In this document: piece after piece, positions 1-64,000 of the stretch
Layout: each line of letters begins with the position of its first letter
Numbering within the stretch: the first letter of the stretch is position 1
DNA from: Bdellovibrionales bacterium
GTDB taxonomy: Bacteria > Bdellovibrionota > UBA1018 > CAIMNF01
Direction of reading: 5' to 3'
DNA length: 64,000 nucleotides
Assembly: GCA_040380025.1 (NCBI GenBank)
Contig: JBEIJY010000002.1
Span: 73,660-137,659, forward strand
Position numbers and translations under genes: made by a program
The notes under the pieces: generated by a model
Told to the model about the DNA's origin: nothing
Databases searched by the model: none
The model's input: the letters and a program-made list of their open reading frames with translations, nothing else

Positions 1-1
1 G

Positions 2-442
2 GGGCTCGCGGGGGTTCTGATCGGGGACTCGTTCGTGTACTACCTTGGCCACCATTTCGGCCGCCGGCTCCTGAAGAAATGGCCGTTCCGCCTGTTCATC
101 GACGAGAAAAAAATCGAATCCATCCGGGGCCAGCTGGACAAGCACGGGGCGAAGCTTCTGTTTTCGGCCCGGTTCATGCCCGGTGTCCGCTCGACGGTTT
201 TTTTCGCAACGGGGCTTCTTCATTATCCGTATCGCAAAATGCTGTTTTATGACGGACTGGCCGCGATCCTGAGTGTCCCCGCGATCGTGTACTCGGTGTA
301 TCACTTCGGGGATTTCCTCGAGTCGGTGATCAAGTGGATCAAAAAAGTGGAAGGCGGAATCGTCGGGTTGATTGTTCTGGCCCTTCTTTATGCGGCCTAC
401 AAGTTCTGGTCCTCCCGTCGTAAAAAGGAGCGGGAAACATGA
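2..442 (+). CDS. DedA/SNARE-associated family inner-membrane protein, 5' end cut by window edge
   Basis: The frame is open back to nt 2 (GLAGVLIGDSFVYYLGHHFGRR...). The product is hydrophobic and DedA-like. The stop overlaps the next start (ATGA). Confidence 0.7.
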   Translation, partial: GLAGVLIGDSFVYYLGHHFGRRLLKKWPFRLFIDEKKIESIRGQLDKHGAKLLFSARFMPGVRSTVFFATGLLHYPYRKMLFYDGLAAILSVPAIVYSVYHFGDFLESVIKWIKKVEGGIVGLIVLALLYAAYKFWSSRRKKERET

Positions 443-1326
443 TTCTCCGGATTTTGTGCGCTGTGATTTTGTTTTTGACTGCGGCGTCGGTGATGGCCGA
501 CCAGATCGAGGCCGACGTGCCTTCTTTGTGCTCGGGTCTCGACAAGGCGTTCCTGAAGCGGAACTGGGGGAACAGTCCTTGCCGCAAGATCGAGTGGAAG
601 GTTCACTCGAGCTCGGTCGCGGGGCGGCCGCTCATGTATGCCGAGTTCGGCCCGAAAAACGCCGAAAACACCACTCTTGTTTTTTCGATGGTCCACGGGG
701 ACGAGATCACGCCGCTCTATTTGGGCTTTGCGCTCGCCCGTTGGGCCGAGACCAACATGAAGTCGTTTCCCGACACGCGGCTGATTCTTGCTCCGCTCGT
801 GAATCCGGACGGATTTTTCGGCTACCCGAAGTCCCGCACGAATGCCCGCGGTGTGGATTGCAACCGGAACTTCGATACCCGCGACTGGAAGAAAAAGGCA
901 CTTGCCTCCTGGCGCAAGAACTATCGTTCTGACAAGCGGCGCTTCCCCGGGCACAAGCCCGATTCCGAGCCCGAGACGCTGTTTCAGAAGGCCCTGATCG
1001 ACCTGACCAAGCCCGACAAGATCATCTCGATCCATTCCCCGCTGAATGTCCTCGATTACGACGGGCCGGATGCGCTGAAGCTCTCGCACTTCAACGAAGA
1101 ATACATTCAAAAATGCGAGGAGCTTCGCGCGAGCGTGAAAGCGAAGTCGACCGGGTTTTTCCCCGGTTCCCTCGGCAATTATGCCGGCAATGAGCTCGGA
1201 ATCCCGACGATCACGCTGGAGCTTCCGACTGCGAATCCGAATTTTGCGAAGAAGTACTGGGAGCTGTTCCGGAAAGGGATCGAAACCGTGATCCGGTACC
1301 GGATTCCCTCGCGGGAAACCCCATGA
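439..1326 (+). CDS. M14 zinc carboxypeptidase family protein (MpaA/succinylglutamate desuccinylase-like), signal peptide
   Basis: Motifs HGDE, NPDGF and DCNRNF are present with an N-terminal signal sequence. The gene is translationally coupled to its neighbours. Confidence 0.8.
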   Translation: MILRILCAVILFLTAASVMADQIEADVPSLCSGLDKAFLKRNWGNSPCRKIEWKVHSSSVAGRPLMYAEFGPKNAENTTLVFSMVHGDEITPLYLGFALARWAETNMKSFPDTRLILAPLVNPDGFFGYPKSRTNARGVDCNRNFDTRDWKKKALASWRKNYRSDKRRFPGHKPDSEPETLFQKALIDLTKPDKIISIHSPLNVLDYDGPDALKLSHFNEEYIQKCEELRASVKAKSTGFFPGSLGNYAGNELGIPTITLELPTANPNFAKKYWELFRKGIETVIRYRIPSRETP

Positions 1327-1907
1327 AGACGCTCTTTTCGACCCGGGTGGAGCAAAAGCCGTTGGGCCTTCCGAAGTCCCTGCAGTCCGCGCTTCTGAAA
1401 ACCATCGACAAGCTCCCCGAGTTGGACCGCGCAGGAGCGGAGTGGAGCCGCAAGAATTACCGGAACGGCTACACCTCGTACGGATCTCTCTCGGATCTGC
1501 ATCTTCAGTTCAGCGTGTTCGAGCGCCTGAAAGAAAAGCTCGATCTCGCGGCCAAAAAATACGCAAACGGGCTCGGAATCCGCTTCCCCCGCGGACGACT
1601 GGAGCTCTCTGCCCTTTGGGTGAACATCATGCCGGCGAATTGCTATCACGCCTTCCACATTCATCCGAACTCGATTGTGAGCGGGACCTTTTATGTGAAA
1701 GTCCCGAAGGGCGCGGGACCGCTTCGTCTTGAGGATCCGCGCGCCTCGCTGTTCATGGCGTGTCCGCCACGAAAGATCCAAGAGGACCTGATCCCCCGGG
1801 CGGGCGAGGTGATTTTGTTCGAAAGCTGGCTCCGGCACGAGGTCCCGCCGCATTCTTGCAAAAAAGAGCGGATCAGCGTGAGCTTCAACTACGATTGGAT
1901 TCAGTAA
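1323..1907 (+). CDS. 2OG-Fe(II) oxygenase-like protein (TIGR02466/PhyH-like family)
   Basis: Carries the HAFHIHPNSIVSGTFYV double-stranded beta-helix His motif. Its ATGA overlap with the upstream gene suggests an operon dedA-M14-oxygenase. Confidence 0.6.
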   Translation: MKTLFSTRVEQKPLGLPKSLQSALLKTIDKLPELDRAGAEWSRKNYRNGYTSYGSLSDLHLQFSVFERLKEKLDLAAKKYANGLGIRFPRGRLELSALWVNIMPANCYHAFHIHPNSIVSGTFYVKVPKGAGPLRLEDPRASLFMACPPRKIQEDLIPRAGEVILFESWLRHEVPPHSCKKERISVSFNYDWIQ

Positions 1908-1911
1908 GAGT

Positions 1912-3039
1912 TCAGGGCTTCTTTTTCACAGCCGGCGGAGTCAACGAAGAATTCGGGAGGGGCTTCGCGGGAGTGGCCACCGGTTTCGGTTTTGCGGGCG
2001 CTTTTACCGGTGCGGGAGCTTTTGCCGGTGGCGGAGCCTTTACCGGAGCAGGTGACTTCACGGGAGTCGGTTCCGGCTTCGGTTCGATCAAGCGAGGGCT
2101 CGGAGGAAGCGGAACGGGTGCAATTTCTTCTTGTCCGAAGAGCGTGTACCGGATTCCCGCGATGATCCTGAGGTCTTGACCCAACGGTCCGCCGATCCTC
2201 GAAATATCCAATCCTGCAGTGGCGGAAAGGCCGTTTGAGGAGCCGTGCCGGAGCCCGAGATAAAAATCATTCGGGGCCGTGTTGTTGCTCAGGGGAACCA
2301 TGTTGATCGAGTTGATCTCGGCAGACATCCCCCATGAGTCATTGAAAGGAAGATATCCTCCAATTCCCGCGATGAACCGGCGCCGAAAGTCGATCGGCGC
2401 GTAGTTCGCACTGAAATCATAAATCGAGTTCGGGGCCGAGACGTACCCGAGATTGATGACCATCGTCCATGCCTCGAAAGTCCGCTCGAGCGTTCCGCGA
2501 AGGCCAAGATACGGAGTTCCGTCTGACACGAAGGCGCCGCTTCCCCCGGTCGCAAAGCGGACCTCAGGAATCAGGGCCACCGCGGTGTGAGAGCCATCGT
2601 TCGTGAGGCGGATTTTTCCCATGAGCTTGATGTCGCCGATGCTGGTTTCGTTCGAGTAGTCGCCGAGAGGTCCTTCGAGTGGGTTTCCCGAGAAGCTCAC
2701 ATAGTGGATGGGGACGCCGAGATAAAGCGCGAAGTTGTTCGCAAGCTTCGCACCTGCGAAGAGGTCTAGGGTCTGCAACGAATCAAGAATGGGAGCGGTG
2801 GCGGTCTGGCCCTCGGTGCCCGCCACGAGCGGGTTCGAGACAAAATTGTAGGTTGCGCCGAAATAGTACAAAGCCTTCTTCGGCCACTCCGAGCGGAACC
2901 CATCCTCGAGCAGTACGAACCGGTCCGAGGTCGATGGGTTGAATGTCTGAACGTTGATGCTCTTGATTCCCGCAAAAGCGATTCCCGGAAAAAGCAGGGA
3001 AACCAAAGCGATCCGGCGAAGAAACAAGGGAAGTCTCAT
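1912..3039 (-). CDS. outer-membrane beta-barrel-like protein with C-terminal Pro/Ala/Lys-rich (PAPVKAP-type) tail
   Basis: Signal peptide MRLPLFLRRIALVSLLFPGIAFAG. The body has an alternating beta-strand pattern. The C-terminal 60 aa are low-complexity PKPEPTPVKSPAPVKAPPPAKAPAPVKAPAKPKP. Confidence 0.6.
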   Translation of the reverse strand: MRLPLFLRRIALVSLLFPGIAFAGIKSINVQTFNPSTSDRFVLLEDGFRSEWPKKALYYFGATYNFVSNPLVAGTEGQTATAPILDSLQTLDLFAGAKLANNFALYLGVPIHYVSFSGNPLEGPLGDYSNETSIGDIKLMGKIRLTNDGSHTAVALIPEVRFATGGSGAFVSDGTPYLGLRGTLERTFEAWTMVINLGYVSAPNSIYDFSANYAPIDFRRRFIAGIGGYLPFNDSWGMSAEINSINMVPLSNNTAPNDFYLGLRHGSSNGLSATAGLDISRIGGPLGQDLRIIAGIRYTLFGQEEIAPVPLPPSPRLIEPKPEPTPVKSPAPVKAPPPAKAPAPVKAPAKPKPVATPAKPLPNSSLTPPAVKKKP

Positions 3040-3075
3040 GATTCCAGTAAAACAAAGATCATAAAGGAATGAAAC

Positions 3076-3708
3076 TCAAAAAGGCCTTTGCGGGATGCCT
3101 TGAACGGCCAGGGCCCGGTCATAATGGCGGAATGTCCCCGCACCGTCATCGAGTAGACGCCGGCCCGGGCACAAGATCGGCTCATCCGGAAAATCCAGCT
3201 CTTCCTCGGGGGTTCCGAGAAGGGCGGTCCCGTCCCCGAGCTTTTCGATCACCTCGCGCATACAGGAATCAAACCACCGCTTGTCGCGATCAGAATCAAG
3301 CTCGACCTCGGCGATTCCGCCCGGAATATACCGGTAAAATGCGGGAACCTCCCGCGACCACAACAGCGGCGGCGAGTATTTGGGCTGGTGATCGGGGTTG
3401 CCATGAGCCTTCTTGCGGAACGATACGCTGGTGTTCAAATCGACCACCTCGCCAAACGGGGTCACGACCCAAAAATGGGTGTGATCCCCCCAGCATCCCG
3501 CCCAAAGGAGCGAGAGGTTTTCCATGACCTCGACCCACGCGGCTTGGCCATAAAACACATTTGCTTGAATGCCACAATGGCGGAGGGCCTCGGTGGTCAC
3601 AGCCGAAACCAAGAGGGGATATTCCGAGCGGTCGCCCGAAATCCGGTCGGTGACCCGGGTCACGAGCCGCGAAACGGTTGCAATCAGCGGAAGGGGGGTG
3701 GAATCCAT
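3076..3708 (-). CDS. hypothetical protein with CWGDHTHFW Cys/His motif
   Basis: Protein-like composition, unlike the overlapping plus-strand ORFs. No family could be assigned from sequence alone. Confidence 0.5.
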   Translation of the reverse strand: MDSTPLPLIATVSRLVTRVTDRISGDRSEYPLLVSAVTTEALRHCGIQANVFYGQAAWVEVMENLSLLWAGCWGDHTHFWVVTPFGEVVDLNTSVSFRKKAHGNPDHQPKYSPPLLWSREVPAFYRYIPGGIAEVELDSDRDKRWFDSCMREVIEKLGDGTALLGTPEEELDFPDEPILCPGRRLLDDGAGTFRHYDRALAVQGIPQRPF

Positions 3709-3755
3709 GGCGGCACCTTACCGGAAGTGCGCGCAAGGCTCAAGCAAAGCCGGCT

Positions 3756-4010
3756 TCAGGAGGCCTGTTTCGAGAATTCTTCGGGGAACAGACGCACCAC
3801 CACATCATGGGGAAGAACCCCGAAAATCAGCTCGTGGAAGTCACCGGGGCGGAGCCCCTCGACTGCGGCTGCTTTTCCGATTCGTTCGAGGCGCTCCTTC
3901 AGCGTCGAAAAATCGACCTCTCCGCGCTCATGCTCGCACTGAAGGTAGGCTTCAAAAATTCCGTTCGCATATTGCTGTTTTAGCTGGTCGATGAAGTCGT
4001 CGCGATCCAT
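3756..4010 (-). CDS. small hypothetical protein (84 aa), possibly co-transcribed with 3076..3708
   Basis: Compact acidic/helical ORF on the same strand, 47 nt upstream of the next gene. Confidence 0.4.
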   Translation of the reverse strand: MDRDDFIDQLKQQYANGIFEAYLQCEHERGEVDFSTLKERLERIGKAAAVEGLRPGDFHELIFGVLPHDVVVRLFPEEFSKQAS

Positions 4011-4058
4011 GAATTCCCTCTCTTGAATCCTGATCGGACGAAAATCGAAATCCTTGAG

Positions 4059-4427
4059 TCAAAAAGAGGATTTTCCGTCACGAAACCGCCACAGAAAAGC
4101 GAAGCCCGCCCAGCCCGCCATCAGAAGCACTCCCCCGATTGGGGTGATCGCGCCCAAAGCCCGGATTCCTGTCAAAAGGATGCCGTACAGGCTTCCCGAA
4201 AAAATGGCGATCCCGGCAAGAAAGCAGAACCCGGGCCAGCGCTTCTGAACCCCGCTCAGGTGGAACAAAATCAATGCGATCGCATGAATGACCAGATAGT
4301 GGGTCGAAGTTTTGTAAATCTCGAGGAGGTCCTCGCTGACCCGGTCCCGAAGCCCATGTGCACCGAATGCACCCAGAGCGACGCCGATTCCGGCCAGGGC
4401 TGCGCCCAGTCTTCCAAAATGAATCAT
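4059..4427 (-). CDS. DUF423 (YgdD-like) small membrane protein
   Basis: GAFGAHGL motif and four TM helices. The gene overlaps the phhA stop region. Confidence 0.75.
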   Translation of the reverse strand: MIHFGRLGAALAGIGVALGAFGAHGLRDRVSEDLLEIYKTSTHYLVIHAIALILFHLSGVQKRWPGFCFLAGIAIFSGSLYGILLTGIRALGAITPIGGVLLMAGWAGFAFLWRFRDGKSSF

Positions 4428-6136
4428 GCCTGAAGTCCTCTTTCGATCATCTCTTTGAAGTCTTTGTTCGTGGATTTCAGATTTTCGAGGGTTTGCCGAG
4501 TGGAGGCGACGGCAGGGCTCATCGGATCGAGCCTCGAGATCAGCTCCAAAAGCTCAAGTCGCAAGAGCCAGTCTTCGGGATGGCGGGCATCGAGTTCGGT
4601 GAGAATCTTCAAAAGGGGCTCGGCCGAATTCCCGTTCTGGTCCCGACACTCCCGCACCTTCCGGTACAGCTCGTTCAAGGCCGCATTTTCGGCGGTGAGG
4701 TTGGTCTTGTGCGATTTCACCTTGGTGCCGGCGCTTCCGCGGGTCTTCATGACAAAGCTCTTGCGGTCGGCGGCTCCTCCGAACACCGAGACAATCCGCG
4801 ATGCGATGGGAACGAGTCGGGTCTCGCCCCCGGATTCGGCAATCATTCGGCCTTGAGAATCGCGGACTTCGAGGTTTTTGACCACAAGCACGAGCCCTGT
4901 CGGGCCGTGCGAGAGGACGCGAACCACGTGGCCTCGCAGAATATGGCCGGATTGAGCAAGAACCCCCGCACCTTCGAGTGCCCGGGCGATCTCGCCTGCC
5001 GGAGCGGTCCGGATCGCCTCGGGGAACAGAAAAACCGCGATTTCTTCGGGGAGCAGACCAGTTTCGGATTCCGAAATCTCGACCCCGCCCGAGGAAAGCT
5101 GCTTTGCTCCCGAGAGGGTGAATCCGGCTTCTGTTCCCTCTGTCGTAAAGAGTGGAGAGTGCAAAATTCCTGAGAGCTGAAGGCCCGAGTCGAGCACTGC
5201 GGTGACGGTGTTTTCGGCCTCGACGCCAAGGCGGAGCCCGTACGCTCCCCCGCGCCTGAATGCCATCGAGTCCGCGAATTCGTTCAGCGCCCGGGTGAGC
5301 TCCTGAAAGTCCTTTGCCACGAACAATTGCGGCTGGGGGCGCGTAATGTCGTAGGAGGTACCGATGCAGGCTGAAAGCGAGAAGGGGATTTTTTTCACCG
5401 ATGGGTCAAGGCAGTGGTAGCTCTCGCTGATCGAAGAAAGTAGACCCGCGCCGTAAATGAGGGGCTTGTCGGTCCCTTCGATCAGGCCGTATTCGGTCGT
5501 CCACCACGCCATGCGGGTCAGAAGCGCGGCCTCGGAGGGCTTGCTCTCGCGGCTCGCGAGCTCCTCGAAGCGCTGTTGGGCTTTTGCGATTTGTTCGGGC
5601 GTGGATTTGGGGTTTTCTTTGATCTCAGAGAGATCAAACACCGCTCCGTAGAGTTCGAGATCGGCCTTGGTGATGATCGCGTTCCGGGCGACCTCGCCAT
5701 AGGCCTCGAGATACGCACGGTACCCGGGGTCGGCCACGATCGGCACGTGTCCAGCCGCCTCGTGGATGATGTCGGGCGAGGGGGTGTAGCCGATGTTCTC
5801 GAGCTTCCGGATGTCGCAGGCGATCGCAAGGATGCGAAGCGATTGGAACTCCAGGAAAACGCTCGGCGGAATGAAACCGTTGATGGCGACCGCGCGCCAG
5901 CCGATTTTTTTGAGCGCTTCGTCCATTTCGGAGATCAGCGGGACGCGATCGGTGGAGATTCCGGTCTCGTCGAGGCCATGAACATAAAGCGGATGGCCGT
6001 GAACGGCGAAAAACGCCTTCGAAACGCGCATGACGTAACGCCAGACCGCGTGATCGATCGGGGTGTAAAGGGAAGGGTCCTGCTCCGTGATGTATTCCAG
6101 AAGATGCTCCGGAATCTCAGCGAGCGGTGGCCTCAT
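4424..6136 (-). CDS. phhA: aromatic amino-acid (phenylalanine-4-) hydroxylase, long form with about 270-aa C-terminal extension
   Basis: IHEAAGHVP, YGAGLLSS and iron-binding His/Glu motifs of biopterin-dependent hydroxylases are in the N-terminal 300 aa. The remainder is an unassigned domain. Confidence 0.85.
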   Translation of the reverse strand: MRPPLAEIPEHLLEYITEQDPSLYTPIDHAVWRYVMRVSKAFFAVHGHPLYVHGLDETGISTDRVPLISEMDEALKKIGWRAVAINGFIPPSVFLEFQSLRILAIACDIRKLENIGYTPSPDIIHEAAGHVPIVADPGYRAYLEAYGEVARNAIITKADLELYGAVFDLSEIKENPKSTPEQIAKAQQRFEELASRESKPSEAALLTRMAWWTTEYGLIEGTDKPLIYGAGLLSSISESYHCLDPSVKKIPFSLSACIGTSYDITRPQPQLFVAKDFQELTRALNEFADSMAFRRGGAYGLRLGVEAENTVTAVLDSGLQLSGILHSPLFTTEGTEAGFTLSGAKQLSSGGVEISESETGLLPEEIAVFLFPEAIRTAPAGEIARALEGAGVLAQSGHILRGHVVRVLSHGPTGLVLVVKNLEVRDSQGRMIAESGGETRLVPIASRIVSVFGGAADRKSFVMKTRGSAGTKVKSHKTNLTAENAALNELYRKVRECRDQNGNSAEPLLKILTELDARHPEDWLLRLELLELISRLDPMSPAVASTRQTLENLKSTNKDFKEMIERGLQA

Positions 6137-6306
6137 GAGAGTCTTTTGGTCGAATCGTGATCGTCTTTGTCGGAGCCTTCGAGGCCCTTCTTGAACGCCC
6201 CGATGCCTTTGCCGAGGGCCGAGCCGAGCTCAGGGAGCCTGCGGCTGCCGAACAGAAGCACTACAATCGCGAGAATGAGAAGATGACCGCCGCTTAATCC
6301 AAACAT
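6133..6306 (-). CDS. tatA: twin-arginine translocase subunit TatA/E (57 aa); not in supplied ORF track
   Basis: Reverse-strand translation MFGLSGGHLLILAIVVLLFGSRRLPELGSALGKGIGAFKKGLEGSDKDDHDSTKRLS gives a TM helix plus amphipathic helix typical of TatA. Its TGA overlaps the phhA ATG. Confidence 0.8.
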   Translation of the reverse strand: MFGLSGGHLLILAIVVLLFGSRRLPELGSALGKGIGAFKKGLEGSDKDDHDSTKRLS

Positions 6307-6387
6307 GTCCCTTTTTTACCTCAAAAACAGTGGATTCACCACGGGTTTTTGGGTAGAGTCGGAGCCCTTGCTCAAAGGAGAATTCCC

Positions 6388-7152
6388 ATGGAAAAACAAA
6401 AACCTTTAACGGTTGCGGCCCGCCTTGTCTCGAGACGGAACCTGACTTCGGATGTGATCGAGTTCGTGTTTCGCTCCGAGCCGGCCTTTTTGTTTAAACC
6501 GGGCCAGTTTATCAGCATTGTGGTTCCGGGGCGTGGTCCCGGAGGGCGCGATCTTCGTCGGGCGTATTCGATCGCCTCCGCGCCCGAGCTCACGCTGGAC
6601 GGTCAAAGCGCGTTCGAGCTGTGCGTGAAGCTGGTCGAGGGTGGTCCCGGTACGAGTTATCTGAATACGATTTTGCCCGGGGATTCGATCTCGGGAATGG
6701 TTCCGTTCGGGGATTTCGTGTATCACGCGAAGCCCGGACGCCATGCGATTTTCATCGCCACCGGCACCGGCATTGCCCCGTTTCGTTCGATGGTGCTCTC
6801 GAAGGTGTTCGAAGAATGCCGTCCGGCATCGGCGAAGATTCTGTTCGGTGCGCGGAGCGAGGAGGATCTTTTGTACACCGACGAGCTCGGCCACGCGATC
6901 GGCCCGGCCAATGTGATTCAGGCGCTTTCGCGTCCGGTCGGGGCGTGGGGCGGCTTCAAGGGCCGGGTGACGGACTGGCTCCGGCAGAACGAAAGTTCGA
7001 TCGCCTGGGGCGAGACTGAGTTTTATTTGTGCGGAAACGGCGCCATGATCGATGAAGTGAAGCAGATTCTGGCCGCCAAAGGAGTCGAAAAGACCTCGGT
7101 GCACCAGGAGGTGTACTATAAGCCGAAGCCGGGCGAGGCCCACGCGAACTGA
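6388..7152 (+). CDS. ferredoxin-NADP+ reductase family flavoprotein (FAD/NAD(P)-binding oxidoreductase)
   Basis: RAYSIAS FAD motif and GTGIAPF NAD(P) motif. RBS AAAGGAG lies 8 nt upstream of ATG 6388; the ORF-track start at 6349 is probably too early. Confidence 0.8.
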   Translation: MEKQKPLTVAARLVSRRNLTSDVIEFVFRSEPAFLFKPGQFISIVVPGRGPGGRDLRRAYSIASAPELTLDGQSAFELCVKLVEGGPGTSYLNTILPGDSISGMVPFGDFVYHAKPGRHAIFIATGTGIAPFRSMVLSKVFEECRPASAKILFGARSEEDLLYTDELGHAIGPANVIQALSRPVGAWGGFKGRVTDWLRQNESSIAWGETEFYLCGNGAMIDEVKQILAAKGVEKTSVHQEVYYKPKPGEAHAN

Positions 7153-7246
7153 TCATCACGCAGGGCCCTGTTTGATTGACAAGCACGCGGGGTTCTCGTT
7201 AGGGTCAAGGCTTGCGGCCACATCATACCCTGAAAGTCTCGTTTGC

Positions 7247-7336
7247 GGAGAGATGGCAGAGTGGTCGATTGCACCGGTTTTGAAAACCGGCAGACTCGTA
7301 AGGGTCTCGGGGGTTCAAATCCCTCTCTCTCCGCCA
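7247..7336 (+). tRNA. tRNA-Ser (anticodon TGA), type II with long variable arm, CCA encoded
   Basis: GGAGAGA...TCTCTCC 7-bp acceptor stem with discriminator G and CCA. Anticodon stem CCGGT/ACCGG with loop TTTGAAA. Long variable arm and a GGTTCAAATCC T-loop. Close to E. coli serT architecture. Confidence 0.9.
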
Positions 7337-7542
7337 CTTTCCCGATCGCTCCCGCCAAACCGCTCCAATCGCCCACCGATCAATTCTGGTCCGCCTCCGC
7401 GACGTCGTGTCTCGCTGATTCGGTTCTTTGGCTTGGCGTATGTGATTGATTTTCATGTTAAATTCACCAGATAAAATAAGCACTTGCAATGCGCGATGTA
7501 TTTTGTATTTACATTTTGTCATTACAATGATATCTTGATCGA

Positions 7543-7905
7543 GTGAGGGTGTCGGCATTCATCTGGGATGAACACAACAGCGATAAGTGCCTATAGCACG
7601 GTTTGAGTTTGGCCCAAATAGAGGACTTTCTATTAAGCCAACCAACCCTGATGGACGATGATCATCACTCAGGCCAAGAGCCGATATATATTGCTTTTGG
7701 TTATTTCGAAGACCGATTTTTATTCGTGGTTTTTACCTTGAGGGTGAAAGACAAAAAACTAAAGTTTCGGGTGATTAGTGCGAGATATGCGAGAGCAAAA
7801 GAAATAAAGAGGTTAGAAGCTTATGAAAAAGCAAAAAGCACAAGTCAGAAAAAGAAAGACGGAAGGCAAAGACCCATTAGATCGAGATATGTCTTTCGTG
7901 TTTAA
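7543..7905 (+). pseudogene. brnT: BrnT (DUF497) ribonuclease toxin interrupted by in-frame TAG at 7594..7596
   Basis: One frame reads ...FIWDEHNSDKCL*HGLSLAQIEDFLL...DDDHHSGQEPIYIAFGYFEDRFLFVVFTLRVKDKKLKFRVISARYARAKEIKRLEAYE. It matches the BrnT consensus (F.WD..K...N..KHG...D..HS..E.R....G....VV.T.R.....RIISAR.A). The amber codon is about five residues upstream of the HG of that motif. Confidence 0.65.
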
Positions 7906-8092
7906 CCATCCAGAAAAGTGGAAGCAATTCAGCGAGCTTTTTCAGTTCGCACCGAAAGACAAGACGATCACTCTGAGAATGAGTGCAGATCTTTTAAATC
8001 GCTACAAAGAGTTAGCGGAAAAAATGGACACAAAATACCAGAAGCTTATTCGTGAGGCTTTGCTGGAGTACCTATTGAAAAAGGCTTCGTAG
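7823..8092 (+). CDS. brnA: BrnA antitoxin (RHH/CopG-like)
   Basis: KTITLRMSADLLNRYKELAEKMDTKYQKLIREALLEYL matches the BrnA C-terminal consensus. It overlaps the brnT 3' end. The true start may be the internal ATG at 7889. Confidence 0.65.
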   Translation: MKKQKAQVRKRKTEGKDPLDRDMSFVFNHPEKWKQFSELFQFAPKDKTITLRMSADLLNRYKELAEKMDTKYQKLIREALLEYLLKKAS

Positions 8093-8133
8093 AGTTTCGA
8101 TCATTCATTTTAATCGGAATGTCCTGCACAATT

Positions 8134-9696
8134 TCATCGTTGGGCGCCCGCAAGCATCCTGTCCTCGAATGCCGTAAGTGCCGCTTTTGCCCCTTCTCCC
8201 ATGGCGATGATGATTTGTTTGAAAGGCGTCGTGGTCACGTCGCCTGCCGCATAAATTCCCGGAGCCGAGGTCCGGTTTTTCGCATCGATCACGATTTCAC
8301 CGCTCGGGGCGAGGTCCAGGGTGCCTTTCAAGAATCCGGTGTTCGGAAGAAGCCCGATCTGAACAAAAATTCCGTCCACTGCGAAAACGCGCTCTTCGTT
8401 CGTGGTTCGATCCTCATATACAAGGGCATTGGCTTTGTGACCGTCACCCTCGATTCGGCGGGATTTGGCGTTCGTGATGACAGTCGTATTCGGAAGGGAT
8501 CTCAGTTTGTCGACCAAGACCAGGTCTGCCTTCAGATCGGCATTGTATTCAAAAACCGTGACGTGGCTCGCGATGCCGGCAAGGTCGATCGCCGCCTCCA
8601 CACCGGAATTTCCCCCGCCGATCACGGCCACGGCTCGTCCTTTGTAAAAGGGGCCATCACAATGAGGGCAGAATGCCACTCCCCGCCCTAAGTATTCTTT
8701 TTCGCCGGGAATTCCGAGCTCCCGCCATTTTGCTCCGCTCGCGATGATCACCGAGTGCGCGCGGATGGTCTCGCCGCTCTCGAGCAACACTTCCTTCCGC
8801 TCCTCTTTTGAGATCGATTTCACTTTGCGATGCTCAAAGATCGATACGGGGTATCGCCCCAGGTGGCGGGATAGTTCCGCAGAGAGCCCCGGGCCTTCGG
8901 TGTAGGGGATCGAGATCATGTTCTCGATGCCGCGGGTTTCCTGAAGCTGTCCGCCGATGCGGTCTGCGACGATGGCGGTTTTCAGCCCCTTTCTAGCGCT
9001 GTAAATGGCGGCAGAAGAGCCTGCGGGCCCGCCGCCGATGACCAGCACATCGAAGAATCCGAGATCCTTCGGCACCACGGTCTCGGGGGACTCGGATTTT
9101 CCGAAGTGCTTCTCAAGAACCGAGAGCAAATCGACCAACGAAATCCGGCCCGAGTGCAGAAGAGTATCGCCCGATAGAACCGACGGCACGCCTTGGATTC
9201 CCAATCGGGTGACTTCTTCTTGCCGGAGCCCGCCATCGATCATCTCGTGATCGAAGTCGGAGTGGATCAGGGCGAACAGATTCAGCATCTGCACGACATC
9301 GGGGCAATTCTCGCAAGAAAGCGAAACAAAGGTGCGCAGACGGATCGGACCCTTCAGAGCCTGAATTCGTGCCTGGATTGCTTCGTCGGGAAGCTTGCCT
9401 TTTTCGGCGGAATTCAGGACAGCGAGCACGAGCGAGGAAAACTCGTGCCCTCCCGGGACGCCGCTGAAGCGGATTCCGGTTTTGGCGCCGTTCCTTACTA
9501 TGCAAAAAGACGGAATGGCATGGGCCTCGCCCGATGAGGTAACCGTGATCCGGGAGGAACATTCCGCAAGCCCGCGCAACATCGAAAGAAGCTCCTCTTG
9601 CGCGGGGTGTTGGCACTCGTCATGACGGAGCAAGATGTCCGTCGTAAGAGTGGCAAAAAGCGAAGCGAGTTCTGTTTTCAGTGCATCGTCCAACAT
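8134..9696 (-). CDS. ahpF: alkyl hydroperoxide reductase subunit F
   Basis: N-terminal thioredoxin-like CxxC (CENCPD) plus FAD/NADH disulfide reductase domains (GGGPAGSSAAIY, CPHCDG). Lies downstream of ahpC. Confidence 0.9.
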   Translation of the reverse strand: MLDDALKTELASLFATLTTDILLRHDECQHPAQEELLSMLRGLAECSSRITVTSSGEAHAIPSFCIVRNGAKTGIRFSGVPGGHEFSSLVLAVLNSAEKGKLPDEAIQARIQALKGPIRLRTFVSLSCENCPDVVQMLNLFALIHSDFDHEMIDGGLRQEEVTRLGIQGVPSVLSGDTLLHSGRISLVDLLSVLEKHFGKSESPETVVPKDLGFFDVLVIGGGPAGSSAAIYSARKGLKTAIVADRIGGQLQETRGIENMISIPYTEGPGLSAELSRHLGRYPVSIFEHRKVKSISKEERKEVLLESGETIRAHSVIIASGAKWRELGIPGEKEYLGRGVAFCPHCDGPFYKGRAVAVIGGGNSGVEAAIDLAGIASHVTVFEYNADLKADLVLVDKLRSLPNTTVITNAKSRRIEGDGHKANALVYEDRTTNEERVFAVDGIFVQIGLLPNTGFLKGTLDLAPSGEIVIDAKNRTSAPGIYAAGDVTTTPFKQIIIAMGEGAKAALTAFEDRMLAGAQR

Positions 9697-9747
9697 GGGG
9701 TATTCCTCCCGGTCAAGATCCGGTTACTATGGCATCGAATCGGTAGG

Positions 9748-10314
9748 TCAGATTTTTCCGACGAGATTCAAGCCCGGCTTCAGGGTTTCTGCTCCAGGCT
9801 TCCATTTGGCGGGGCAGACTTCGCCCGGATGGGTCGAGACAAACTGCGCCGCTTGCACCTTGCGAAGCAGCTCGTCCGCATTGCGGCCGATTCCGTTGTC
9901 GTGCATCTCAGCGATCTTGATGAGTCCCTCGGGGTTCACCACGAACGTGCCGCGGTAAGCGAGGCCTTCTTCTTCGATGTGCACACCGAAGGCGCGCGAG
10001 AGGTGCCCTGTCGGATCGGCAAGCATCGGGAAGCGGATCTTCTTGATCGTCTCGGAGGCATCATGCCAGGCCTTGTGCGAGAAGTGGGTGTCGGTGCTGA
10101 CCGAGTAGACCTCGACGCCGAGTTTTTTGAATTCGGCGTATTTGTCTGCCATGTCGCCCAGTTCGGTCGGACAGACAAAGGTGAAGTCAGCGGGGTAAAA
10201 GAAAAAGATCGACCACTTTCCGAGAAGGTCGTTCTTGGTGACGGTTTTGAAGGCTCCTTCGTGAAATGCCTGCACTTTGAAGTCTTCGATTTGGGTATTG
10301 ATGATGGTTTTCAT
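9748..10314 (-). CDS. ahpC: peroxiredoxin AhpC (typical 2-Cys)
   Basis: FTFVCPTE peroxidatic Cys and C-terminal resolving Cys (EVCPA). Confidence 0.9.
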   Translation of the reverse strand: MKTIINTQIEDFKVQAFHEGAFKTVTKNDLLGKWSIFFFYPADFTFVCPTELGDMADKYAEFKKLGVEVYSVSTDTHFSHKAWHDASETIKKIRFPMLADPTGHLSRAFGVHIEEEGLAYRGTFVVNPEGLIKIAEMHDNGIGRNADELLRKVQAAQFVSTHPGEVCPAKWKPGAETLKPGLNLVGKI

Positions 10315-10413
10315 GGGTTTCTCCTTTGACTCAAGGATAGCTCCTCCCTCGGCATAGATAAAATCGAATTATTCTCTAGAGTGATAGAGTAAATCTAACA
10401 ATGAGGGCGGTGG

Positions 10414-10821
10414 ATGTCGAAAAGCCAATGCGGGTCGTTTTGTGGTACACTCCCGCCCATGATGACCGGTATTCGCAAAGTTCTCGGATTCCTGATCCTT
10501 GCCCTCGATCGCATTTTCGTCCCCGGGGTCGAGGTAAGCCGCACTCCGCCGGAGCAGGAAGCGCTCGACCGGAGGCTTTCGGATTGGACCCTGTACCACC
10601 TTGAGGCTTGCCCTTTTTGCGTCAAAGTGCGTCGTCAGATGAAGCGCCGGGCGCTCACGATTCCCCTGAAAGAGATCAATGCCGATTCCCGGTTCCATGC
10701 CGAGCTCATGGCGGGCGGAAAGCTCGATCAGGTCCCGTGTTTGCGCTATCGCGACTCCGCAGGCGCCGAAAAATGGATGTACGAATCGAGCGACATCAAC
10801 GCGTTTCTTGCAGGCCTTTGA
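10414..10821 (+). CDS. glutaredoxin-family (thioredoxin-fold, CPFC) protein
   Basis: LYHLEACPFCVKVRR...GGKLDQVPCL. Divergent from ahpC. The start is uncertain (ATG 10414 or 10459). Confidence 0.6.
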   Translation: MSKSQCGSFCGTLPPMMTGIRKVLGFLILALDRIFVPGVEVSRTPPEQEALDRRLSDWTLYHLEACPFCVKVRRQMKRRALTIPLKEINADSRFHAELMAGGKLDQVPCLRYRDSAGAEKWMYESSDINAFLAGL

Positions 10822-10833
10822 GAGCACACCCTG

Positions 10834-12801
10834 ATGCTTCAAATTCAAGCCGTATCGAAGAGTTTCGGATCGAAAGTCCTGTTTGAGGGCGTACGCGCGA
10901 ATCTCGATGCTCGCTCCCGGATCGCCCTTGTGGGGCCGAACGGGGCTGGCAAATCGACTCTGATCAAGATGATCCTGGGGGGCGAGCACCCCGATCAGGG
11001 GGCGATTGTTCTTCATCCCCACGTTCGGGTCGGGCATCTGGCTCAGGAGCTTCCGAAGTTCGAGGATCGCACCATTCTGGACGAGGTGATGAGCCTCGGG
11101 GGGCGCCGCGGAGAAATCCTTGCACGAAAAGCCTGGCTCGAGCACGAGATGCAATCTCGCGAAGCGGGTCCGGCGCAGGATTCGGTGCTCTCGGCCTATG
11201 CAAAGGTTCTCGAGGAACTCGACTCGTTCGACGAGTTCCGTCTTCCCTCGCGGGCCGAGCGGATTCTCGAGGGGGTCGGCTTCCGGAGCCGGGATTTCGG
11301 GCGGAAGCTCTCGGAATTCAGCGGGGGCTGGCTCATGCGCGTGGCGCTGGCGCGCGTGCTTCTTTTGAATCCCGATATGCTCATCCTTGACGAGCCGACC
11401 AATCATCTGGACCTCGAGTCCCTGCTGTGGCTCGAGGAATTCTTGAAGGGCTATCCCGGCGCGATTCTGATGGTGAGCCATGATCGCGTGTTTTTGAACA
11501 AGCTCGTGAACGGAGTCTGGGAGATCGATCAGCGTCGCATCGAGACTTATTCGGGCGACCTCGATGCGTTCGTCGTTCAAAAAGAGGAACGCCTGAAGGT
11601 GCTCGAGGCGCGGGCGCAAGGGCAAGAGGCGAAGGCCGCCGAACTTCGCGCGTTCATCGAGCGGTTCGGTGCGAAGGCAAGCAAGGCCAGACAGGCGCAA
11701 AGCCGCATGAAGCAACTCGAAAAACTCGAGTCCCTCGAAAAAATCGAACTCCCGCAGGCAACGTCGGGAATCGGGTTTCGGTTCCCGCCCTGTCCGAAGA
11801 GCGGCTCGGTGGTGGCAACCATCAAGGGACTTCAGGTCAGAGTCGGGGCGGGCACCCAGGACGAGAAGACGCTCTTCTCGGGCTTGGACTGGATCGTCAA
11901 GCGCGGCACGCGCACCGCGATCGTCGGCGTGAATGGTGCCGGTAAAACCACTCTTCTGCGGGCTCTTGCCCGCAGTCTCGGGAACGGGGCCGAGTTCACC
12001 GCGGGCGAGTTCCGCCTGGGGCATGAGGTTCGCATCGGCTACTATTCCCAGCTTCAGGCCGAGACGCTCGATCTCGAAAGCACGATTCTCGAAGAGCTCG
12101 AGTCGACGGCACCCACGCTCGAAATCGCCCGCATTCGGGGCGTGGCGGGGGCGTTTCTTTTTCGGGGCGATGATGTCGAGAAAAAGATCAAGGTCCTCTC
12201 GGGCGGCGAGAAGGCGCGAGTGGCGCTTGCGAAACTCCTGCTGACCCCGAACAACTTTTTGCTCCTCGATGAGCCGACCAACCACCTTGACGCGGATTCG
12301 CGGGAGGTTCTGCTGAGTGCGCTCCAGGAGTACGACGGGACATTGTGCCTGGTTTCGCATGATCGTGATTTTGTGGCGCCCCTTGCCGATCAGCTCCTCG
12401 AGATCGAAAATCACAAGGTGATCCCGCTTGTGATTCCCTACGAGGAGTATCTCGAAAAGAAGACCCGCGAGACCCGCGAAAAAATCAAACAATCCTCGCG
12501 GAGCGGGACGCTTGCGGCCGCGACCCGGACTCTTGGTGCGACTAGCGATGCTCCGGCGGAATCGAAGGCGCCGAAGATCTCGAACAACCAGCGAAAGGCA
12601 TGGGAGCGGGAGTTCCAGCTCATTGAGGCCTCGATCGCCGATCTCGAAGAACGAATCCGCGAGCTGAACGACCGGATCGCCTCGGGCGATTTCGAAAAGG
12701 ACGCGGGGAAAATCCGGGCATGGATCGAGGAGCAGTCGGCTCTTCAGCTCGAATTGGACGCAAAAATGACACGATGGGAAGAGCTCGGAGGCTTATTATG
12801 A
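10834..12801 (+). CDS. ABC-F family ATPase (Uup/EttA-like, two NBDs plus C-terminal coiled coil)
   Basis: Two Walker A motifs (GPNGAGKST, GVNGAGKTT), two LSGG signatures, and a Lys/Glu-rich linker. Confidence 0.85.
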   Translation: MLQIQAVSKSFGSKVLFEGVRANLDARSRIALVGPNGAGKSTLIKMILGGEHPDQGAIVLHPHVRVGHLAQELPKFEDRTILDEVMSLGGRRGEILARKAWLEHEMQSREAGPAQDSVLSAYAKVLEELDSFDEFRLPSRAERILEGVGFRSRDFGRKLSEFSGGWLMRVALARVLLLNPDMLILDEPTNHLDLESLLWLEEFLKGYPGAILMVSHDRVFLNKLVNGVWEIDQRRIETYSGDLDAFVVQKEERLKVLEARAQGQEAKAAELRAFIERFGAKASKARQAQSRMKQLEKLESLEKIELPQATSGIGFRFPPCPKSGSVVATIKGLQVRVGAGTQDEKTLFSGLDWIVKRGTRTAIVGVNGAGKTTLLRALARSLGNGAEFTAGEFRLGHEVRIGYYSQLQAETLDLESTILEELESTAPTLEIARIRGVAGAFLFRGDDVEKKIKVLSGGEKARVALAKLLLTPNNFLLLDEPTNHLDADSREVLLSALQEYDGTLCLVSHDRDFVAPLADQLLEIENHKVIPLVIPYEEYLEKKTRETREKIKQSSRSGTLAAATRTLGATSDAPAESKAPKISNNQRKAWEREFQLIEASIADLEERIRELNDRIASGDFEKDAGKIRAWIEEQSALQLELDAKMTRWEELGGLL

Positions 12802-14225
12802 ATTTTGACGAACTTGCGATTTCAGACAGCATGAAGGCACGCCTGAAAGAAATCGGCTTCACCGCGATGACTCCGATTCAGGAGGCGACGATTCCCGTGA
12901 TTCTCGCGGGTCGCGATGTGATCGGCCAATCGAAGACGGGAAGCGGGAAGACCGCAGCCTTTGGGATACCGATTCTCGAAAAAATCGTCGTGCGCCAAGA
13001 AGGTCACCCTGAGCTTCAGGCCTTGATTCTGTGCCCGACCCGCGAGCTCTCGGCCCAGGTGGCTCGCGAGCTCCGGCGGCTCGGCACCAAAAAAATCGGT
13101 CTTCGGGTGATTGAGCTTGGGGGCGGAGTGCCGGGAGGCCCGCAGGCTCGCCAGCTCGAGAACGGAGTCCAGGTCGCGGTGGGCACCCCGGGGCGGGTGC
13201 TCGATCATCTCGAGCGAGGGCGGCTGGATCTGGCGAGTCTTCGGATGCTCGTGCTCGATGAGGCGGACCGGATGCTTGAGATGGGGTTTCAGGAAGAGAT
13301 GGACGGGATTTTTTCGAGGCTTCCCGAATCGCGACAAACGCTGTTGTTTTCGGCGACTTTTCCGCGTGGAATCCTCGAGATGAGCGCGCGGTGCCAGAAC
13401 GATGCAATTCCGCTCAAGCCCGAGGTGCCGTCGACGGACGAAGCGGAATCCTCCACGCAAGCGCTGATCCGGCAGGAGTTTCGGGTATTGGAGGGGGGAG
13501 AGGGGCAGGGGACCGATCGAACGGATGCGCTCTTGTCGCTTCTTTGGGAGACCGACCCCGAATCTGCGATCGTATTTTGCAACTTCAAGGCGGTCAGTTT
13601 TGAGCTGGTGCGCGATCTGAAAATGCTCGGCATCAGCGCCGATTGTTTGAACGGGGATCTCGAGCAGAGGGAGCGGGACCTCGTGATGGCGCGATTCCGG
13701 AATCGAAGCCTTCGCATTCTGGTGGCCACCGATGTTGCGGCACGGGGAATCGATGTGGCGGGGCTCGATTTGGTGGTGAACTATGAGCTTCCCCAGAAAA
13801 CCGAAAATTACGTTCATCGCATCGGCCGCACCGGACGGGCCGGGAAGACCGGCCTTGCCGTCTCGCTCATTCTTCCGCGCGAGAAGGATCGCGCCCGCAT
13901 GCTGGTCGGCCCGGCGTTTGGCGACGAAATCTTTGCGCCCGCCCGGACCGGCACTCCCGAAGGAGGGGCAAAACCCGCCCTTCAGGCCGGAATGGAGACA
14001 CTGATCATTCTGGAAGGCCGGAAGAACAAGATGCGTCCCGGTGACATTTTAGGAGCCCTGACGGGCGAGGCCGGAGGCCTCTCGGGCGAGCAGGTGGGAA
14101 AGATCGAGATCCATGACTTTCATGCCTTCGTCGCGATCGAGAAGAAGTCCGCCGCCCGCGCGCTTGCGCGTTTGCAAGAGGGGCGAATCAAGGGTCGAAA
14201 GGTGCGGGTCGAGCGGCCGAGGTGA
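12798..14225 (+). CDS. DEAD-box ATP-dependent RNA helicase with DbpA-type C-terminal RNA-binding domain
   Basis: Q-motif region, GSGKT, DEAD (VLDEADRML), SAT and HRIGRTGR motifs. The C-terminus has IEGRKNKMRPGDILGAL. ATG 12798 (MNFDELAI) is preferred over the track start at 12720, which overlaps the ABC-F gene. Confidence 0.85.
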   Translation: MNFDELAISDSMKARLKEIGFTAMTPIQEATIPVILAGRDVIGQSKTGSGKTAAFGIPILEKIVVRQEGHPELQALILCPTRELSAQVARELRRLGTKKIGLRVIELGGGVPGGPQARQLENGVQVAVGTPGRVLDHLERGRLDLASLRMLVLDEADRMLEMGFQEEMDGIFSRLPESRQTLLFSATFPRGILEMSARCQNDAIPLKPEVPSTDEAESSTQALIRQEFRVLEGGEGQGTDRTDALLSLLWETDPESAIVFCNFKAVSFELVRDLKMLGISADCLNGDLEQRERDLVMARFRNRSLRILVATDVAARGIDVAGLDLVVNYELPQKTENYVHRIGRTGRAGKTGLAVSLILPREKDRARMLVGPAFGDEIFAPARTGTPEGGAKPALQAGMETLIILEGRKNKMRPGDILGALTGEAGGLSGEQVGKIEIHDFHAFVAIEKKSAARALARLQEGRIKGRKVRVERPR

Positions 14226-14377
14226 ATCGTTCGAACATTCTGGTGCACAGCCGGGCCCGAAGAGCGTCAAGAAAATATCTTTTCTTTTTTCTTTTTTCCT
14301 TGACCTGACGTCTGTAAGCTTATGAAGTAATACCATTCAACGCAGTAAAACTATTGTTTGTCAGGAAAGGGATTTTC

Positions 14378-15157
14378 ATGTCTCGGATTAATAAAATCGT
14401 CCTGTCTTTGTTTGCGTTTTCGACCTTGTTTTCGAGCCCCGCTTTCGCAGAATCATCAAAAATGCTCAATCAGAACGACTTCGTGGGAATCTCGTTTTGG
14501 ATGATCTCGATGGCTCTCGTGGCGGCAACCGCCTTCTTCTTTCTCGAAACCCAGCGGGTTGCGGGAAAGTGGAAGACCTCTCTCACCGTTTCTGGTCTGG
14601 TGACCCTGGTCGCTGCGACTCACTACTTCTACATGCGTGAAGTATGGGTTGAGACGGCAAGCACCCCGACCGTATACCGGTACATTGACTGGCTCATCAC
14701 GGTTCCCCTTCTGATCACCGAGTTCTATCTGATCCTTCGTGCGATCGGAAAGGCCTCTGCCGGAATCTTCTGGCGTCTGATCATCGGAACCACCGCGATG
14801 CTCGCCCTCGGATACATGGGCGAAGCCGGTTACATGGGCGTGTGGCCCGCATTCATCCTGAGCTGTCTTGCGTGGTTCTTCGTGATCTACGAAATCTACG
14901 CCGGAGAAGCAGGAAGAATCGGAACCACCCAGGCTCCTCCCGCAGTTCAATCAGCGTACCGCACCATGCGGACCATCGTGGTCTTCGGCTGGGCGGTTTA
15001 TCCGATCGGATACTTCGTCGGATACCTCACCGGTGCAAACCCTGCCGACAGCATGGGAACTCTGAACATCGTTTACAACTTTGCTGACGTTGTGAACAAA
15101 ATCGGCTTCGGCGTGATCATTTGGAACGTAGCCGTCACTTCGAGCGAATCGAACTGA
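14378..15157 (+). CDS. proteorhodopsin, green-tuned proton pump (DTE motif, Leu105, Schiff-base Lys)
   Basis: Signal peptide, seven TM helices, RYIDWLITVPLLITEFY (D97, T101, L105, E108 by PR numbering), His75 (ATHYFY) and NFADVVNKIGFG retinal-binding Lys. RBS AGGAAAGGG lies upstream of ATG 14378. Confidence 0.9.
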   Translation: MSRINKIVLSLFAFSTLFSSPAFAESSKMLNQNDFVGISFWMISMALVAATAFFFLETQRVAGKWKTSLTVSGLVTLVAATHYFYMREVWVETASTPTVYRYIDWLITVPLLITEFYLILRAIGKASAGIFWRLIIGTTAMLALGYMGEAGYMGVWPAFILSCLAWFFVIYEIYAGEAGRIGTTQAPPAVQSAYRTMRTIVVFGWAVYPIGYFVGYLTGANPADSMGTLNIVYNFADVVNKIGFGVIIWNVAVTSSESN

Positions 15158-15178
15158 TTCGAACAAAAATAAGGAAAA

Positions 15179-15209
15179 GCCCCGCGACCCTGTCGTGGGG
15201 CTTTTTTTT
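15179..15209 (+). terminator. rho-independent terminator after the opsin gene
   Basis: GCCCCGCGAC-CCT-GTCGTGGGGC hairpin (one G:U pair) followed by T8. Confidence 0.75.
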
Positions 15210-15215
15210 GACCTC

Positions 15216-17207
15216 ATGAAACACTTTGATGTCGTCATTGCGGGCGGCGGTCTTTCCGGAATGATCTGCGCCGACACCCTCGCGAATTCTCCGAACACCG
15301 AACTCCGCATCGCCATTGTGGATCCCGATCCCGCGAGCCTGAAATCGAGGACTTTCGCGAGCTGGACAAAAAAATCCGAGCCTCCTCATCGGTATTCCGG
15401 CCTGGTTTCGAAGCGATGGGATCGGTTCCGGGTCACCGACCCCCGCGGGAATCCGATCGAAAGATCATTCGAAGACTATTGCTACGAGTACGTATCGGGA
15501 GAGTCGCTTTTTGAGCATTGGAATCAAAAAATCAATGCTGATCCCCGCTTTCATCGCATCGATCAATCCGTCCGGACCATCACCGAGGAGCGAAATCCCG
15601 ACACTGGACAGATTCGTGCGGTGGTGGAGCTCAAGGACGGACGCATCCTTCATGCTGATCGGGTGTTGAGCTCTCCCGCGCGCCATCCGGGAGCGGTTCA
15701 ACAAAGCTTTTTCGGGCTCGAGATCGAAACGACCGAGGAGTTCTTCGATCCGGATGTGGTGGATCTCATGGATTTTCGCTTCGAGCAAAAAGGCGAGGTC
15801 CGGTTTGTGTATCGCTTGCCCCTGAGCAAGACCCGCGCACTGGTCGAGTTCACGGTCTTTTCGGCAAGCGATGTTTCCAGAACAGACTGCGAGGCGGGAC
15901 TGCAAGAGTATCTTTCTCGATTGCTGGGGCTCCCTTCGTATTCCGTGCTCCGGACCGAATCCGGGATCATTCCGATGGGCGTGGACCCGGAGCCTTTTTT
16001 CCCCCCTTCGTTTCGAAGCCAGGTGATGGAATCGATCGGAGGAGCGGGAGGAAGAATCAAGGCCAGCACGGGATACTCCTTTCGGCGGAATCTGGAGCAC
16101 CCGGAAGCGGGGACGAGCGCGGGATCTGCGCGCTTCCGGTTCCGGATGTATGATGTGCTACTGCTCGGGATGATTCGACAAAACGGCGGCGTGGTCGCCG
16201 GCGTCTTTGCCCGATTGTTCGCACGAAACCGACCGGGAGCGGTGTTTTCGTTTCTGGACGAAAAATCGCGACCCTTGGACGAGGCCAGGATTTTCTGGTC
16301 CCTGCCTTGGACGCCTTTTTTGCGACAGTTGTTGCTGGAGTATCCTTTTCTTTTTGCCGCAATGGCAACTCTTTTGCTTCAGCATGCGATCGGAGGATTC
16401 GCCGGCTGGATCGTGCCCCTTTCGGGTCTGCTCATTACGGGCGTTCCCCATGGGAGTGTCGATCATTTGCTGAATCCAGCCCAAAAAAACAGACTTTCCT
16501 TCACGCTTCGCTATCTCATAGGAATGGCGCTTTATCTTCTCGCCTGGTGGTTTGCGCCTCTTCTGACCTTCTTGTTCTTTCTTTGGCAGTCGGCCGATCA
16601 CTTCGGCGAGGCATATTGGATTCGCGCGATCCGCGCGTCCAAGAATGATCCCCTGGTTCGCGGACTGGTCTGGCTCTGGGGCCTGTTCGCGGCCGGATTC
16701 AGTGTTTTGTTTCATTGGGAAGAGGCGATGCCGATCGTGATCGGCATCGTGGGCGATCAGGAGTGGATCCGAACACTCCCGGACTCGCGGGCTGGGTTTC
16801 TCTCGCTCGTTCTTTTTGGAATGGCCTTCATTGCGGCCCATTTGCTCGATCGCTATGAGCGCAGGTCCAGGGGGCGGCCCCCGAGCGGTGCTCCGGCCAC
16901 GCTTCTTCTCGGGGCTGTGCTCATGATGCTTCCTCTTTTACCGGGCTTTCTTTGTTTCTTTGCGTTCTGGCATGGCTGGGATTCGATCCGGGCCCAGCGG
17001 GAGCGCATGGGGTGGAGCGTGGGCGATTACGTTCGGAAGGCGTTGCCACTCTCGGTGGTTTCATGGGCCGGAATCTTTGGCTTGATTTGGTGGTTCGACG
17101 GGCTGATTTGGAAGGTCTTTTTTATCGCGATCGGCGCTCTCACCGCGGCCCACGTGCCCGCAATGAAGCGATTTTTACTTTCACGACCAACAGAAGAGCG
17201 GGGATGA
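15216..17207 (+). CDS. crtY-blh: lycopene beta-cyclase (CrtY/CrtL-type, FAD) fused in frame to Brp/Blh beta-carotene 15,15'-dioxygenase
   Basis: N-terminal VVIAGGGLSGM dinucleotide motif, ESGIIPMG and GGAGGRIKASTGYSF cyclase motifs. The C-terminal 290 aa form a multi-TM domain with conserved His motifs (PHGSVDHL, SADHFGE, HWEE, FWHGWDS) typical of Blh. Confidence 0.85.
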   Translation: MKHFDVVIAGGGLSGMICADTLANSPNTELRIAIVDPDPASLKSRTFASWTKKSEPPHRYSGLVSKRWDRFRVTDPRGNPIERSFEDYCYEYVSGESLFEHWNQKINADPRFHRIDQSVRTITEERNPDTGQIRAVVELKDGRILHADRVLSSPARHPGAVQQSFFGLEIETTEEFFDPDVVDLMDFRFEQKGEVRFVYRLPLSKTRALVEFTVFSASDVSRTDCEAGLQEYLSRLLGLPSYSVLRTESGIIPMGVDPEPFFPPSFRSQVMESIGGAGGRIKASTGYSFRRNLEHPEAGTSAGSARFRFRMYDVLLLGMIRQNGGVVAGVFARLFARNRPGAVFSFLDEKSRPLDEARIFWSLPWTPFLRQLLLEYPFLFAAMATLLLQHAIGGFAGWIVPLSGLLITGVPHGSVDHLLNPAQKNRLSFTLRYLIGMALYLLAWWFAPLLTFLFFLWQSADHFGEAYWIRAIRASKNDPLVRGLVWLWGLFAAGFSVLFHWEEAMPIVIGIVGDQEWIRTLPDSRAGFLSLVLFGMAFIAAHLLDRYERRSRGRPPSGAPATLLLGAVLMMLPLLPGFLCFFAFWHGWDSIRAQRERMGWSVGDYVRKALPLSVVSWAGIFGLIWWFDGLIWKVFFIAIGALTAAHVPAMKRFLLSRPTEERG

Positions 17208-18030
17208 AGAGCAGGATTTTTCGAGTGGTCGGGACCACGGTCCGGTTCCGGAATGCTGTTTTCGGGTCACTCGCCGCGGTCTTCAGCAATTCGTGACCGA
17301 TTTGCTGATAGAGTTTTCCGGCGAAGGCGATCGCCACGGCCGTCCGAAGGGGCAAAAATGCAATCCCCCGAAAGCCCTCGTCATACCAACGGTCAGCAAG
17401 ACGCAACAACGACCGCACCGCCGGGAGCGCTCGCTCAGGTTCGTGTGCCAGCTCGCGTGCCAAGTCGTGAGCCCCTAGCCCCGGCATGAGATCAGCCGGA
17501 ATGTACACTCGGCCGATCCGGGCATCGGCTTGGATGTCGCGCGCAATGTTCGTGAGCTGCATTGCCTTTCCGAGCGCGGCGGCCGGAGCCGGCGCCCGGA
17601 TCGGATCGGCACCGATCACGGGGCACATCATGAGTCCCACGACTCCGGCCACACGAAAGCAGTACTGTTCGAGTTCCGAAACGGTCGCATAGCGCGTGTC
17701 TTCGAGATCCATCCGGAACCCCGCGAGGAATTCCGCCCGGTGCGCGGGATCGACCCAGGCGGGAGGGCTGAAAGGAGAGTTTGCGTCGGTAGCGCACTCG
17801 ATTTCTTGAAGCCCGCGCAGCGCAGCGGAGCGGTCAGGGGCCTCGTCGATTCGATCATCACAGTTTCGGCACCACTGATACAGCCGAAGTGCATCGTGGC
17901 GCGTGGAGCGCGGCAAAAAAAATGAAGCGAGGGCAAAGCTTTTCGATCCTTGCCGGATCACCTCCTCGGGCGAAATCGCGGGGTGAGGTCTAGGATGCGG
18001 TCGAGGGTGCTCGTCTGGCGCGGCCGTCAT
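17140..18030 (-). CDS. crtB: phytoene synthase
   Basis: Squalene/phytoene synthase family with DxxxD-type substrate-binding motifs (YCFRVAGVVG, NIARDI). The start abuts the crtI stop. Confidence 0.85.
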   Translation of the reverse strand: MTAAPDEHPRPHPRPHPAISPEEVIRQGSKSFALASFFLPRSTRHDALRLYQWCRNCDDRIDEAPDRSAALRGLQEIECATDANSPFSPPAWVDPAHRAEFLAGFRMDLEDTRYATVSELEQYCFRVAGVVGLMMCPVIGADPIRAPAPAAALGKAMQLTNIARDIQADARIGRVYIPADLMPGLGAHDLARELAHEPERALPAVRSLLRLADRWYDEGFRGIAFLPLRTAVAIAFAGKLYQQIGHELLKTAASDPKTAFRNRTVVPTTRKILLFIPALLLVVKVKIASLRARGPR

Positions 18031-19554
18031 TCAGGCCTGCGCCTCGAATCGGGCCGATCGAATGTCGTCCAAGAGCAGATTCGCGGTCGCTTTTGCGGAA
18101 TTCACGACTCCCGGAACCCCTGCCCCGGGATGCGTGCCGGCGCCGACAAAATAGAGACCCTTCAGGTCGGGGTCGCGATTTCGGGTGCGGAACGCAGCAC
18201 TTTGCCAAAGGACGGGTTCGGCCGAGAAGGCCGCACCCAGATGTGAGTTCAGCTCGTCCCGGAAATCCTCAGGCGTGAAGATGCGCTGGGTGACGATGTG
18301 CTTTCGCAAATCGGGAGCGTAGCGGGTCTCGATGTACTCGAGGATTTTCTCGGCATAGGCGGGGCCCTCTTTCTTCCAGTCGATCTTGAGGTTTCCGAGA
18401 TGGGGAACGGGCGAAAGAACATAAAACGCCTCACATCCCTCGGGGGCCATCGACGGGTCCGAGCGGGTGGGGGCATGAAGATAGAGCGAGAAATCATCGG
18501 GGATTTCGTCATTCTTGCTGAAGATTTTTTTCAGGAGCTCGCGGTAGGATTTTCCGAACAGAATATTGTGATGGGCGAGTTTCGGATATTGCTTGCTTGT
18601 CCCGAAGTAAATCAAGAAGAGGGACATGCTCTGGGATTGCCGGAGCGCTTTCTGGCGCGAGGGGCGGACTTGTTCGGAGTTTCGAAGAAGGTGCGAGTAA
18701 CTGTGAACCACATCGGCGTTCGTGACGACGATGTCGCAGGGCCAGGTCCCCTGATGCGTGCGAACCGCCGAAACGCTCGAGCCATGGGTCAAAATCTCAT
18801 CGACGGGAGTCGAGAGCTCGATTCTTCCCCCAAGTTCCTGAAACAACCGCACAAGAGCGTTCACGAGTGCGCCGGTTCCTCCGCGCGGAAAGAACACGCC
18901 CCAGTTTCGTTCGAGGTAATGAATCAGGGTGTAAATCGAGGAGGTCTTGAAGGGGTCGCCGCCCACTAGCAACGAATGAAAACTGAATGCCTGGCGAAGC
19001 TCACGGTCTTCGATGTATTGCGAGACCGTCTTGAAGACCGAGCGGTGAGCCTTCAGATTCACAAGCTGGGGTGCAACCCGCACCATGCTCCAGAGATTCA
19101 AAAACGGAACATGGGCGAGCTTGGTGTAGCCCTCATCGAAGACATTCTTCGAGTAGTTCAGGAACCGCTCATAGCCTTCGACGTCGCGCGGGGACTTCGA
19201 CTGGATCTGCTCGAAGGTCGTCTTCGGATCGTTCGAGTAGTCGAAGACATAGCCGTTCTCCCAAAAGAGCCGATAAAACGGGCTCACGGGCATGAGCTCG
19301 ACGTAGTCTTCCATCTTCCGGCCCGCCTCTTCGAACAACTCCTTCAGGCACTCAGGCGCGGTGATCACAGTGGGACCAGCATCGAAAACAAAGCCCTTGT
19401 CCCGGTACACATAGGCCCTGCCGCCAGGCTGGTCTCGCTTTTCGAAGAGCACCACTTCGTGTCCGGCCGTTTGCAGGCGCACGGCGGCGGCCAGTCCCGC
19501 AAAGCCACTGCCGATGACGGCGATTCTTTTTTTGTTCCTGATTTTTTCAGCCAT
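18031..19554 (-). CDS. crtI: phytoene desaturase
   Basis: IAVIGSGFAGLAAA FAD motif. Full-length CrtI-like amine-oxidase fold. Confidence 0.9.
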   Translation of the reverse strand: MAEKIRNKKRIAVIGSGFAGLAAAVRLQTAGHEVVLFEKRDQPGGRAYVYRDKGFVFDAGPTVITAPECLKELFEEAGRKMEDYVELMPVSPFYRLFWENGYVFDYSNDPKTTFEQIQSKSPRDVEGYERFLNYSKNVFDEGYTKLAHVPFLNLWSMVRVAPQLVNLKAHRSVFKTVSQYIEDRELRQAFSFHSLLVGGDPFKTSSIYTLIHYLERNWGVFFPRGGTGALVNALVRLFQELGGRIELSTPVDEILTHGSSVSAVRTHQGTWPCDIVVTNADVVHSYSHLLRNSEQVRPSRQKALRQSQSMSLFLIYFGTSKQYPKLAHHNILFGKSYRELLKKIFSKNDEIPDDFSLYLHAPTRSDPSMAPEGCEAFYVLSPVPHLGNLKIDWKKEGPAYAEKILEYIETRYAPDLRKHIVTQRIFTPEDFRDELNSHLGAAFSAEPVLWQSAAFRTRNRDPDLKGLYFVGAGTHPGAGVPGVVNSAKATANLLLDDIRSARFEAQA

Positions 19555-20644
19555 GCGAATTCATCACCTTTCTTGCCATTTCTTCGATCGGGTTCAGAGC
19601 CGGGTTCCCGGCGAATCGATCTTTGAGTCCTCTCAGACACGAATCCATCGCCTCGCAGGCTTGCGCAAGCGCCACCGCGATCACCGGATGGGTCGTCCGC
19701 GGATCGTCTTCGCCTTTTTGGATGGTTCGGGACATCAGGGCCTGGAATTTTGTGAACTCATGGGGTTCGAGCGTTGTCGCCGCAACCGCCCACACCCAGG
19801 ACGGACGAATGAAGGGCCCTCTCGGGGTGTCCGATTTGCCCGATTCGCGAAACTCGGCCAGGTCATTGAACATTTGCAACAAGACCCCGAACGACTGACC
19901 GAAATCGGCAATCGTGCGACGAAGGTCCGAATGGGCAGAGGCGGCGACGGCTCCGAATTCGGCGCACATCCTCATGAGGGCGCCGGTTTTCAGGCCCAGC
20001 GTTGCCATCGAGATTGGAGTGATTTTCGCTTGGGGCAGAAAGGTCATGTCATGAGCGAGATCGAGCGACTGACCATAGTGAGCTTGAATCATGGCGTGAT
20101 GATGAACCCGATAGAGCTCGAGCTCGATTTCAGCCGGGATTTTTTGAGACCGGATCAGGTCGGTCGCGCGGTAGTAGAGCCAGTTGCCGGCATTGATGGC
20201 AGAGGGCATGCCGATCAGGGCGTGCAGGGCAGGGCCGCCTCTTCGAGTCATGCTTGAGTCCTGAATGTCATCGATGATCAGGGATCCGGCATGGATCGTC
20301 TCGACCATGGCACCGAGAGAAGAGAGCAAGTCCTCGTGCTCCTTGTCTCGGACCGCTGAACCCGAGGCGAGATCAAACCCGATCGAGACCAACTGAGCCC
20401 GGACCTGTTTGCTCGGCCGGTCCAAGTATTCGTTCAGGGGGTCGAGCATGGGTGCGAGCAAAGGGGGAAGAGCTTCTTTTGGCGCGACTCCCAGCGGGAG
20501 CCATTCCCGCAAAAAAGCCAAGTCGTCCGGGCCCGGGAGGATCATCTGCGACAAAGTACGCGGTTGGTCCGACCTCGCGGGCGGGGATGTTCTGAATGGT
20601 TCCTGGATTTCTCTTCGATTCGTCAGTTCACGAAACTCGTTCAC
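19547..20644 (-). CDS. crtE: polyprenyl (geranylgeranyl) diphosphate synthase family
   Basis: First aspartate-rich motif LIIDDIQD. The second motif is degenerate (FNDLAEF). It overlaps the crtI start by 8 nt. The true start may be the internal ATG (MILPGPDD) near 20545. Confidence 0.75.
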   Translation of the reverse strand: MNEFRELTNRREIQEPFRTSPPARSDQPRTLSQMILPGPDDLAFLREWLPLGVAPKEALPPLLAPMLDPLNEYLDRPSKQVRAQLVSIGFDLASGSAVRDKEHEDLLSSLGAMVETIHAGSLIIDDIQDSSMTRRGGPALHALIGMPSAINAGNWLYYRATDLIRSQKIPAEIELELYRVHHHAMIQAHYGQSLDLAHDMTFLPQAKITPISMATLGLKTGALMRMCAEFGAVAASAHSDLRRTIADFGQSFGVLLQMFNDLAEFRESGKSDTPRGPFIRPSWVWAVAATTLEPHEFTKFQALMSRTIQKGEDDPRTTHPVIAVALAQACEAMDSCLRGLKDRFAGNPALNPIEEMARKVMNSHG

Positions 20645-20818
20645 GCGCCCCGCCCCGCTGTTTTGCCAAAAATCCCTCGTGTCTTCATGGATAACAGCCG
20701 GAGTGGTTGAATTCTAGAAAATACAGGCACCTGACCCTAACGAGGGTTACGGGAGTATTCCTTGCTGTTTTGGTCAACTTAAGGTATCATTCGCGCCCGA
20801 AACCCAGGGATTTGTCTT

Positions 20819-21649
20819 ATGAAGTGTTTCACGGCCGTGGTTGCATTTGTCCTTTCTGTTCCCCTCTTCGCCATCGCAGATGAGCGATGTTCCGATCTTC
20901 TGACCAAGAAAACCCACCAGGAGGCGATTGCCGAGGGGATTCTTGCGAGCTATGCCCCTTATCAGTACCGCCCGTTCCGACTCGAACCGCTTAGCCAGAA
21001 TCAGAATGCCATCGTATTTTTGGGATCGGAGATTGATCTTCCAAAACGGAAGTTCATTTTGAAGGTCATGCCGCTCGGCGAGGCATTGAGCGACTTTTAT
21101 GCTCTTCGCTTGATTCGAGGCATCCAGAAAGAGATTCGAATCCCGATTTCCGTGGTCGATTCGGTGGTTCTCACGCCTCGACTCGGAACTCTCGCGTCAG
21201 AGACCTTGGTGCTCCAGAAAAACTCCCTCGCCCGGGGAAGAACTTTGTTTGAGATTCTTGCCGACGAACAGGTCGCAACCGATCGAAAGAGTTACCTTCG
21301 GAATTACTATATGGCCTGGATCCATCAAATGGCGGGAGCTTTGAAGAAGAAGCGGTTTTTGGTCGAAACGAAGCGTCTGGAGTCCAACTTTTATCGAAAC
21401 CAACACCGCTTCATCGAGACCCATCCGAATGCGATCGACGATCAGCCGATTGCGCTCAGTGCGAGCCGTTTGTGGGATGAAGAGATGAGGGGCAAGGAGA
21501 TGGAGCCTTTGTTCCAGTATCTCGACCGCGCATCCCGTGGTGTGCTCGAGAACCTGAGCAGTAGCGGGAACGGGATATCCATCATCCTCAAGACCGACAA
21601 CATCATGGTCGATGATTCCGACCACATGGTGTTGTTTGATCCATTTTAA
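20819..21649 (+). CDS. secreted hypothetical protein with protein-kinase-like motifs
   Basis: Signal peptide. KFILKV (VAIK-like), ILKTDNIMV (catalytic-loop-like) and VLFDPF (DFG-like) appear in the expected order. Confidence 0.5.
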   Translation: MKCFTAVVAFVLSVPLFAIADERCSDLLTKKTHQEAIAEGILASYAPYQYRPFRLEPLSQNQNAIVFLGSEIDLPKRKFILKVMPLGEALSDFYALRLIRGIQKEIRIPISVVDSVVLTPRLGTLASETLVLQKNSLARGRTLFEILADEQVATDRKSYLRNYYMAWIHQMAGALKKKRFLVETKRLESNFYRNQHRFIETHPNAIDDQPIALSASRLWDEEMRGKEMEPLFQYLDRASRGVLENLSSSGNGISIILKTDNIMVDDSDHMVLFDPF

Positions 21650-23100
21650 TTTTTTGGTTTCGGATTCTTTTTTTCGATCAGGGGGGCAGTCAACTTTACG
21701 CGAAGTCCGCGATCGGGATTCCCGATGGGTAGCACCAGATACATGCTGGTGCCCGATCGAGGAAATTCCAATCCGGCCGCAATTTCGCCAGAAATCCCCT
21801 GTTTTTTTGCCCACTCCCGGAGAATCGATACATTGACAAAGCCCCGCACGGGGGTCTTTTCGGAGCTTCCGGCGAAATTTGTGCCGAAACTCGCCCCGAA
21901 ACTCGCTTCACTCGAAAGCTCTTGCCCCGCTTCGGCGTTGTTTCGGATTCGAATCGGGGTCACCGACGCGTTCGCGACCAACCCGCCCTTGTGAAGTTGA
22001 TACGCTCCCGTTGCCTCATTGGTTTGCCCGAGCCGTGTGATCAATCCATAGGTGTGCCGGGCTCCTCCGGTCGAATTGGCTGATTCCGAGACTTGGACGA
22101 TCAGCTGGCCGTAAGGATCGGAGCCGCGGGTCTCGTACCCCAAAAACAGGTTCTGGTTTTTCTTCTTCCATGCGACCCCGGTCAACGCCTGCTCCCGGAA
22201 TGGCCTGGCGATCAATACATATTGAAGTTTTCCACCGACCCGTCGGAGCGGATTTTGACCGGAAATCCGGAAATCCAGGTAGCTGCCTCCCGGATCGGTC
22301 GCATCCACGCGGGAGCGGAGCGAGAGATCAGAATCGCCAATCGATGCCCCCGAGGGATTCCGCCAGTGTTGTTTGTAGTCAAAACCGACCGGAATCGTGA
22401 CCGGTCCCAAGGAGTAAAATCGCGGTTTGAATTTGGATTTCTTTCCCTTTTCCATCGGAATGGCCGAAAATCGGCCTGCTTCCACCGCAGATGGAACCAA
22501 GGCTGTCCATCGGCTCCCGGTGACCCAAAGATCGGGATTCGCAGGCGAAGGTTCAAGGGCAATTACCGCAAGAGGACTCGACTGCGAAGACAGTTCGAGA
22601 ATCTCCGGCAAATCGGAGTCCCCCGGGGCCTGCGACGGCCGCCAAGAACAGGCATCGACGTTTTCTCCGAAAGCGGCCTTCGCCCACTCGCCATCGAGAG
22701 AGGGCGGAAAAGCCCCAATCGCGGCCTGAAGGGGTTTCAGATTCTCTGCCACCGGAGAAACTGCTCCGGGCGGAGGTTCTTCAAAAACCGGGATTAGCTC
22801 GTGGTCGATTGCTCTGTCCGTGAAGTTGATGAACGAGGGGGTGAATCCGAGCCCCATTTGCTTTTGCATCTCGAGCGGATCCCCGAATGCGCTGGCAAGT
22901 TCGGGCAGACGTAACCATCCCTCTGGCGTGGCCAAATCCGGAAACAGTCCCGGCTGCATCACATAGTGCCCGAGAAAAAAAGCATTCCTCTCCCAATCCG
23001 AATCTTGTGCCTGCACGCGCGCCCCGATGCACCAAAAAATTGGCATCAAGATCAAGAACCGAACAGGAATCCGTATCGCCCGAAAAAACAGCGCACTCAT
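21646..23100 (-). CDS. hypothetical secreted/outer-membrane protein (484 aa)
   Basis: Signal-anchor-like N-terminus. The C-terminal half has alternating hydrophobic/polar residues and ends in an aromatic-rich beta-strand-like segment. Confidence 0.55.
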   Translation of the reverse strand: MSALFFRAIRIPVRFLILMPIFWCIGARVQAQDSDWERNAFFLGHYVMQPGLFPDLATPEGWLRLPELASAFGDPLEMQKQMGLGFTPSFINFTDRAIDHELIPVFEEPPPGAVSPVAENLKPLQAAIGAFPPSLDGEWAKAAFGENVDACSWRPSQAPGDSDLPEILELSSQSSPLAVIALEPSPANPDLWVTGSRWTALVPSAVEAGRFSAIPMEKGKKSKFKPRFYSLGPVTIPVGFDYKQHWRNPSGASIGDSDLSLRSRVDATDPGGSYLDFRISGQNPLRRVGGKLQYVLIARPFREQALTGVAWKKKNQNLFLGYETRGSDPYGQLIVQVSESANSTGGARHTYGLITRLGQTNEATGAYQLHKGGLVANASVTPIRIRNNAEAGQELSSEASFGASFGTNFAGSSEKTPVRGFVNVSILREWAKKQGISGEIAAGLEFPRSGTSMYLVLPIGNPDRGLRVKLTAPLIEKKNPKPKN

Positions 23101-23169
23101 CTCTTCCGTTTCGGTGTTTCCCCGATCAAAACTTGATGCCTCGAAGATCAGGCGCTACCATTTTAATGA

Positions 23170-24537
23170 ATGGGAGCGGGTGATTCCAAAAAAACAGTCA
23201 GAGCGCTGACGGTGTTTCAAAGCGCCGATCTTCGTAAGCGCGTGAACAACGAGCTCCAGCGTCATTACCGGGATCGTCTGGAAGAAGAATCCGTTCCGTT
23301 GCTCCAGGATGCGGTGGCGCTCGTCGAGGAACACCCGGAGCGGTTTGACCTTTTGATCATCGAGCACGAGAGTGCCTCGCTTGCGGTTCTAAAAACCCTT
23401 CTCGATTTGTGCGGTTTCGGCGCGCCCGTCCTCGTGTCGAACAAGGCGGAGCTCTTCGAGGGGCTGCTTGCCCGAGAACGGCCGCCCGAAGTTGCAAGGG
23501 TTTCATCGCTCGAGCAAGAGCTCGAACACATTTTGCGTCGTCTTGTCCTCTTGGGCCGTCTGCCGCCCACCGGATCGGTCGATTCCTTGGAATATGTCGC
23601 CATTTCTTCGAGCTCGCTCATGGGGGTTCAGCCTCTTCATGCCGATGTCTTTGTGAAGATCGGAGATGGTCATTTCGTACGGGTCTTCAAGCAGGGAGAG
23701 GTGATTGTCCCTGAGGCCCTGCAAAAATTCATCGAGTCCAAAAAGGACAAGTTCCACCTGAAAAAATCCGGTGCCCTGAAGGCGCTCGATCAGACGGCCT
23801 CGGGACTCCGGGCTCTCGCAAGCCCCCTTCCGCAGGAACCCGAAAAGGCCGCTCCGGTGCTGATTCATGCACGAAAACTCGTCGGCGATCTGATCGCCCA
23901 AGTGGGGTTCACCCCCGAGGCGCGCGAGATCGCCCGGAACAGCGCCATGGTTGCGATCCGCCTTGTGGGAAGCAAGCCGAAGCTTGCCAGTGTCCTGAAG
24001 GACATCAATCTCGAAGAGGGCGGATTGATCGCGAACCACAGCTTTGTAACCGGAAACGTCGCCTGCGCCCTTGCGTTCCGTGCCGGATGGAGTTCCGAGA
24101 GTACGTTCTTCAAGCTCTGGCTTGCGGCCTTTTTGCATGACATTGCTATTCATCGCGAGGAACACGCGAAATTCCGGACTTCCGCCATACTGGATGCCTC
24201 GGAACTCGATTCGGATCAGGCGAGGGAGGTGCGTCTTCATCCGATCCGTGCGGGCGAGTATGCGCGCCAGTTCACCGATATTCCCTCGGATGTCGAGCAA
24301 ATCGTGGTCCAGCATCACGAGCGTCCGGACGGGGGAGGGTTTCCCCGGGCGCTCCATTCGCGCCACATCAGTCCCTTGAGCGCATTGTTCATCATCGCCG
24401 AAGATCTCGTTCATGCCGCGATCGAGAATCCCGGCCTTTCGGTGCTTGGATTTTTCGAAACCAAAAAAGAAGAATACTCCCGGGGCCAATTCCGGAAGAT
24501 CCGGACGTCGATTCTGGGATCCGGTTCCGGTCTGTGA
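23170..24537 (+). CDS. HD-GYP domain protein (variant GGGFP) with degenerate N-terminal receiver-like domain
   Basis: HD motif (FLHDIAIH) and QHHERPDGGGFPRAL. Confidence 0.7.
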   Translation: MGAGDSKKTVRALTVFQSADLRKRVNNELQRHYRDRLEEESVPLLQDAVALVEEHPERFDLLIIEHESASLAVLKTLLDLCGFGAPVLVSNKAELFEGLLARERPPEVARVSSLEQELEHILRRLVLLGRLPPTGSVDSLEYVAISSSSLMGVQPLHADVFVKIGDGHFVRVFKQGEVIVPEALQKFIESKKDKFHLKKSGALKALDQTASGLRALASPLPQEPEKAAPVLIHARKLVGDLIAQVGFTPEAREIARNSAMVAIRLVGSKPKLASVLKDINLEEGGLIANHSFVTGNVACALAFRAGWSSESTFFKLWLAAFLHDIAIHREEHAKFRTSAILDASELDSDQAREVRLHPIRAGEYARQFTDIPSDVEQIVVQHHERPDGGGFPRALHSRHISPLSALFIIAEDLVHAAIENPGLSVLGFFETKKEEYSRGQFRKIRTSILGSGSGL

Positions 24538-24553
24538 TAGGGTCATTTGCGGT

Positions 24554-25954
24554 ATGATCGAACCCCGAGTGGTGCAGGTTCCGGGAGCAGAAATCCGTTT
24601 TTTCGGCGCGGCCGGCGAGGTCACGGGCAGCAAAGCGATTCTTCGTGCGCATCGAAAGTCGATTCTGATCGATTGCGGATTGTTCCAGGGCGAAAAGACG
24701 AGCAAACAGATGAATTGGACCCCGATGCCGGAGGAGGTTTCTTCGGTCGATGCCGTCTTGATCACGCATGCGCACCTGGATCACTGCGGGTATCTTCCGA
24801 GGCTCGTGAAAGGCGGATACTCGGGTCCAGTGTACTGTTCGCCCGGGACCCGCGACTTGATGAAGATCATTCTTCTGGATTCGGCCCATCTTCAAGAAGA
24901 AGACGCTGAGTATGCGAACCGGACCGGATACTCCCGCCACAAGCCGGCCGAACCCTTGTACACGGTCCGCGATGCCGAACGGGCCCTCTCGCTCGTCAAG
25001 ACCATGCCGATGGGGGTGTGGCAGACGGTGGTTCCCGGGGTCGAAGTCGAGCTCACGCGCGCGGGGCATATCATCGGTTCTTCGGTGGCGCGCTTCCGCA
25101 TCAAGGCTGCGGGGAAGGACTCTCTCGTTACCTTCAGCGGGGACCTCGGCCATGGCCGGCAGCTCACCATTCTTGCTCCTGATCCTCTCCCCGATACCGA
25201 TGTGCTGGTTCTGGAGAGCACCTATGGAGATCGTCTTCATGCGCGGGATCTCCCCGAGGATGCTCTGGAGCGAATCCTGAATCAGATTCAGCGCTCCGGC
25301 GGAGTCCTTGTGATTCCCTCGTTCGCCGTGGGGCGCGCGCAGGAAGTGTTGCATCTCATTCGAGTTCTCGAGGATCGCGGGCGGGTCAAGCCGGTTCCGG
25401 TCGTATTGGACTCACCGATGGCCGAGGACGCGACCGCAATCTACCTGCAACACCCCGAGGACCATCCGCCCGGTCTTGATTTTGAAAAAAAGGCACGCAA
25501 TTTCTTTCCGAAGCGCTTTGAGTGGGTTCGGTCGGCCCAGGAGTCACGCCAGTTGTCGGATCGCAAGGGGCCGCTGGTGATTCTTTCTGCTTCGGGTATG
25601 CTCCAAGGTGGGCGTGTATTGCATCATCTTCGGACGCGACTCGTGGATTCAAAGAATGTGGTTCTATTTGTGGGATATCAGGCCGAGGGAACCAAGGGCT
25701 GGTTTTTGAAGAATCGAGGAAAATCCGAGGGCGCGCTCCGGATCTTCCACGAACCGGTACCAGTGAATGCGCAAATTGAGTCGATCGAGTCGCTCTCGGC
25801 CCACGCCGATCAGAAGGATCTTTTGACGTGGATCAATTCGGCCGCAAAAAAACCGAACTTGATCATTTTGAATCATGGCTCCGGCCTTTCGGCTAATGCT
25901 CTCGCGGGTCGGATTGATCGCGAGCTCGGGATCCGCACCCATCCGCTCACGTGA
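24554..25954 (+). CDS. MBL-fold beta-CASP family RNA-metabolising hydrolase
   Basis: HAHLDHCG metallo-beta-lactamase motif and beta-CASP motifs. ATG 24554 (MIEPRVV) avoids overlap with the HD-GYP gene. Confidence 0.8.
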   Translation: MIEPRVVQVPGAEIRFFGAAGEVTGSKAILRAHRKSILIDCGLFQGEKTSKQMNWTPMPEEVSSVDAVLITHAHLDHCGYLPRLVKGGYSGPVYCSPGTRDLMKIILLDSAHLQEEDAEYANRTGYSRHKPAEPLYTVRDAERALSLVKTMPMGVWQTVVPGVEVELTRAGHIIGSSVARFRIKAAGKDSLVTFSGDLGHGRQLTILAPDPLPDTDVLVLESTYGDRLHARDLPEDALERILNQIQRSGGVLVIPSFAVGRAQEVLHLIRVLEDRGRVKPVPVVLDSPMAEDATAIYLQHPEDHPPGLDFEKKARNFFPKRFEWVRSAQESRQLSDRKGPLVILSASGMLQGGRVLHHLRTRLVDSKNVVLFVGYQAEGTKGWFLKNRGKSEGALRIFHEPVPVNAQIESIESLSAHADQKDLLTWINSAAKKPNLIILNHGSGLSANALAGRIDRELGIRTHPLT

Positions 25955-26015
25955 GTCATGGATTGATCTTTGTGGGATGCTGGAATCCACGATTCTTTTG
26001 AGATATCGTGGGAGT

Positions 26016-26627
26016 ATGAAAATCAAAGTCCTTCTTTTGGCAAGCTTGGTTGGCTCGGTCTCGACTCTGGCCGCAGCAGCGGTTCCGGAATCGATTTATG
26101 ACTTTCGTGTGAATCGACTCGGCGGAGTTCCGGCATCGCTCTCGGAGTACAAAGGAAAAGTCCTTTTGATCGTGAACACCGCATCGAAATGCGGATACAC
26201 TCCGCAGTATCAGGGCCTTCAGACGATTTATCAGCGATACAAGACTCGCGGCTTCGAGGTCCTCGGATTTCCTTCGAATGACTTCGGCTCGCAGGAGCCG
26301 GGCAATGCGGGTGAGATCAAAAAGTTCTGCGAGACCCGGTACAAGGTCTCCTTCCCGATGTTCGAAAAAGGCGTGGTGTCCGGAAGCCACAAGCAACCCC
26401 TGTACGCTTGGCTCGTGGCCAATGAGCCGAAAGCGAAATTCGGCCAGAGCGAAGTGGGCTGGAACTTCGAGAAATTCCTGGTCTCCAAAGAAGGCGCGGT
26501 GCTTGCCCGCTTTCGTTCGAGTGTCACCCCCGAGAGCCCCGAGGTGATCCAGGCGATCGAATCGGCGCTCGAAAAAAAAAAGGAATCTGAACATGTCGGA
26601 CCCAAAAGCACCGCTCCATCTCAGTGA
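26016..26627 (+). CDS. glutathione peroxidase, secreted/periplasmic
   Basis: Signal peptide and NTASKCGYT active-site Cys motif, followed by WNFEKF. Confidence 0.8.
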
Positions 26628-27558
26628 CGAGCAGGTCCGGGTCACCCGGATGTGCGCGACCGAAAACCCCTTCCGGAATGCCTATTGGGACAATCACGAT
26701 GCGGGAATTTATGTCGACATCGTGAATGGAAAGCCCTTGTTCAGCTCGAAGGACAAATTCGACTCCGGCACCGGTTGGCCGAGCTTCACCAGGCCCGTCG
26801 ACGAGAAGGTCCTTGCGCTGAAGGATGACCGGAGCCACGGGATGATTCGCACCGAGGTGCGCTCGAAAGATTCGGACTCTCATCTGGGCCACGTGTTTGA
26901 TGACGGCCCGGGCCCGACCCGGAAGCGCTTTTGCATCAATTCGGCATCGCTCCGGTTCGTGAGCGTGCTGAACCTCGAAAAAGAGGGCTACGGAAAATAC
27001 CGCGATTTGTTTTCGGACGAGGTAGTGCGGGACGAAAAGAAAAAGCGTGCCGATCGCGTTCAATCGGGTGCGTACCAGACCGCAATCCTTGCGGGCGGAT
27101 GTTTTTGGGGGGTTCAGGATCTGATCCGGAAGCTTCAGGGCGTGGTCGACACCGAGGTGGGGTACACCGGCGGGAGCACGGCGAATCCGATGTATGAAGA
27201 GGTGAAAAAAGGCACCACCGGACATGCCGAGGCCGTGAGGGTTGTGTTTGATCCGAAGCAGATCCCGTTTGCGAGGCTTTTGGATTTGTTTTTCACCCTG
27301 CATGATCCGACGACCTCGAACCGTCAGGGCAATGACATCGGCTCGCAATACCGGTCGGCGATCTTCTTCTCTTCGCCCGCCCAAAAGGAAGAGTCGCTCA
27401 AAAAAATCAAGGAATGGAATGCCTCGGGCAAGTGGAAGAAGCCCATTGTGACCGAAGTCCTTCCGGCGATGCCGTTTTATCCGGCGGAGGGATATCACCA
27501 GGATTACCTGGTCAAGAACCCGAACGGATACACCTGTCATTACTTCAGGGAGTTCTGA
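26593..27558 (+). CDS. msrBA: bifunctional methionine sulfoxide reductase MsrB-MsrA
   Basis: N-terminal SelR/MsrB domain ([24 protein letters not shown]), then an MsrA domain (GGCFWGVQ). Confidence 0.85.
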
Positions 27559-27559
27559 G

Positions 27560-28387
27560 ATGAAGAACCTGAGGCCTTCTCCTGCGATCAGCGTGGCCTC
27601 GAACACCAGTATCGGAGAAACCCTCCGGATCATGCGCGAGAACCACGTGGGTTCGGTTCTCGTGAATTCCTACTCGCACCCCCATTCGCTTGAGGGGATT
27701 TTCACCGAGAGGGATCTCTTGAAGTGGATCCCCGAGATCGAGAAAAATCGTGCCTGGGACAAGGCGATTGCGACCATCATGACCAAAAATCCGGTGACCC
27801 TGGATCTTCCGGATCTCGACCGCGCGGCCGAGATCATGATCGAAAAAGGCTTTCGCCATGTTCCGATCGTGTACCGGTTGGAAGGGGCGATCCGTGTTGC
27901 CGGAGTGGTATCGATGCGGGACTTGTTCAAGGGCCTCGTGGCCGAGAGGCGCGAGCGGAAGGTGCGCGATCAGTTTTTGGGCAAGCGAGTGGTGGTGCTG
28001 GCCCATGAGCCCTCGGGTCGGGATCTTCAGAAACGCCTTTTGAAGGATCATGTCGACCTGATTGTGATCGAGCGGGATTTTGACCAAAATCCCCCCGGAG
28101 TCCTTGAGGTCGTGTCCGAGGTCATGGCTTCTGATCTTTTGGTGCTGGATCTGGATCAGTTTCAGGTCGAGTATTGGGTGTCGATCCTGAAGGCAGTGCT
28201 TGCCCAAAAGCATCGGCCGCATGTGTTTGTCGTGTACGATCCGGTTCTGCAAGAGAGCAAAAGCATTGTGGCCCTGAAGAAGCTCTCGCAAGGTTCGGTG
28301 GTGCAGGTGTTTCCGAAGCCCGTCAATCTTTTGGAGTATCTGCGCTTGATGGAGCGCAGTTTTAAGCCAAGCGTCAAAAATCCGTGA
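27560..28387 (+). CDS. CBS-pair domain protein with C-terminal receiver-like domain
   Basis: Two CBS motifs (GSVLV...GIFTERD; HVPIV...GVVSMRDL). The C-terminus is a degenerate REC-like alpha/beta fold. Confidence 0.7.
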   Translation: MKNLRPSPAISVASNTSIGETLRIMRENHVGSVLVNSYSHPHSLEGIFTERDLLKWIPEIEKNRAWDKAIATIMTKNPVTLDLPDLDRAAEIMIEKGFRHVPIVYRLEGAIRVAGVVSMRDLFKGLVAERRERKVRDQFLGKRVVVLAHEPSGRDLQKRLLKDHVDLIVIERDFDQNPPGVLEVVSEVMASDLLVLDLDQFQVEYWVSILKAVLAQKHRPHVFVVYDPVLQESKSIVALKKLSQGSVVQVFPKPVNLLEYLRLMERSFKPSVKNP

Positions 28388-28462
28388 TCCATTTTCCGGT
28401 CCGAACGTGCGCGGGAGTCGTGCTACACTGTTTCCAACACCCGAAAGAAAGGACTTTCAGAC

Positions 28463-29608
28463 ATGATCAGTTTTGAACTTTCCGACGAACAGAAGCAACT
28501 CCAGGAACTGGCCCGCAAATTCGCGAAAGACGCGATGATCCCGGCCGCGGAACATCACGATCATACCGGCGAGTTCCCGTTCGAGGTGACCAATAAAGCG
28601 TGGGAGCTCGGCCTCATGAACACCCACATTCCGCAAGAATACGGCGGTCTCGGGCTGAGCGTTCTGGATGGCATCATCATCACCGAAGAACTGGCATATG
28701 GATGCACCGGAATCGCGACCGCCATGGAGGCGAACGCTCTCGCATCGGCCCCTGTGATTGTCGCCGGGAATGACGAGCAAAAGAAACAATTCCTCGGAGC
28801 CCTCACCGCCGAACCCAAGTATGCCGCTTATTGTGTGACCGAGCCCGGAGCGGGATCGGACGTGGCGGGGATCACCACCACGGCAAAAAAAGTCGGCGAT
28901 GAGTATGTGATCAATGGCGCGAAGATGTGGATCACGAACGCGAGTGTGGCGAGCTGGTACTTCGTGCTCGCGTACACCGACCCCTCGCTGAAGCACAAGG
29001 GGATGTCGGGGTTTTTGGTTCCCCGCGACACCAAGGGCATCGTGGTCGGGCGCAAAGAAGACAATCTCGGCCAGCGCGCATCGGATACTCGCGGGATCAC
29101 CTTCGAAGAAGTGCGAATTCCGGTGAAATACCGCCTTGGCAACGAGGGTGATGGCTTCCGGATCGCGATGAGTGCATTCGATCATACCCGTCCGGTGGTG
29201 GCGGCCGGAGCAGTGGGACTGGCCCGCCGGGCGATGGACGAGGCGATTCAGTACGCAAGCACCCGAAAAACCTTCGGGACTCCGATTGCGGGGTATCAGG
29301 CGATCAGCTTCATGATCGCCGACATGGCAAAAGACATCGAGGCCGCGCGATATTTGGTCTGGCGCGCAGGCTGGGAGATCGACCAAGGCCGGAGGAATAC
29401 CAAGTTCGCGGCCTTCGCGAAATCCTTCGCGGCCGACATGGCCATGCGGGTAGCGACCGATGCCGTGCAGGTCTTCGGCGGATACGGGTATTCCAAGGAA
29501 TATCCGGTCGAGAAGCTCATGCGCGATGCGAAGATCTATCAGATCTACGAAGGAACCTCGCAGATCCAGCGCCTGATCATCGCAAAAGAGATCTTCGATC
29601 GCAAATAG
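28463..29608 (+). CDS. acyl-CoA dehydrogenase (short/branched-chain type)
   Basis: ACAD N, middle ([10 protein letters not shown]) and C-terminal domains with catalytic Glu (YEGTSQIQ). Confidence 0.9.
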
Positions 29609-29613
29609 CGCGA

Positions 29614-30426
29614 TCAGTGCGGATTTCTAAGATACTCCTGCATTCCATTGAGCATCTGCGAACACCCGTAACCGTCGATGTGCCGGTGATCAATCGTGAC
29701 CGAGACGGGAAGCATCGGTTTAATGATGATCTTCCCGTTCTCGACCACGGGTTTGTCTGAGATCTTCCCGATCGCCATGACCATCGGGCACCGCGAGTAG
29801 GGGACCAGCGGGGCGAATCCGTATTCAAGGCCCATCCCTCCGACCGAGGTGAGCATGACCGATCCGAAGGGGTCCCGCGGGGTTCCGAGGAGCGGGCTCC
29901 AAAGGTTCAGGTCGTGGTTCAAAAACGAGACCAAGTCGAGCACCTTCGCGATCACCCACGAGGGCACGAACTTCAGATTCTTTTTGATTTTCTGGAACTC
30001 CGGATCGCGATGGGTGCGGATCGCCTTCGCCTTTTCATGGAGTTCGTCCATGATCGCCTCGAGGGATTTTTGGTTCGTGTTCCGGATGATCGCGCCCGAG
30101 AGGTTTTCTTCGCCGTCCTCGACCGCCGAGACCTGCAAGAAGGTGTCGATGGTTTCGCGCTCGTAGAGGCGGCCCCAGCGCAGAACCGAATTGAACGAGG
30201 GGCACCGCTCGATTCCGTGGGCGATCGCCTTTGCCATGATCACGGTCGGAGTCAGGCGGATGCCCCGCTGTTTGGATTCCTCGATTTTTTCGAGAATCGG
30301 TCCCGCGTCGATGTCAATGAACCCGTACACCGATGGGTCCTTGGTTGTGGACCAGGTTCCGATGGCGACCTTCCGCCAGACATTCATTTTGACCGCGCCT
30401 TTGAAGCCGATGTTCTGTTTGATCAT
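29614..30426 (-). CDS. 2-oxoacid dehydrogenase E2-type acyltransferase catalytic domain protein, no lipoyl domain
   Basis: C-terminal DHRHIDGYGCSQ catalytic His/Asp motif. The plausible start is MIKQNIGF at 30426. Upstream, the 633-aa track ORF is antisense to a genuine plus-strand gene. Confidence 0.6.
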   Translation of the reverse strand: MIKQNIGFKGAVKMNVWRKVAIGTWSTTKDPSVYGFIDIDAGPILEKIEESKQRGIRLTPTVIMAKAIAHGIERCPSFNSVLRWGRLYERETIDTFLQVSAVEDGEENLSGAIIRNTNQKSLEAIMDELHEKAKAIRTHRDPEFQKIKKNLKFVPSWVIAKVLDLVSFLNHDLNLWSPLLGTPRDPFGSVMLTSVGGMGLEYGFAPLVPYSRCPMVMAIGKISDKPVVENGKIIIKPMLPVSVTIDHRHIDGYGCSQMLNGMQEYLRNPH

Positions 30427-30576
30427 GGTCAGATGGTAAACAAAAACCCGTCTTCGTGCGAGATCCGGCTTTTGGAACGCCGATTTCTTGCCCCTCTTGA
30501 CGCCGCTCCTTGATTTCTCGCTCCCCTGTTCGTAGTTTGCCTCGCGCGGGACGGATGGAAGGTACGGGGTGAGTGA

Positions 30577-31455
30577 ATGGTTCCACGGTTCGGTCGGGGA
30601 TTGAGGGTCACGGTTCTGTTTTTGGTTCTGGTGTCGCTTCAGTCCTGCAAAAAGGACGCATGGTTCGGGCAGGGGTTCGATACGATGGTGATCCGGTGCC
30701 GGAAGGGAGCACACCCATGCTCGGGGATTGCAAATGTTCTTTTTTCTGGAAAAAAAGTAGCCCGTGCTTTTGAGTTCCAAGAAGGGACGCTGTATCAGGA
30801 AGCCTGGGGGGATTCCTACAGCCAGGTGAACAAGCTCTTCGGCGCCACTGATTGTGGCGATGTGCTCGATCCGCGCAACAATAGCGCCATGGTGGGCTTT
30901 CGGCATTTGGCCGGAACCGATCAGATCGAGATTCTGGGGTACGTCCATCGTGAGGATGCCTACCGGAACGGATACAACTTCCGGCATACGAATCTTTGGG
31001 TGGTGCCGCGGGGAACGCGGGTCGCCCTTGAGATCTCGACAGCAGGACCGTATTACCGGTTCACGGCGAACGGTGATACCGATTTGCTGATGAAGCGATT
31101 CTGCAATCGTCCGAATTTTCAGGGCCGCATGATCGGAACCTGGTTCGGGGGACAGCGACCCGCTCCGCAGGCGATGCGGATTCAACACGAACCGGGAGTG
31201 ACAATCGAGTCGGTCTTTCCGAAAACGCTTCGAATCATGGACCAGGATAACCTGTGCTCGAAGGGACTGGATCCGCTTGAATATCTGGTTCAGCACGAAT
31301 CGGGAATCTACTCGGCGTATGAGTCCGAGTGCGGGGCGGGGAACCTCGAAGTGCAGTATCTGGGCTGTGATGCGAAGATGAACGGAACTCCCGGGGCAGA
31401 AACCAGTGTCGATTCGGAGCGGGGGTTCCGCTACCGGATCAGCTGCGGATCCTGA
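30577..31455 (+). CDS. hypothetical lipoprotein (292 aa)
   Basis: Lipobox LVSLQSC and GGTGAG RBS. Protein-like composition, whereas the antisense frame is Arg-rich junk. Confidence 0.6.
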   Translation: MVPRFGRGLRVTVLFLVLVSLQSCKKDAWFGQGFDTMVIRCRKGAHPCSGIANVLFSGKKVARAFEFQEGTLYQEAWGDSYSQVNKLFGATDCGDVLDPRNNSAMVGFRHLAGTDQIEILGYVHREDAYRNGYNFRHTNLWVVPRGTRVALEISTAGPYYRFTANGDTDLLMKRFCNRPNFQGRMIGTWFGGQRPAPQAMRIQHEPGVTIESVFPKTLRIMDQDNLCSKGLDPLEYLVQHESGIYSAYESECGAGNLEVQYLGCDAKMNGTPGAETSVDSERGFRYRISCGS

Positions 31456-31465
31456 TCCCCGAGAC

Positions 31466-32332
31466 TCAGCGGCCCTCGTCCTCGAGCGCCGCTTTGATTC
31501 GAAGATAGCTTTCAAATCGCGGCAGATGCGAGTACTCCTGCCGCTTGACCTGAAGCTCGTACATCTCGGGAAAGTATTGAATCAGCGTTTTCGGATCGAC
31601 CCCGATCAGGCCGAACTCCTTGATGCCGGGAGTATCGATGAACCGGGTTCCTTCGCCGGCCGGAATCATCTTCGAGACCGTGGTCGTGTGCTTGCCTTTG
31701 CCGGTGGCTCCGCTCACTACTCCCACCTTGCCCACGGCTTCTCCGAAGAGCTCCGAGAGGAGCGAGGTTTTTCCCACACCCGAGTGCCCGCAGAAGACTG
31801 AGGTCTTGCCCCGAAGGGCGTTTCTGAGTTCCTCGATTCCCGATTTTTCTCGGGTCGAGACCGGAAAACACTGGTAGCCCAAGTCTGAATAGAGCTTCCA
31901 CGGAGACTCCTCTCCCGAGCGCAGATCCATTTTGTTGATCACGATCAGAGGGATGATTCCCGCCGCAGAGGTCGAGATCAAAAAGCGATCGACCAGCCCG
32001 GGTGAGAAATCCGGCTCATGGAGCGAGGTCGTGATGACCACGTAATCCAGATTGGCCGCGATCGTGTGCATGATCTTGCCTTCACGCCCCGGGGCTTTTC
32101 TGGAGATCGAATTTTTTCTGGGAATCACTTCTTCGATGACGCCGTCGCTTCCGCCAAAGGTTTTGATTCGGACCCGGTCGCCAGGCGCCACCGGAGACCG
32201 CTCGCGCCACTCGGCATCCCGATCGACGATCTGCCCGCGCCGGTAGGTGCACAGGATCCGTTTCGATTCGTCCGAATCGGGAATGACGTTCGCCATTTTG
32301 GGGAACACCTCGCTGATGACGCCTTCAACCAT
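31466..32332 (-). CDS. rsgA: ribosome small-subunit-dependent GTPase A (circularly permuted), lacking C-terminal zinc finger
   Basis: N-terminal OB fold, G4-G1-G3 order (NKMDL ... GHSGVGKTSLL ... DTPG). No Cys cluster at the C-terminus. Confidence 0.8.
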   Translation of the reverse strand: MVEGVISEVFPKMANVIPDSDESKRILCTYRRGQIVDRDAEWRERSPVAPGDRVRIKTFGGSDGVIEEVIPRKNSISRKAPGREGKIMHTIAANLDYVVITTSLHEPDFSPGLVDRFLISTSAAGIIPLIVINKMDLRSGEESPWKLYSDLGYQCFPVSTREKSGIEELRNALRGKTSVFCGHSGVGKTSLLSELFGEAVGKVGVVSGATGKGKHTTTVSKMIPAGEGTRFIDTPGIKEFGLIGVDPKTLIQYFPEMYELQVKRQEYSHLPRFESYLRIKAALEDEGR

Positions 32333-32410
32333 TCATTGATTCCTCTGCACGAGGCGAACAGTACGAAATTCCCGTGACTCCGTCAAAGAGATGCTCCAGA
32401 ATCAGAAAAA

Positions 32411-33151
32411 ATGAAGGCATCCGGATCTTTTCGTCTTCTTACGATGTTCATGATCGGGTTTCCGGTCATTTATCCGCTCGGTGCAGCGCTGGTGTTCCAG
32501 CTTCCGCTGAAGGGTCTGGGCGCGATCGTCCTGTCTCCTCTTTTTTATCTTGCCACTGCGCTTTGGATTGCAACCGGCACCGGGCTTCAGTCCTTCCGGC
32601 ACTGGGCTTGGTATACCTTTTTGGTCGCACAGGGGATTGTGGCCTGGTTCAATGCCCAGATTGTTCTCAATTACAGTGAGTCTCCGATCAAGGGGTACTC
32701 ATTCTTTCTGGTGTTTGCGCTTCAGTTCCTGTTCATCCGGTTCGTCTCGCGCGAGGTGCGGGTGCCTTATTTGTTCCCGAGAATCCACTGGTGGAAGAGC
32801 GGAATCGAGGCGATCCGCTCGCTCGAGGTCCAGTTCACGGTCATGAGAGAGTCTGAAATCCCGCTGAGCGGGCAGGTCCTCGATTTGAGCCCCCGGGGGT
32901 GTTTCATGAAAACCCCGCTTGAGTTCGGGGCGGGTGAGCAGGTTTCCATGCAGTTGAACGCCTACGGGCAGGATCTGGTCGTCAAGGGAGAGATTGTCTG
33001 GATCGCACCCAGTACCGTGACCCATCCGCGCGGGATCGGGATCCGGTTCGAGGAGTTGGATCGGCAGACGAGGCGAAAAATCCGCACGATGGCGCGGTCG
33101 TTTGATCAAGAAAAGGAGCGTTCCGGTGGAACTTCAGTCTTACCTTCGTGA
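32411..33151 (+). CDS. membrane protein with C-terminal PilZ (c-di-GMP-binding) domain
   Basis: Four N-terminal TM helices. The C-terminal beta-barrel has DLSPRG (DxSxGG-like) and an RxxxR-like segment. Confidence 0.65.
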   Translation: MKASGSFRLLTMFMIGFPVIYPLGAALVFQLPLKGLGAIVLSPLFYLATALWIATGTGLQSFRHWAWYTFLVAQGIVAWFNAQIVLNYSESPIKGYSFFLVFALQFLFIRFVSREVRVPYLFPRIHWWKSGIEAIRSLEVQFTVMRESEIPLSGQVLDLSPRGCFMKTPLEFGAGEQVSMQLNAYGQDLVVKGEIVWIAPSTVTHPRGIGIRFEELDRQTRRKIRTMARSFDQEKERSGGTSVLPS

Positions 33152-33593
33152 GGCGCTGAAACAGGCCGAAAAGGCGGGTGCCATCGAGGAAGTGCCCGTC
33201 GGCGCCGTGATCGTCCATGAGGGCAAGGTCATTGGAACCGGGTTCAATACCCGTGAAACCACGCAAGATCCGCTCGGGCATGCCGAGATCAACGCCATCC
33301 GCGTGGCCGCAAGCGCCTTGGGTTCGTGGAGGCTGCTCGATTGCGATTTGTATGTGACGCTCGAGCCTTGTCCGCTTTGTCTTTCGGCCTGCCAGCAGGC
33401 CAGGATCCGAAAGGTCGTGTACGGAGCAAAGGACGAAAAAGGCGGAGCGATTTGCCTTGGGTTTCATGTTCATGATCATCCCAAGCTGAATCACCGGTTC
33501 GAGGTGATCCATTCCCCGATGGAGGAGTGCTCGAAGATCCTGAAGGACTTCTTCGCACGCCGCCGGACCGAGAAGAAGTCCACCCGTTCCTGA
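33126..33593 (+). CDS. tadA: tRNA-specific adenosine deaminase
   Basis: HAEINAIR and TLEPCPLC zinc motifs. GTG 33126 is preceded by AAGGAG. The track start (TTG 33102) lies inside the PilZ gene. Confidence 0.8.
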   Translation: MELQSYLREALKQAEKAGAIEEVPVGAVIVHEGKVIGTGFNTRETTQDPLGHAEINAIRVAASALGSWRLLDCDLYVTLEPCPLCLSACQQARIRKVVYGAKDEKGGAICLGFHVHDHPKLNHRFEVIHSPMEECSKILKDFFARRRTEKKSTRS

Positions 33594-33651
33594 TCAAAAA
33601 CAATCATTCTGCGCGTGCAAAGAGCCCTCGGGTTCATGCTAGGCTCCCCCC

Positions 33652-34947
33652 ATGGACGGTACGTTTCTCGATCGGGTGTTTCGCGTTTTGACCAGCCGAA
33701 GAATGGCCACGGTTCTTCTGCTCGGATTCTCCTCGGGCCTTCCCTTGGGTCTCACCGGCAGTACGCTTCAGGCGTGGATGACCCACGAGGGGGTCAATCT
33801 CAGGACTATCGGAATCTTCGCTCTGGTTGGCCTTCCTTACACGATCAAGTTTCTTTGGTCGCCCTTCATGGACCGCTATGTTCCGCCCTTGTTCGGTCGA
33901 CGACGCGGTTGGCTTCTGCTCACTCAGCTCCTCCTCGTGGCCTCCATCGCGGGCATGGCAGTGACCGATCCCAAGGAGCAATCGATGATCATGGCGACCA
34001 TCGCTTTTTTGGTCGCGTTCTTTAGTGCAAGTCAGGACATCGTGGTCGATGCGTATCGGACCGATGCCCTGGCCCCCGAAGAATACGGATTGGGGTCGGG
34101 AGCCTATGTGCTGGGCTATCGGCTTGCGATGCTGATGAGCGGGGCGGTCGCGCTCATTCTTGCCGATCAGATGCCGTGGAAGCAGGTGTATCTCGTCATG
34201 GCTCTTTGCATGGGGGTCGGAATCCTGACCACGCTTTTTTTGGCGCCCGAGCCCGAAACCAAAGAGCCGCCTCCTCATAATCTTCGCGAGGCGATCGTCG
34301 ATCCCTTGGTTGATTTTTTTTCGCGCCGGGGGTCGTTCGAGATCCTCGGATTCATTATTCTCTACAAGCTCGATGTCGTGGTCGCGCTTGCGCTTAGTAC
34401 GACGTTTCTTTTGCAGGTCGGGTTCTCGAACACGGATATCGGGGCCGTGAACAAGGGAGTCGGGCTCGTGGCCACCATTGTGGGGACTCTTTCGGGTGGA
34501 GCGTTGATGACGGCGCTCGGAATGAAGCGCTCTCTATGGATTTTTGGGATTTTGCAGGGGGCGGGGAATGGATTGTTCGTGGCCCTTGCCCACTTTGGCA
34601 AAGTGTACCCGCTCATGGTGGGAGCGGTTGCGCTCGAGAATCTCTTCAGCGGCATGGGGAATGCCGCTTACGCCGCTTTCATGATGAGCCTTTGCAATAA
34701 GAAGTTCTCGGCGACCCAATATGCGCTTTTGACGAGCCTGATGGCCCTGACCCGGGTTCTTGCGGGATCGGCGAGCGGATTCCTGGCTGAGCGCCTGGGG
34801 TGGGAGCATTACTTCATGGTCGCGATCAGCCTCATGATTCCGGGGCTTTTGCTGCTAACCCGCTATGATCATTGGGCAACGCTTCGCGAAAAAGCGCTCG
34901 ATGAGGGAGCCAATCCCGAAAAATGGGAGGTTGCTAAAAACCGCTAA
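33652..34947 (+). CDS. ampG: AmpG-family MFS permease (muropeptide transporter-like)
   Basis: Twelve predicted TM helices. The N-terminal motif region LLGFSSGLPLGLTGSTLQAW is typical of AmpG. Confidence 0.75.
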   Translation: MDGTFLDRVFRVLTSRRMATVLLLGFSSGLPLGLTGSTLQAWMTHEGVNLRTIGIFALVGLPYTIKFLWSPFMDRYVPPLFGRRRGWLLLTQLLLVASIAGMAVTDPKEQSMIMATIAFLVAFFSASQDIVVDAYRTDALAPEEYGLGSGAYVLGYRLAMLMSGAVALILADQMPWKQVYLVMALCMGVGILTTLFLAPEPETKEPPPHNLREAIVDPLVDFFSRRGSFEILGFIILYKLDVVVALALSTTFLLQVGFSNTDIGAVNKGVGLVATIVGTLSGGALMTALGMKRSLWIFGILQGAGNGLFVALAHFGKVYPLMVGAVALENLFSGMGNAAYAAFMMSLCNKKFSATQYALLTSLMALTRVLAGSASGFLAERLGWEHYFMVAISLMIPGLLLLTRYDHWATLREKALDEGANPEKWEVAKNR

Positions 34948-34980
34948 ATTTTATCGGGTATTGGTCCGAACAGAGGAGGT

Positions 34981-35532
34981 ATGGTCGGACCCAAGGCAAA
35001 TCTCCTTCGGAGAATCGGATCGAGCCTCGTCGACGGAGCCCTGGAGCTCACGGGGGGGCTCTTGGGTTCGTACCTCGGAGCCATGGTCGCGGCGCTCGTG
35101 ACAGTCATGCACGAGGAGGCCGCCGCCGAGACCATGCAAAGCTCGATGAAGAGCGGTTTCGGGATCGGTTTTGCATTCTGGGCGCTCTCGATTTCATTCT
35201 TGAATCGGGTGCTGATCCAAGGCATCTCGCGCGCCTCCATCGGCAAAAAACTCTTTCATCTCGAGCTGGTTTCGGCCCGCGATTCGATGACCTGGGGACG
35301 GGTAACGGGACGCTGGGTGCTCTCGGTCGGATCGCTCGTCGTGCTCGGGGCCGGCTACTGGTTCATGCTCTTGAACCGCGAACGGCGCACCCTCCATGAT
35401 TTGGTCGCAGGCACGGATGTGGTGCCCGCCTCGGGGGGCGCAGGCGCCGATTCCGCCCCCCTTGCCCCTGTGATCGAGCTGCGCCCGAAAGCGGTCACAG
35501 ACGAAAACAAAGACGAGAAAAAATCAGCCTAA
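34981..35532 (+). CDS. RDD-family membrane protein
   Basis: Arg...Asp...Asp pattern (RRIGSSLVDG ... RRTLHDLVAGT) with two or three TM helices. Confidence 0.65.
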   Translation: MVGPKANLLRRIGSSLVDGALELTGGLLGSYLGAMVAALVTVMHEEAAAETMQSSMKSGFGIGFAFWALSISFLNRVLIQGISRASIGKKLFHLELVSARDSMTWGRVTGRWVLSVGSLVVLGAGYWFMLLNRERRTLHDLVAGTDVVPASGGAGADSAPLAPVIELRPKAVTDENKDEKKSA

Positions 35533-35840
35533 TTGCCCGTCACGATCGTGCACATTTTTCCGTACACGCCGAGGATGCTCTTGTACTGATGATCGACCGA
35601 GCTGATCTCGGTGATCGCTCCGTTCTTCATGGCCGCCGAAAGAGACGCATCTCCCGAGGTAACCAGACCCACATAGTTTTGCGTGCAAGCCATGCCCCGT
35701 TTGCGGCCCGGCGGATTGGTGGTGACCATCACGCCCTCGATGTGGTCGGTCAGGATGAGTCCGGGGGCGGTCGAGGAGCGCGGAGTCGCGCAGGCCGAGA
35801 GAAGAATCACAGGAAGAATCCAAAGAAATCGCATGCTCAT
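35529..35840 (-). CDS. small lipoprotein (TRL-like domain)
   Basis: Lipobox LLSACATP. The C-terminal region GLVTSGDASLSAAMKNGAITEISSVDHQYKSILGVYGKMCTIVTG is TRL-like. Confidence 0.55.
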   Translation of the reverse strand: MSMRFLWILPVILLSACATPRSSTAPGLILTDHIEGVMVTTNPPGRKRGMACTQNYVGLVTSGDASLSAAMKNGAITEISSVDHQYKSILGVYGKMCTIVTGN

Positions 35841-35958
35841 GCCCTCATTGGAGCAGAAAACATACCCTGCGACAAGCGATGCAAACTGCCCCCTTCATCG
35901 AGCACAATCAAAGGGGGCAGTTTTCAAGCCGTGGGGGGATGTGATAAATCGACCGAAG

Positions 35959-37008
35959 ATGCACGAGACGATTCTCATAACTGGAGCGGCCGGATACATC
36001 GGTTCTCATTTCGCCGAGGCCCTGATCGCAGCTCCGGAATGGACCCGAAAAAATCCGAAGCTCGTTTTTTTGGATGACCTGAGCTCGGGGCATCTGGAGT
36101 TTCTGCAAGAGCTGTCGGCCCTCGCCGTCGGTGCCGGAATGACGGAACCCGTCTTTGAGCGCGTCTCTCTTCAGGATGCCGAGGGGGTGCGGACAGCCCT
36201 GCTTCGTCATCGTCCCGCTGCGGTCGTGCATTTCGCCGCGAAGATCTCGGTCGCAGAATCGGTGCAAAATCCGGATCTTTATTTTTTGAACAACGTCGAG
36301 GGGTCAAAGAACCTGCTCTCGGCCATGCGGGAATCGAATTGCAAGAGGATGATTTTTTCGAGTACGGCTGCGGTGTACGGCGCGGTTGAAGATCCGGTCC
36401 GGGCAACCGGTCCCTTGTCCGAGGAAACCTCCCTCGCTCCGATCAATCCCTACGGCGAGACCAAGCTCAAAATGGAGCAAGAGATCGCCCGCGCCGGGGC
36501 GGAGTGGGGGCTTCGCAGTGTGGTCTTTCGGTACTTCAATGCGGCCGGCGCATCGGCCTCGGGACGTTTCGGAGAATGGCATGAGCCTGAGACGCATTTG
36601 ATCCCGCTTCTTTTGCGCTCCATCGAATCGGGCAAGGCCCTCTCGGTTTTTGGGAATGATTATCCGACCCGCGATGGAACCTGCATCCGGGATTACATTC
36701 ATGTGTCGGATCTGGCGAGCGCGCACCTTCTCGGGCTCATGCGGCTTTTGGTCGAGGAAGCCTTTGCGGGCGGAACGTTCAACCTGGGCACCGAGACGGG
36801 CACCTCGGTACTTGAGGTAATTCATGCGGCCGAGCAGATCACCAAAAAGCGCGTGCCCTACGAGCTCAAAGACCGCCGAGCAGGTGACTCACCCGTGCTC
36901 GTCGCGGACTCCTCGCGGGCCCGCAAGGTTTTGGGATGGGTCCCCGTGCATTCCGGCATCGACATGATTGTTCGAACCGCATGGGACTGGGAGCAGAGAA
37001 AGAGTTGA
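35959..37008 (+). CDS. galE: UDP-glucose 4-epimerase
   Basis: ITGAAGYIGSH Rossmann motif, YFNAAGA, and catalytic YxxxK region. ATG 35959 is preferred over the longer track start, which runs antisense through the lipoprotein gene. Confidence 0.85.
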   Translation: MHETILITGAAGYIGSHFAEALIAAPEWTRKNPKLVFLDDLSSGHLEFLQELSALAVGAGMTEPVFERVSLQDAEGVRTALLRHRPAAVVHFAAKISVAESVQNPDLYFLNNVEGSKNLLSAMRESNCKRMIFSSTAAVYGAVEDPVRATGPLSEETSLAPINPYGETKLKMEQEIARAGAEWGLRSVVFRYFNAAGASASGRFGEWHEPETHLIPLLLRSIESGKALSVFGNDYPTRDGTCIRDYIHVSDLASAHLLGLMRLLVEEAFAGGTFNLGTETGTSVLEVIHAAEQITKKRVPYELKDRRAGDSPVLVADSSRARKVLGWVPVHSGIDMIVRTAWDWEQRKS

Positions 37009-37011
37009 TTC

Positions 37012-37410
37012 CTATTTCGATGCTTTGAATGCGTCCGCAAGGATCTGGTTTGCCTTCGGGCCGCATTCCTGGATTTCTTGATAGGGAACCGTGCTTCCGT
37101 CGGCTTGATATTGAATGTCTTTGATCACCCGGGCGAATTTGGTTCCGCTTGGAACCAATGCCTGGATGACGTCCGACGCAAAGTATCCGATGGTGTCTAC
37201 GTCAATTCCCGTCCGAAGTTGCTTTCCGATCGATTCCTTCGAACCAACCACGATCACGGGATCGGTCGAGTGGCTCGGATTGCGGATTTCGATCTCGGAA
37301 CCTCCGTTCACCAGAGAAATCTGAAAGGGTCCGCAAAGCGAATCTTCAGAAGTCTGGGCGTGGGAGGGAGTCTGAACCAGGGCAAGAGACAGAAGAAATG
37401 CGGTAATCAT
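37012..37410 (-). CDS. small secreted hypothetical protein (132 aa)
   Basis: Signal peptide MITAFLLSLALVQTPSHA. Convergent with galE. Confidence 0.5.
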   Translation of the reverse strand: MITAFLLSLALVQTPSHAQTSEDSLCGPFQISLVNGGSEIEIRNPSHSTDPVIVVGSKESIGKQLRTGIDVDTIGYFASDVIQALVPSGTKFARVIKDIQYQADGSTVPYQEIQECGPKANQILADAFKASK

Positions 37411-37504
37411 GAGCAGATTTGTACACTACTGCTTGCAGGCTGTCGAGAAAAACTGACACAATGCAAAATCCTGACAAACACTCGCTGGACTCAGAGCTTC
37501 AAGA

Positions 37505-37705
37505 AAATTGAGCCCTTTGAGAGTTCCTGATCAGTACGGTGTTTCGGGAAAGGGGCTGGGGAACAAAAAAGTTTTGCCGAAACACGCGAGCCACGAAGGC
37601 GAAAGCGAGGCCGGAGGACCCGGCTCGGAGGCAAAAACCTTTTTGTTTCCCAGCCCCTTTCCCAAACCACGGTACTGGGTCAAGCACACTCAAAGGGCTC
37701 AGTTT
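37505..37705. repeat. about 200-bp imperfect palindromic element, copy 1 (39-nt conserved core at 37598..37636, reverse orientation)
   Basis: Nested inverted repeats: TTGAGCCCTTTGAGAG with CACTCAAAGGGCTCAG, and GGGAAAGGGGCTGGG with CCCAGCCCCTTTCCC, plus others. The core GGCGAAAGCGAGGCCGGAGGACCCGGCTCGGAGGCAAAA is the exact reverse complement of 40901..40939. Confidence 0.8.
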
Positions 37706-37802
37706 TCGCTTCACGCGGGGGATCTACTTCATTTGGAGAGCATTTTCGTTGCAATTCGGGTGGGTTTTTTCTATTGTGCGCCGCAGAACGGTGAGGAGTT
37801 TT

Positions 37803-38360
37803 ATGAAAAATCCATTTTTTTCGTTGGCGTTGATCGGAATCGTAGCCCTTTCTCAGTCGGGAGCGGCCTTGGCCGATCCACAGGACCGCGAAAACCGGGC
37901 GCGAATCACTCTGAAGGTGATCGAAACCGACGCCGAAGGGCACACCCGTACTCATAAAATCGGAAAGCGTTCCAAGGTTCTGTTTTCGAAGACCCCGAAG
38001 GGAACCGTTCGATTGGCGGTTGACCCCGCGTGGGGCCTGACGGTGTTGGATCGGGTCGAGCCTGATTTCCAGCCCGGTGCATGGTCGATCAAGGGGCATC
38101 TTCCGCAATTGGTCATTGCCAAGCTGATCGAGCAGTCCTGCGACGTGGAGTGCCAGAGCGAGTATCTCTCCGTTCAGAATAAAATCGCCGAGCTGAAGGC
38201 AAGCACCGGATTTTCGGATTACTTTTATGCCGGAGCATTCGAGGTTTCGGGCCCGACCATGGGCTATCTCGACGATTCCAGCGAATTCGAGCTGAAGTAT
38301 CGGCTTTCAGAAGGAACCGAGCTCGTGGTCCGCGTGGACCTTCGTCGCTGGTGGCGCTAA
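37803..38360 (+). CDS. secreted hypothetical protein (185 aa)
   Basis: GGTGAGGAG RBS, ATG 37803 and signal peptide MKNPFFSLALIGIVALSQSGAALA. The longer track ORF starts inside the palindromic element. Confidence 0.55.
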   Translation: MKNPFFSLALIGIVALSQSGAALADPQDRENRARITLKVIETDAEGHTRTHKIGKRSKVLFSKTPKGTVRLAVDPAWGLTVLDRVEPDFQPGAWSIKGHLPQLVIAKLIEQSCDVECQSEYLSVQNKIAELKASTGFSDYFYAGAFEVSGPTMGYLDDSSEFELKYRLSEGTELVVRVDLRRWWR

Positions 38361-38394
38361 CCGCTCAAACCGGGCGGATTCGAACCATTCCACC

Positions 38395-40767
38395 TTACCA
38401 ATAGGGCACCGTCCGGTAGAACACCGAGGTGTCGAATCTTTGGGATGCCCCGAAGCCCCATTCCGAGGCCCGCTGGCTGAATCCCATGGTCATGAACAGC
38501 GTCTCATCGGCGAGGAGCTTCGCGCTCAGTTTCCGTTCGAGCGGGTCAGGGGAGTTCGGATCGAGAGTGATCGAATTCAAACCCTCTTTGAACTTCAGAT
38601 GCCGGTTGTAGACGATCACCTCGATCGCATCTTTTTTGTGTCGTCTCGACATCGGCTGAATCCGAAAGTACAAAAACTCCGGCGTTTTGCTCAAATTGAA
38701 GTGAATCACGGTTCTTCCAAGCGCATCACGCGAAGAATAGAACGACCGCACGAGGGCCTCGGGGTCTTGCGCGGTCCGTTCGGTCTCGGTTCCCATTCCC
38801 ATCGATTGCGACGAGATCCGGAGCGTGTTTTCCATCGCGGTCGGCGTGTGCCCGCGCACCTGGATGTTCCCGAAGGCCGGATTCTGCGCCACCAAGAACC
38901 GTTCATAGGTGCCGTTCGGGAGTCCCTCCATCAGCAGAATCGGATACAACTCCGAACGCCCCTGATTGGCAAAAAGACGCGTGAGTGCCGCATGTTCGGC
39001 CTGTGCATCCCCGCGAAGAAAAGCTTCGCGCGCCTCCTCGAACCAGCGTTGCTTGAGTCTCAGGCCGAGTCCCTTTGCACGGCGGTCGATTTCTTCCCAC
39101 GGGGTCTCGAGGAAGCGCCGGAGGCCCGAGAGCTTGAAGGTCATTCCGAAGTAAAACGAGCTTCTTCCGTAAAACAGTCGTCTTCCCAGTTTTTTTCCCG
39201 GAGCGGGCGGCGCCCGGCGGGGAAATCGCGGAAAAATCCCTTTCAGTCCCAAATCGGTTTCGACCCGTCCCACGTACCGGTTCAGCGAGGCGGCCATGGT
39301 GTAAGAGTCATCGATGGAGTTCTCGGACATCAGCACGAACGAGTCCTCGAGCTTCTCGCGGAACGCCTGATCATCGATCAGAATCGAGGTGCGATGGGTG
39401 ACGCGTTCCCCGCTTCCGACAAAATCGTATTCCCGCGAGCGGGACTTCACGGACTGAAAAAATCGCTTCTCTCCGTCCGGGAGTTCGATCTCGGTCGTGA
39501 TTTTTTGCGAGCCCCGCGCGACACTGAACCGGATCACCGGGCTTGCACGCCCGCTGAATTCGGCGTTGTGGAGGTGCCGGTCGGTTTTTCGGCGGTACAA
39601 CCGCTCGACCGGAGGTCGCCCTTCTTCGGGTATCATCGCAGAGAGCTCGCTTGACCGGATGAACGAGCCCAGCACCGCACGATGATACGCATCCCTTCCC
39701 TCGGGCGACTCGAGATCGTAGCGGTATCCGACATCGAGGCCGATCTCGCGCGCATTGGTCGCCGTGAACTGAAACGGCGTGATGGTGGGGCTCAGGCGTC
39801 CCACGGTGGTTTCGATGCTCGAACCTTTGAACAGAACAAATCCTTGAAATACCCCCGGAAAGCCAAGTCTTGTTCCCGCCGTGACCTTGAGCTGATCGCC
39901 CTTCAGGCGGCTGATCCGGACTTTCGCGTAGCGATCGTCTTCTTTCATGATCGCGATCTGGTAACTGCCCGTAAAATGGAACTCCACGCCGACTCCCGCG
40001 TAGCCCTCGATCAGGGGTACGGGCGACACATTCCAGCCGAAATCCCCCCCGAAGCCCGCGGTGCCCGAGACGGTGTAGCTGATGATCTCGTTCTTCTTCA
40101 TGCGCTTCTTCACGCAGTTCGCATGAAAGGGGATTTTGAAGGGGAGCTTTACGAGATTCAACACATCCCGGAGCTTTACCCGCATCGCCGCATCGAGCGG
40201 ACTGGAGTTCAGGTACGGGTTCAGGTCTTCGATGTCGGCCTCGTCGCCCGGGCCCGCGTTCTCGAAATCGAGGGCCTCCTTGGTGCGGGCTTTTTCGGGG
40301 CTCATCTGCCGGATGTTCCGGATCTCGAATGAGCCATCGACCCCGAGGCGCATTCCGCCCACGGGGAACTGCAGAACCTGATCGGGAATCCGCTCGGGGG
40401 GGCCCACGGTCAGGTCCGCGCCGACGATGCGCGAAGCGAGGCGGATCGAGAACGAGTCGATCACCGTCCAGGTGTTCAGGGTGTCGTAGTTGTTGAAGAT
40501 GTTGCGTCCGATGCGGACCGCGCCCGAGCCGATTCCGGGAATGTCGCTGTCATACAGGGGAATCGAGGTGTTTCCGTCGAAGAGGGCGTTCACGATCCGG
40601 TATTCGAGGGCTTCGCCCCGGGTCATCGAGGATTGGTAGAACTCCTCGGGCCAGGGTCTTGGCTGGAAGTCGAAGCCCGGCGGAGGAGGGCGCGGCACTT
40701 CGATTTGTGCGAGCGCGATCCCCGGCATGGCCAGCAATGCCGCAAAGAAAATGCGAAGCAAATTCAC
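38395..40767 (-). CDS. large secreted hypothetical protein (790 aa)
   Basis: Signal peptide MNLLRIFFAALLAMPGIALA. No recognisable family. The antisense ORFs across it are Arg-rich artefacts. Confidence 0.65.
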   Translation of the reverse strand: MNLLRIFFAALLAMPGIALAQIEVPRPPPPGFDFQPRPWPEEFYQSSMTRGEALEYRIVNALFDGNTSIPLYDSDIPGIGSGAVRIGRNIFNNYDTLNTWTVIDSFSIRLASRIVGADLTVGPPERIPDQVLQFPVGGMRLGVDGSFEIRNIRQMSPEKARTKEALDFENAGPGDEADIEDLNPYLNSSPLDAAMRVKLRDVLNLVKLPFKIPFHANCVKKRMKKNEIISYTVSGTAGFGGDFGWNVSPVPLIEGYAGVGVEFHFTGSYQIAIMKEDDRYAKVRISRLKGDQLKVTAGTRLGFPGVFQGFVLFKGSSIETTVGRLSPTITPFQFTATNAREIGLDVGYRYDLESPEGRDAYHRAVLGSFIRSSELSAMIPEEGRPPVERLYRRKTDRHLHNAEFSGRASPVIRFSVARGSQKITTEIELPDGEKRFFQSVKSRSREYDFVGSGERVTHRTSILIDDQAFREKLEDSFVLMSENSIDDSYTMAASLNRYVGRVETDLGLKGIFPRFPRRAPPAPGKKLGRRLFYGRSSFYFGMTFKLSGLRRFLETPWEEIDRRAKGLGLRLKQRWFEEAREAFLRGDAQAEHAALTRLFANQGRSELYPILLMEGLPNGTYERFLVAQNPAFGNIQVRGHTPTAMENTLRISSQSMGMGTETERTAQDPEALVRSFYSSRDALGRTVIHFNLSKTPEFLYFRIQPMSRRHKKDAIEVIVYNRHLKFKEGLNSITLDPNSPDPLERKLSAKLLADETLFMTMGFSQRASEWGFGASQRFDTSVFYRTVPYW

Positions 40768-40836
40768 CCTCCCGAATGAACGATCCCGACAGCACCGTAA
40801 ACCGGATTGATGTACCGAGTCGAGGGATTTTCAAAA

Positions 40837-41027
40837 CTGCTCCATTTGATTGCGCCTCATTTGGAATTTGGGTTGAGAATGCACCCGAACAGAAAAACGA
40901 TTTTGCCTCCGAGCCGGGTCCTCCGGCCTCGCTTTCGCCATCCTGGCTCGCGAGAGTCGGCAAACTCCTTTTTCTGCCCGGGTACATTCTCAACCCAAGT
41001 TCCGATGGGCACAATCAAATGGGGCAG
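40837..41027. repeat. about 190-bp imperfect palindromic element, copy 2 (conserved core 40901..40939)
   Basis: Left arm CTGCTCCATTTGATTGCGCCTCATTTGGAATTTGGGTTGAGAATG is almost the exact reverse complement of right arm CATTCTCAACCCAAGTTCCGATGGGCACAATCAAATGGGGCAG. The core TTTTGCCTCCGAGCCGGGTCCTCCGGCCTCGCTTTCGCC is shared with copy 1. Confidence 0.8.
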
Positions 41028-41046
41028 TTTGTGGTATACGGCCTCG

Positions 41047-42003
41047 ATGGAATTTCAAATCCTGATGACCAATCTCACGAATCCGACTCTTTTGTTTTTT
41101 GTTCTCGGTGCCTTTGCGGCACTCGTAAAGAGCGATCTCGAGATCCCTCCCCACACGATCAAGTTCATCTCGCTCTATTTGTTGTTCTCGATCGGATTCC
41201 GAGGCGGGCAGGAGCTCGCGCACAGCGGCTTCACCACCGAGGTCCTGCTGGCCCTCGGCTTTGGCGTCGTGCTGGCGACCGTGATTCCGATTTTCTTGTT
41301 TTTTGCGCTCAAAAGACGATTCTCGGTGGCCGATGCCGGCGCCATTGCCGCCACCTACGGATCGGTGAGCGCCGTGACCTTCGTGGCCGCGAACTCGTTT
41401 TTGGAGTTTCAGGGTCTCCATGCCGGGGGGCACATGGTGGCAGTCATGGCCGCGATGGAGGCTCCCGCGATCATCGTCGGGGTTTCGCTGATCAGCTGGT
41501 ACGACCGGAGTACGCCGGTGTCGTTCAAGACGGTGCTTCATCACTCGCTCACGAACGGGAGCATCCTGATGGTGGTGGGGAGCCTCGTGATCGGTCTGAT
41601 TGCCGATGCCAAGCAGGCCGAGGGGATCCGGCCGTTCGCTTCAGATATCTTCAAGGGGTTTCTTGCGATCTTTCTGCTCGAGATGGGCATGGTCACCGTG
41701 AACCGGATCCGGACCTTTCTGCGCTATGGACCAGTGGCCTCGATCATCTCGACCGTGGTGCCGCTCTTGAACGGGGGCGTGGTCGCGTACGTGAGCCAAT
41801 GGGTCACGGCCGATCCGGCGAACCGGTTTATGTTCTCGATTCTCGCCGCGAGCGGGTCTTACATTGCGGTTCCGGCCACCCTCCGGCTCGCGGTCCCGAA
41901 GGCCGATCCAGGCCTGTACATTCCGATGGCGCTCGGAATCACCTTCCCGGTGAACCTTACGATCGGAATGCCGTTTTATTTTTGGATCGTGCACCGTCTC
42001 TAG
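41047..42003 (+). CDS. SbtA-like (DUF897) sodium-dependent bicarbonate-transporter-family permease
   Basis: About ten TM helices with two internal repeats, typical of the SbtA family. The ATG at 41047 follows the palindromic element. Confidence 0.7.
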   Translation: MEFQILMTNLTNPTLLFFVLGAFAALVKSDLEIPPHTIKFISLYLLFSIGFRGGQELAHSGFTTEVLLALGFGVVLATVIPIFLFFALKRRFSVADAGAIAATYGSVSAVTFVAANSFLEFQGLHAGGHMVAVMAAMEAPAIIVGVSLISWYDRSTPVSFKTVLHHSLTNGSILMVVGSLVIGLIADAKQAEGIRPFASDIFKGFLAIFLLEMGMVTVNRIRTFLRYGPVASIISTVVPLLNGGVVAYVSQWVTADPANRFMFSILAASGSYIAVPATLRLAVPKADPGLYIPMALGITFPVNLTIGMPFYFWIVHRL

Positions 42004-42248
42004 GTTTAAAGGCCGATAAATTCGATCTGATAATCAAAGTTGATTCACGAATAAAAAAACTAAAGGTTTCTGAACTCATGCCGAAAGGAAGGTGTCTGAG
42101 CTGGAGGTGCTTTGGTGGGTACTCAAAGGCTCGGGCACTTGACTGGGGGCCGTTCCACTTTTTGAAACGAAGGAACCAAGACTGAGGTGGTTCCGACGGG
42201 TACAGCGAGGTGGTGACGGCTCCTTTTTTTTTCGCTAGTCTCAGATCC

Positions 42249-42686
42249 ATGTCCATTCGAGTCAGCCTGAACCACATCGGGATCGCCACCGAGCGGGGGA
42301 ATACCCGTCTCGAAACCCTGTTTCGTCTTTTGAATATCCGTCACGCCGAAAGCGAAGTCGTCGAAGAGCAGGGGGTGAATGTGCACTTTTTCGAGCTTCA
42401 GGGGGAGCCGCCTCACTTGGAGCTTCTTGAGGTCATGGATCCCGAGGGGGCGGTGGCCAAGTTCATCGCCAAGCGCGGGCCGGGGGTGCATCATCTTTCG
42501 TTCCAGGTCGAGTCGGGAGGCCTGGACCCCCTGTGCGAGACCTTAAAAAAAGAGGGATTCCGCTTCATTTACGATTCTCCGCAGCGCGGAGCCCGGAACA
42601 TGCGAATCCATTTCATTCATCCTGCCACTGCGGGCGGGGTGCTCGTCGAACTCATGGAGGCGGCCCATGCCCATCCGGCTCAGTGA
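42249..42686 (+). CDS. methylmalonyl-CoA epimerase / VOC (glyoxalase-fold) family protein
   Basis: LNHIGIAT N-terminal VOC motif and second-module HHLSFQV, ending in His/Glu metal ligands. ATG 42249 lies downstream of a T9 run. Confidence 0.7.
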   Translation: MSIRVSLNHIGIATERGNTRLETLFRLLNIRHAESEVVEEQGVNVHFFELQGEPPHLELLEVMDPEGAVAKFIAKRGPGVHHLSFQVESGGLDPLCETLKKEGFRFIYDSPQRGARNMRIHFIHPATAGGVLVELMEAAHAHPAQ

Positions 42687-43380
42687 GACACTAAAGCGTC
42701 TTTTGATCGTTTATGTCGTCGTATTCGTGATCCAGCAAACGATCGATCAGTTTTTCGGCGGCCATCTGAAGGCCTATCTCGCGCTGATTCCGAACGCGGT
42801 TCTGGGCGGGTATGTCTGGCAGATCCTGACCTACGGTTTTCTTCATGCCGATGTCATGCACCTTCTTTTGAACCTGCTGGTGCTCGCGTTCGTCGGATCC
42901 GACATCGAGTCGGTCTGGGGGCGGAGGAAGTTCCTGATTTACTACTTCTTTTGTGTTCTTTCGGCCGGATTGTTTTATCTGATCGTGCAGTTCCTGATCT
43001 CGAACCCCTTGTACCTGTCGCTTCCCATGTTGGGAGCCTCGGGGGGGATTTATGGCCTTCTGTACGCCTATGGAGTGCTTTTTCCCGACCGCGAGATGCT
43101 TCTCATGATGCTGTTCCCGATCCGGGCGCGGCAGTTTGTCTGGGTTCTGGCGGGGATCGAGTTTTTGCAGGCGATCTACTCCGGACAGGGCGGACTGGGT
43201 GCGATCGCCCATCTTTCGGGCATGGGGGCCGGATTTTTGTACCTGTATTTTGAGGCGCGGGGGCTCCGGCTTCCACGGGGTTCGTCGAATCCGTCCGGCC
43301 CTGCGAAAAAGAAGAACAGTCATCTCCGGCTCGTGAAAGACGAAGACGACCAGACCAAAGGCCCGAAGACCTGGCACTGA
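42667..43380 (+). CDS. rhomboid-family intramembrane serine protease
   Basis: GASGGIYGL catalytic Ser and HLSGMGAGF catalytic His, with six TM helices. Confidence 0.8.
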   Translation: MPIRLSETLKRLLIVYVVVFVIQQTIDQFFGGHLKAYLALIPNAVLGGYVWQILTYGFLHADVMHLLLNLLVLAFVGSDIESVWGRRKFLIYYFFCVLSAGLFYLIVQFLISNPLYLSLPMLGASGGIYGLLYAYGVLFPDREMLLMMLFPIRARQFVWVLAGIEFLQAIYSGQGGLGAIAHLSGMGAGFLYLYFEARGLRLPRGSSNPSGPAKKKNSHLRLVKDEDDQTKGPKTWH

Positions 43381-43458
43381 TCGGTTTTGATCGGTACGGA
43401 TCGGGGGCCGTCCCCCTTGCGTTGACTTATCTGCGGATTTCCTTTATGTTTTGACGCT

Positions 43459-43638
43459 ATGTCATTACTTCACGAAGCCATTTCTGATAAAAAATTCGAC
43501 GTCCGTGTGCTCGAAAAAAACCTGGTCCGCAATGTCGTCACCGACAAAGACGTGAAGTCGTTCGTGGAGCGTCTTCCGGATGATGCCGAGAACGCGACTT
43601 TCATCAGCCTCGACGAGATCGCCGAGCAAAAAAAATAA
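43459..43638 (+). CDS. small hypothetical protein (59 aa), not in ORF track
   Basis: ATG 43459, MSLLHEAISDKKFDVRVLEKNLVRNVVTDKDVKSFVERLPDDAENATFISLDEIAEQKK. Genome-typical codon usage. Lies immediately upstream of trxB on the same strand. Confidence 0.4.
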   Translation: MSLLHEAISDKKFDVRVLEKNLVRNVVTDKDVKSFVERLPDDAENATFISLDEIAEQKK

Positions 43639-43662
43639 TTCCTCGATTCAGAGGGGGTCATC

Positions 43663-44640
43663 ATGAGTCACGCCGCAATCACGCCGGCCCAGCCTCCGGC
43701 AGACGGAATTGAGAACGTTGTCATTTTGGGCACAGGCCCCGCAGGGTTGACCGCGGCCATCTACGCGGCTCGCGCGAATCTCGCCCCTCTTTGTGTCGAG
43801 GGCACTCAGCCCGGCGGACAGCTCACCATCACCACCGATGTCGAGAACTTCCCCGGATTCCCGAACGGTGTCATGGGACCCGAACTCATGCAGGGCTTTC
43901 GTTCCCAAGCAGAGCGTTTCGGCACCCGCTTCAAAACGGGCGATGTCCAGGCGGTGGATCTAAAGCAACGGCCTTACTCCCTGAGTCTCGCTGATGGCTC
44001 AATCGTGAAGACCCGGACCTTGATCATCTCGACTGGTGCATCGGCGAAGTTGCTCGGACTGAAGAACGAATCCCGCCTCATGGGGCGCGGAGTTTCGGCA
44101 TGCGCCACGTGCGACGGATTCTTTTTTCGCAACCAGGACATCGCGATCGTGGGCGGTGGCGATACGGCCATGGAAGAGGCGAATTTCCTGACCCGGTTTG
44201 CAAAGTCCGTGACGCTCATCCATCGGCGCGATACCTTTCGCGCCTCGAAGGTCATGCAGGACCGCACCCGCCGGAATCCGAAAATCCGCTTTATTCTCGA
44301 CACCGCGGTCGAAGACGTCCTGGGCGAGAATGAGGTGACCGGACTGAAGCTGCGGAATCTGAAGACGGGCGAAGCGAGCGAGCTTCCCGTGACCGGATTC
44401 TTCGTGGCCATCGGGCACCAACCGAACACCAAGCTCTTCCAGGACCAGCTCGAGATGAACGATGCCGGATATCTCGTGATTCAGGCCGGAACGACGAAGA
44501 CGCGCATTCCCGGCGTTTTTGCTGCGGGCGACGTGGCCGACCCTGTGTATCGGCAGGCGGTCACCGCGGCAGGTACGGGTTGCATGGCCGCGATCGATGC
44601 CGAACGGTATCTCGAGAGCGAACACTCGGGCTCCCACTAG
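43663..44640 (+). CDS. trxB: thioredoxin-disulfide reductase
   Basis: GTGPAG FAD motif, CATCDG redox-active disulfide and a GGGDTA NADPH motif. Confidence 0.9.
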   Translation: MSHAAITPAQPPADGIENVVILGTGPAGLTAAIYAARANLAPLCVEGTQPGGQLTITTDVENFPGFPNGVMGPELMQGFRSQAERFGTRFKTGDVQAVDLKQRPYSLSLADGSIVKTRTLIISTGASAKLLGLKNESRLMGRGVSACATCDGFFFRNQDIAIVGGGDTAMEEANFLTRFAKSVTLIHRRDTFRASKVMQDRTRRNPKIRFILDTAVEDVLGENEVTGLKLRNLKTGEASELPVTGFFVAIGHQPNTKLFQDQLEMNDAGYLVIQAGTTKTRIPGVFAAGDVADPVYRQAVTAAGTGCMAAIDAERYLESEHSGSH

Positions 44641-44664
44641 GCGGGATTCTCTCAAGGAGGGGCA

Positions 44665-45912
44665 GTGAGCTCAACGCGTCTCAAGCTGTCGCTCGAAATC
44701 GCACTCCGCTTCCTCGTTTCGAAAAGTCGCGGGAATTTTCTCTCTTTCATTTCTTTGGTTTCGATCTCAGGCGTCTGCATCGGCGTTCTGGCCCTTCTCG
44801 TGGTGACCAGTGTGGTGAACGGCTTTGAGAACGAGCTCACGCGCGTGATCTCCGGCACGCAAGGCGATGTGCTTTTTTACACCCGTGGCGCTCCGATCCG
44901 GGACCGGAAGGATCTCGAGCGCAAGATCCGCGAGCTTTCCCCGCAAGCGGGTTCCATCACCGGCTCGTTCGTGAGCGAGGTGATGTTCCACGGTCCCGAA
45001 GGCGTTGCCGGCGGGGTTCTTGAGGGAGTGGATCTTCCGACCTGGCCCTCGGTCATCGAAATCAAAAGCAGGATCCAAGGCGAGGGCGCATTGCCCGAAA
45101 AGGACGAAGAGATTCTTCTCGGCTCCGCCCTGGCCGAGCGCCTGGGCGTGAAAATCGGGGATTCGATCCGCGTGATTCTTCCGTTTTCGAGCATGGACGA
45201 GGACGAGAGCGGAGCGGGAACCCCGAAGGTCCAGGATTTCAGGCTGGTCGGGATCGTGCACCTCGGAATGTATGATTACGATTCGAAGTATGCGTACGCG
45301 CCTCTTCCCTCGGTTCAGCGGTTGGTCTACGGCGAGGATCGCGATTTCATCACGACCTTCCGAATGAGGCTCGAGGAACCCTCGATGGCGGCGTCCGTGG
45401 CGCAAGGGCTTTCCGGGCATTTCGGTTACCCGTACCGGGTGCGCGACTGGAGCCAGCTGAATCGCAATCTTCTTTATGCGATCCGGCTCGAAAAGGCCGT
45501 GATCGCCGTTCTGCTCACGGCGATCATGGTGGTGGCGGCCTTCAATGTGATCAGTGCGCTCCTGATGATGGTCCACGAAAAAGAAAAAGAGATCGCAATT
45601 CTCCGGGTGCTCGGAGTCCGCATGCGGGATCAGTTCTATCTGTTTTCGCTGATCGGTTCTTTTTTGGGCCTTGCGGGGACGGTTTTGGGAACCGTGCTCG
45701 GGCTGATCGCGACCTGGGTTCTGCGAAGCTCGCAGTTCATCCGGCTGCCGGCCGAGGTGTATCACCTCGAATACCTCCCGGTGATCATCCGCTGGACGGA
45801 GTGGTGCGCGATCGGCGTGCTCGCGTTCTTGATTTGTTTTTTGGCAACCGTGGGACCTGCTGCGCGGATCGCGCGCAGGAGCCCTGTCGAGGGACTGAGA
45901 TGGACAACGTGA
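44665..45912 (+). CDS. lolC: lipoprotein-releasing system permease (FtsX-like, LolC/LolE family)
   Basis: N-terminal TM, large periplasmic domain and three C-terminal TMs. Upstream of lolD. Confidence 0.8.
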   Translation: MSSTRLKLSLEIALRFLVSKSRGNFLSFISLVSISGVCIGVLALLVVTSVVNGFENELTRVISGTQGDVLFYTRGAPIRDRKDLERKIRELSPQAGSITGSFVSEVMFHGPEGVAGGVLEGVDLPTWPSVIEIKSRIQGEGALPEKDEEILLGSALAERLGVKIGDSIRVILPFSSMDEDESGAGTPKVQDFRLVGIVHLGMYDYDSKYAYAPLPSVQRLVYGEDRDFITTFRMRLEEPSMAASVAQGLSGHFGYPYRVRDWSQLNRNLLYAIRLEKAVIAVLLTAIMVVAAFNVISALLMMVHEKEKEIAILRVLGVRMRDQFYLFSLIGSFLGLAGTVLGTVLGLIATWVLRSSQFIRLPAEVYHLEYLPVIIRWTEWCAIGVLAFLICFLATVGPAARIARRSPVEGLRWTT

Positions 45913-46586
45913 TTCTAAGGGCCCGCGGCCTCTATCGGGAGTTCAAGAAAGAAAAAGAGCGCATTCCGGTGGTGAAGGGCGTCTCGCTCGATCTCGCCGC
46001 CGGAGACTGCGTTGCCATCATGGGCTCCTCGGGAGCGGGCAAGTCCACGCTCCTGCACATGCTGGGAACCCTTGACCGTCCGACGAGCGGGGAGCTTGCG
46101 TTCGCTCCTTTGTTTTCGGATGTGTGGAAGCTGTCCGATGAGGCGCTCTCGGATTTCCGGAACCGGAACATCGGGTTTGTGTTTCAGTTCCATTATCTTC
46201 TGCCCGAGTTCACGGCGCTCGAGAATGTCATGATGCCCGCCTTGATTTCGGGAATGGCCCGTCCCGAGGCCGAGACGAGGGCCCGGGGGCTTTTGGAGTT
46301 CGTGGGGCTCGGAAGCCGGCTCGAGCACAAGCCGGGCGAGCTCTCGGGCGGGGAACAGCAGCGGGTGGCGATCGCGCGAGCGGTGATTTTGAAGCCCAGA
46401 ATCCTCCTGGGCGATGAGATGACCGGGAATCTCGACTCCGAGAACAGCAAGAAGGTCATCGATCTGCTGCTCGACCTGAACCGGCAGTTCGGGATCGCGA
46501 TTCTGATCGTGACCCACGATCCCGAGGTCGCGGCCCGGATGAAGCGGGTGATCACGATGAAAGATGGAAAAATCACCAGTTCGTGA
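45900..46586 (+). CDS. lolD: lipoprotein-releasing system ATP-binding protein
   Basis: Walker A GSSGAGKST, LSGGEQQR signature and Walker B ILLGDE. ATG 45900 (MDNVILRA) overlaps the lolC end. Confidence 0.85.
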   Translation: MDNVILRARGLYREFKKEKERIPVVKGVSLDLAAGDCVAIMGSSGAGKSTLLHMLGTLDRPTSGELAFAPLFSDVWKLSDEALSDFRNRNIGFVFQFHYLLPEFTALENVMMPALISGMARPEAETRARGLLEFVGLGSRLEHKPGELSGGEQQRVAIARAVILKPRILLGDEMTGNLDSENSKKVIDLLLDLNRQFGIAILIVTHDPEVAARMKRVITMKDGKITSS

Positions 46587-46601
46587 TACGAAGTAGGTCC
46601 C

Positions 46602-48947
46602 GTGAAATTCGTGATCCTGGCTCTTGCATCCTGCTTGTTTCTCGCGTCCGCCCGGGCCGCCACGATCACCGAGGTCCAGACCGCGGGGCTCCGGCGCATC
46701 GAGCGCGATGCCGTGCTCGAGAAAATCCTCTCCAAAAAGGGTGTTGAGTACGATTCCGACCGCATCCGATCCGACATCGAGGCCCTTTATGGCATGGGGT
46801 ATTTTGACGACATCTCGATTCATCGGGAGGACTCCCCCGAAGGCGGCGTCGTTCTGAAGTACGAATTCGTCGAGCGGCCCGTGATCAACGAGATTCTTTT
46901 CGAGGGGAACGAAAAGATCTCCACCTCCGATCTCGAGGAGGCGATCAAGGTCAAGCGCTGGTCGATCCTCGACACGAGCAAAGTCCAGGCGGACATCGAG
47001 ATCCTTCAAAAGCAGTACGAAGAAAAAGGCTATTTCCTCGCCCGGATCACCCATGAGGTGAGGCCCGATGTCGAGGGAGAGGTCAAGCTCGTGTACCGGG
47101 TCTCGGACTACGACAAGGTCGAGATCAAGCGGATCAACATCCTGAACAACAAGCGCTTCAGCACTTCAAAGCTGAAGTCCCTTTTCGCCGAAACCAAAGA
47201 GGGAGATTCGGCGAGCCTGCTTTCGAGCGGGGGATCCTTCAAGGAATCGGCGTTCAAGGTCGATCTCCAGCGCCTGATGTATTTTTACTTCGACAACGGC
47301 TATCTCAAGTTCCGGCATGAGAATCCCGTGGTCACCGTGAGCGAAGACAAGCGCCACGTGTTCATCTCGCTCTGGGTCGATGAAGGCGAGCAGTACTCGG
47401 TTGGGTCGTATGACTTCAGCGGCGATCTTCTTTTTCCGAAAGATGAGCTCAAAAAAGAGATCAGTCTCCTGGAAGGCCAGATCTTCACGATTACGGGGCG
47501 CAATGCCGACATCCAGAGGCTGACCGAGAAATATCAGGATCTCGGGTACGCCTTTGTGAACGTGGTTCCCCGGATGGAGTTCGATGACCAGAAGAAAACC
47601 ATCGCCGTCGATTATTCTTTCGAAAAAGGAAGCCTGGTTCATTTTGGCGAGATCCGGATCGTCGGCAACACCAAGACCTACGACAAGGTGATCCGTCGCG
47701 AGCTTCGGATTTATGAGGGCGAGCTGTACAGCGGGTCCAAGCTCAGAATTTCAAAGGAGCGGGTGGAGCGCCTCGGGTTTTTTGCGCCGGGCGAGGTGCA
47801 GTTCAATCAGATTCCGCGAAAAGGGCGCGATGATGTCGTCGACATCGAGATCCAGATCAAGGAACGCTCGACCGGAAGCGTGACTCTCGGGGCCGGATAC
47901 AGCTCCGTGCAGGGCTTCTTTTTTCAGGGAAGGATCCAGGAAATCAACCTCTTCGGCCGTGGTCAGAACCTGAGCTTCGAGACGCAGTGGGGGCGCACCC
48001 AGCTCGTCCGGAGCTTCTCGCTTTCGTTTCTTGATCCGTACGCCTTCGATACCCTTTGGAGTGCGGGCTTTGACATCTTCATGGCGAACTCGCCGATCCC
48101 GGACCGCTACCTGATCCGTCGCTCGGGGTTCAATCTCAGGACGGGGTATCCGCTCACCGATGACATTCAAGGGTTCATCACCTACAAGTTCGAGCATCTG
48201 GGAGTCCTGATCAACGATGCCGACAGCCGGAATCAGCAGCGGCTCCTTCCGGGCGCAAACACTTCGCTCCCCGTACTGAAGGCCGATGAAACTCTCGACA
48301 GAGGCATTCTCTCGAGCCTGGTCTTCAGCGTGGTCCGTGATCGCCGGAATAACCGCTTCGAAACCACCAGCGGCAATTATCAGAACGCCTCGTTCGAGAT
48401 CGCCGGTCTCGGCGGGGTGAAGGATTTTGCGAAGCTCATTTTGAACAATCGCTTTTATTCGAATTTCATCGGGAATTTTGTTTTCAAGAACAACACCGAG
48501 TTCGGCGCCTTGTTCAATACCGGCGGACGGGGGATTCCTCCTGCCGAGAAGTTCTTCCTCGGGGGGCCGTGGAATTTGCGCGGCTTTGATGCGTTCTCGA
48601 TCTCGCCGACCAGTGGCACGGGAACAGCGGACGATCCGATCGAGAAACTCGGCGGGGTCTCGCAATTCTTCTCGATGTTCGAGCTGGAGCATCCGATCGT
48701 GAAGGAGGCGGGAATCAAAGGAGTCCTTTTTTACGACGTCGGAAGCTCTTTTGCGGGCGTTCCTGTCATCGATTCTGGTCGAAACTACAATCTCCGGCAG
48801 GACTGGGGATTCGGAATCCGCTGGTTTTCGCCCCTCGGACCTCTGCGATTTGAATGGGGTTTTCCGATCGGACGGCAGATCATCGCCACCCGGGGCCAGA
48901 TCGAGGCAAGCCCCTCATTCATTTTCTTTATCGGACAACCCTTTTAG
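46602..48947 (+). CDS. bamA: outer membrane protein assembly factor BamA
   Basis: Signal peptide, five POTRA-like repeats and a C-terminal surface-antigen beta-barrel ending in an aromatic residue. Confidence 0.9.
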   Translation: MKFVILALASCLFLASARAATITEVQTAGLRRIERDAVLEKILSKKGVEYDSDRIRSDIEALYGMGYFDDISIHREDSPEGGVVLKYEFVERPVINEILFEGNEKISTSDLEEAIKVKRWSILDTSKVQADIEILQKQYEEKGYFLARITHEVRPDVEGEVKLVYRVSDYDKVEIKRINILNNKRFSTSKLKSLFAETKEGDSASLLSSGGSFKESAFKVDLQRLMYFYFDNGYLKFRHENPVVTVSEDKRHVFISLWVDEGEQYSVGSYDFSGDLLFPKDELKKEISLLEGQIFTITGRNADIQRLTEKYQDLGYAFVNVVPRMEFDDQKKTIAVDYSFEKGSLVHFGEIRIVGNTKTYDKVIRRELRIYEGELYSGSKLRISKERVERLGFFAPGEVQFNQIPRKGRDDVVDIEIQIKERSTGSVTLGAGYSSVQGFFFQGRIQEINLFGRGQNLSFETQWGRTQLVRSFSLSFLDPYAFDTLWSAGFDIFMANSPIPDRYLIRRSGFNLRTGYPLTDDIQGFITYKFEHLGVLINDADSRNQQRLLPGANTSLPVLKADETLDRGILSSLVFSVVRDRRNNRFETTSGNYQNASFEIAGLGGVKDFAKLILNNRFYSNFIGNFVFKNNTEFGALFNTGGRGIPPAEKFFLGGPWNLRGFDAFSISPTSGTGTADDPIEKLGGVSQFFSMFELEHPIVKEAGIKGVLFYDVGSSFAGVPVIDSGRNYNLRQDWGFGIRWFSPLGPLRFEWGFPIGRQIIATRGQIEASPSFIFFIGQPF

Positions 48948-48962
48948 GTTAAGCTCCCCCTC

Positions 48963-49472
48963 ATGAACAAAACAGCCACGATCGGTTTTATTCTGTGCAG
49001 TCTGGTCCTCAACTCCGCCATCGCCCGTGCCGACGGAGACCTGAAAGTCGGGATCATCGACATGCAGAAATGCATTCAAAGTTCGGATTCCGGAAAGAAA
49101 GCGAAGGCCGAGCTCGAAGCAGCCTTCAACAAAAAGAAAAAAGAACTTCAAGAGCAGGAACAGGCTTTTAAGACCGCAGAAGAAGCGTTTCAAAAGAAGC
49201 AGGGCGCTTTGAGCGAGACCGCCCGGAAGGAACAACAAGAAAAGCTCCGGGAGAAGTTCATGAAGTATCAGGAGAACCTGCAGCGATCCCAGGCCGAGAT
49301 TCAAAAAAAGGAGCAGGACATGAGCGCTCCCATCATCCAGAAGGTGCGCGAGAAGGTGACCGAAATCGCGAAGAAACGCGGCCTCGGCATCGTGCTCGAG
49401 AAGAACGAGAACATCGTCATTCATTCCGAGGACCGCTACGACATCACCGATGAGGTCATGAAGGCTCTTTGA
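48963..49472 (+). CDS. skp: periplasmic chaperone Skp (OmpH)
   Basis: Signal peptide and a coiled-coil Lys/Glu-rich body, in the conserved position between bamA and lpxD. Confidence 0.8.
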   Translation: MNKTATIGFILCSLVLNSAIARADGDLKVGIIDMQKCIQSSDSGKKAKAELEAAFNKKKKELQEQEQAFKTAEEAFQKKQGALSETARKEQQEKLREKFMKYQENLQRSQAEIQKKEQDMSAPIIQKVREKVTEIAKKRGLGIVLEKNENIVIHSEDRYDITDEVMKAL

Positions 49473-50557
49473 TGGTCTCGATCGAGCAGGTTGCAGACTG
49501 GTGCGGGGGACGGATTGCGAACTCCGCTGAGGGGGCGATTTCCTCGCTGGCAGGGTCGCTTCGCCTGCGACGGATCGCACCTCTTGAGAAGGCCGGACCC
49601 GAGGATCTTGCGTTCTTTTTTTCAAAAAACTACCAAGAGGCCCTGAAGCAGACCCGCGCCGGGGCGATCGTGACGGGCGATGCGTTCGTCGCTCCTCTGG
49701 CCGGATCGGGACTTCCCCAGTGGAAGACTTCCGTATTTTTGTCGTGCCCGCAGCCTTATCTGGCGATGGCACTCATCACCCGCGAATTTTCGAAACTTCT
49801 TTCGGCCCATGATCATCAGCAAAAAAGAGCCGCAAGCGAGATCCACCCGAGCGCGGTGATCGATCCTTCGGCACGGCTCGGCGAGCGGGTCAAAGTGGGT
49901 CCTCATGTGGTCATCGAGGCCGGCGCCGTGGTGGGCAATGATGTCACCCTGTATCCCTCGGTGTATCTCGGCCCGGATACGCGAGTGGGCGATGAGACCG
50001 TGCTCTTCCCGCGAGTTTCGCTGTATCAGGCAAGCGAGGTCGGCAAGAGGTGCCGCCTCCACGCCGGAGCAGTGATCGGAGCCGACGGGTTCGGGTACGC
50101 GCAAAAAACCGACCCAGCAAGCAAGCTCCCGGTCGATCACCTGAAGATTTACCATCTCGGCCGCGTTGTGATCGGCGACGATGTTGAGATCGGTGCGAAT
50201 TCGACGATCGATCGCGGCACTTTCGGCGACACGATCATCGGCGACAAGGTCAAGATCGACAACCAGGTCCAGATCGGACACAACGTGGTGCTCGAAGAGG
50301 GCGCGGTTCTTTGCGGCGCCTCCGGAGTCGCGGGAAGTTCAACGGTCGGACGATTCACCATGATCGGAGCACAGGCGGGTCTCGGCAACGGAGTCAAAGT
50401 CGGGGCGTACTCGACGCTCGCAGGGTATACCGGTGTGACCAAGGATTATCCCGATCATTCCGCTCTTGCGGGAGTTCCCGCGCGGCCGCAAAGCGAGCAG
50501 TTCCGGATCCTGGCGCTCCAACAAAAGCTTCTGAAAGAACGAGGACGAAAAAAATGA
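49469..50557 (+). CDS. lpxD: UDP-3-O-(3-hydroxyacyl)glucosamine N-acyltransferase
   Basis: Left-handed beta-helix hexapeptide repeats with a C-terminal helix. In the conserved lpx cluster. Confidence 0.9.
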   Translation: MMVSIEQVADWCGGRIANSAEGAISSLAGSLRLRRIAPLEKAGPEDLAFFFSKNYQEALKQTRAGAIVTGDAFVAPLAGSGLPQWKTSVFLSCPQPYLAMALITREFSKLLSAHDHQQKRAASEIHPSAVIDPSARLGERVKVGPHVVIEAGAVVGNDVTLYPSVYLGPDTRVGDETVLFPRVSLYQASEVGKRCRLHAGAVIGADGFGYAQKTDPASKLPVDHLKIYHLGRVVIGDDVEIGANSTIDRGTFGDTIIGDKVKIDNQVQIGHNVVLEEGAVLCGASGVAGSSTVGRFTMIGAQAGLGNGVKVGAYSTLAGYTGVTKDYPDHSALAGVPARPQSEQFRILALQQKLLKERGRKK

Positions 50558-51084
50558 ACGAGCCCGCTCCGTACCAACTGGATATCCGGAAGATCCAGGA
50601 ATTTCTTCCTCATCGGTATCCGTTCTTGATGGTCGACCGGATTCTGGACATCACCGGGCCCGGCCCCTTGGACAGTGACGAGTCCAAGACCAAAATCGGC
50701 ATCAAGGTCCGGGGCGTGAAGAACGTCACCATGAATGAGCCGTATTTCACGGGACACTTTCCCGACCTTCCGATCATGCCCGGGGTGCAGATCATCGAGG
50801 CCATGGCCCAGGTGGCGAGCTTTTCGATTTATCCGACCTACATGAAGCGCAAAGCCGAATTCGACGACGGGTTTCAGTGCTTTCTCGTGGGAGTCGACAA
50901 CGCGCGCTTCCGCGCGCCCGTCACTCCGGGAGATGTTCTCGTGGTCGAAACCGAAGTGACCATGAGTCGCTCCACCATGTGGGGGTTCCATGTTCGCGGT
51001 ACCGTCGACGGCAAACTCGTGGCCGAGGCCGATCTTCTCGCTAACATCCTGATGAGCCGCAAGGGCTCGAAAACAGTCCGATAA
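50554..51084 (+). CDS. fabZ: 3-hydroxyacyl-ACP dehydratase
   Basis: HRYPFLMVDRI and HFPDLPIMPGV hot-dog motifs. ATG 50554 overlaps the lpxD stop. Confidence 0.9.
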   Translation: MNEPAPYQLDIRKIQEFLPHRYPFLMVDRILDITGPGPLDSDESKTKIGIKVRGVKNVTMNEPYFTGHFPDLPIMPGVQIIEAMAQVASFSIYPTYMKRKAEFDDGFQCFLVGVDNARFRAPVTPGDVLVVETEVTMSRSTMWGFHVRGTVDGKLVAEADLLANILMSRKGSKTVR

Positions 51085-51097
51085 AAGGAGTTTCATC

Positions 51098-51877
51098 ATG
51101 GCGAACATCCATTCGACTGCGATTGTCCATGCCCGTGCAGAGCTTGCCGCCACGGTCGAGGTAGGACCCTACTGTGTGATCGGCCCGAATGTGAAGGTCG
51201 ACGAGGGGACTTGTTTTCAGAGCCATGTTGTCGTCGATGGTTGGACGACGATCGGCAAGAACAATGTGTTCTTTCCGTTCGGCTCGATCGGAGCCGTGCC
51301 GCAGGACCTGAAGTACAAGGGCGAAAAAACCGAGCTGATCATCGGGGACCACAACACGATCCGCGAGAGCGTCACTTTGAATCTCGGGACCGTGCAGGGA
51401 ATCGGAAAGACCGTGATCGGAAATCACAACCTGATCATGGCCTATGTGCATTTCGGTCATGATGTCGTGCTCGGAAACCACGCCATCATCGCGAACTCGG
51501 TCAATCTTGCGGGGCACTCCGTGATCGAAGACCATGTGAACGTCGGCGGCATGACCGGGGTTGTGCAGTTCTGCCGGATCGGGGCGCACTCCTATGTCGG
51601 GGGTTGTTCGGTGATCGATCGGGACGTGACTCCCTTCACCATCGTCATCGGCTCACGGCCCGTCGAGCTGAAGGGTGCCAACATCATCGGCCTTCGCCGG
51701 CGTGGATTCAGCAATGCCACGATCTCGGCGATCAGTGAATCCCTGAAGCTCTGGAAGCGTGCGGATGTCATGAGGGACCAGTGCCTGCTCGAGATCGAGA
51801 GCCAGTATGGCGAGGTTCCCGAGGTGCGGGAACTCGTGCAGTTCATCCGGAAGAGCGAGCACGGTTGCGTGAGATGA
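51098..51877 (+). CDS. lpxA: acyl-ACP--UDP-GlcNAc O-acyltransferase
   Basis: Hexapeptide-repeat beta-helix with a C-terminal helical domain. The stop overlaps the next start. Confidence 0.9.
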   Translation: MANIHSTAIVHARAELAATVEVGPYCVIGPNVKVDEGTCFQSHVVVDGWTTIGKNNVFFPFGSIGAVPQDLKYKGEKTELIIGDHNTIRESVTLNLGTVQGIGKTVIGNHNLIMAYVHFGHDVVLGNHAIIANSVNLAGHSVIEDHVNVGGMTGVVQFCRIGAHSYVGGCSVIDRDVTPFTIVIGSRPVELKGANIIGLRRRGFSNATISAISESLKLWKRADVMRDQCLLEIESQYGEVPEVRELVQFIRKSEHGCVR

Positions 51878-53961
51878 GGATCTTTGTCTCCGCGGCGGAG
51901 ATTTCGTCTGACATTCACGCCGCGAAGATTCTCCGCGCCCTGATCGATCTCTTGCCGCCGGATTCGGTCCGTGTTGCCGGAATCGGCGGTCCGCGTCTTC
52001 GAGCCCTCCCTGAATTCGAGTGTCTTGCCGAAGCGGAGTCGATGCGGGTCATGGGTTTTGTCGAAGTGCTCGGAAGTTTGGGCAAGCTCGCGCGAATTCG
52101 TGACAAAATCGAAGGATTCCTTTCTTCGAATCCTCCCGATCTCATTCTGACGTTCGATTATCCTGATTTCCATTTTTCTTTGATGAAAAGACTCTCGCGC
52201 CATCCCTGGTTTGCGGAAGCATTCAAGATCTGCGCGATTCCGCCCAAGGTCTGGGTGTGGCGAAAAAATCGGGTCGAACGGATCCGCAGACTCTACGACG
52301 GGGTGCTCGTGGTGTTCCCGTTCGAAGAACAATTCTATCGCGATCACGGGATCCCGGTTTTGTACCGTGGGAATCCGCTCATTGCCGATCTGCTCGAGCG
52401 GCATCCTGTCCGGGCCGGTGGCGATGCCGGTGATTTCTTGCAACTCGCAGTTCTTCCCGGAAGCCGCAAGGGGGAGCTAAAGCAGCATCTTCCGATTGTG
52501 GCGGCCACGCTTCATGATCTTTCTGCGATTTCAGGAAGAACGGTGATTGCAGAGGTGCCCGTTCCCCGGGGAGTCGAGCAGTCTTGGATCGAGTGCGAGC
52601 TGGTTTCGAACTCACGGGTGCAGTACCGGTTTTTTCCGGATGGATCGGGAGAGGTCCTCTCGCGCAATTCCGTCGGGTTGGTGAAGAGCGGCACGTCCAC
52701 GCTCGAGGCGGCGGTTCTCGGGTGTGTGCCGGTGATTTTTTATCGAATGAATCCCGTGAGTGAGTGGATTTTCAAGAAATTCGTCCGGTACGCCGGTCCG
52801 GTGGGGCTCCCGAACATCCTGCTTGGAATCCGGGATCGAAGCCGCGCGGTGTTTCGCGAGTTTTTGGGTCGGGAGGCCGCCCCCGGAGCGCTGGCCGTGG
52901 AGCTTCGGAGATTGCTCGAGGATTCCGGGTCGAGAGACGAACTCCAACGGGCCGGTGACTCCTTGCGGTCCTCTTTGGTGCCCGCCCGGGGGCCGGTCCC
53001 GACCGAACTCGCGAAGGCCATTCTGGAGTGGGTTTCGACGCCGCGAAATCTCCGCATTTCCCGCAAAAAATCAACATGGATCGCACTGGCTTCGTTCTTC
53101 TGGTCTTGTTTGAATGGCCTGCGAAGGGGAGTGCGGAAGGCTCTCGGACTCACCGGGCGCAAGCTTCCGGTCCGTTCGATTCTGGTCGGAAACCTGCAGG
53201 CCGGCGGGGCGGGAAAAACCCCTCTGGTGATCGCTCTCGCGCAGGGGGCGCTGGCGCGGGGGGATCGGGTCGGGGTGGTTTCGCGCGGCTACGGAATCAA
53301 GCTCACTGAAACAGTCCGGATCGCATCTCACGGGGACTCCGCGTCCCGGATCGGAGACGAACCGGCCGAAATTCTGAGCGAGGTACCGGGAGTGAAGATC
53401 GCTCTTTCGGCCGATCGGCATCAGGCTGCAGAGGCACTGATCCGCGAGGGCGTGAATCTCATTCTGGCCGATGACGGATTCCAGAATCTCCGGTTTCGCA
53501 CCGATGTGACCGTTCTTGCGGTGACGGATGCGGGACGGAACGAGATTCCCTATCGGGATTTTGACTCGGTCGCGACTTTGGCAGACTTCGTCGTCCAAAC
53601 AAAGGGCGAGGTGGGCGACCGGTTCGGTGCGATTTTTCGGCTCGAGTGGGAGTCTGATGCGATTCCTCATGGTCCTCTTTGGCTCTGGTGTGCCGTCGGG
53701 GATCCCGATGAGGTGGTGCGATTCCATCGGAATCGCGGGTGTGAAATCGAGCGTGTGATCGTCGCCCGCGATCATGCGGTGCCGGACCCCGCGGCGATCT
53801 CGGCATGGATCAACGAAGCCCGTCTTGCGGGTGCGCATCTGGCCGTGACCCCGAAGGATGCGGTGAAGATTCCGCTCGATCTGCGTCAGGAAATTGTGGT
53901 TCTTTCTCGAAGGATTCGCGCTCCACAGTTGATTTCGAAGATCTTGGACCGTTTGCAATAA
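51874..53961 (+). CDS. lpxB-lpxK: lipid-A-disaccharide synthase fused to tetraacyldisaccharide 4'-kinase (LpxB-LpxK)
   Basis: The first ~385 aa are LpxB (MRIFVSAAEISSD ... GTSTLEA). They are followed by the LpxK membrane anchor (WIALASFFWSCL), the P-loop NLQAGGAGKTP and DDGFQ, with no intervening stop. Confidence 0.85.
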   Translation: MRIFVSAAEISSDIHAAKILRALIDLLPPDSVRVAGIGGPRLRALPEFECLAEAESMRVMGFVEVLGSLGKLARIRDKIEGFLSSNPPDLILTFDYPDFHFSLMKRLSRHPWFAEAFKICAIPPKVWVWRKNRVERIRRLYDGVLVVFPFEEQFYRDHGIPVLYRGNPLIADLLERHPVRAGGDAGDFLQLAVLPGSRKGELKQHLPIVAATLHDLSAISGRTVIAEVPVPRGVEQSWIECELVSNSRVQYRFFPDGSGEVLSRNSVGLVKSGTSTLEAAVLGCVPVIFYRMNPVSEWIFKKFVRYAGPVGLPNILLGIRDRSRAVFREFLGREAAPGALAVELRRLLEDSGSRDELQRAGDSLRSSLVPARGPVPTELAKAILEWVSTPRNLRISRKKSTWIALASFFWSCLNGLRRGVRKALGLTGRKLPVRSILVGNLQAGGAGKTPLVIALAQGALARGDRVGVVSRGYGIKLTETVRIASHGDSASRIGDEPAEILSEVPGVKIALSADRHQAAEALIREGVNLILADDGFQNLRFRTDVTVLAVTDAGRNEIPYRDFDSVATLADFVVQTKGEVGDRFGAIFRLEWESDAIPHGPLWLWCAVGDPDEVVRFHRNRGCEIERVIVARDHAVPDPAAISAWINEARLAGAHLAVTPKDAVKIPLDLRQEIVVLSRRIRAPQLISKILDRLQ

Positions 53962-53988
53962 GCCCTGGGAAGCCGTAAACTCAAAAAG

Positions 53989-55026
53989 ATGGAAAGAAAA
54001 CGGGGCCGGCGACTTTATTCGGCGGGACATTTCGGTCTTGGAGTGTTGTTGATTCTTGCCGCGTGTTCCACATCCAATCATTTGCGAAAGATCGAGGATG
54101 GCGACCTGAGCAAAGAGCTTTCCCCGGATCTTGCAAAGCGCTTCGAGGTGAAGGATTTCTCGGGAGCGCCCCCGGCTCCTGCGCCGTCCCCTGCGCCGCT
54201 ACCGGCTGCTTCCGAAAAAGCCGGCAAGAAGAAAGGCAAAAAAGGATCTGGAATGAAGGAGAAGCAGCCATCTCCGAGCGAGCCAAAAGCAGTCCCGGCT
54301 CCCGCGTCCGCGCCCTCCCGACGGGTGTCACCCATGCCCTTTGAGGAGGGCGAGCGTCTGACTTATGATGTGCGTTATCTCGGGGTGACCGCCGCCACGG
54401 TCGAGGTCGAGGTGGGGCCGGTCAAGTTCGTGAATGACCGGAAGGTCTATGAGCTGAGGGGTCACGCTCGAACCCAAAAGCTCTTCGAGCTGGTGTATCG
54501 GGTGGATGACCGGATTCAAAGTTATTGGGATTACGAAGGACTCTATTCGCACCGGTTTTCGATGGATCTCGATGAGAGTAAACAGAATCGAAAGCTGATT
54601 GAACTGTACGATTACGAAAAGAACCAGAGCTTTTTCTGGAATCGCATCGACCATGTCGAAAAGGGGTACAGCGAAGAAAAGCGGAATCAGGACATCCTTC
54701 CCTGGTCGCAGGATTTGCTTTCGGGATTGTTTTACCTGAGAGTGGCACCGCTTCCTGTCGACGGTTCTGCCCCGTTCCGGATGCCCGTGATCGTCGACGG
54801 AAGACCTTGGGAATCGGTGATTACGTATCTCAGGACCGAGAAAATTTTCGCCGGAGGTAAAAACCGCGAGGCGAGGGTGTACCGGGTGGAAAACCATGCG
54901 GGCGGTGAGGTGAAGAACAAAGAGAATATGCTTTGGGTTTCGACCGATGAACGCCGCCATGTCCTGCGGATCGAGACCAAGGTCAAGGTGGGATACTTCG
55001 CCATCGCGCTCGATAAGATTTTATGA
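53989..55026 (+). CDS. lipoprotein with low-complexity Pro/Ala/Lys linker and C-terminal beta-rich domain (possibly DUF3108-like)
   Basis: Lipobox LILAACS. The family assignment is tentative. Confidence 0.55.
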   Translation: MERKRGRRLYSAGHFGLGVLLILAACSTSNHLRKIEDGDLSKELSPDLAKRFEVKDFSGAPPAPAPSPAPLPAASEKAGKKKGKKGSGMKEKQPSPSEPKAVPAPASAPSRRVSPMPFEEGERLTYDVRYLGVTAATVEVEVGPVKFVNDRKVYELRGHARTQKLFELVYRVDDRIQSYWDYEGLYSHRFSMDLDESKQNRKLIELYDYEKNQSFFWNRIDHVEKGYSEEKRNQDILPWSQDLLSGLFYLRVAPLPVDGSAPFRMPVIVDGRPWESVITYLRTEKIFAGGKNREARVYRVENHAGGEVKNKENMLWVSTDERRHVLRIETKVKVGYFAIALDKIL

Positions 55027-56066
55027 AGAGAATCCTGGTGCGGGCCCCGAACTGGATCGGGGATCAGATCCTCGCTTATCCGTTTTTCAGGACACTCAGG
55101 GCCCGTTACCCGTCCGCATGGATTGCGGTCGTCTGCCCCGACGGACTGAAAGACATCCAGTTCTCGGGATTCGTTGACGAGGTTTTCCCCCTCCCCAAAA
55201 AGCGGAACGACCATTCCGTGAAGTCGATGTGGAAGCTTCATCGGTTCGGCCGGTTTCTCCGGACCAAGGGACCGTGGGATCTCGCGATTCTCTTGCCGAA
55301 CTCCTTCGGCTCGGCCCTCGTGTTCCGGCTGGCGGGTGCGGTCCGAAGGCGCGGCTATGTTGCCGATGCAAGGGGTTTCTTGCTGAATGAGGGGCTCAGG
55401 ATCGGAGAGGCGTCGTCGCTTCACCGCTCGAATGTGTATCTGCATCTTCTGAGTCCCGAGGGAGCGCTTTCCTTTGACGGCGCCGAGTACTGGAAAAAGG
55501 GACCTGAAAAGGAATTCGATCCGTATTTGCACTGGGCGGGGGTGGATGCCTTCGAACCGCCCGATGATCCTTATTTCGTAGTGGCACCGGGGTCGAATGC
55601 GGATTCGCGGCGCTGGGACGGGGAGCGGTTTTCGGATCTCATCCGTCGCATCACCGCGCGCAGAAGACTGCTTCCGGTTGTGGTCGGCGGAAAGGCCGAG
55701 CAGGGCATTGCAGAGCGATTCCGGCAAGACGGGGTGGAGTTTCTTGATTTCACGGCAAGGGGACCGGTGGCGGCACACTGGAAGCTCTTCAAACGGGCCG
55801 CATTCCTGGTGGCGAATGATTCGGGATTGGCCCATGTCGGGGCGCTTTGCGGGTGCCCGGTGCAGATCGTATGGGGAGCGGGCGATCCTGCGAGGACACT
55901 TCCGATCGGGCCCGGCCCCGTGCGGACCATTCAGCATCCGGTAAGCTGTTGGCCCTGCGAAAAGAATGTGTGTGCTCTCCCTCAGAGTGCAAAGAATTCA
56001 TGTCTGCGCGGGATCGATCCGTCACGGGTCTTCGAGGAGGTGGAGCGTGCAATTCTCTCCCGCTGA
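55023..56066 (+). CDS. LPS heptosyltransferase family (GT9) glycosyltransferase
   Basis: APNWIGDQIL N-terminal motif and NDSGLAHVGAALG-like C-terminal motif. Confidence 0.75.
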   Translation: MKRILVRAPNWIGDQILAYPFFRTLRARYPSAWIAVVCPDGLKDIQFSGFVDEVFPLPKKRNDHSVKSMWKLHRFGRFLRTKGPWDLAILLPNSFGSALVFRLAGAVRRRGYVADARGFLLNEGLRIGEASSLHRSNVYLHLLSPEGALSFDGAEYWKKGPEKEFDPYLHWAGVDAFEPPDDPYFVVAPGSNADSRRWDGERFSDLIRRITARRRLLPVVVGGKAEQGIAERFRQDGVEFLDFTARGPVAAHWKLFKRAAFLVANDSGLAHVGALCGCPVQIVWGAGDPARTLPIGPGPVRTIQHPVSCWPCEKNVCALPQSAKNSCLRGIDPSRVFEEVERAILSR

Positions 56067-57198
56067 GATTCAGAGAATCGTGTTCGTGTTTCCGGACGAC
56101 CGGTTCGGAGAGGATGAACAGCTTTCGATCGAGGATGTCTCGGAGCTTCACTCCCGGGGTGTGGACTGGAGAGCAGTGTGCGTGCGGGACAGCGAAGTTC
56201 ACCATCAGCTCGGAGGCGTCGATTCCTCGCGGTTGATCCTTCTCGATCGAGTGCCTGGTCCGAATCTGGACCGGACCGTGAGGGATGTGCTCGACGGGAT
56301 TCTTGAGCCCGGGAGTGTGGTCCATGTGCACGGCTCCCACTGCCTCGGAAGCATCCTGCCCTGGATGCTGAAGCATCCGAAAATCCCCGTCGTGGTGGCC
56401 GAAGGCCCCCGGGCAGAAAAGCGCTTCCGACATTTTTTTCAGAGTTTCTTTTACCCGAGGATCGATGCAGTACTCGTCCCCTCATCGACGATGAAGCGTC
56501 GTGTGTCTCAGATGCGACCGGTGTTGGCAAACCGGATCCGCGTGCTGCACCCCGGGCTCGACTTCAAGGTCTTCAATCCCGAAAATTTCGATTTTCGGAT
56601 TCTCCGGAGCAAGTGGGGGATCGACCCCGAGATCTGTGTGGTCGGAATGATCGCATCCCGCGAGTACAAAAAAGCGCAGTCTGTGTTCATCAAGGCCGCG
56701 GCCTCGTTTTTGCGGAACGAAGACCTTGCCTCACGTACGAGGTTTGTGATCGTCGGGTTCGAGCAGGAGGGAAACGAGGAGCTGATCGCCCTGATCGAGA
56801 AGTTCCATTTGCGGGACCAGATCATTCTCGCTCCTGCCGAGCCTTCGGTGCCGAAGGTACTCGGATCGCTCGATGTGTACGTGCTTCCCTCGAGCAAGGC
56901 GATGTTTGGCTTGCAAGCGATCGAAGCGCTTGCCATGGGCACGCCGATCATTTGTGCGGCAGGCCCCGATTCGGCAGAGTGGACCGGGAACTCGCAAGGG
57001 GGGCTGACCATGAGGTCCGGCGATTCCTTCGACTTGCAGAGAAAGCTCCGCACGATCATCGAGGACCCGGAAGAGCTGAAGATCATGGGTCAGCGTGCCG
57101 TGCAATATGCGCGGGAGCATTATGACCGAAAGATGCGGACGGATCGCTTGCTTCAGATTTATGCGAGAGCGCTCCACCGGAGAGCCGCTGCGGAATGA
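56047..57198 (+). CDS. GT4-family (GT1-fold) glycosyltransferase, probable LPS core
   Basis: C-terminal EALAMGTPII motif (the E-x7-E region) typical of GT4. The start is uncertain; GTG 56047 overlaps the upstream stop. Confidence 0.7.
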   Translation: MQFSPAEIQRIVFVFPDDRFGEDEQLSIEDVSELHSRGVDWRAVCVRDSEVHHQLGGVDSSRLILLDRVPGPNLDRTVRDVLDGILEPGSVVHVHGSHCLGSILPWMLKHPKIPVVVAEGPRAEKRFRHFFQSFFYPRIDAVLVPSSTMKRRVSQMRPVLANRIRVLHPGLDFKVFNPENFDFRILRSKWGIDPEICVVGMIASREYKKAQSVFIKAAASFLRNEDLASRTRFVIVGFEQEGNEELIALIEKFHLRDQIILAPAEPSVPKVLGSLDVYVLPSSKAMFGLQAIEALAMGTPIICAAGPDSAEWTGNSQGGLTMRSGDSFDLQRKLRTIIEDPEELKIMGQRAVQYAREHYDRKMRTDRLLQIYARALHRRAAAE

Positions 57199-57693
57199 TC
57201 AGAGTTGGACCCGGGATGCGGGACAGGGGCCATACCGGAACGGCACTTCCTTTGTGATCCCGGTGGAGGTCCGGCGGAACCGGATGCTTCCGGATCGGCC
57301 GCCGTTCGAAGTCTGGACATTCACTTCGGTTCGATTGGTCGAGTTCGATTTTTGAATGACATGTGAGTGGGATGTGCGGAGATCATAGCCCGCAATGGAG
57401 GAGTACAAGATCCCGAAGAAGGTTCCTTCTGGCGAGAATGCCACCCCGATCAGATTCTTACCCGCGTTTGCGACCCAGCAGTACTGCGCTTGTTCTGGAA
57501 CCGCTCTGTCCTGGAGTCCGTCATAATGATCCGAGGTCATCCGTGGAGCGCTGTGAACCCACCCGTTGAGTTCGCTCCAGGCTTCTTGAGCCTGGGCCGA
57601 GGGCGAACTCAACGATAATAGAACGAACAAAAGCGAGGCAAGCCGCGAGGCCGACGACCGAACTGATTTCATAAAATCCTCCCCCATTCCCAC
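57199..57693 (-). CDS. secreted hypothetical protein
   Basis: Signal peptide ...LLFVLLSLSSPSAQAQEA. Convergent with the glycosyltransferase gene. Confidence 0.45.
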   Translation of the reverse strand: MGMGEDFMKSVRSSASRLASLLFVLLSLSSPSAQAQEAWSELNGWVHSAPRMTSDHYDGLQDRAVPEQAQYCWVANAGKNLIGVAFSPEGTFFGILYSSIAGYDLRTSHSHVIQKSNSTNRTEVNVQTSNGGRSGSIRFRRTSTGITKEVPFRYGPCPASRVQL

Positions 57694-57706
57694 CCGTTTC
57701 CCGGGT

Positions 57707-59074
57707 CTATTCAGACTTCCAAGCGGCGGCCTTGTCTTCGATGTAAGCCGTGAGTTTTTCGGCCGGGATCCGCTCTTGGGTCATTCCATCGCGCTCGCGA
57801 ATGGTCACGGTCTGATCCGCAAGGCTGTCGTAATCGATGGTCACGCAAAACGGAGTACCGATCTCGTCCTGCCGGCGGTAGCGCTTTCCGATGGTGCCGC
57901 TTTCGTCGAAGGTGGCGCGGAAGCGCTTCTTCACATCGCCGTACACTTTGTCCGAGAGCTCCATGAGCTCGGGTTTCTTCATGAGCGGAAACACCGCGAC
58001 CTTGTACGGGGCGAGGTTCGGGTGGAGCTTCAATACCGTACGCTCTCCCTCAAGGCGATAGGCATCACACAAGAGCGCCAAAAGAGCCCGGTCACATCCG
58101 ACCGAGGTTTCGACCACGTACGGAATGAATTTCTCTTTCGTCGACTCTTCGAAGTATTCGCACTTCTTGCCCGAGAATTCCTGATGGCGTTTCAGGTCAA
58201 AATCAGAGCGGTTGTGGATTCCCTCGATTTCCTGCCAGCCGATGGGGAATTGGTATTCGACATCGAAGGCGGCCCGCGCGTAGTGCGCAAGCTCCCCCGG
58301 TCCGTGCTGGTGGAAACGGAGCTTCGAGCGACGGAGTCCGTTCGCGAGGTGCCACTGGATGCGGATTTCCTTCCATTTTTCGAACCACTCCATGTCGGTT
58401 CCGGGCTTCACGAAAAACTGCATCTCCATCTGCTCGAACTCGCGGGTACGGAAGATGAAATTGCCGGGGGTGATCTCGTTCCGGAAGGCTTTTCCGATCT
58501 GGGCGATCCCGAACGGCACTTTTTGGCGGGCGCTTTGTTGGACGTTTTCGAAGTTCACGAAGATCCCCTGCGCGGTCTCGGGGCGAAGGTAGACGACGCT
58601 TGCCGAGTCCTCGAGCGGACCCATGAAGGTCTTGAACATCAGGTTGAACTGGCGGGGTTCGGTGAGCTGGCACTCGCTCATTCCACCGGGACGGACAGAG
58701 GGTTTTTTGCCGCAGTTCGCATGTTCGAGTTTGTCGGCGCGAAAGCGCCCTTTGCAGGTTTTGCAATCGACGAGCGGGTCGACAAAGCCTTCGACATGGC
58801 CCGAGGCCTCCCAGGTTCGCGGGTGCATCAGAATGGAGGCGTCGATTCCCTCGACATCATCGCGATCGGTCATCGCGCGCCACCACGACTCCTTGATGTT
58901 GCGTTTCAGCTCCACGCCGAGCGGACCGTAATCCCAGCAGGAACCGATCCCGCCGTAAATTTCGGACGAGGGAAAGATGAATCCGCGTCGTTTGCAGAGG
59001 GAGACCAGGTCCTGAAAGCTCTCGAGCTCTTTGGATTCGACGGGCGCGGGGGTCGCATTCGGTGTTTCGCTCAT
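57707..59074 (-). CDS. glyS: glycine--tRNA ligase, dimeric alpha2 (class II) form
   Basis: Full-length match to alpha2 GlyRS ([18 protein letters not shown] ... class II motifs 2 and 3), with a C-terminal anticodon-binding domain. Confidence 0.9.
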
Positions 59075-59113
59075 AATAGGGAAGAGGCTAGCACAGCGCG
59101 AGAAAATTGAAAA

Positions 59114-60271
59114 TCAGGGGCCGGCTCTTTCATCAAAGTGGCCGGACCAGAGAGCGTGCAAAAAATCCTCCACCGGGTAGCATTCGATCCCGCCGTCCCA
59201 TTGTCTGGCTCCGGTGTCAAAAGACACCATCACGAAGCGTTTGAATTTTTTTTCTTCCTGAAGCGCTCTCAAGCCCTTGAAGTGTCGTTCCGAGAGCCGG
59301 TTGGTGCTTTTCACCTCGATTGCCACGCGATCATCGAGGCAAAAATCAACCTCATGTCCGGCAGTGGAGCGCCAGAAGGAGATTGGCTCGTGGGTTTTTC
59401 GATAGCTTCGATGGCATCGGAGCTCATGAAGAATCCAGTGCTCAAGCGCGATTCCGAAGTCATCGGAATTCCGATTGAGTTCTTTCCGGTCGATCAGGGC
59501 AGCCTGGACTCCCGGATCGAACAGGTAAAATTTGACGGTTTGAATGGCTTTTCTTTTTTTAGAAAGTCGCCAGGGCTCAAGCTCCGTACCGATCAGGGTA
59601 TCCCGCAACAACTCGAAATAAGCGCGAACCGTGGTCTCGGGAACCCCGGAGTCGCTTGATACCGAGGAATAGTTCAAAAGTTGTCCCGAGCTCAATGCCG
59701 CGATTTTCAGGAAGCGTACGAACTGGCCCAGATTCCTTACGGCCGCCTCCTCTTCGATTTCCTGCTTCAGGTAGGTGTCGGTATAGGCCTTCAGGTCGGC
59801 CCAAGGGTCGTCACTCAGCAAAACAGAGGGAAGCGATCCGTAGTGAAGCTTGCGTTCCAGCGGAACGGACGGGGACTCTCCATGGGTGACCCCGAACATT
59901 TCGAGCACCCTTGCCCTGCCACCGAGGAGGTTGGCAGAGGATCGCTTCAGTTTTCGGGCGCTACTGCCCGTAAGAAGGAAGCGGATCTTTTTTTCTTCGA
60001 TCAGGGCATGAACCTCGTCGAGCAGATCGGGGATTTTTTGGATTTCATCGATGACCACGCCTTTTTTTCGGGGGTCGATCATGTTTCGCAGATACCCCGG
60101 GTTTTCGATCAGCCGGAGGCGATCCTCGCTTCGGAGCAGTGAGATCAGTTGATATTCCGGGACCAGGGTTTCCCGGATCAAGGAGGTTTTTCCGACCCCC
60201 CGAGGGCCGAATAAAAAGTGGGATTTGGCCTGAACGGCCCCTTTGAGATCCAGTGTTCGTGAAAAGAGCAT
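59114..60271 (-). CDS. AAA+ ATPase (AAA_14 plus DUF4143 architecture)
   Basis: Walker A GPRGVGKTS and Walker B VVIDEIQ. The C-terminal region resembles DUF4143. Confidence 0.8.
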   Translation of the reverse strand: MLFSRTLDLKGAVQAKSHFLFGPRGVGKTSLIRETLVPEYQLISLLRSEDRLRLIENPGYLRNMIDPRKKGVVIDEIQKIPDLLDEVHALIEEKKIRFLLTGSSARKLKRSSANLLGGRARVLEMFGVTHGESPSVPLERKLHYGSLPSVLLSDDPWADLKAYTDTYLKQEIEEEAAVRNLGQFVRFLKIAALSSGQLLNYSSVSSDSGVPETTVRAYFELLRDTLIGTELEPWRLSKKRKAIQTVKFYLFDPGVQAALIDRKELNRNSDDFGIALEHWILHELRCHRSYRKTHEPISFWRSTAGHEVDFCLDDRVAIEVKSTNRLSERHFKGLRALQEEKKFKRFVMVSFDTGARQWDGGIECYPVEDFLHALWSGHFDERAGP

Positions 60272-60297
60272 CTTTTGCAGGATACTCGATTATTCCC

Positions 60298-60339
60298 CTG
60301 TGGAGTAGCGGATTATCATGATTATCCGCTACTCCACAG
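60298..60339. promoter_or_regulatory. 42-bp near-perfect palindrome 27 nt upstream of the AAA+ ATPase start
   Basis: CTGTGGAGTAGCGGA-TTATCATGATTA-TCCGCTACTCCACAG has 15-bp perfect arms. No U-tract follows on the transcribed strand. Confidence 0.5.
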
Positions 60340-60359
60340 AGGATGGTTATGGTTTGGAG

Positions 60360-61310
60360 CTATTTTTCATCCCAAAGGACCTGAAGCGCCGTCTGCCCCA
60401 CGGCCTTCAGCGAGACCCTCGAGATGCCCTCGGAGGTGTCTTTGAGGGTATGCCACTGGGGCGGAAACCTCCCGTAAGGCGTGATGTGGATTAGGTCGAC
60501 CACGGGCACCTTGAGGCCCTCCATCAGGTAGAAATGATCATCAATGATCGCTCCCGTGCGGTACCCCGGAAAGTAATCCTGGAACCCGGCCTTTTTTGCG
60601 GCGGCTCTGATTTTCTCGACCACCGGACCCGCCCGTTCCATCGAATAGGCCTCGATCGGAAACACGGCGCCGATTCCCCCGACCATGTCAAAGTTGATCC
60701 CGAAGCGGGGTTGGTAGCCTGCCGGAATCGGGTTTTTGGCAAAGTGCTGGGAGCCCAGACAGTAGCTGTTCTCGGTGCTCGGGTTCCCCCAATCCTCGGC
60801 ATCCAGAAACAAAAGATCCACGCCGAACGGCAAGTCCTTTCCCTGGAGGGCTGATGCGATTCCGAGCAGGACCACGACGCCGCTTCCGCCGTCATTCACT
60901 GCCGGAACGGGGCGGGTCCGGTTTTTCGGATCGGGGTCTTCATCGGCGAAGGGGCGCGCATCCCAGTGCGCCGAAAAAAGATATCTTGTTTTTGCCGAGG
61001 GGTTGATCCGGCCCAGGATGTTCCGGATGGGAATGGTCTTTTTGTCAAAGGTCACGGCCGAGGCCGTTTGTTCGATGACCTCGGCGCCCGATGATTTCAG
61101 GGCGGATGCGATCCAGTCTCCGGTGGCAAGGCTTGCGGCAGAGCCGGGAACGGCGGGGCCCTTTTTTTCGTACTCGAGAATCCGGGAATAGGCGAGGTTC
61201 TCATCGAACGCCGGTGGAGGTCCTTTCACCGCTTTCGAGCCGAAGAACGGGAGCGAGCATCCCGAAAGGAGCGCCGCCAAAACACCGAAAGAAATCAGAT
61301 GGCTTCTCAT
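60360..61310 (-). CDS. M28-family peptidase / glutaminyl-cyclase-like lipoprotein
   Basis: Lipobox LLSGCS, SAHWDARP and FLDAEDWG zinc-ligand motifs. ATG at 61310. Upstream, the 489-aa track ORF is antisense to the next gene. Confidence 0.65.
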   Translation of the reverse strand: MRSHLISFGVLAALLSGCSLPFFGSKAVKGPPPAFDENLAYSRILEYEKKGPAVPGSAASLATGDWIASALKSSGAEVIEQTASAVTFDKKTIPIRNILGRINPSAKTRYLFSAHWDARPFADEDPDPKNRTRPVPAVNDGGSGVVVLLGIASALQGKDLPFGVDLLFLDAEDWGNPSTENSYCLGSQHFAKNPIPAGYQPRFGINFDMVGGIGAVFPIEAYSMERAGPVVEKIRAAAKKAGFQDYFPGYRTGAIIDDHFYLMEGLKVPVVDLIHITPYGRFPPQWHTLKDTSEGISRVSLKAVGQTALQVLWDEK

Positions 61311-61774
61311 GTTCCGGGCCTGTAGTAGCCGGTCACCCAGGCAAAGATCCACATGGGGCCAATGAAGAGGTGCTCCAGCGAGGTGAAGAAGGCGGGAGAT
61401 TTTTTTTCGTATACGATGTGTCCGAAGAACTGCAGCACCCACCCGATCACCTGAAGGGCGATCAGAACGTTCAGGTGCAAGTGCCGCGCAATCAGGTAGT
61501 TCGCGAAGCCATACAGAAAAAACGGGATTCCGAGTTTCCAGTCCACCCGGAGCGAGAAGATTCCTCCGGCGATCGCAAGGATGAGACCGAGGTCCAGCCG
61601 CAGAAGGCTCTCGGCGGAAGGCGCCCAAAGCACAACCTGGGCCAAAAGGCCTACGAGGCTGAAGAGCACGAGTGGAATGCCCACAAGGTGCGTGCGTTTG
61701 TTCCCTTTGGTTTGATGATACTGCTCGTAGTCCTTGAAGTAGATGATCAATGCCGGAGTCGGTAAGGTTGCCAT
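61307..61774 (-). CDS. DUF962 (Mpo1-like) membrane protein
   Basis: Four TM helices and His-rich motifs (HLVGIP, FGHIVYEKK). The stop overlaps the M28 start. Confidence 0.7.
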   Translation of the reverse strand: MATLPTPALIIYFKDYEQYHQTKGNKRTHLVGIPLVLFSLVGLLAQVVLWAPSAESLLRLDLGLILAIAGGIFSLRVDWKLGIPFFLYGFANYLIARHLHLNVLIALQVIGWVLQFFGHIVYEKKSPAFFTSLEHLFIGPMWIFAWVTGYYRPGT

Positions 61775-61850
61775 GGCTCCACACTAACGGAAGATTTGGC
61801 GGGATTTCAATCGATTCATCCGGGGGCAAACCGGTTTTTTGCGGGATGGT

Positions 61851-63332
61851 TCAAAGCGTCTTCAGGTATTCGAGCAGATTCAGCCGGTCCTCTTCGGTGA
61901 ACCGCTCCAGGAATCCGAAAAAGTGCCCGCGGTTGGACTGCTCCGGCAGCCGCGTATCGCGGATCTGTCGGGGGGATTTTGCAAGCGCCGGATCTTCCCG
62001 GGTCAATCCCATCCGCGCGCGGTCATAGCGATGTTCTTCGCCGGCATCCCGAAGCGAGAAGACAAGAGTCCTGTTTTCGGGCGGAAGGAGCAATTCATAC
62101 AGCGTCGGGACCGAGCCGTTATGCAGGTACGGAAACCGGGCCCAGATTCCCCAAAGCTGGGGGGCAAGATAACCCGGTTCGGCCTCTTGCAGGGGAGCAA
62201 GCCGGTTCCACTCGGTTTTCTCGACGAGCGCCCTGTATTTTTGATCGATCGAGAGGGTGCGTGCGGGATCAGTGCCGATTTTTTCGAGCGGCATCCGCTT
62301 GGGAGGAAAATACAGAGGCTCTCCCGAAGCCGTTCGTTCATGGGCTTGATGGCAACGAATGCAGGTCTGCTCGAAGAGGATTTTTCCGGCCTTGGCTCGG
62401 GAGATTTCGATCGGGTAGGGGTAGCGGGGCGGCTCGATGCGATTCACGAGCGCGTACATGCGCTTCAGACTCTCCTCGTTTTCGAGAATGTGCGAAGCGC
62501 CCGGTCCGCTGACCGCCATCTCGGCGCCCATCATCCAGCCCAAGCCCCCGATCCAGCCATCCATCGAGCGGCCCTCGCCGTTTGCCGAGAACCCCGTGGC
62601 TCGTTTGGCCGCAATTCCCCAAAGGTGCGGCGGCTTCACGACTCCGCGAGGGGTGTCGGGAGTCGGAAATGGCATTCTGAGCTCGCGGTACACCCACGAC
62701 TTGATCATGGCGGTCGAAACAAGACCCTGGCTCAGGTTCGAGATCGCGGGATCGGACGAGAGTCTTGCGAACTCAAGCGAGTTTTCGTAGGCCGCCTGCG
62801 CGTTCCGGCCTACCCCGAGAGATCCCCAGGCCTTCAGGATTTTCATGGTGTCGGAGCTCATGACAAAGGGATCGATCGTCTTGTTCCCGAGGCCCGCGTA
62901 GAAGCGACCCGCGGCTTTTCCGCTGTGGCAGGAGGCGCAGCCTGCAATGAAGACCTGCCGGTTCTGGAAGCGCGTTTGCAGCATGCCCGCGACGCGCACG
63001 CCGGGGGAGGCTCCCTCGCGGGATTCGATCGGAAGCAAAACCAAGCCGTATTGGTCCCGAAGCCGCTCGATGGGTTTCAGCCCTTGAAGAACTCGGTTCC
63101 GGTGGAGCTGAAACGGCAGTACCGATTCGCCATCGGTGCCGAAGGTCGAGGGGAAGAGCCACCGGGCCAGATCGAAGGCTTTGGGCATGGCGAAGATCAG
63201 CCCGTGCCCGTTTTGATAGTAACTTGCCCGAAGGAATTCCTCGGTGACCGATTGCGCACGGGCAGAGCCCTGAAAGAACGCAGAAAAAACCAGAATGCGA
63301 AACACCCAAGAACGAATCAGCCCCGAACCCAT
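61851..63332 (-). CDS. di-haem cytochrome c peroxidase family protein (CcpA/MauG-like)
   Basis: Two CxxCH haem motifs (CASCH, CIRCH) and a signal peptide. Start taken as Met46 (ATG 63332, MGSGLIRSWVFRILVFSAFF). Confidence 0.8.
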   Translation of the reverse strand: MGSGLIRSWVFRILVFSAFFQGSARAQSVTEEFLRASYYQNGHGLIFAMPKAFDLARWLFPSTFGTDGESVLPFQLHRNRVLQGLKPIERLRDQYGLVLLPIESREGASPGVRVAGMLQTRFQNRQVFIAGCASCHSGKAAGRFYAGLGNKTIDPFVMSSDTMKILKAWGSLGVGRNAQAAYENSLEFARLSSDPAISNLSQGLVSTAMIKSWVYRELRMPFPTPDTPRGVVKPPHLWGIAAKRATGFSANGEGRSMDGWIGGLGWMMGAEMAVSGPGASHILENEESLKRMYALVNRIEPPRYPYPIEISRAKAGKILFEQTCIRCHQAHERTASGEPLYFPPKRMPLEKIGTDPARTLSIDQKYRALVEKTEWNRLAPLQEAEPGYLAPQLWGIWARFPYLHNGSVPTLYELLLPPENRTLVFSLRDAGEEHRYDRARMGLTREDPALAKSPRQIRDTRLPEQSNRGHFFGFLERFTEEDRLNLLEYLKTL

Positions 63333-63423
63333 GGCGTGCAGTCTAGCGGGGGCTCGGGGGTGGGGCAAGGGAAAGCAAGGAAAGTCTGGTGCTGGTTTTA
63401 ACCCCTTGCCCGAACCCCCCTGA

Positions 63424-64000
<577 letters not shown>

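Follow-up and report, generated by a model that had tools for sequence, protein, structure and literature searches.

Marine proteorhodopsin (PR) photosystem clusters combine the opsin gene with crtE, crtI, crtB, crtY and blh, with or without idi, and a six-gene PR set was reportedly sufficient for photophosphorylation in E. coli in the 2007 PNAS study of Martinez et al. Natural carotenoid-enzyme fusions include fungal CrtYB and thraustochytrid CrtIBY, and metabolic engineers make cyclase-dioxygenase fusions artificially to raise retinoid yield. [quoted passage not shown] Rhodopsin pumps are already known in Bdellovibrionota from the xanthorhodopsin (XR) Kin4B8 (PDB 7ytb; bioRxiv 10.1101/2022.08.24.505090).

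We analyzed a stretch of 64,000 nucleotides, referred to as the window. Five cluster ORFs were confirmed at 14378–20644, where an opsin gene adjoins all five functions CrtE, CrtB, CrtI, CrtY and Blh. The features, with predicted products, are as follows:

14363–14372, plus strand: Shine-Dalgarno-like sequence AGGAAAGGGA, 5 nt upstream of the opsin ATG, read from the sequence
14378–15157, plus strand: proteorhodopsin gene, 259 aa (PF01036; match to green-absorbing proteorhodopsin, GPR, 8cqc); the ORF reaches upstream to a TTG at 14354
15170–15209, plus strand: intrinsic terminator, GC stem 15179–15188 paired with 15192–15201, U8 tract 15202–15209
15195/15216–17207, plus strand: fused crtY-blh ORF, uninterrupted; 663 aa from the ATG at 15216, 670 aa as an ORF
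15216–16397, plus strand: CrtY domain, FAD-type lycopene beta-cyclase (PF05834), dinucleotide-binding motif VIAGGGLSG
16398–17207, plus strand: Blh domain, beta-carotene 15,15'-dioxygenase, all-helical membrane domain (PF15461, TIGR03753)
17140–17207, both strands: convergent 68-nt overlap of the 3' coding ends of crtY-blh (plus) and crtB (minus), from ORF coordinates
17140–18030, minus strand: crtB, phytoene synthase, 296 aa (PF00494)
18031–19554, minus strand: crtI, phytoene desaturase, 507 aa (TIGR02734, crtI_fam)
19547–20644, minus strand: crtE-like polyprenyl (GGPP) synthase, 365 aa from the GTG at 20644 (PF00348, E 2e-33)

With a probability of roughly 0.85, we read this locus as a self-sufficient PR photosystem in a Bdellovibrionota/Oligoflexia-like bacterium, with a fused CrtY-Blh and read-through expression. 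The minus-strand genes crtE-crtI-crtB, translationally coupled through their start/stop junctions, would convert FPP and IPP via GGPP and phytoene to lycopene. The plus-strand 663-aa membrane protein, in which CrtY and Blh follow head to tail with no linker, would convert lycopene to beta-carotene and this to two retinal. Retinal would then bind Lys241 of a Sec-exported opsin, yielding a green-absorbing outward proton pump whose activity in the light would add to the proton-motive force. The activities of all cluster enzymes, as well as proton pumping and absorption color of the opsin, are predictions from sequence. The locus resembles the marine clusters in its opsin family (57% identity to GPR), the functional residues of the opsin and the same five clustered enzymatic steps. 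In contrast to these, crtY and blh form one gene, idi is absent, opsin and fusion share a strand, with a terminator between them and crtEIB running towards them on the other, the CrtE belongs to the eukaryote-like type III and has NDxxE as its second motif, and the host appears Bdellovibrionota-like with relatives from freshwater lakes. As PR photosystems are textbook biology, the cluster itself changes little: it is an ordinary, well-known kind of system, and its enzyme architecture is modestly novel.

The original prediction of two tail-to-tail units, opsin-terminator-crtYblh on the plus and crtE-crtI-crtB on the minus strand, agrees with the coordinates and the 68-nt overlap. The same convergent overlap occurs in two related loci (L004 and L082; 17–21 nt), and a 293-kb JGI contig has the same five-gene layout. 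According to the family assignments, every step from FPP/IPP is encoded, in line with the prediction that all enzymes needed to make retinal lie within 6.4 kb. Neither idi nor a sensory transducer had been noted nearby. A Pfam scan of 36 window ORFs (≥200 aa, minus the shorter of overlapping pairs and a few others) identified no HAMP/MCP transducer, and no isomerase of the NUDIX or FMN_dh type was found in these or in the neighboring ORFs. Neither the IPP-supplying pathway nor idi was found in the window. Searches of the complete window for Rfam families and tRNAs yielded a tRNA-Ser (7247–7336) as the sole match, and thus neither a riboswitch nor another known RNA within the cluster.

The opsin matched the Pfam model Bac_rhodopsin (PF01036) over residues 44–262 with an E-value of 2e-44, and its best solved relative was GPR 8cqc (E 6e-89). 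Mapping onto GPR numbering demonstrated that all eight functional GPR residues are kept (GPR equivalents in brackets): R101 (R94), D104 (D97), T108 (T101), E115 (E108), L112 (L105), H82 (H75), D237 (D227) and K241 (K231). Among these, D104, T108 and E115 constitute the DTE motif, and Lys241 is the Schiff-base lysine. A misassignment of this lysine or of the D97/E108 equivalents, which had been named as a point to check, was not observed in the alignment. Leu112 occupies the color-tuning position 105 as in the green type, not Gln as in the blue type, and the bit score against green PR (301) exceeded that against blue PR (266). Judged from these residues, the protein is a DTE-motif, Leu105 (green) proteorhodopsin, and the hallmarks of a green outward proton pump attributed to it previously are present. 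It carries a predicted Sec signal peptide (MSRINKIVLSLFAFSTLFSSPAFA), and the exact 259-aa product is on record in NCBI/ENA, on a contig of 168 kb. The opsin of L082 is 86% identical, with AAAGGGA kept at the same upstream position.

In the minus-strand unit, the genes are tightly packed: the end of the crtE-like gene and the start of crtI share 8 nt (ATGGCTGA), and the crtI stop and the crtB ATG directly abut (TGAATG). CrtI scored 666 bits against TIGR02734 (cutoff 238). CrtB matched SQS_PSY (PF00494; E 1e-51), and its best NCBIfam models were CrtB models, all with scores below the equivalog cutoffs. The crtE-like gene more probably starts at the ATG at 20545 (332 aa) than at the GTG at 20644. 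Its product has DDIQD as the first Asp-rich motif (FARM), while the position of the second (SARM) reads NDLAE instead of DDxxD/N, the first Asp being replaced by Asn; NDxx(E/D) is kept in four clade homologues. Among solved proteins it came closest to the GGPP synthases of yeast (E 3e-18) and human (E 1e-14). Since the protein scored below every NCBIfam equivalog cutoff (best 84 bits) and has Asn in place of the first SARM Asp, GGPP synthase activity is assumed from context. The prediction of a crtE thus stands with respect to the family-level match and the operon context, but not with respect to an equivalog score and a canonical DDxxD/N second motif.

The gene pair described originally as crtY-blh turned out to be one gene: both functions were recovered, within a single 663-aa ORF with N-terminal PF05834 and C-terminal PF15461. 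Lycopene_cycl (PF05834) matched residues 12–311 (E 5e-47), with the CrtY domain scoring below the NCBIfam equivalog/subfamily cutoffs; BCD/Blh (PF15461) matched residues 412–654 (E 2e-30), and TIGR03753 scored 122 bits (cutoff 95). The FAD motif is kept, as are four His residues of the Blh domain, His419, His469, His593 and His653 in the numbering of the 670-aa ORF, which recur in standalone Blh proteins of only about 26% identity. These four correspond to the His-21/78/188/256 plane proposed as the iron site of Blh (bioRxiv 10.64898/2026.08.06.743266). At the position of His-192 the window protein has Ser, and the fused clade has no consensus His there (FWHxWDS). In comparison with the standalone Blh of the uncultured marine bacterium 66A03 (Q4PNI0), a member of the same Brp/Blh family with the four His conserved, the window protein differs by its fusion to CrtY and by this Ser. 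The fused clade therefore provides natural-variation evidence on the iron site. An AlphaFold model of the fusion (mean pLDDT 87.3, pTM 0.85), confident across the junction, suggests a defined arrangement of the two domains. The modeled CrtY domain matched the flavoprotein folds of geranylgeranyl reductase, UbiI and squalene epoxidase (E 4e-11), and Foldseek against the PDB matched the flavoprotein half only. A sequence search of the PDB with the fusion profile gave nothing at E ≤ 0.01, and both halves are without solved structures (PDB search; bioRxiv 10.64898/2026.08.06.743266).

The fused architecture is widely distributed among freshwater Bdellovibrionota and Bacteroidota, being present in at least 99 of 258 retrieved database proteins. 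In an alignment of 21 homologues it is kept throughout, with the FAD motif and the His residues invariant. The window protein falls into a Bdellovibrionota-type clade (39–55% identical) distinct from a Bacteroidota-type clade (27–33%). In a neighbor-joining tree of Blh domains, fusions of the two types separated, while fused and unfused Bdellovibrionota sequences interleaved; as the tree has no bootstrap support, we claim no number of fusion or fission events. In the literature searched, no description of a bacterial CrtY-Blh fusion was found. Like the known carotenoid-enzyme fusions, CrtY-Blh joins consecutive pathway enzymes in one polypeptide, and as in the Thecamonas protein the cyclase is directly upstream of Blh. 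It differs, however, in its cyclase, which is of the FAD-dependent bacterial type (CrtY, PF05834) and not of the heterodimeric CrtYc/d type, in joining no more than the final two steps, and in its bacterial host. CrtY-Blh thus adds a natural cyclase-dioxygenase fusion to a short list.

A terminator had been placed between opsin and crtY-blh, and folding analysis supported it as a strong hairpin: the element at 15170–15209 has a ΔG of -27.7 kcal/mol and a z-score of -5.7, none of 200 shuffled sequences folded as well, and the stem is followed by U8. In two related loci (L082 and L005), a hairpin plus U-tract occupies the same place but differs in the sequence of its stem. In the window, the distance from the last nucleotide of the terminator to the crtY-blh ATG is 7 nt, which leaves no room there for the gene's own promoter, and the gene is therefore probably expressed only by read-through of the opsin transcript. 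A sigma-70 promoter scan of 14000–21000 identified no promoter for either transcription unit; its one match, fewer than the 2.1 expected by chance, was intragenic and on the wrong strand. The upstream regions of the window and L082 opsin genes share the Shine-Dalgarno sequence, a weak -35-like TTGAC/TGGAC and nothing more. Alternatively, crtY-blh may be driven by a promoter within the 3'-terminal part of the opsin coding sequence. Read-through, the reading we prefer, would yield abundant opsin and little catalytic enzyme from one promoter. Tentatively, and at somewhat less than even odds, CrtY-Blh might act as a dedicated 'retinal synthase' that channels lycopene via beta-carotene to retinal within one membrane-embedded polypeptide, with no free carotenoid pool, its synthesis solely by terminator read-through tying chromophore supply to opsin transcription. 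The bifunctional activity is predicted from the two domain families, and any substrate channeling between them is likewise a prediction.

Several explanations compete with parts of this reading. The fusion would be an artifact of assembly or frameshift if crtY and blh were truly separate neighbors, the arrangement of classical PR clusters, and such neighbors do exist: crtY is directly followed by a separate blh in Chitinophagales, Saprospiraceae and Sediminibacterium loci (L007, L009, L033, L037 and others), and some Bdellovibrionota MAGs have a standalone blh (L012, L065). We regard this as extremely improbable, as the ORF is uninterrupted and identical in an independently listed Logan contig (ERR9973196, 4375 bp, 100% identical, spanning 13278–17652 including the junction), 25 loci of different MAG projects each carry the fusion as one ORF, twenty other full-length homologues (28–54% identical) can be aligned over their whole length without interruption at the junction, and the structure model is confident there. 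It is also very unlikely that the opsin is a sensory rhodopsin, another ion pump or an antenna-bearing xanthorhodopsin instead of an energy-conserving proton pump. A pump is favored by the conserved DTE motif, H75 equivalent and Schiff-base Lys, and the match to GPR far exceeds those to XR 3ddl (2e-20), sodium/chloride pumps (1e-10) and SRII (1e-9), even though one member of a neighboring 90%-identity cluster carries the source label 'sensory rhodopsin'. No HAMP/MCP transducer was found among the scanned ORFs. Xanthorhodopsins do accompany the same fusion gene in sister MAGs; in a hand-checked alignment (BR W138, XR G156, GPR F152), however, the fenestration position, Gly156 in XR and Phe152 in GPR, is Phe159 in the window opsin, and a Phe at this position blocks antenna binding (bioRxiv 10.1101/2022.08.24.505090). 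The cluster also has no carotenoid ketolase or hydroxylase. Xanthorhodopsin was accordingly rejected as an assignment, and a green-type PR remains the preferred one.

The original prediction had further called the locus an island. Recent horizontal acquisition of the whole 6.4-kb cluster, as opposed to its being native to the lineage, appears unlikely to us, and mobility was not supported. The flanks do differ, with dbpA and an unknown ORF in the window versus DoxX and HD protein genes in L082 around an identical five-gene layout, and the PR is 74–79% identical to PRs on contigs or MAGs labeled as other phyla (Acidobacteria, Acidimicrobiia). Overall GC in the PR gene falls 2.5 sd short of the other genes in the window; this was rejected as evidence of transfer, since membrane proteins favor A and T at codon positions 1 and 2 and GC3 is normal, that of all five genes lying within about 1.2 sd of other window genes. 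No integrase, transposase or tRNA occurs at the cluster borders, and the identity between Blh and CrtY of the window and those of the cross-phylum PR donors is only about 26%. The crt genes and the fusion are nearest to loci of Oligoflexales, Oligoflexia and Bdellovibrionales MAGs (crtI 77–83%, fusion 49–55% among the matches listed), the groups that also predominate among named relatives of the ABC-F protein encoded in the flank; by these genes the host is Bdellovibrionota/Oligoflexia-like, which agrees loosely with the earlier guess of a possibly predatory organism. Among the matches listed, its closest relatives are freshwater-lake MAGs.

Lineage-native crt genes are also consistent with the comparison within the group. 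At 77–83% (crtI), 56–60% (crtB) and 49–52% (fusion), the window genes are equally distant from its PR-type and XR-type clusters, a pattern in line with crt genes that descended vertically while the opsin gene alone was exchanged. The XR loci (L001–L003, L006) share with the window the phylum-level lineage, crtE-crtI-crtB and the fused crtY-blh (49–50% identical; 39% in L006). Their opsin, in contrast, is a fenestrated (Trp-Gly) xanthorhodopsin on the opposite strand, 31–32% identical to the unfenestrated window PR, and L002 adds crtW-like, cruF-like and glycosyltransferase genes for an antenna carotenoid, all of which the window lacks. Since sister Oligoflexia MAGs combine the same fusion and crtEIB with a xanthorhodopsin, and the window has a PR close to those of other phyla, an exchange of the opsin type over conserved crt genes is probable. 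One retinal pathway would thereby serve two opsin families within Bdellovibrionota, a clean example of opsin exchange over a chromophore-supply module.

The original prediction had described a complete proteorhodopsin (PR) and retinal photosystem island at 14230-20644. An ORF map of 12-23 kb yielded exactly the predicted genes, and the bounds proved precise, with dbpA ending at 14225 and the crtE ORF having its 5' end at 20644. The cluster comprises the following ORFs:

14354-15157, plus strand, opsin (Pfam Bac_rhodopsin, E 2e-44)
15195-17207, plus strand, crtY-blh, 670 aa (Pfam Lycopene_cycl, E 5e-47, and BCD/Blh, E 2e-30; TIGR03753 above cutoff)
17140-18030, minus strand, crtB (SQS_PSY, E 1e-51)
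18031-19554, minus strand, crtI (NCBIfam crtI family, 666 bits versus a cutoff of 238)
19547-20644, minus strand, crtE-like (Pfam polyprenyl_synt, E 2e-33)

Judged from these Pfam and NCBIfam families, all functions of the proposed retinal pathway would be encoded within the cluster; idi is absent from it. Both crtY and blh functions occur on the plus strand as predicted, but they reside in one single ORF and not in separate genes. With such refinements, the earlier interpretation as a whole was supported. No mobility genes flank the cluster, and GC3 is typical of the window in all five genes.

The most probable opsin start is the ATG at 14378, which is preceded at a distance of 5 nt by a Shine-Dalgarno sequence (AGGAAAGGGA) and gives a product of 259 aa. 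This exact product is on database record, and the nearest relatives are likewise 259 aa in length. Judging by its N-terminal sequence, MSRINKIVLSLFAFSTLFSSPAFA and then ESSK, the opsin appears to carry a Sec signal peptide. The green-absorbing proteorhodopsin (GPR) 8cqc was its best match in the solved structures (E 6e-89), followed by blue PR; matches to xanthorhodopsin (XR; 2e-20), sodium and chloride pumps (about 1e-10) and sensory rhodopsin II (1e-9) were far weaker. In a global alignment the opsin was 57% identical to GPR, and R94, D97, T101, L105 and E108 of GPR corresponded to R101, D104, T108, L112 and E115, while H75, D227, N230 and K231 corresponded to H82, D237, N240 and K241. Thus, the claim that the opsin has every hallmark of a green-absorbing proton pump holds at the sequence level, and the alignment proposed as a check on the Schiff-base lysine and the D97 and E108 equivalents recovered K241, D104 and E115. 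All sequence-level features of proteorhodopsin membership were found in the opsin. The cluster belongs to the proteorhodopsin photosystem class. The helix-E fenestration that allows a carotenoid antenna lies at Gly156 of XR (bioRxiv 10.1101/2022.08.24.505090). In a hand-checked register this position aligns to Phe152 of GPR and Phe159 of the window opsin, which would be expected to carry no carotenoid antenna.

Directly 3' of the opsin stop lies a hairpin whose GC-rich core stem spans 10 bp, with eight U on its 3' side (dG -27.7 kcal/mol, z -5.7; none of 200 shuffles folded as well), in agreement with the predicted order of opsin, terminator and crtY-blh. Between the last U (15209) and the likely crtY-blh start, the ATG at 15216, there is no space for a promoter; no promoter was identified for either transcription unit. 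We infer that crtY-blh would be transcribed by read-through of the opsin terminator, with one promoter giving much opsin and little enzyme. A hairpin with a U tract, built on other stem sequences, occupies the same position in two related loci, L082 (10781-10859), a 293-kb JGI contig with the same five-gene PR-type layout and an 86% identical opsin, and L005 (145-249). Hairpins at the opsin stop with a weak or absent U tract were found in L083 (8772-8836), L085 (8778-8854) and L087 (8778-8857); in the latter two, PR-blh pairs of other phyla, the U tract is weaker. Stable hairpins after the opsin stop thus recur across phyla with unrelated stems, ahead of blh or crtY-blh, the U tract being strong in Bdellovibrionota-type loci and weak or absent in others. 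Such post-opsin hairpins may be a general means of fixing how much enzyme is made per opsin.

The three minus-strand ORFs are tightly packed. At the crtE-crtI junction the stop and the start overlap (ATGGCTGA), and the crtI stop is directly followed by the crtB ATG (TGAATG), indicating a translationally coupled operon. The convergent 3' ends of crtB and crtY-blh overlap by 68 nt, and such an overlap also occurs in L082 and in the related locus L004. By family score the assignment of CrtI is secure; for CrtB and the CrtY domain the match reaches the family level only. The CrtE-like protein is similar to the GGPP synthases of yeast (E 3e-18) and human (1e-14), scores below every NCBIfam cutoff and is presumed from its operon context to be a GGPP synthase. 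Its second Asp-rich motif reads NDLAE, versus DDYxN in type III enzymes. NDxx(E/D) replaces DDxxD/N in five CrtE-like proteins, that of the window (19547-20644, minus strand) and four clade homologues in L002 (2960-4018), L003, L006 and L082 (15205-16224), which are 37-52% identical. Since the motif is conserved in these homologues, it represents a lineage trait and not decay.

The distinctive element of the cluster is the bacterial FAD-type CrtY-Blh fusion. From the ATG at 15216 it has 663 aa and equals a database protein (P0121), and its N-terminus agrees with those of homologues. The fusion is no artefact. Window positions 13278-17652 are matched at 100% identity by a Logan contig (run ERR9973196), and the fusion aligned end to end with 20 full-length homologues (28-54% identical). 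When one genome of each GTDB species was scanned, with a separately fetched JGI contig added, both domains were located in a single ORF at at least 25 loci; they also occur together in 99 of 258 retrieved database proteins. Of the 150 top-ranking representatives of clusters at 50% identity, about 60 were full-length fusions, counted as entries of at least 600 aa. The two domains are joined head to tail with no linker between them, and the length of 663 aa approximates the sum of the standalone proteins, CrtY (about 380 aa) and Blh (about 280-300 aa). An AlphaFold model based on a 21-sequence alignment had a mean pLDDT of 87.3 and a pTM of 0.85 and was also confident across the junction. The modelled N-terminal half matches the folds of geranylgeranyl reductase, UbiI and squalene epoxidase; in a profile search neither half had a sequence homologue of solved structure.

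Most homologues retain the FAD dinucleotide motif, with G17 invariant and G19, L20 and G22 nearly invariant. Even standalone Blh proteins of only about 26% identity share His419, 469, 593 and 653 (670-aa numbering). These four residues correspond to His-21/78/188/256, proposed in a 2026 preprint to form the plane of the Blh iron site; according to the same preprint, no Blh structure has been solved (bioRxiv 10.64898/2026.08.06.743266). At the equivalent of His-192, a disputed iron ligand in 66A03 Blh, the window protein has Ser, four positions after His593 (motif FWHGWDS, 16971-16985), and the consensus of the fused clade lacks His there as well.

Natural carotenoid-enzyme fusions on record are CrtYB and CrtIBY (PMC10016063; PMC10284914), CrtI-CrtB-CrtYc/d-Blh of Thecamonas (PMC10016063) and verrucomicrobial CrtIB (PMC10284914). 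No description of a bacterial FAD-type CrtY-Blh fusion was found in the literature searched in full text; databases hold many copies under single-domain names. A Bacteroidota-type fusion occurs in MAGs labelled Crocinitomicaceae, Cryomorphaceae and Flavobacteriales and in single MAGs labelled Sphingomonadales and Akkermansia. These proteins are only 27-33% identical to that of the window, to which unfused Bdellovibrionota Blh is closer (37-43%). In an unbootstrapped NJ tree the two fusion types were separate, and fused and unfused Bdellovibrionota sequences were interleaved.

Among the matches listed, the closest fused proteins (49-55% identical) and the closest crtI genes (77-83%) belong to MAGs labelled Oligoflexales, Oligoflexia and Bdellovibrionales. 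A flanking ABC-F protein has a 100% identical counterpart on a 168,238-bp NCBI/ENA contig, and most of its named relatives (53-57% identical) fall into the same groups. Several MAG isolate names suggest freshwater lakes as the habitat of these relatives. Rhodopsins in Bdellovibrionota are already known: Kin4B8 is a structurally solved xanthorhodopsin from an uncultured Bdellovibrionota bacterium (bioRxiv 10.1101/2022.08.24.505090), and opsins in Bdellovibrionota MAGs have been mentioned in passing.

The opsins next to blh or the fused gene in related Oligoflexia-type loci (L001-L003, L006) and in two Bdellovibrionota MAG loci with standalone blh (L012, L065) are only 30-32% identical to the window PR. 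The L002 opsin matches 3ddl (E 7e-87) and Kin4B8 (2e-83) and is a xanthorhodopsin in which the fenestration Gly is present; crtW-like, cruF-like and glycosyltransferase genes occur alongside it. In their crt genes, the XR-type clusters and the PR-type L082 are equally close to the window (XR type versus L082: crtI 77-83% versus 79%, crtB 56-60% versus 60%, fusion 49-50% versus 52%). PRs with 74-79% identity to that of the window are present on contigs labelled Acidobacteria and Acidimicrobiia, where a standalone blh comes after them; the Blh, CrtY and CrtE encoded on these contigs are only 26-32% identical to those of the window. The simplest reading of these comparisons is a lineage-native retinal pathway with a fused enzyme, which would have gained different opsins as partners by lateral exchange.

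On at least six other contigs, a close PR, in the window's own or a neighboring 90%-identity cluster (about 86% identical or more), seems to occur together with a CrtY-Blh fusion of only 48-54% identity, the pairing being deduced from equal contig sizes (29062, 17348, 3817, 20734, 373660 and 22414 bp). On these values the opsin is far more conserved than its linked enzyme, which may reflect either a stronger constraint on the opsin or its recent spread. In L002 (6579-12836; Oligoflexales MAG ZE-Jul18-111), and also in L001, L003 and L006, the order is crtE-crtI-crtB, a crtW-like desaturase/ketolase gene, a cruF-like gene, an unknown ORF, a GT2 glycosyltransferase gene, the fused crtY-blh and a convergent fenestrated xanthorhodopsin gene. 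By gene content, this looks like a complete antenna-carotenoid and XR cluster around the same fusion.

The two ORFs directly beyond crtE (20819-21649, plus strand; 21646-23100, minus strand) match no Pfam or NCBIfam family and have no counterpart beside the cluster in any of the related loci compared. Three long ORFs (38395-40767 and 1912-3039, minus strand; 40659-42185, plus strand) likewise match none. The remaining window genes are ordinary Gram-negative housekeeping genes, encoding BamA, LpxD, a LolCE-like permease, peptidases, an acyl-CoA dehydrogenase and redox enzymes. The sole RNA gene detected in the window is a tRNA-Ser (anticodon TGA; 7247-7336, plus strand). One 726-aa ORF (51781-53961, plus strand) contains LpxB (residues 34-385) and LpxK (435-723) Pfam domains and appears to be an LpxB-LpxK fusion of two lipid A biosynthesis enzymes.

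What the first reader, a model, noticed from the sequence alone, without database searches (positions are those of the whole stretch)
15216..17207. Lycopene cyclase and beta-carotene 15,15'-dioxygenase (Blh) encoded as one fused polypeptide
An uninterrupted 664-codon frame joins a flavin-type lycopene beta-cyclase to a multi-TM Brp/Blh domain. In described rhodopsin clusters these are normally separate genes. The fusion would channel lycopene to beta-carotene to retinal in one membrane protein directly downstream of the opsin, which has its own terminator, so crtY-blh needs its own promoter. The window is a single unverified assembly, so a frameshift artefact that joins two ORFs cannot be excluded.
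Basis: partly seen in the sequence, partly recalled or inferred. Interest (0 to 1): 0.65.

Follow-up and report, generated by a model that had tools for sequence, protein, structure and literature searches.

The report
Natural lycopene cyclase–Blh retinal-synthesis fusion gene
This is a real, widely conserved bacterial gene that joins the last two enzymes of retinal synthesis (lycopene cyclase CrtY and the beta-carotene-cleaving Blh) into one membrane protein next to a light-driven proton pump; it is common in sequence databases, I found no published description of it, and its biochemistry is untested.

Summary
The 664-codon frame (15216-17207, +) is real. Its N-terminal half is a complete FAD-type lycopene cyclase (residues 1-~373). 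Its C-terminal half is a Brp/Blh beta-carotene 15,15'-dioxygenase (residues ~396-655). Both pass Pfam cut-offs, and Blh also passes the NCBIfam cut-off. It is not a frameshift artefact. The identical protein occurs in two assemblies. About 50 fused relatives (37-55% identity) occur in freshwater Bdellovibrionota/Oligoflexales MAGs. A second, much larger fused clade occurs in freshwater Bacteroidetes, and one fused gene lies in a TGA-recoded (code 25) genome. All join at the same point, through a hydrophobic helix and not a soluble linker. The FAD motif, 43 of 45 CrtY-conserved residues and four histidines (candidate iron ligands) are kept. In 14 of 14 loci an opsin lies nearby, and in 13 it is directly adjacent. 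In the window the cluster is proteorhodopsin, crtY-blh, crtB, crtI and crtE. The "own promoter" idea is not supported: a structurally conserved terminator ends 6 nt before the ATG, so attenuated read-through is more likely. Substrate channelling is plausible but unproven, and relatives with antenna-carotenoid genes argue against obligatory channelling. I found no paper describing this bacterial fusion. I rate it a new variant of a known kind, of moderate interest.

The parts
14378..15157 (+). Proteorhodopsin gene. The ORF opens at TTG 14354, but the likely start is ATG 14378, preceded by GGAAAGGG. It has a signal-peptide-like N-terminus and a DTE motif read from RYIDWLITVPLLITE.
   Evidence: Pfam Bac_rhodopsin 152 bits. 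Best solved relative is green-light-absorbing proteorhodopsin 8cqc, 301 bits. Sequence read.
15179..15209 (+). Intrinsic terminator after the opsin. The core stem is GCCCCGCGAC / GUCGUGGGGC (15179-15188 and 15192-15201) with loop CCU, followed by T8 (15202-15209). The T tract ends 6 nt before the ATG of crtY-blh.
   Evidence: Fold energy -28 kcal/mol, z = -5.8, 0 of 200 shuffles as stable. Found by the terminator scan. Hairpin plus T-run at the same place in L008 and L009 with different stem sequences.
15216..17207 (+). crtY-blh fused gene, 663 aa plus stop.
   Evidence: AF2 model has mean pLDDT 89.7 and pTM 0.88.
15216..16334 (+). CrtY-type FAD-dependent lycopene cyclase domain (residues 1-373). 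It includes the GxGxxG motif (G10, G12), the LVEFT motif (E211, T213), E248, and the C-terminal FLDE...LPxxPF motif (346-368).
   Evidence: Stand-alone CrtY proteins align to residues 1-~373 and end within 5-25 residues of their own C-termini. 43 of 45 positions that are >=85% conserved in 99 stand-alone CrtY are kept. The fold matches FAD-dependent PHBH/geranylgeranyl-reductase-like structures.
16344..16388 (+). Junction: a hydrophobic helix (residues 377-391, PFLFAAMATLLLQHA), inferred to be a transmembrane adaptor between the cytoplasmic cyclase and the first His-bearing Blh helix. There is no soluble linker.
   Evidence: AF2 helix 377-391 and hydropathy. All 132 fused proteins tested have a hydrophobic stretch of >=14 aa in the 39-68 residues between LPxxxF and the first His; most stand-alone Blh lack it. 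The unfused relative L014 has it.
16401..17180 (+). Brp/Blh beta-carotene 15,15'-dioxygenase domain (residues ~396-655), polytopic membrane protein. Four invariant histidines: H412 (16449-16451), H462 (16599-16601), H586 (16971-16973) and H646 (17151-17153).
   Evidence: Pfam BCD and TIGR03753 both above cut-off. The histidines are invariant in A1 (47 fused proteins), and four histidines are likewise invariant in A2 (44 distant fused proteins). By number and spacing they resemble the His21/78/188/256 plane proposed for Blh 66A03 (bioRxiv 10.64898/2026.08.06.743266); I did not align the two proteins.
17140..18030 (-). crtB (phytoene synthase), convergent with crtY-blh. The 3' ends overlap by 68 nt (17140-17207).
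   Evidence: Pfam SQS_PSY 176 bits. The same kind of overlap is seen in L006 (74 nt), L008 (65 nt) and L009 (21 nt).
18031..19554 (-). crtI (phytoene desaturase).
   Evidence: Pfam Amino_oxidase 171 bits. 76-80% identical to crtI in L001-L006.
19547..20644 (-). crtE (geranylgeranyl diphosphate synthase), first gene of the convergent crtE-crtI-crtB unit.
   Evidence: Pfam polyprenyl_synt 116 bits.

Best explanation
The ORF is a genuine, evolutionarily stable gene for a bifunctional membrane enzyme. A cytoplasmic FAD-dependent CrtY domain cyclises both ends of lycopene to give beta-carotene. A polytopic Blh domain with a four-histidine iron site then cleaves beta-carotene at the 15,15' bond into two all-trans-retinal, the chromophore of the proteorhodopsin encoded immediately upstream. 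Together with the convergent crtE-crtI-crtB unit, the window holds a complete GGPP-to-retinal pathway plus the opsin, in a Bdellovibrionota chromosome. The two domains are joined by a hydrophobic helix and not by a soluble linker. This helix probably passes the chain through the membrane once, so that the Blh helices keep their native orientation. The fusion fixes a 1:1 stoichiometry, anchors the cyclase at the membrane, and places it beside the cleavage enzyme. Expression most likely comes from partial read-through of the conserved opsin terminator, which would give much opsin and little enzyme. Shown here: the domain identities, the intact conserved residues, the conserved junction, the wide distribution and the opsin linkage. 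Inferred: both catalytic activities, the membrane topology, the proximity or hand-over of beta-carotene, and read-through expression.
For: Both domains exceed Pfam cut-offs and Blh exceeds the NCBIfam cut-off. The cyclase domain is full length and keeps 43 of 45 CrtY-conserved positions, including the FAD motif. Four histidines are invariant in two alignments covering 91 fused proteins; by number and spacing they resemble the proposed Blh iron plane. The AF2 model is confident (pLDDT 89.7, pTM 0.88), and the N-domain has the FAD PHBH/GGR fold. The fusion recurs in about 50 clusters at 37-55% identity, in dozens of further 50%-identity representatives and in up to 749 clusters of a Bacteroidetes clade. 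All 140 full-length fused proteins join at the same point. The identical protein occurs in two assemblies. An opsin is present in 14 of 14 loci examined and directly adjacent in 13. The window has no second cyclase, Blh or other carotenoid gene. The terminator is conserved in structure. The unfused relative L014 has crtY and blh overlapping by GTGA.
Against: There is no biochemical evidence for either activity in any member. The cyclase half does not reach the NCBIfam lycopene-cyclase cut-offs (TIGR01790 89 vs 209.5; TIGR01789 41.5 vs 215.2). It is therefore a divergent CrtY whose mono- versus bicyclase specificity is unknown. No Shine-Dalgarno sequence or promoter was found for the gene. Topology rests on hydropathy and the positive-inside rule only. 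Only 64 kb of the genome was seen, so a second cyclase or Blh elsewhere cannot be excluded.
Confidence: 0.8

Rival explanations
1. Assembly or frameshift artefact: two separate genes (crtY and blh) were joined by an indel in this one assembly.
For: Unfused neighbours with overlapping stop and start codons exist (L014), so a single-base error could in principle create such a frame.
Against: The identical protein occurs in two assemblies. Hundreds of homologs from NCBI, JGI, ENA and Logan, down to 25% identity, read through the same junction in one frame. Residues are conserved on both sides of the junction.
Confidence: 0.01
2. The fusion is real, but one half is no longer catalytic. For example, the CrtY-like domain could be only a carotenoid-binding or delivery module for Blh, with cyclisation done by another enzyme elsewhere in the genome.
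For: The cyclase half scores far below the NCBIfam CrtY equivalog cut-offs. Only 64 kb of the genome was inspected. A 404-aa relative (P0104) looks like a Blh with a decayed N-terminal FAD-like stub.
Against: 43 of 45 CrtY-conserved positions are retained, including GxGxxG, E211, T213 and E248, and 37 of 45 are kept at >=85% across 106 fused proteins. No second cyclase is present in the window, in the Bacteroidetes two-gene opsin plus fusion modules, or in the other flanks whose gene tables were returned.
Confidence: 0.07
3. The enzyme is bifunctional, but the fusion serves only co-expression and membrane anchoring. The cyclised carotene is released into the membrane pool and also feeds other carotenoids, and the cyclase may act partly as a monocyclase, so retinal is not the only end product.
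For: In L001-L005 and L010 the fused gene is the last gene of a cluster with a ketolase-like desaturase, a CruF-type hydratase, an acyltransferase and a glycosyltransferase, next to a xanthorhodopsin. That composition resembles a salinixanthin-type antenna pathway, which needs a beta-ring from a cyclase.
Against: The window and the closest relatives L008 and L009 carry no carotenoid-modifying genes near the cluster. In the Bacteroidetes loci the gene pairs only with the opsin. This rival overlaps with the best explanation and differs from it only on channelling.
Confidence: 0.3

Closest known systems
Separate crtY and blh genes of proteorhodopsin photosystem clusters (PR-crtEIBY-blh, as in marine gammaproteobacterial clones, and the PR-blh pair of Flavobacteriia; PMC5932025, plus established knowledge)
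   Same: Same two enzyme families, same predicted chemistry (lycopene to beta-carotene to two retinal), and the same tight linkage to an opsin gene.
   Different: Here both activities lie on one 663-aa chain joined by a hydrophobic helix. The gene order also differs: opsin-terminator-crtYblh converging on crtB-crtI-crtE. The cyclase half is divergent and falls below the NCBIfam CrtY cut-offs.
[quoted passage not shown]
   Same: It is the only published case I found of a lycopene cyclase domain fused N-terminally to a Blh domain. It also occurs in an organism with opsins.
   Different: It is eukaryotic and has four domains. Its cyclase is the small membrane-embedded CrtYc/d type, which is unrelated in fold to the FAD-dependent CrtY used here.
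Other fusions of consecutive carotenoid enzymes: fungal CrtYB (cyclase/phytoene synthase), thraustochytrid CrtIBY, bacterial CrtBI (PMC2889829 Table S2, PMC10016063)
   Same: The same evolutionary theme of fusing carotenoid pathway enzymes into one polypeptide.
   Different: None of them includes the cleavage step together with a CrtY-type flavoprotein cyclase.
Unfused relative L014 (Logan SRR22388262 contig): opsin-crtY-blh with a GTGA stop/start overlap
   Same: Same gene order and orientation. Its Blh already has the extra N-terminal hydrophobic helix (first His at residue 41). Its CrtY groups next to the window clade in the NJ tree.
   Different: It has two polypeptides (414 and 306 aa) and is only 33% and 25% identical to the two halves of the window protein.

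Membership tests
CrtY-type lycopene cyclase (Pfam PF05834 Lycopene_cycl) | Profile match above the curated Pfam gathering score | tested here: met
   161.1 bits against 23.4, residues 5-304. Local alignments to stand-alone CrtY extend to residue ~373.
CrtY-type lycopene cyclase (Pfam PF05834 Lycopene_cycl) | N-terminal FAD-binding GxGxxG fold and a flavoprotein (PHBH/GGR-like) architecture | tested here: met
   DVVIAGGGLSG, with G10 and G12 invariant. Foldseek top hits are geranylgeranyl reductases, UbiI and squalene epoxidase, E about 1e-10.
CrtY-type lycopene cyclase (Pfam PF05834 Lycopene_cycl) | Retention of residues near-invariant in stand-alone CrtY | tested here: met
   43 of 45 positions in the window protein; 37 of 45 kept at >=85% in 106 fused proteins.
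NCBIfam lycopene beta-cyclase CrtY equivalog (TIGR01789) / carotene cyclase subfamily (TIGR01790) | Score above the curated cut-off | tested here: not met
   41.5 against 215.2 and 89.3 against 209.5. I therefore file it as a divergent Lycopene_cycl family member and not as the CrtY equivalog. Product specificity is undetermined.
CrtY-type lycopene cyclase | Lycopene beta-cyclase activity | not testable with these tools
   Needs complementation in lycopene-producing E. coli.
Brp/Blh beta-carotene 15,15'-dioxygenase (PF15461 BCD; TIGR03753) | Profile matches above the curated cut-offs | tested here: met
   Pfam 106.9 against 28. TIGR03753 122.2 against 95.25.
Brp/Blh beta-carotene 15,15'-dioxygenase (PF15461 BCD; TIGR03753) | Four conserved histidines proposed to bind Fe(II) | tested here: met
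   H412, H462, H586 and H646 are invariant in A1 and four histidines are invariant in A2. The His21/78/188/256 plane of Blh 66A03 comes from bioRxiv 10.64898/2026.08.06.743266. The correspondence is judged from number and spacing, not from an alignment. The His192 equivalent is not conserved here.
Brp/Blh beta-carotene 15,15'-dioxygenase (PF15461 BCD; TIGR03753) | Polytopic all-helical membrane protein | tested here: met
   AF2 predicts helices only from residue 377 to 655, and hydropathy shows about 10 hydrophobic spans. No solved Blh structure exists for comparison.
Brp/Blh beta-carotene 15,15'-dioxygenase | Cleavage of beta-carotene to retinal | not testable with these tools
   Needs an enzyme assay or HPLC.
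Rhodopsin photosystem gene cluster (opsin plus retinal pathway) | Opsin together with crtE, crtB, crtI, a cyclase and a cleavage enzyme in one locus | tested here: met
   All functions lie within 14354-20644.
Thecamonas-type CrtIBY-Blh multidomain fusion | CrtYc/d-type cyclase domain preceded by CrtI and CrtB domains | tested here: not met
   Only Lycopene_cycl (FAD type) and BCD domains are present; crtI and crtB are separate genes.

The most novel reading that the evidence does not exclude
The fusion is a true lycopene-to-retinal channel. The cyclase docks on the cytoplasmic face of Blh, directly over an iron site that (by the inferred topology) lies near the cytoplasmic ends of four helices. 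Beta-carotene would then be cleaved without ever entering the free membrane pool. If the enzyme dimerises, as the review PMC9227343 lists for the characterised bacterial Blh, two cyclase domains might work on the two ends of one lycopene. Carriers could then make chromophore without being pigmented, and the conserved leaky terminator would set the opsin-to-enzyme ratio. The module (opsin plus crtY-blh) would be a compact, horizontally mobile 'retinal add-on' that has spread between Bdellovibrionota, Bacteroidota and a code-25 (CPR-type) lineage.
Probability: 0.2. Interest if true: 0.6.

Novelty: new variant of a known kind. Interest (0 to 1): 0.4.

Why it matters
1. Genome surveys. Source annotations name these proteins either 'lycopene beta-cyclase' (JGI) or 'Brp/Blh family dioxygenase' (NCBI), never both. 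Name-based surveys of which rhodopsin-bearing microbes can make their own retinal will therefore score either crtY or blh as missing in freshwater Bacteroidetes and Bdellovibrionota, and possibly in a recoded CPR-type lineage.

2. Engineering. A natural single-chain lycopene-to-retinal enzyme is a ready-made part for retinoid production and for optogenetic hosts. It is also a natural experiment on whether tethering a peripheral flavoprotein cyclase to an integral membrane oxygenase improves flux.

3. Evolution. The opsin plus crtY-blh pair is about the smallest unit that gives phototrophy to any host already making lycopene, which may help explain the spread of rhodopsins in fresh water.

None of this overturns known biology. 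Both enzymes and the pathway are textbook.

Tried and rejected
- A global alignment of fused and stand-alone cyclases smeared the short proteins across the Blh half. I replaced it with local alignments.
- The AFDB fold library was not available. A Foldseek search of the PDB informs only on the FAD domain, because no Blh structure exists.
- Model coordinates and PAE could not be read, so I made no interface or tunnel analysis.
- Literature: nine full-text searches and ten papers read in part found no description of a bacterial CrtY-Blh fusion. The exact term 'crtY-blh' occurs in 0 papers. This covers open-access text only, so a description in a subscription journal or in a database note cannot be excluded.
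- The metabolic-engineering paper that I opened for 'fused' concerned degradation tags, not cyclase-Blh fusions.
- Own-promoter idea: the sigma-70 scan found no + strand site near 15216.
- An Rfam scan of the window found only tRNA-Ser. The repeat search around the cluster gave only short chance-level matches and no mobile-element boundaries.
- The single-origin question was addressed only with a BLOSUM-distance NJ tree without support values. It gives two pure fused clades (48 and 57) plus one singleton, with 12 stand-alone cyclases interleaved. One ancient fusion with occasional fission and two independent fusions both remain possible.
- L007 first looked like a coordinate error ('translates_to_query: no', internal stops). 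It turned out to be TGA recoding.
Full report
**Observation.** The + strand carries an uninterrupted ORF from GTG 15195 / ATG 15216 to the stop at 17205-17207.
- Pfam places Lycopene_cycl at residues 5-304 (161 bits, cut-off 23.4) and BCD/Blh at residues 405-647 (107 bits, cut-off 28).
- NCBIfam's Brp/Blh model TIGR03753 scores 122.2 against a cut-off of 95.25.
- Homologs align from residue 1 of the ATG form. The GTG at 15195 lies inside the 3' arm of a terminator hairpin. ATG 15216 is therefore the likely start.

**Not an artefact.**
- The exact protein is on record from two assemblies: an NCBI/ENA contig of 168,238 bp (called from the GTG, 670 aa) and a Logan contig of 4,375 bp (663 aa).
- A word-indexed search returned about 50 clusters of fused proteins at 37-55% identity from NCBI, JGI, ENA and Logan. 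Their full-length members are 646-704 aa. It also returned three fused proteins at 25-28% identity.
- The exhaustive search of 1.84 billion representatives put dozens more full-length fused proteins (646-703 aa, 26-34% identity, one alignment stretch spanning both halves) among the top 150.
- A profile of that distant group retrieved 749 clusters at E <= 1e-60. All of the best 120 carry both Pfam domains.
- With domain HMMs built from the family, all 140 full-length fused proteins in hand end the cyclase profile at positions 368-371 and start the Blh profile at positions 1-15. The gap is 0-22 residues in nearly all of them.

**Anatomy of the cyclase half.**
- Stand-alone CrtY proteins align locally to query residues 1-~373 and stop within 5-25 residues of their own C-termini. 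The cyclase half is therefore complete, even though Pfam's profile match ends at residue 304.
- It keeps the consensus residue at 43 of the 45 positions that are >=85% conserved in 99 stand-alone CrtY. These include GxGxxG (G10, G12), E211/T213 in LVEFT, E248, and the C-terminal FLDE...LPxxPF motif.
- It does not reach the NCBIfam lycopene-cyclase cut-offs. It is a divergent member, and its mono- versus bicyclase specificity is not predicted.

**Anatomy of the Blh half.**
- H412, H462, H586 and H646 are invariant in the 47-sequence alignment A1. Four histidines are likewise invariant in the 44-sequence alignment A2 of distant fused proteins.
- In number and spacing they resemble the His21/78/188/256 plane proposed as the iron site of Blh 66A03. 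That paper also states that no Blh crystal structure exists (bioRxiv 10.64898/2026.08.06.743266). I did not align the two proteins directly.
- AlphaFold2 on the 47-sequence alignment gives mean pLDDT 89.7 and pTM 0.88. It predicts an alpha/beta N-domain followed by helices only from residue 307 to 655.
- Foldseek against the PDB matches the N-domain to FAD-dependent geranylgeranyl reductases, UbiI and squalene epoxidase, and finds nothing for the Blh half.

**The junction.**
- There is no soluble linker. After LPWTPF (363-368) comes a hydrophobic helix (377-391), a four-residue turn, and then the helix bearing H412 (396-414).
- In 132 of 132 fused proteins tested, the 39-68 residues between LPxxxF and the first histidine contain a strongly hydrophobic stretch of at least 14 residues.
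- Among the stand-alone Blh proteins examined, four have the first histidine at residues 17-31. Two (P0099, P0102) have it at about residues 45-48 and carry an extra N-terminal helix. P0232 looks N-terminally truncated, and P0104 (404 aa) carries an N-terminal FAD-like stub ahead of its Blh domain.
- From hydropathy and the positive-inside rule I infer ten spans with both termini cytoplasmic. All four histidines would then sit near the cytoplasmic ends of even-numbered helices, on the same side as the cyclase.

**Context in the window.**
- The gene order is opsin (+), terminator, crtY-blh (+), then convergent crtB, crtI and crtE (-). That is a full GGPP-to-retinal set.
- The opsin is a close relative of green-light-absorbing proteorhodopsin (301 bits to 8cqc).
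- No second cyclase, Blh or carotenoid-modifying gene occurs in the 64 kb.
- The organism is a Bdellovibrionota bacterium. The housekeeping LpxB-LpxK protein has only Bdellovibrionales/Bdellovibrionota-named relatives. The nearest genome hits for the fused gene are Oligoflexales and Bdellovibrionales MAGs from lakes and rivers.

**Context elsewhere.** An opsin accompanies the fused gene in 14 of 14 loci and is directly adjacent in 13.
- L008 and L009 share the window's layout.
- L006 has crtY-blh converging on an opsin-crtE-crtI-crtB unit.
- L001-L005 and L010 place the fused gene last in a cluster with a ketolase-like desaturase, a CruF-type hydratase, an acyltransferase and a glycosyltransferase. 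It sits next to a xanthorhodopsin (294 bits to 3ddl, 283 bits to Kin4B8).
- The Bacteroidetes-type loci L011-L013 have a bare opsin plus crtY-blh pair in three different orientations.
- L007, from a TGA-recoded genome, has opsin, crtY-blh, crtB and crtI.

**Regulation.**
- The 58 nt between the opsin stop and the ATG are filled by a canonical terminator: a 10-bp GC-rich stem, loop CCU and a T8 tract, with energy -28 kcal/mol and z = -5.8. The T tract ends 6 nt before the ATG.
- No sigma-70-like site was found on that strand and no Shine-Dalgarno sequence is visible.
- L008 and L009 have a hairpin plus T-run at the same place with different stem sequences.
Attenuated read-through from the opsin promoter is the simplest model, and it remains untested.

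**Origin.**
- In an NJ tree of the cyclase domain the fused proteins form two pure clades (48 around the window protein, 57 distant) plus one singleton. Twelve stand-alone cyclases lie between them.
- One of those, P0053, lies in L014 as opsin-crtY-blh, with the crtY TGA stop overlapping the blh GTG start (GTGA). Its Blh already has the extra N-terminal helix.
- A one-base change in such an arrangement would create the fusion. Whether that happened once or more than once is not resolved.

**Mechanism.**
- Shown: two intact enzyme domains in one conserved chain, always beside an opsin.
- Inferred from established knowledge of CrtY and Blh: lycopene is converted to beta-carotene and then to two retinal.
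- The fusion guarantees equal amounts of the two enzymes, anchors the cyclase in the membrane and brings it close to the cleavage enzyme.
- True channelling is unproven and unlikely to be obligatory. If the fused cyclase is the only one in the xanthorhodopsin-linked relatives (not checked), it must also supply the beta-ring for their antenna-type carotenoid pathway.

**Comparison and novelty.**
- Described rhodopsin clusters have separate crtY and blh genes (for example PMC5932025).
- The only published cyclase-Blh fusion I found is the eukaryotic Thecamonas CrtI-CrtB-CrtYc/d-Blh protein, which uses an unrelated cyclase type (PMC10016063).
- A 2010 catalogue of carotenoid fusion proteins lists CrtBYcd and CrtBI but nothing involving Blh (PMC2889829 Table S2).
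- Nine full-text searches found no description of the bacterial fusion. The 2026 Blh study that aligned 500 homologs does not mention it.
- The architecture is nevertheless plainly visible in precomputed Pfam annotations.
- I rate it a new variant of a known kind, with interest about 0.4. It is useful for annotation, engineering and the ecology of rhodopsins, but it would not surprise a specialist.

Noticed in passing
L007 1-17671 (NCBI GCA_043769645.1, JAYVJC010000042.1): This contig uses TGA as a sense codon. Eleven of the 13 other called genes have in-frame TGA, and all end in TAA or TAG. TGA aligns with conserved glycine at 11-12 of 19 sites in CrtI. That indicates genetic code 25 (Gracilibacteria/Absconditabacteria type). 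The contig nevertheless carries opsin, fused crtY-blh, crtB and crtI. From memory, published CPR rhodopsin work reports no retinal synthesis genes in CPR bacteria, so this may be worth its own look.
   Followed up: partly
window 51781-53961 (+): LpxB (lipid-A-disaccharide synthase) and LpxK (tetraacyldisaccharide 4'-kinase) are encoded as one 726-aa frame. About 95 homologous clusters share both domains in chains of roughly 690-760 aa, and the named ones are all Bdellovibrionales/Bdellovibrionota. It is a second, lineage-typical fusion of two lipid A pathway enzymes.
   Followed up: partly
window 17140-17207: The convergent genes crtY-blh and crtB overlap by 68 nt at their 3' ends. Similar overlaps occur in L006 (74 nt), L008 (65 nt) and L009 (21 nt). 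Both proteins are conserved almost to their ends, so the two transcription units must terminate inside each other's coding sequence.
   Followed up: partly
L003 2579-8836; also L001, L002, L004, L005, and L010 1474-7661: Oligoflexales/Bdellovibrio-type relatives pair the fused gene with a xanthorhodopsin (related to Salinibacter XR and Kin4B8). The same cluster holds a FA_desaturase-family (ketolase-like) gene, a Caroten_synth (CruF-like) gene, an acyltransferase and a GT2 glycosyltransferase. This composition resembles a salinixanthin-type antenna carotenoid pathway.
   Followed up: partly
window 14354-14400: The opsin ORF opens at TTG 14354. However, ATG 14378 is preceded by a GGAAAGGG ribosome-binding site and gives MSRINKIVLSLFAFSTLFSSPAFA, which looks like a signal peptide. 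Read directly from the sequence, helix C has the DTE proton-pump motif and Leu at the green/blue tuning position.
   Followed up: no
protein P0104 (404 aa): This is a Blh-domain protein whose N-terminus starts with a GxGxxG-like motif (MIYDHVITGAGAVA...) but lacks most of the cyclase domain. It may be a decayed or truncated fusion.
   Followed up: no
window 38395-40767 (-), 21646-23100 (-), 61839-63401 (+), 20819-21649 (+): Four ORFs of 276-790 aa have no Pfam match at E <= 1e-5. The 276-aa ORF at 20819-21649 lies next to crtE and begins with a signal-peptide-like sequence.
   Followed up: no

Follow-up and report, generated by a model that had tools for sequence, protein, structure and literature searches.

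By the window we mean the whole stretch of DNA analysed, 64,000 nt in length. Two of its intergenic spacers hold long palindromic elements, called here W1 and W2. The first lies between the divergent ORFs 37410<-37012 and 37803->38360, whose N-termini both look like signal peptides when judged by eye, so that the placement originally proposed for it, a divergent intergenic region between secreted-protein genes, stands. The second also separates divergent genes, that of a 790-aa orphan protein (start 40767, minus strand) and that of an Sbt_1 transporter (start 41044, plus strand). We call canonical the strand reading GAAAGCGAGG, which is the plus strand in W1 and the minus strand in W2. The features of the two loci are the following:

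37503-37707, canonical strand plus: W1, full palindromic element of 205 nt (repeat finder, folding)
40834-41030, canonical strand minus: W2, full palindromic element of 197 nt (repeat finder, folding)
37598-37636, plus strand: stretch of 39 nt identical to 40901-40939 on the minus strand (exact match)
37495-37500, with partner at 37709-37714, no strand assigned: possible direct repeat GCTTCA flanking W1 (weak, read from the sequence)

The Sbt_1 start codon at 41044 is only 13 nt from the end of W2, so the promoter or the 5' UTR of this gene must overlap the element; by eye, TGGTATACG at 41029-41037 is like an extended -10 positioned for a leaderless mRNA.

The repeat finder resolved W1 into nested arms, at 37503-37530/37680-37707 (86% complementary) and, inside these, at 37532-37575/37634-37677 (89% complementary), which enclose a central unit. 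Folded as RNA, the plus strand of W1 reaches -123 kcal/mol, against -69 +/- 4.5 kcal/mol in dinucleotide shuffles (z = -12), and folded as DNA it reaches -67 kcal/mol (z = -11.5), while the W2 hairpin, folded within 40820-41050, reaches -137.6 kcal/mol (z = -14). Repeat finder and folding thus agree on the extended imperfect hairpin with nested inverted repeats that the original prediction had placed at 37505-37705, the true span being two bases wider on each side. Overall, the arms are 85% self-complementary in W1 and 84% in W2, and the canonical strands of both elements fold alike, into a stem of about 70 bp which carries at its tip a three-way junction of 64 nt. Part of this tip is the 39-mer GGCGAAAGCGAGGCCGGAGGACCCGGCTCGGAGGCAAAA, found exactly at 37598-37636 on the plus strand and at 40901-40939 on the minus strand; its recurrence in inverted orientation had been predicted, and no such match is expected by chance (100 shuffles).

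Beyond this exact string, the whole tip of the hairpin is conserved and constitutes what we call the core. Its two copies in the window are:

37573-37636, plus strand: W1 core, three-way junction of 64 nt with helices P1, P2a/P2b and P3 (covariance model, covariation)
40901-40964, minus strand: W2 core, 92% identical to the W1 core (covariance model, sequence identity)

They score 76 bits (37570-37640) and 80 bits (40897-40967) with the covariance model, and across the core-bearing members of the family described below the length of the core stays between 62 and 68 nt. Helix P1 is formed by UUUGCC/GGCAAA and prolonged by an apparent tandem G.A/A.G in CCGAC/GGAGG; P2a is formed by CUCGC/GCGAG with a GA/GAAA internal loop, and P2b is a small variable hairpin of which the members show four versions. 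The third helix, P3, is a hairpin of 5 bp, GCCGG-AGGAC-CCGGC in the window copies, which the members show in three versions, all of them fully paired (GCCGG/CCGGC, GCGGC/GCCGC and GAAC/GUUC), and which has GGA in every loop. Constant or almost constant among the unpaired nucleotides are CGAC, GA/GAAA, GGA in the loop of P3 and the stretch GGAGG. In the helices, 90% of the cells are paired, against 35-55% when the partners are slid by 1-3 columns, and 11 of the 22 pairs are altered on both sides, against 3.4 +/- 1.5 in shuffles; this covariation rests on eight sequences in an alignment fitted to the covariance model. CUCGCGA...GAAA has some likeness to a hammerhead ribozyme, but on inspection by eye we rejected this reading, as the segment lies in a helix and has neither the catalytic G5 nor A6.

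Syntenic contigs from lake metagenomes were reached through homologues of the 790-aa orphan protein, and among them L006 carries a homologous 197-nt hairpin (L006a) the same distance upstream of its homologous 790-aa gene. A relaxed pattern built from three members gave, in a metagenome scan, three new matches in JGI sample Ga0214923 (L010, L011 and L012), and a covariance model of the core recovered all six and added L006b (15.5 bits) and L015a (36.5 bits). In about 215 kb of relevant sequence, the family comprises at least 8 core-bearing members in 5 contigs, six of them lying outside the window in related metagenome contigs, and 3 coreless relatives. The core is therefore not restricted to the two window loci, since other loci carry hairpins with the same core, and the idea of a nested palindromic family with a common core holds. 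No copy was detected in L007, L008, L009, L013 and L014 (about 68 kb of relatives). The family is real but patchy.

The pattern GCGAGGCCGGNNNNNCCGGCTCGGAGGC matched five times in species-representative genomes, always by chance, inside coding sequences of unrelated high-GC genomes, and a metagenome scan with an exact 22-mer returned no match; counting copies by core pattern, as had been proposed, hence produced chance matches in the species-representative genomes and three members through the relaxed metagenome pattern. Scans of viral contigs and BLAST against plasmids and phages gave no match to the elements. With Rfam 15 at permissive thresholds, no family matched the elements: the only matches were to microRNA-precursor hairpins (28.6 bits, against a gathering score of 140), the remaining weak ones fall outside the elements, and none fall on the short members. 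A literature search found no description of such an element, and the novelty claimed for the family is upheld: it appears to be undescribed.

That these palindromes were made by an assembler is extremely improbable. Assemblers have a general tendency to mis-join at inverted repeats, and nothing else speaks for a chimeric artefact; homologous hairpins with the same core are present in independent samples, assemblies and pipelines (ENA GROS21 scaffolds and JGI Ga0214923 contigs, among them L006, L015 and L010-L012), and the copies differ from each other by compensatory substitutions.

Three aspects of the family were missed in the original prediction: the arms differ between copies, the termini are conserved, and the window holds a third copy, at 35880-35926. 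Stem length varies from 17 to 75 bp among the core-bearing elements (17 bp in L012, about 70 bp in W1). Within copies, the arms are 68-100% self-complementary. Between the copies of about 200 bp, arm identity is 41-58%, for a shuffled baseline of 41-45%, and pairs involving shorter copies lie at this baseline; even the arms of W1 and W2 are only 56-58% identical. The sole stretch that stands out in the comparison of long copies is the base of the hairpin, where the elements of about 200 bp from the clade of the window have common termini AAACT[C/G]CCCC...GGGG[C/G]AGTTT. These termini were found in W2, the 47-nt copy, L006a, L006b, L015a and L015b, and in a diverged form in W1; they were not seen in the short members L010-L012. 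The core, with 59-95% identity between copies (eight core-bearing members), is conserved far above the arms and also above the termini. It is also separable from the termini, being present in short hairpins that do not have them (L010-L012), and the termini occur without core in L015b. Since the two parts occur apart, the core is not obviously needed for movement; its separability, its conservation above that of the termini and the intact cores of W2 and L006a at the same site together suggest that it is under selection of its own.

How can arms which do not resemble each other between copies remain complementary within each copy? Independent decay of a palindromic ancestor would be expected to leave in W1 and W2 a complementarity of roughly 0.6, against the 0.85 found, which means that the arms co-evolve: possibly pairing is selected, or one arm is repeatedly copied from the other. 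In E. coli, template-switch correction of quasipalindromes is an established DNA-level mechanism (compare PMC7202029). By analogy, such correction would keep the arms paired without any selection. The count of wobble pairs shows no strand bias, either in the arms (20 G.T mismatches versus 17 A.C, the latter becoming G.U when the opposite strand is read) or in the core (4 versus 4), and fits a DNA-level route of arm evolution.

Among related genomes, sites have gained or lost an element or hold a decayed one. All copies are non-coding, with sizes from 47 to 210 bp, and strictly intergenic, in unrelated contexts and in either orientation. The third copy in the window is:

35880-35926, minus strand: third family member, internally deleted derivative of 47 nt without core (repeat finder, alignment to W2)

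This copy keeps both termini, AAACTGCCCCC...GGGGGCAGTTT, and contains 22 nt which match the 5' arm of W2 at 21/22 positions, and the derivative is for this reason recent. Between the AmpG-like and RDD genes, L015 has an element of 197 bp where the window, L006 and L007 show an empty spacer of 33-74 nt. Full elements precede the 790-aa gene in the window and in L006; at this site the right-end remnant cattcttcaAGGGGAGTT is all that is found in L007, and no element was recognised in L008, which has a G-run of doubtful homology. Decay is visible in L015a and L006b, with eroded arms (68-72% complementary) and weak cores (36.5 and 15.5 bits). Filled, empty and remnant sites, common termini, a deletion derivative and decay are the behaviour of a non-autonomous mobile element. 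Several of the features by which MITEs are recognised are found as well: the elements are small and non-coding, have terminal inverted repeats common to different loci and show insertion polymorphism; flanking target-site duplications are not among them, none being consistent: the candidates are limited to TAAC at L015a, which is ambiguous, and to the possible GCTTCA repeat of W1. Genes for a transposase, an integrase or a reverse transcriptase were found neither in the 38 window ORFs scanned nor in about 130 kb of related loci, and the same stretches showed no autonomous insertion sequence with matching termini. One site upstream of the 790-aa gene is filled by W2 in the window and by L006a in L006, although the proteins of the two genomes are only about 64% identical, and both elements have intact hairpins and cores; their persistence looks like maintenance in place, through a host-level function or conversion, and not like the neutral decay of a selfish insert.

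A second type of element accompanies the first. It has the same termini as the first, over 20-27 nt (AAACTCCCCCCGATCATTGGGTACGAG), and its interior is non-palindromic and without core. It was observed at L015 8233-8407 (L015b), which is the position occupied in L006 by the core-bearing L006b, and at L008 13630-13701, where the start of an L015b-like element coincides with the end of the contig.

The elements also affect annotation. The peptide GESEAGGPGSEAK occurs in ORFs 37508-37957 (plus) and 40550-41014 (minus), two unrelated long ORFs; it had been considered spurious, rightly so, because the core is non-coding: its members differ by indels of 1-2 nt, which break the frame and rule out a coding core. 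Spurious ORFs run through elements or their remnants at 37508-37957, 37539-38360 and 40550-41014 of the window (149, 273 and 154 aa in this order), and public gene calls do so at L015 4176-4370 (a 64-aa call), L007 9228-9371 and L006 10001-10183. In L006, the homologue of the 790-aa protein has received a false N-terminal extension of about 60 codons. As the elements yield such spurious ORFs and extensions, masking them is advisable in annotation.

The region around W1 and W2 is a hypervariable island among relatives, extending from an epimerase gene to a glyoxalase gene (35998-42210 in the window, compared with L006, L007, L009 and L015). The window has there the 132-aa, 185-aa and 790-aa orphan genes and Sbt_1; in L006 there are in addition OprB, a Big_1 protein of 1102 aa and a chemotaxis cluster, and L015 has an SLT-domain protein instead. 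Palindromic elements lie at the junctions of the island, and they may for that reason take part in the gain and loss of genes there. Upstream of the gene for the glyoxalase/methylmalonyl-CoA-epimerase-like protein, four diverged genomes share a block of about 135 nt with an identity of about 90%:

window 42088-42225 (plus), L006 4875-5012 (minus), L007 7950-8090 (minus), L015 8448-8590 (plus): conserved block of about 135 nt

This block folds into two stems, with many G-U pairs on the strand given, and in L007 and L015 a terminator-like run of nine T comes after the second stem; it has no Rfam match, and a role as attenuator, riboswitch or sRNA is possible. Elsewhere in the window, a near-perfect palindrome of 50 bp (60294-60343; 25-nt arms without spacer, 92% complementary) lies between the genes of a DUF4143 AAA-ATPase and of an M28 peptidase. 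At 14354-20644 a rhodopsin gene adjoins those of a lycopene cyclase/Blh fusion, phytoene synthase, phytoene desaturase and polyprenyl synthase, and the host is probably a light-harvesting freshwater bacterium. Finally, in L013 (8957-13276) the Sbt_1 gene is found inside the str operon, between the genes of ribosomal protein S7 and EF-G.

Among the roles first suggested for the element was that of a cis-regulatory RNA of secreted-protein genes. Such a leader would keep its place and direction within the 5' UTRs of homologous genes, and this was not observed. The core is reversed before the same 790-aa gene in L006 (L006a) relative to the window (W2), at a distance of about 60 nt in the former and 66 nt in the latter, and at this site L007 keeps a remnant and L008 nothing recognisable; the opposite orientations mean either that recombination between the element's own arms has flipped the core or that the site has been re-used. 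Between element and 790-aa gene, moreover, a conserved block CTCGACT...CGGTTTA intervenes in three genomes. Other copies lie beside unrelated genes: in a convergent spacer that follows the gene of an RND pump, between unrelated genes of one direction or, for L015a, antisense to both neighbours. Orientation, intervening block and unrelated neighbours led us to reject a dedicated 5'-UTR regulator of secreted-protein genes. For a free-standing sRNA gene, also suggested, there is no support either, scans having detected no sigma-70-like promoter and no intrinsic terminator at W1 or W2. Folding of both strands confirmed a strong hairpin and gave the advantage to the canonical strand in 6/6 members tested, a difference that comes mainly from the core, yet wobble pairs, which test the point more directly, show no strand bias. 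Nothing favours RNA over DNA.

The explanation that we prefer, and to which we give about an even chance of being right, is that of a MITE-like non-autonomous palindromic element in which arm-to-arm copying keeps the arms paired and a selected core is recognised as a folded single strand. An enzyme acting in trans would move the elements. Their arms would be kept complementary at the DNA level, the likely routes being intramolecular gene conversion or a template switch like that of quasipalindrome correction. Selection would act on the core, to which a protein partner, either the mobilising enzyme or a host factor, would bind when it is folded as a single strand; the strand recognised could be single-stranded DNA during replication or transposition, or RNA upon read-through from neighbouring transcription. 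Recombination between the element's own arms could flip the core relative to the flanking genes. Of the four options initially offered, that of a MITE or REP-like element is the best supported, by filled, empty and remnant sites, termini, derivative and decay. Against mobility stand the scans of 38 window ORFs and of some 130 kb of relatives, in which no transposase, integrase or reverse transcriptase gene was found, the lack of a consistent target-site duplication, the members L010-L012 without termini together with some termini-bearing elements without core, and the intact state of W2 and L006a at one site in spite of only about 64% protein identity.

Alternatively, the family could be one of structured non-coding RNAs, sRNA genes or modules embedded in UTRs, in which the three-way junction would be the functional RNA. 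Its core could be, for example, protein- or ribosome-binding, displaying GGA and GGAGG (UCC and CCUCC on the other strand), and its long stem only a scaffold or a signal for processing by RNase III. We regard this as a possible but doubtful account, which remains a rival of the mobile element. The covarying helices and the conserved unpaired CGAC, GA/GAAA, GGA loop and GGAGG argue for it, as do the better folding of the canonical strand in 6/6 members, the recurrence of one core within unrelated stems and in shells with and without conserved termini, the intact cores that two diverged genomes keep at a site which looks ancestral, and the canonical strand ending 39-155 nt upstream of a start codon in five copies. 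It is opposed by the lack of wobble-pair strand bias in arms and core, of sigma-70-like promoters and intrinsic terminators at both window copies and of any Rfam match, by orientations as inconsistent as those of L015a, antisense to both flanks, and of W2 and L006a, opposite before the same gene, and by the decay or internal deletion of some copies. A REP/BIME-like structural element, domesticated by the host at the DNA or mRNA level and no longer mobile, seems improbable to us. It could serve, for instance, as a stabiliser of mRNA ends, an insulator between divergent promoters or a binding site for nucleoid or topology proteins, and the strictly intergenic copies, often between divergent or convergent genes, the persistence upstream of the 790-aa gene across diverged genomes and the location at junctions of the hypervariable island are what one would expect of it. 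The size is wrong, however (about 200 nt versus 20-40 nt for REP), conservation lies in the tip instead of the arms, the filled and empty site and a deletion derivative that is near-identical argue for recent movement, and the decay of several copies implies that they are not uniformly maintained.

The opposite orientations of W2 and L006a at similar distances (66 and about 60 nt) also bring to mind an invertible switch, in which recombination between the element's own arms flips the 60-bp core and redirects a directional signal between two divergent genes; 3/8 core-bearing copies do lie between such genes. We consider this very unlikely, as the scans gave neither a promoter or other directional signal in the core nor a recombinase gene in its vicinity, copies are found in convergent spacers where switching makes no sense, and a single difference of orientation between species equally represents a rare inversion or a re-insertion. 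More speculative than the MITE-like element, and in our opinion not very probable, is the following idea: the three-way junction would be a new functional module of RNA or single-stranded DNA which binds a protein or the ribosome through its invariant GGA loop and GGAGG, rides on palindromic mobile shells and outlives them, their arms being kept paired by arm-to-arm copying, and can be flipped between two divergent genes. If this were true, the family would be a cargo-carrying bacterial MITE spreading a regulatory module around the genome. Should the core have a binding partner, then what the mobile shell spreads in this uncultured freshwater lineage with rhodopsin would be a new motif of RNA or single-stranded DNA.

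Compared with known systems, the apparently undescribed family is built in an unusual way, its structured tip being conserved and its arms free to vary. Its core recalls the CsrA/RsmA sites of CsrB/RsmZ-type RNAs: P3 has a short stem with a loop of AGGAC, AGGAG or AGGAU, two copies have AGGA as their P2b loop and the GGAGG stretch adjoins P1. Judged by eye, the GGA loop and GGAGG resemble CsrA-type sites or a Shine-Dalgarno sequence, while the complement shows CCUCC and UCC. Unlike CsrB/RsmZ-type RNAs, each element has only 2-3 GGA motifs and no terminator, and the CsrB/Rsm models of Rfam do not match it. Retron non-coding RNA was rejected, no RT domain being present among the neighbours of any copy. 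Integron attC sites are also imperfect variable palindromes, act as a folded single strand and border variable gene cassettes. They keep only the outer R boxes (RYYYAAC/GTTRRRY) around a variable centre, whereas here the centre is conserved and there is neither an integrase nor a co-oriented cassette array; we rejected this assignment because pairing stops at AAC/GTT with the outer four positions unpaired, so that the R boxes do not fit, and because of the missing integrase.

REP, BIME and REPIN sequences are closer in some respects, being interspersed extragenic palindromes without target-site duplication for which, as we propose here, a folded single strand is recognised, and REPINs form long hairpins too. 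A REP is a sequence of 20-40 nt with a conserved 5' tetranucleotide, and REPINs are REP doublets mobilised by RAYT (Y1 HUH) transposases; no RAYT gene was seen in the 64-kb window. In REPINs the arms are conserved and the loop is variable, and here it is the reverse: the identity of arms between copies is at the shuffled baseline while the loop, our core, is conserved, and for this reason we rejected REP or REPIN. The hairpin-forming MITEs of bacteria, such as Correia/CREE in Neisseria, ERIC/IRU in enterobacteria, RUP in Streptococcus pneumoniae and Nezha in cyanobacteria, resemble our elements more: they are non-coding and intergenic, measure 100-200 bp, have terminal inverted repeats and several copies per genome, and share with them presence/absence polymorphism, deletion derivatives and spurious ORFs from gene callers. 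For our elements, neither a consistent target-site duplication nor, in the sequence covered, a parent insertion sequence was found. Copies of a known MITE family are alike from end to end, with conservation at the termini; in our elements the arms have no more than random similarity between copies and the tip is most conserved, which inverts the usual pattern of interspersed palindromes. The family in this way separates two processes that are usually confounded, namely the arm-to-arm upkeep of a hairpin and purifying selection on a small structured module.
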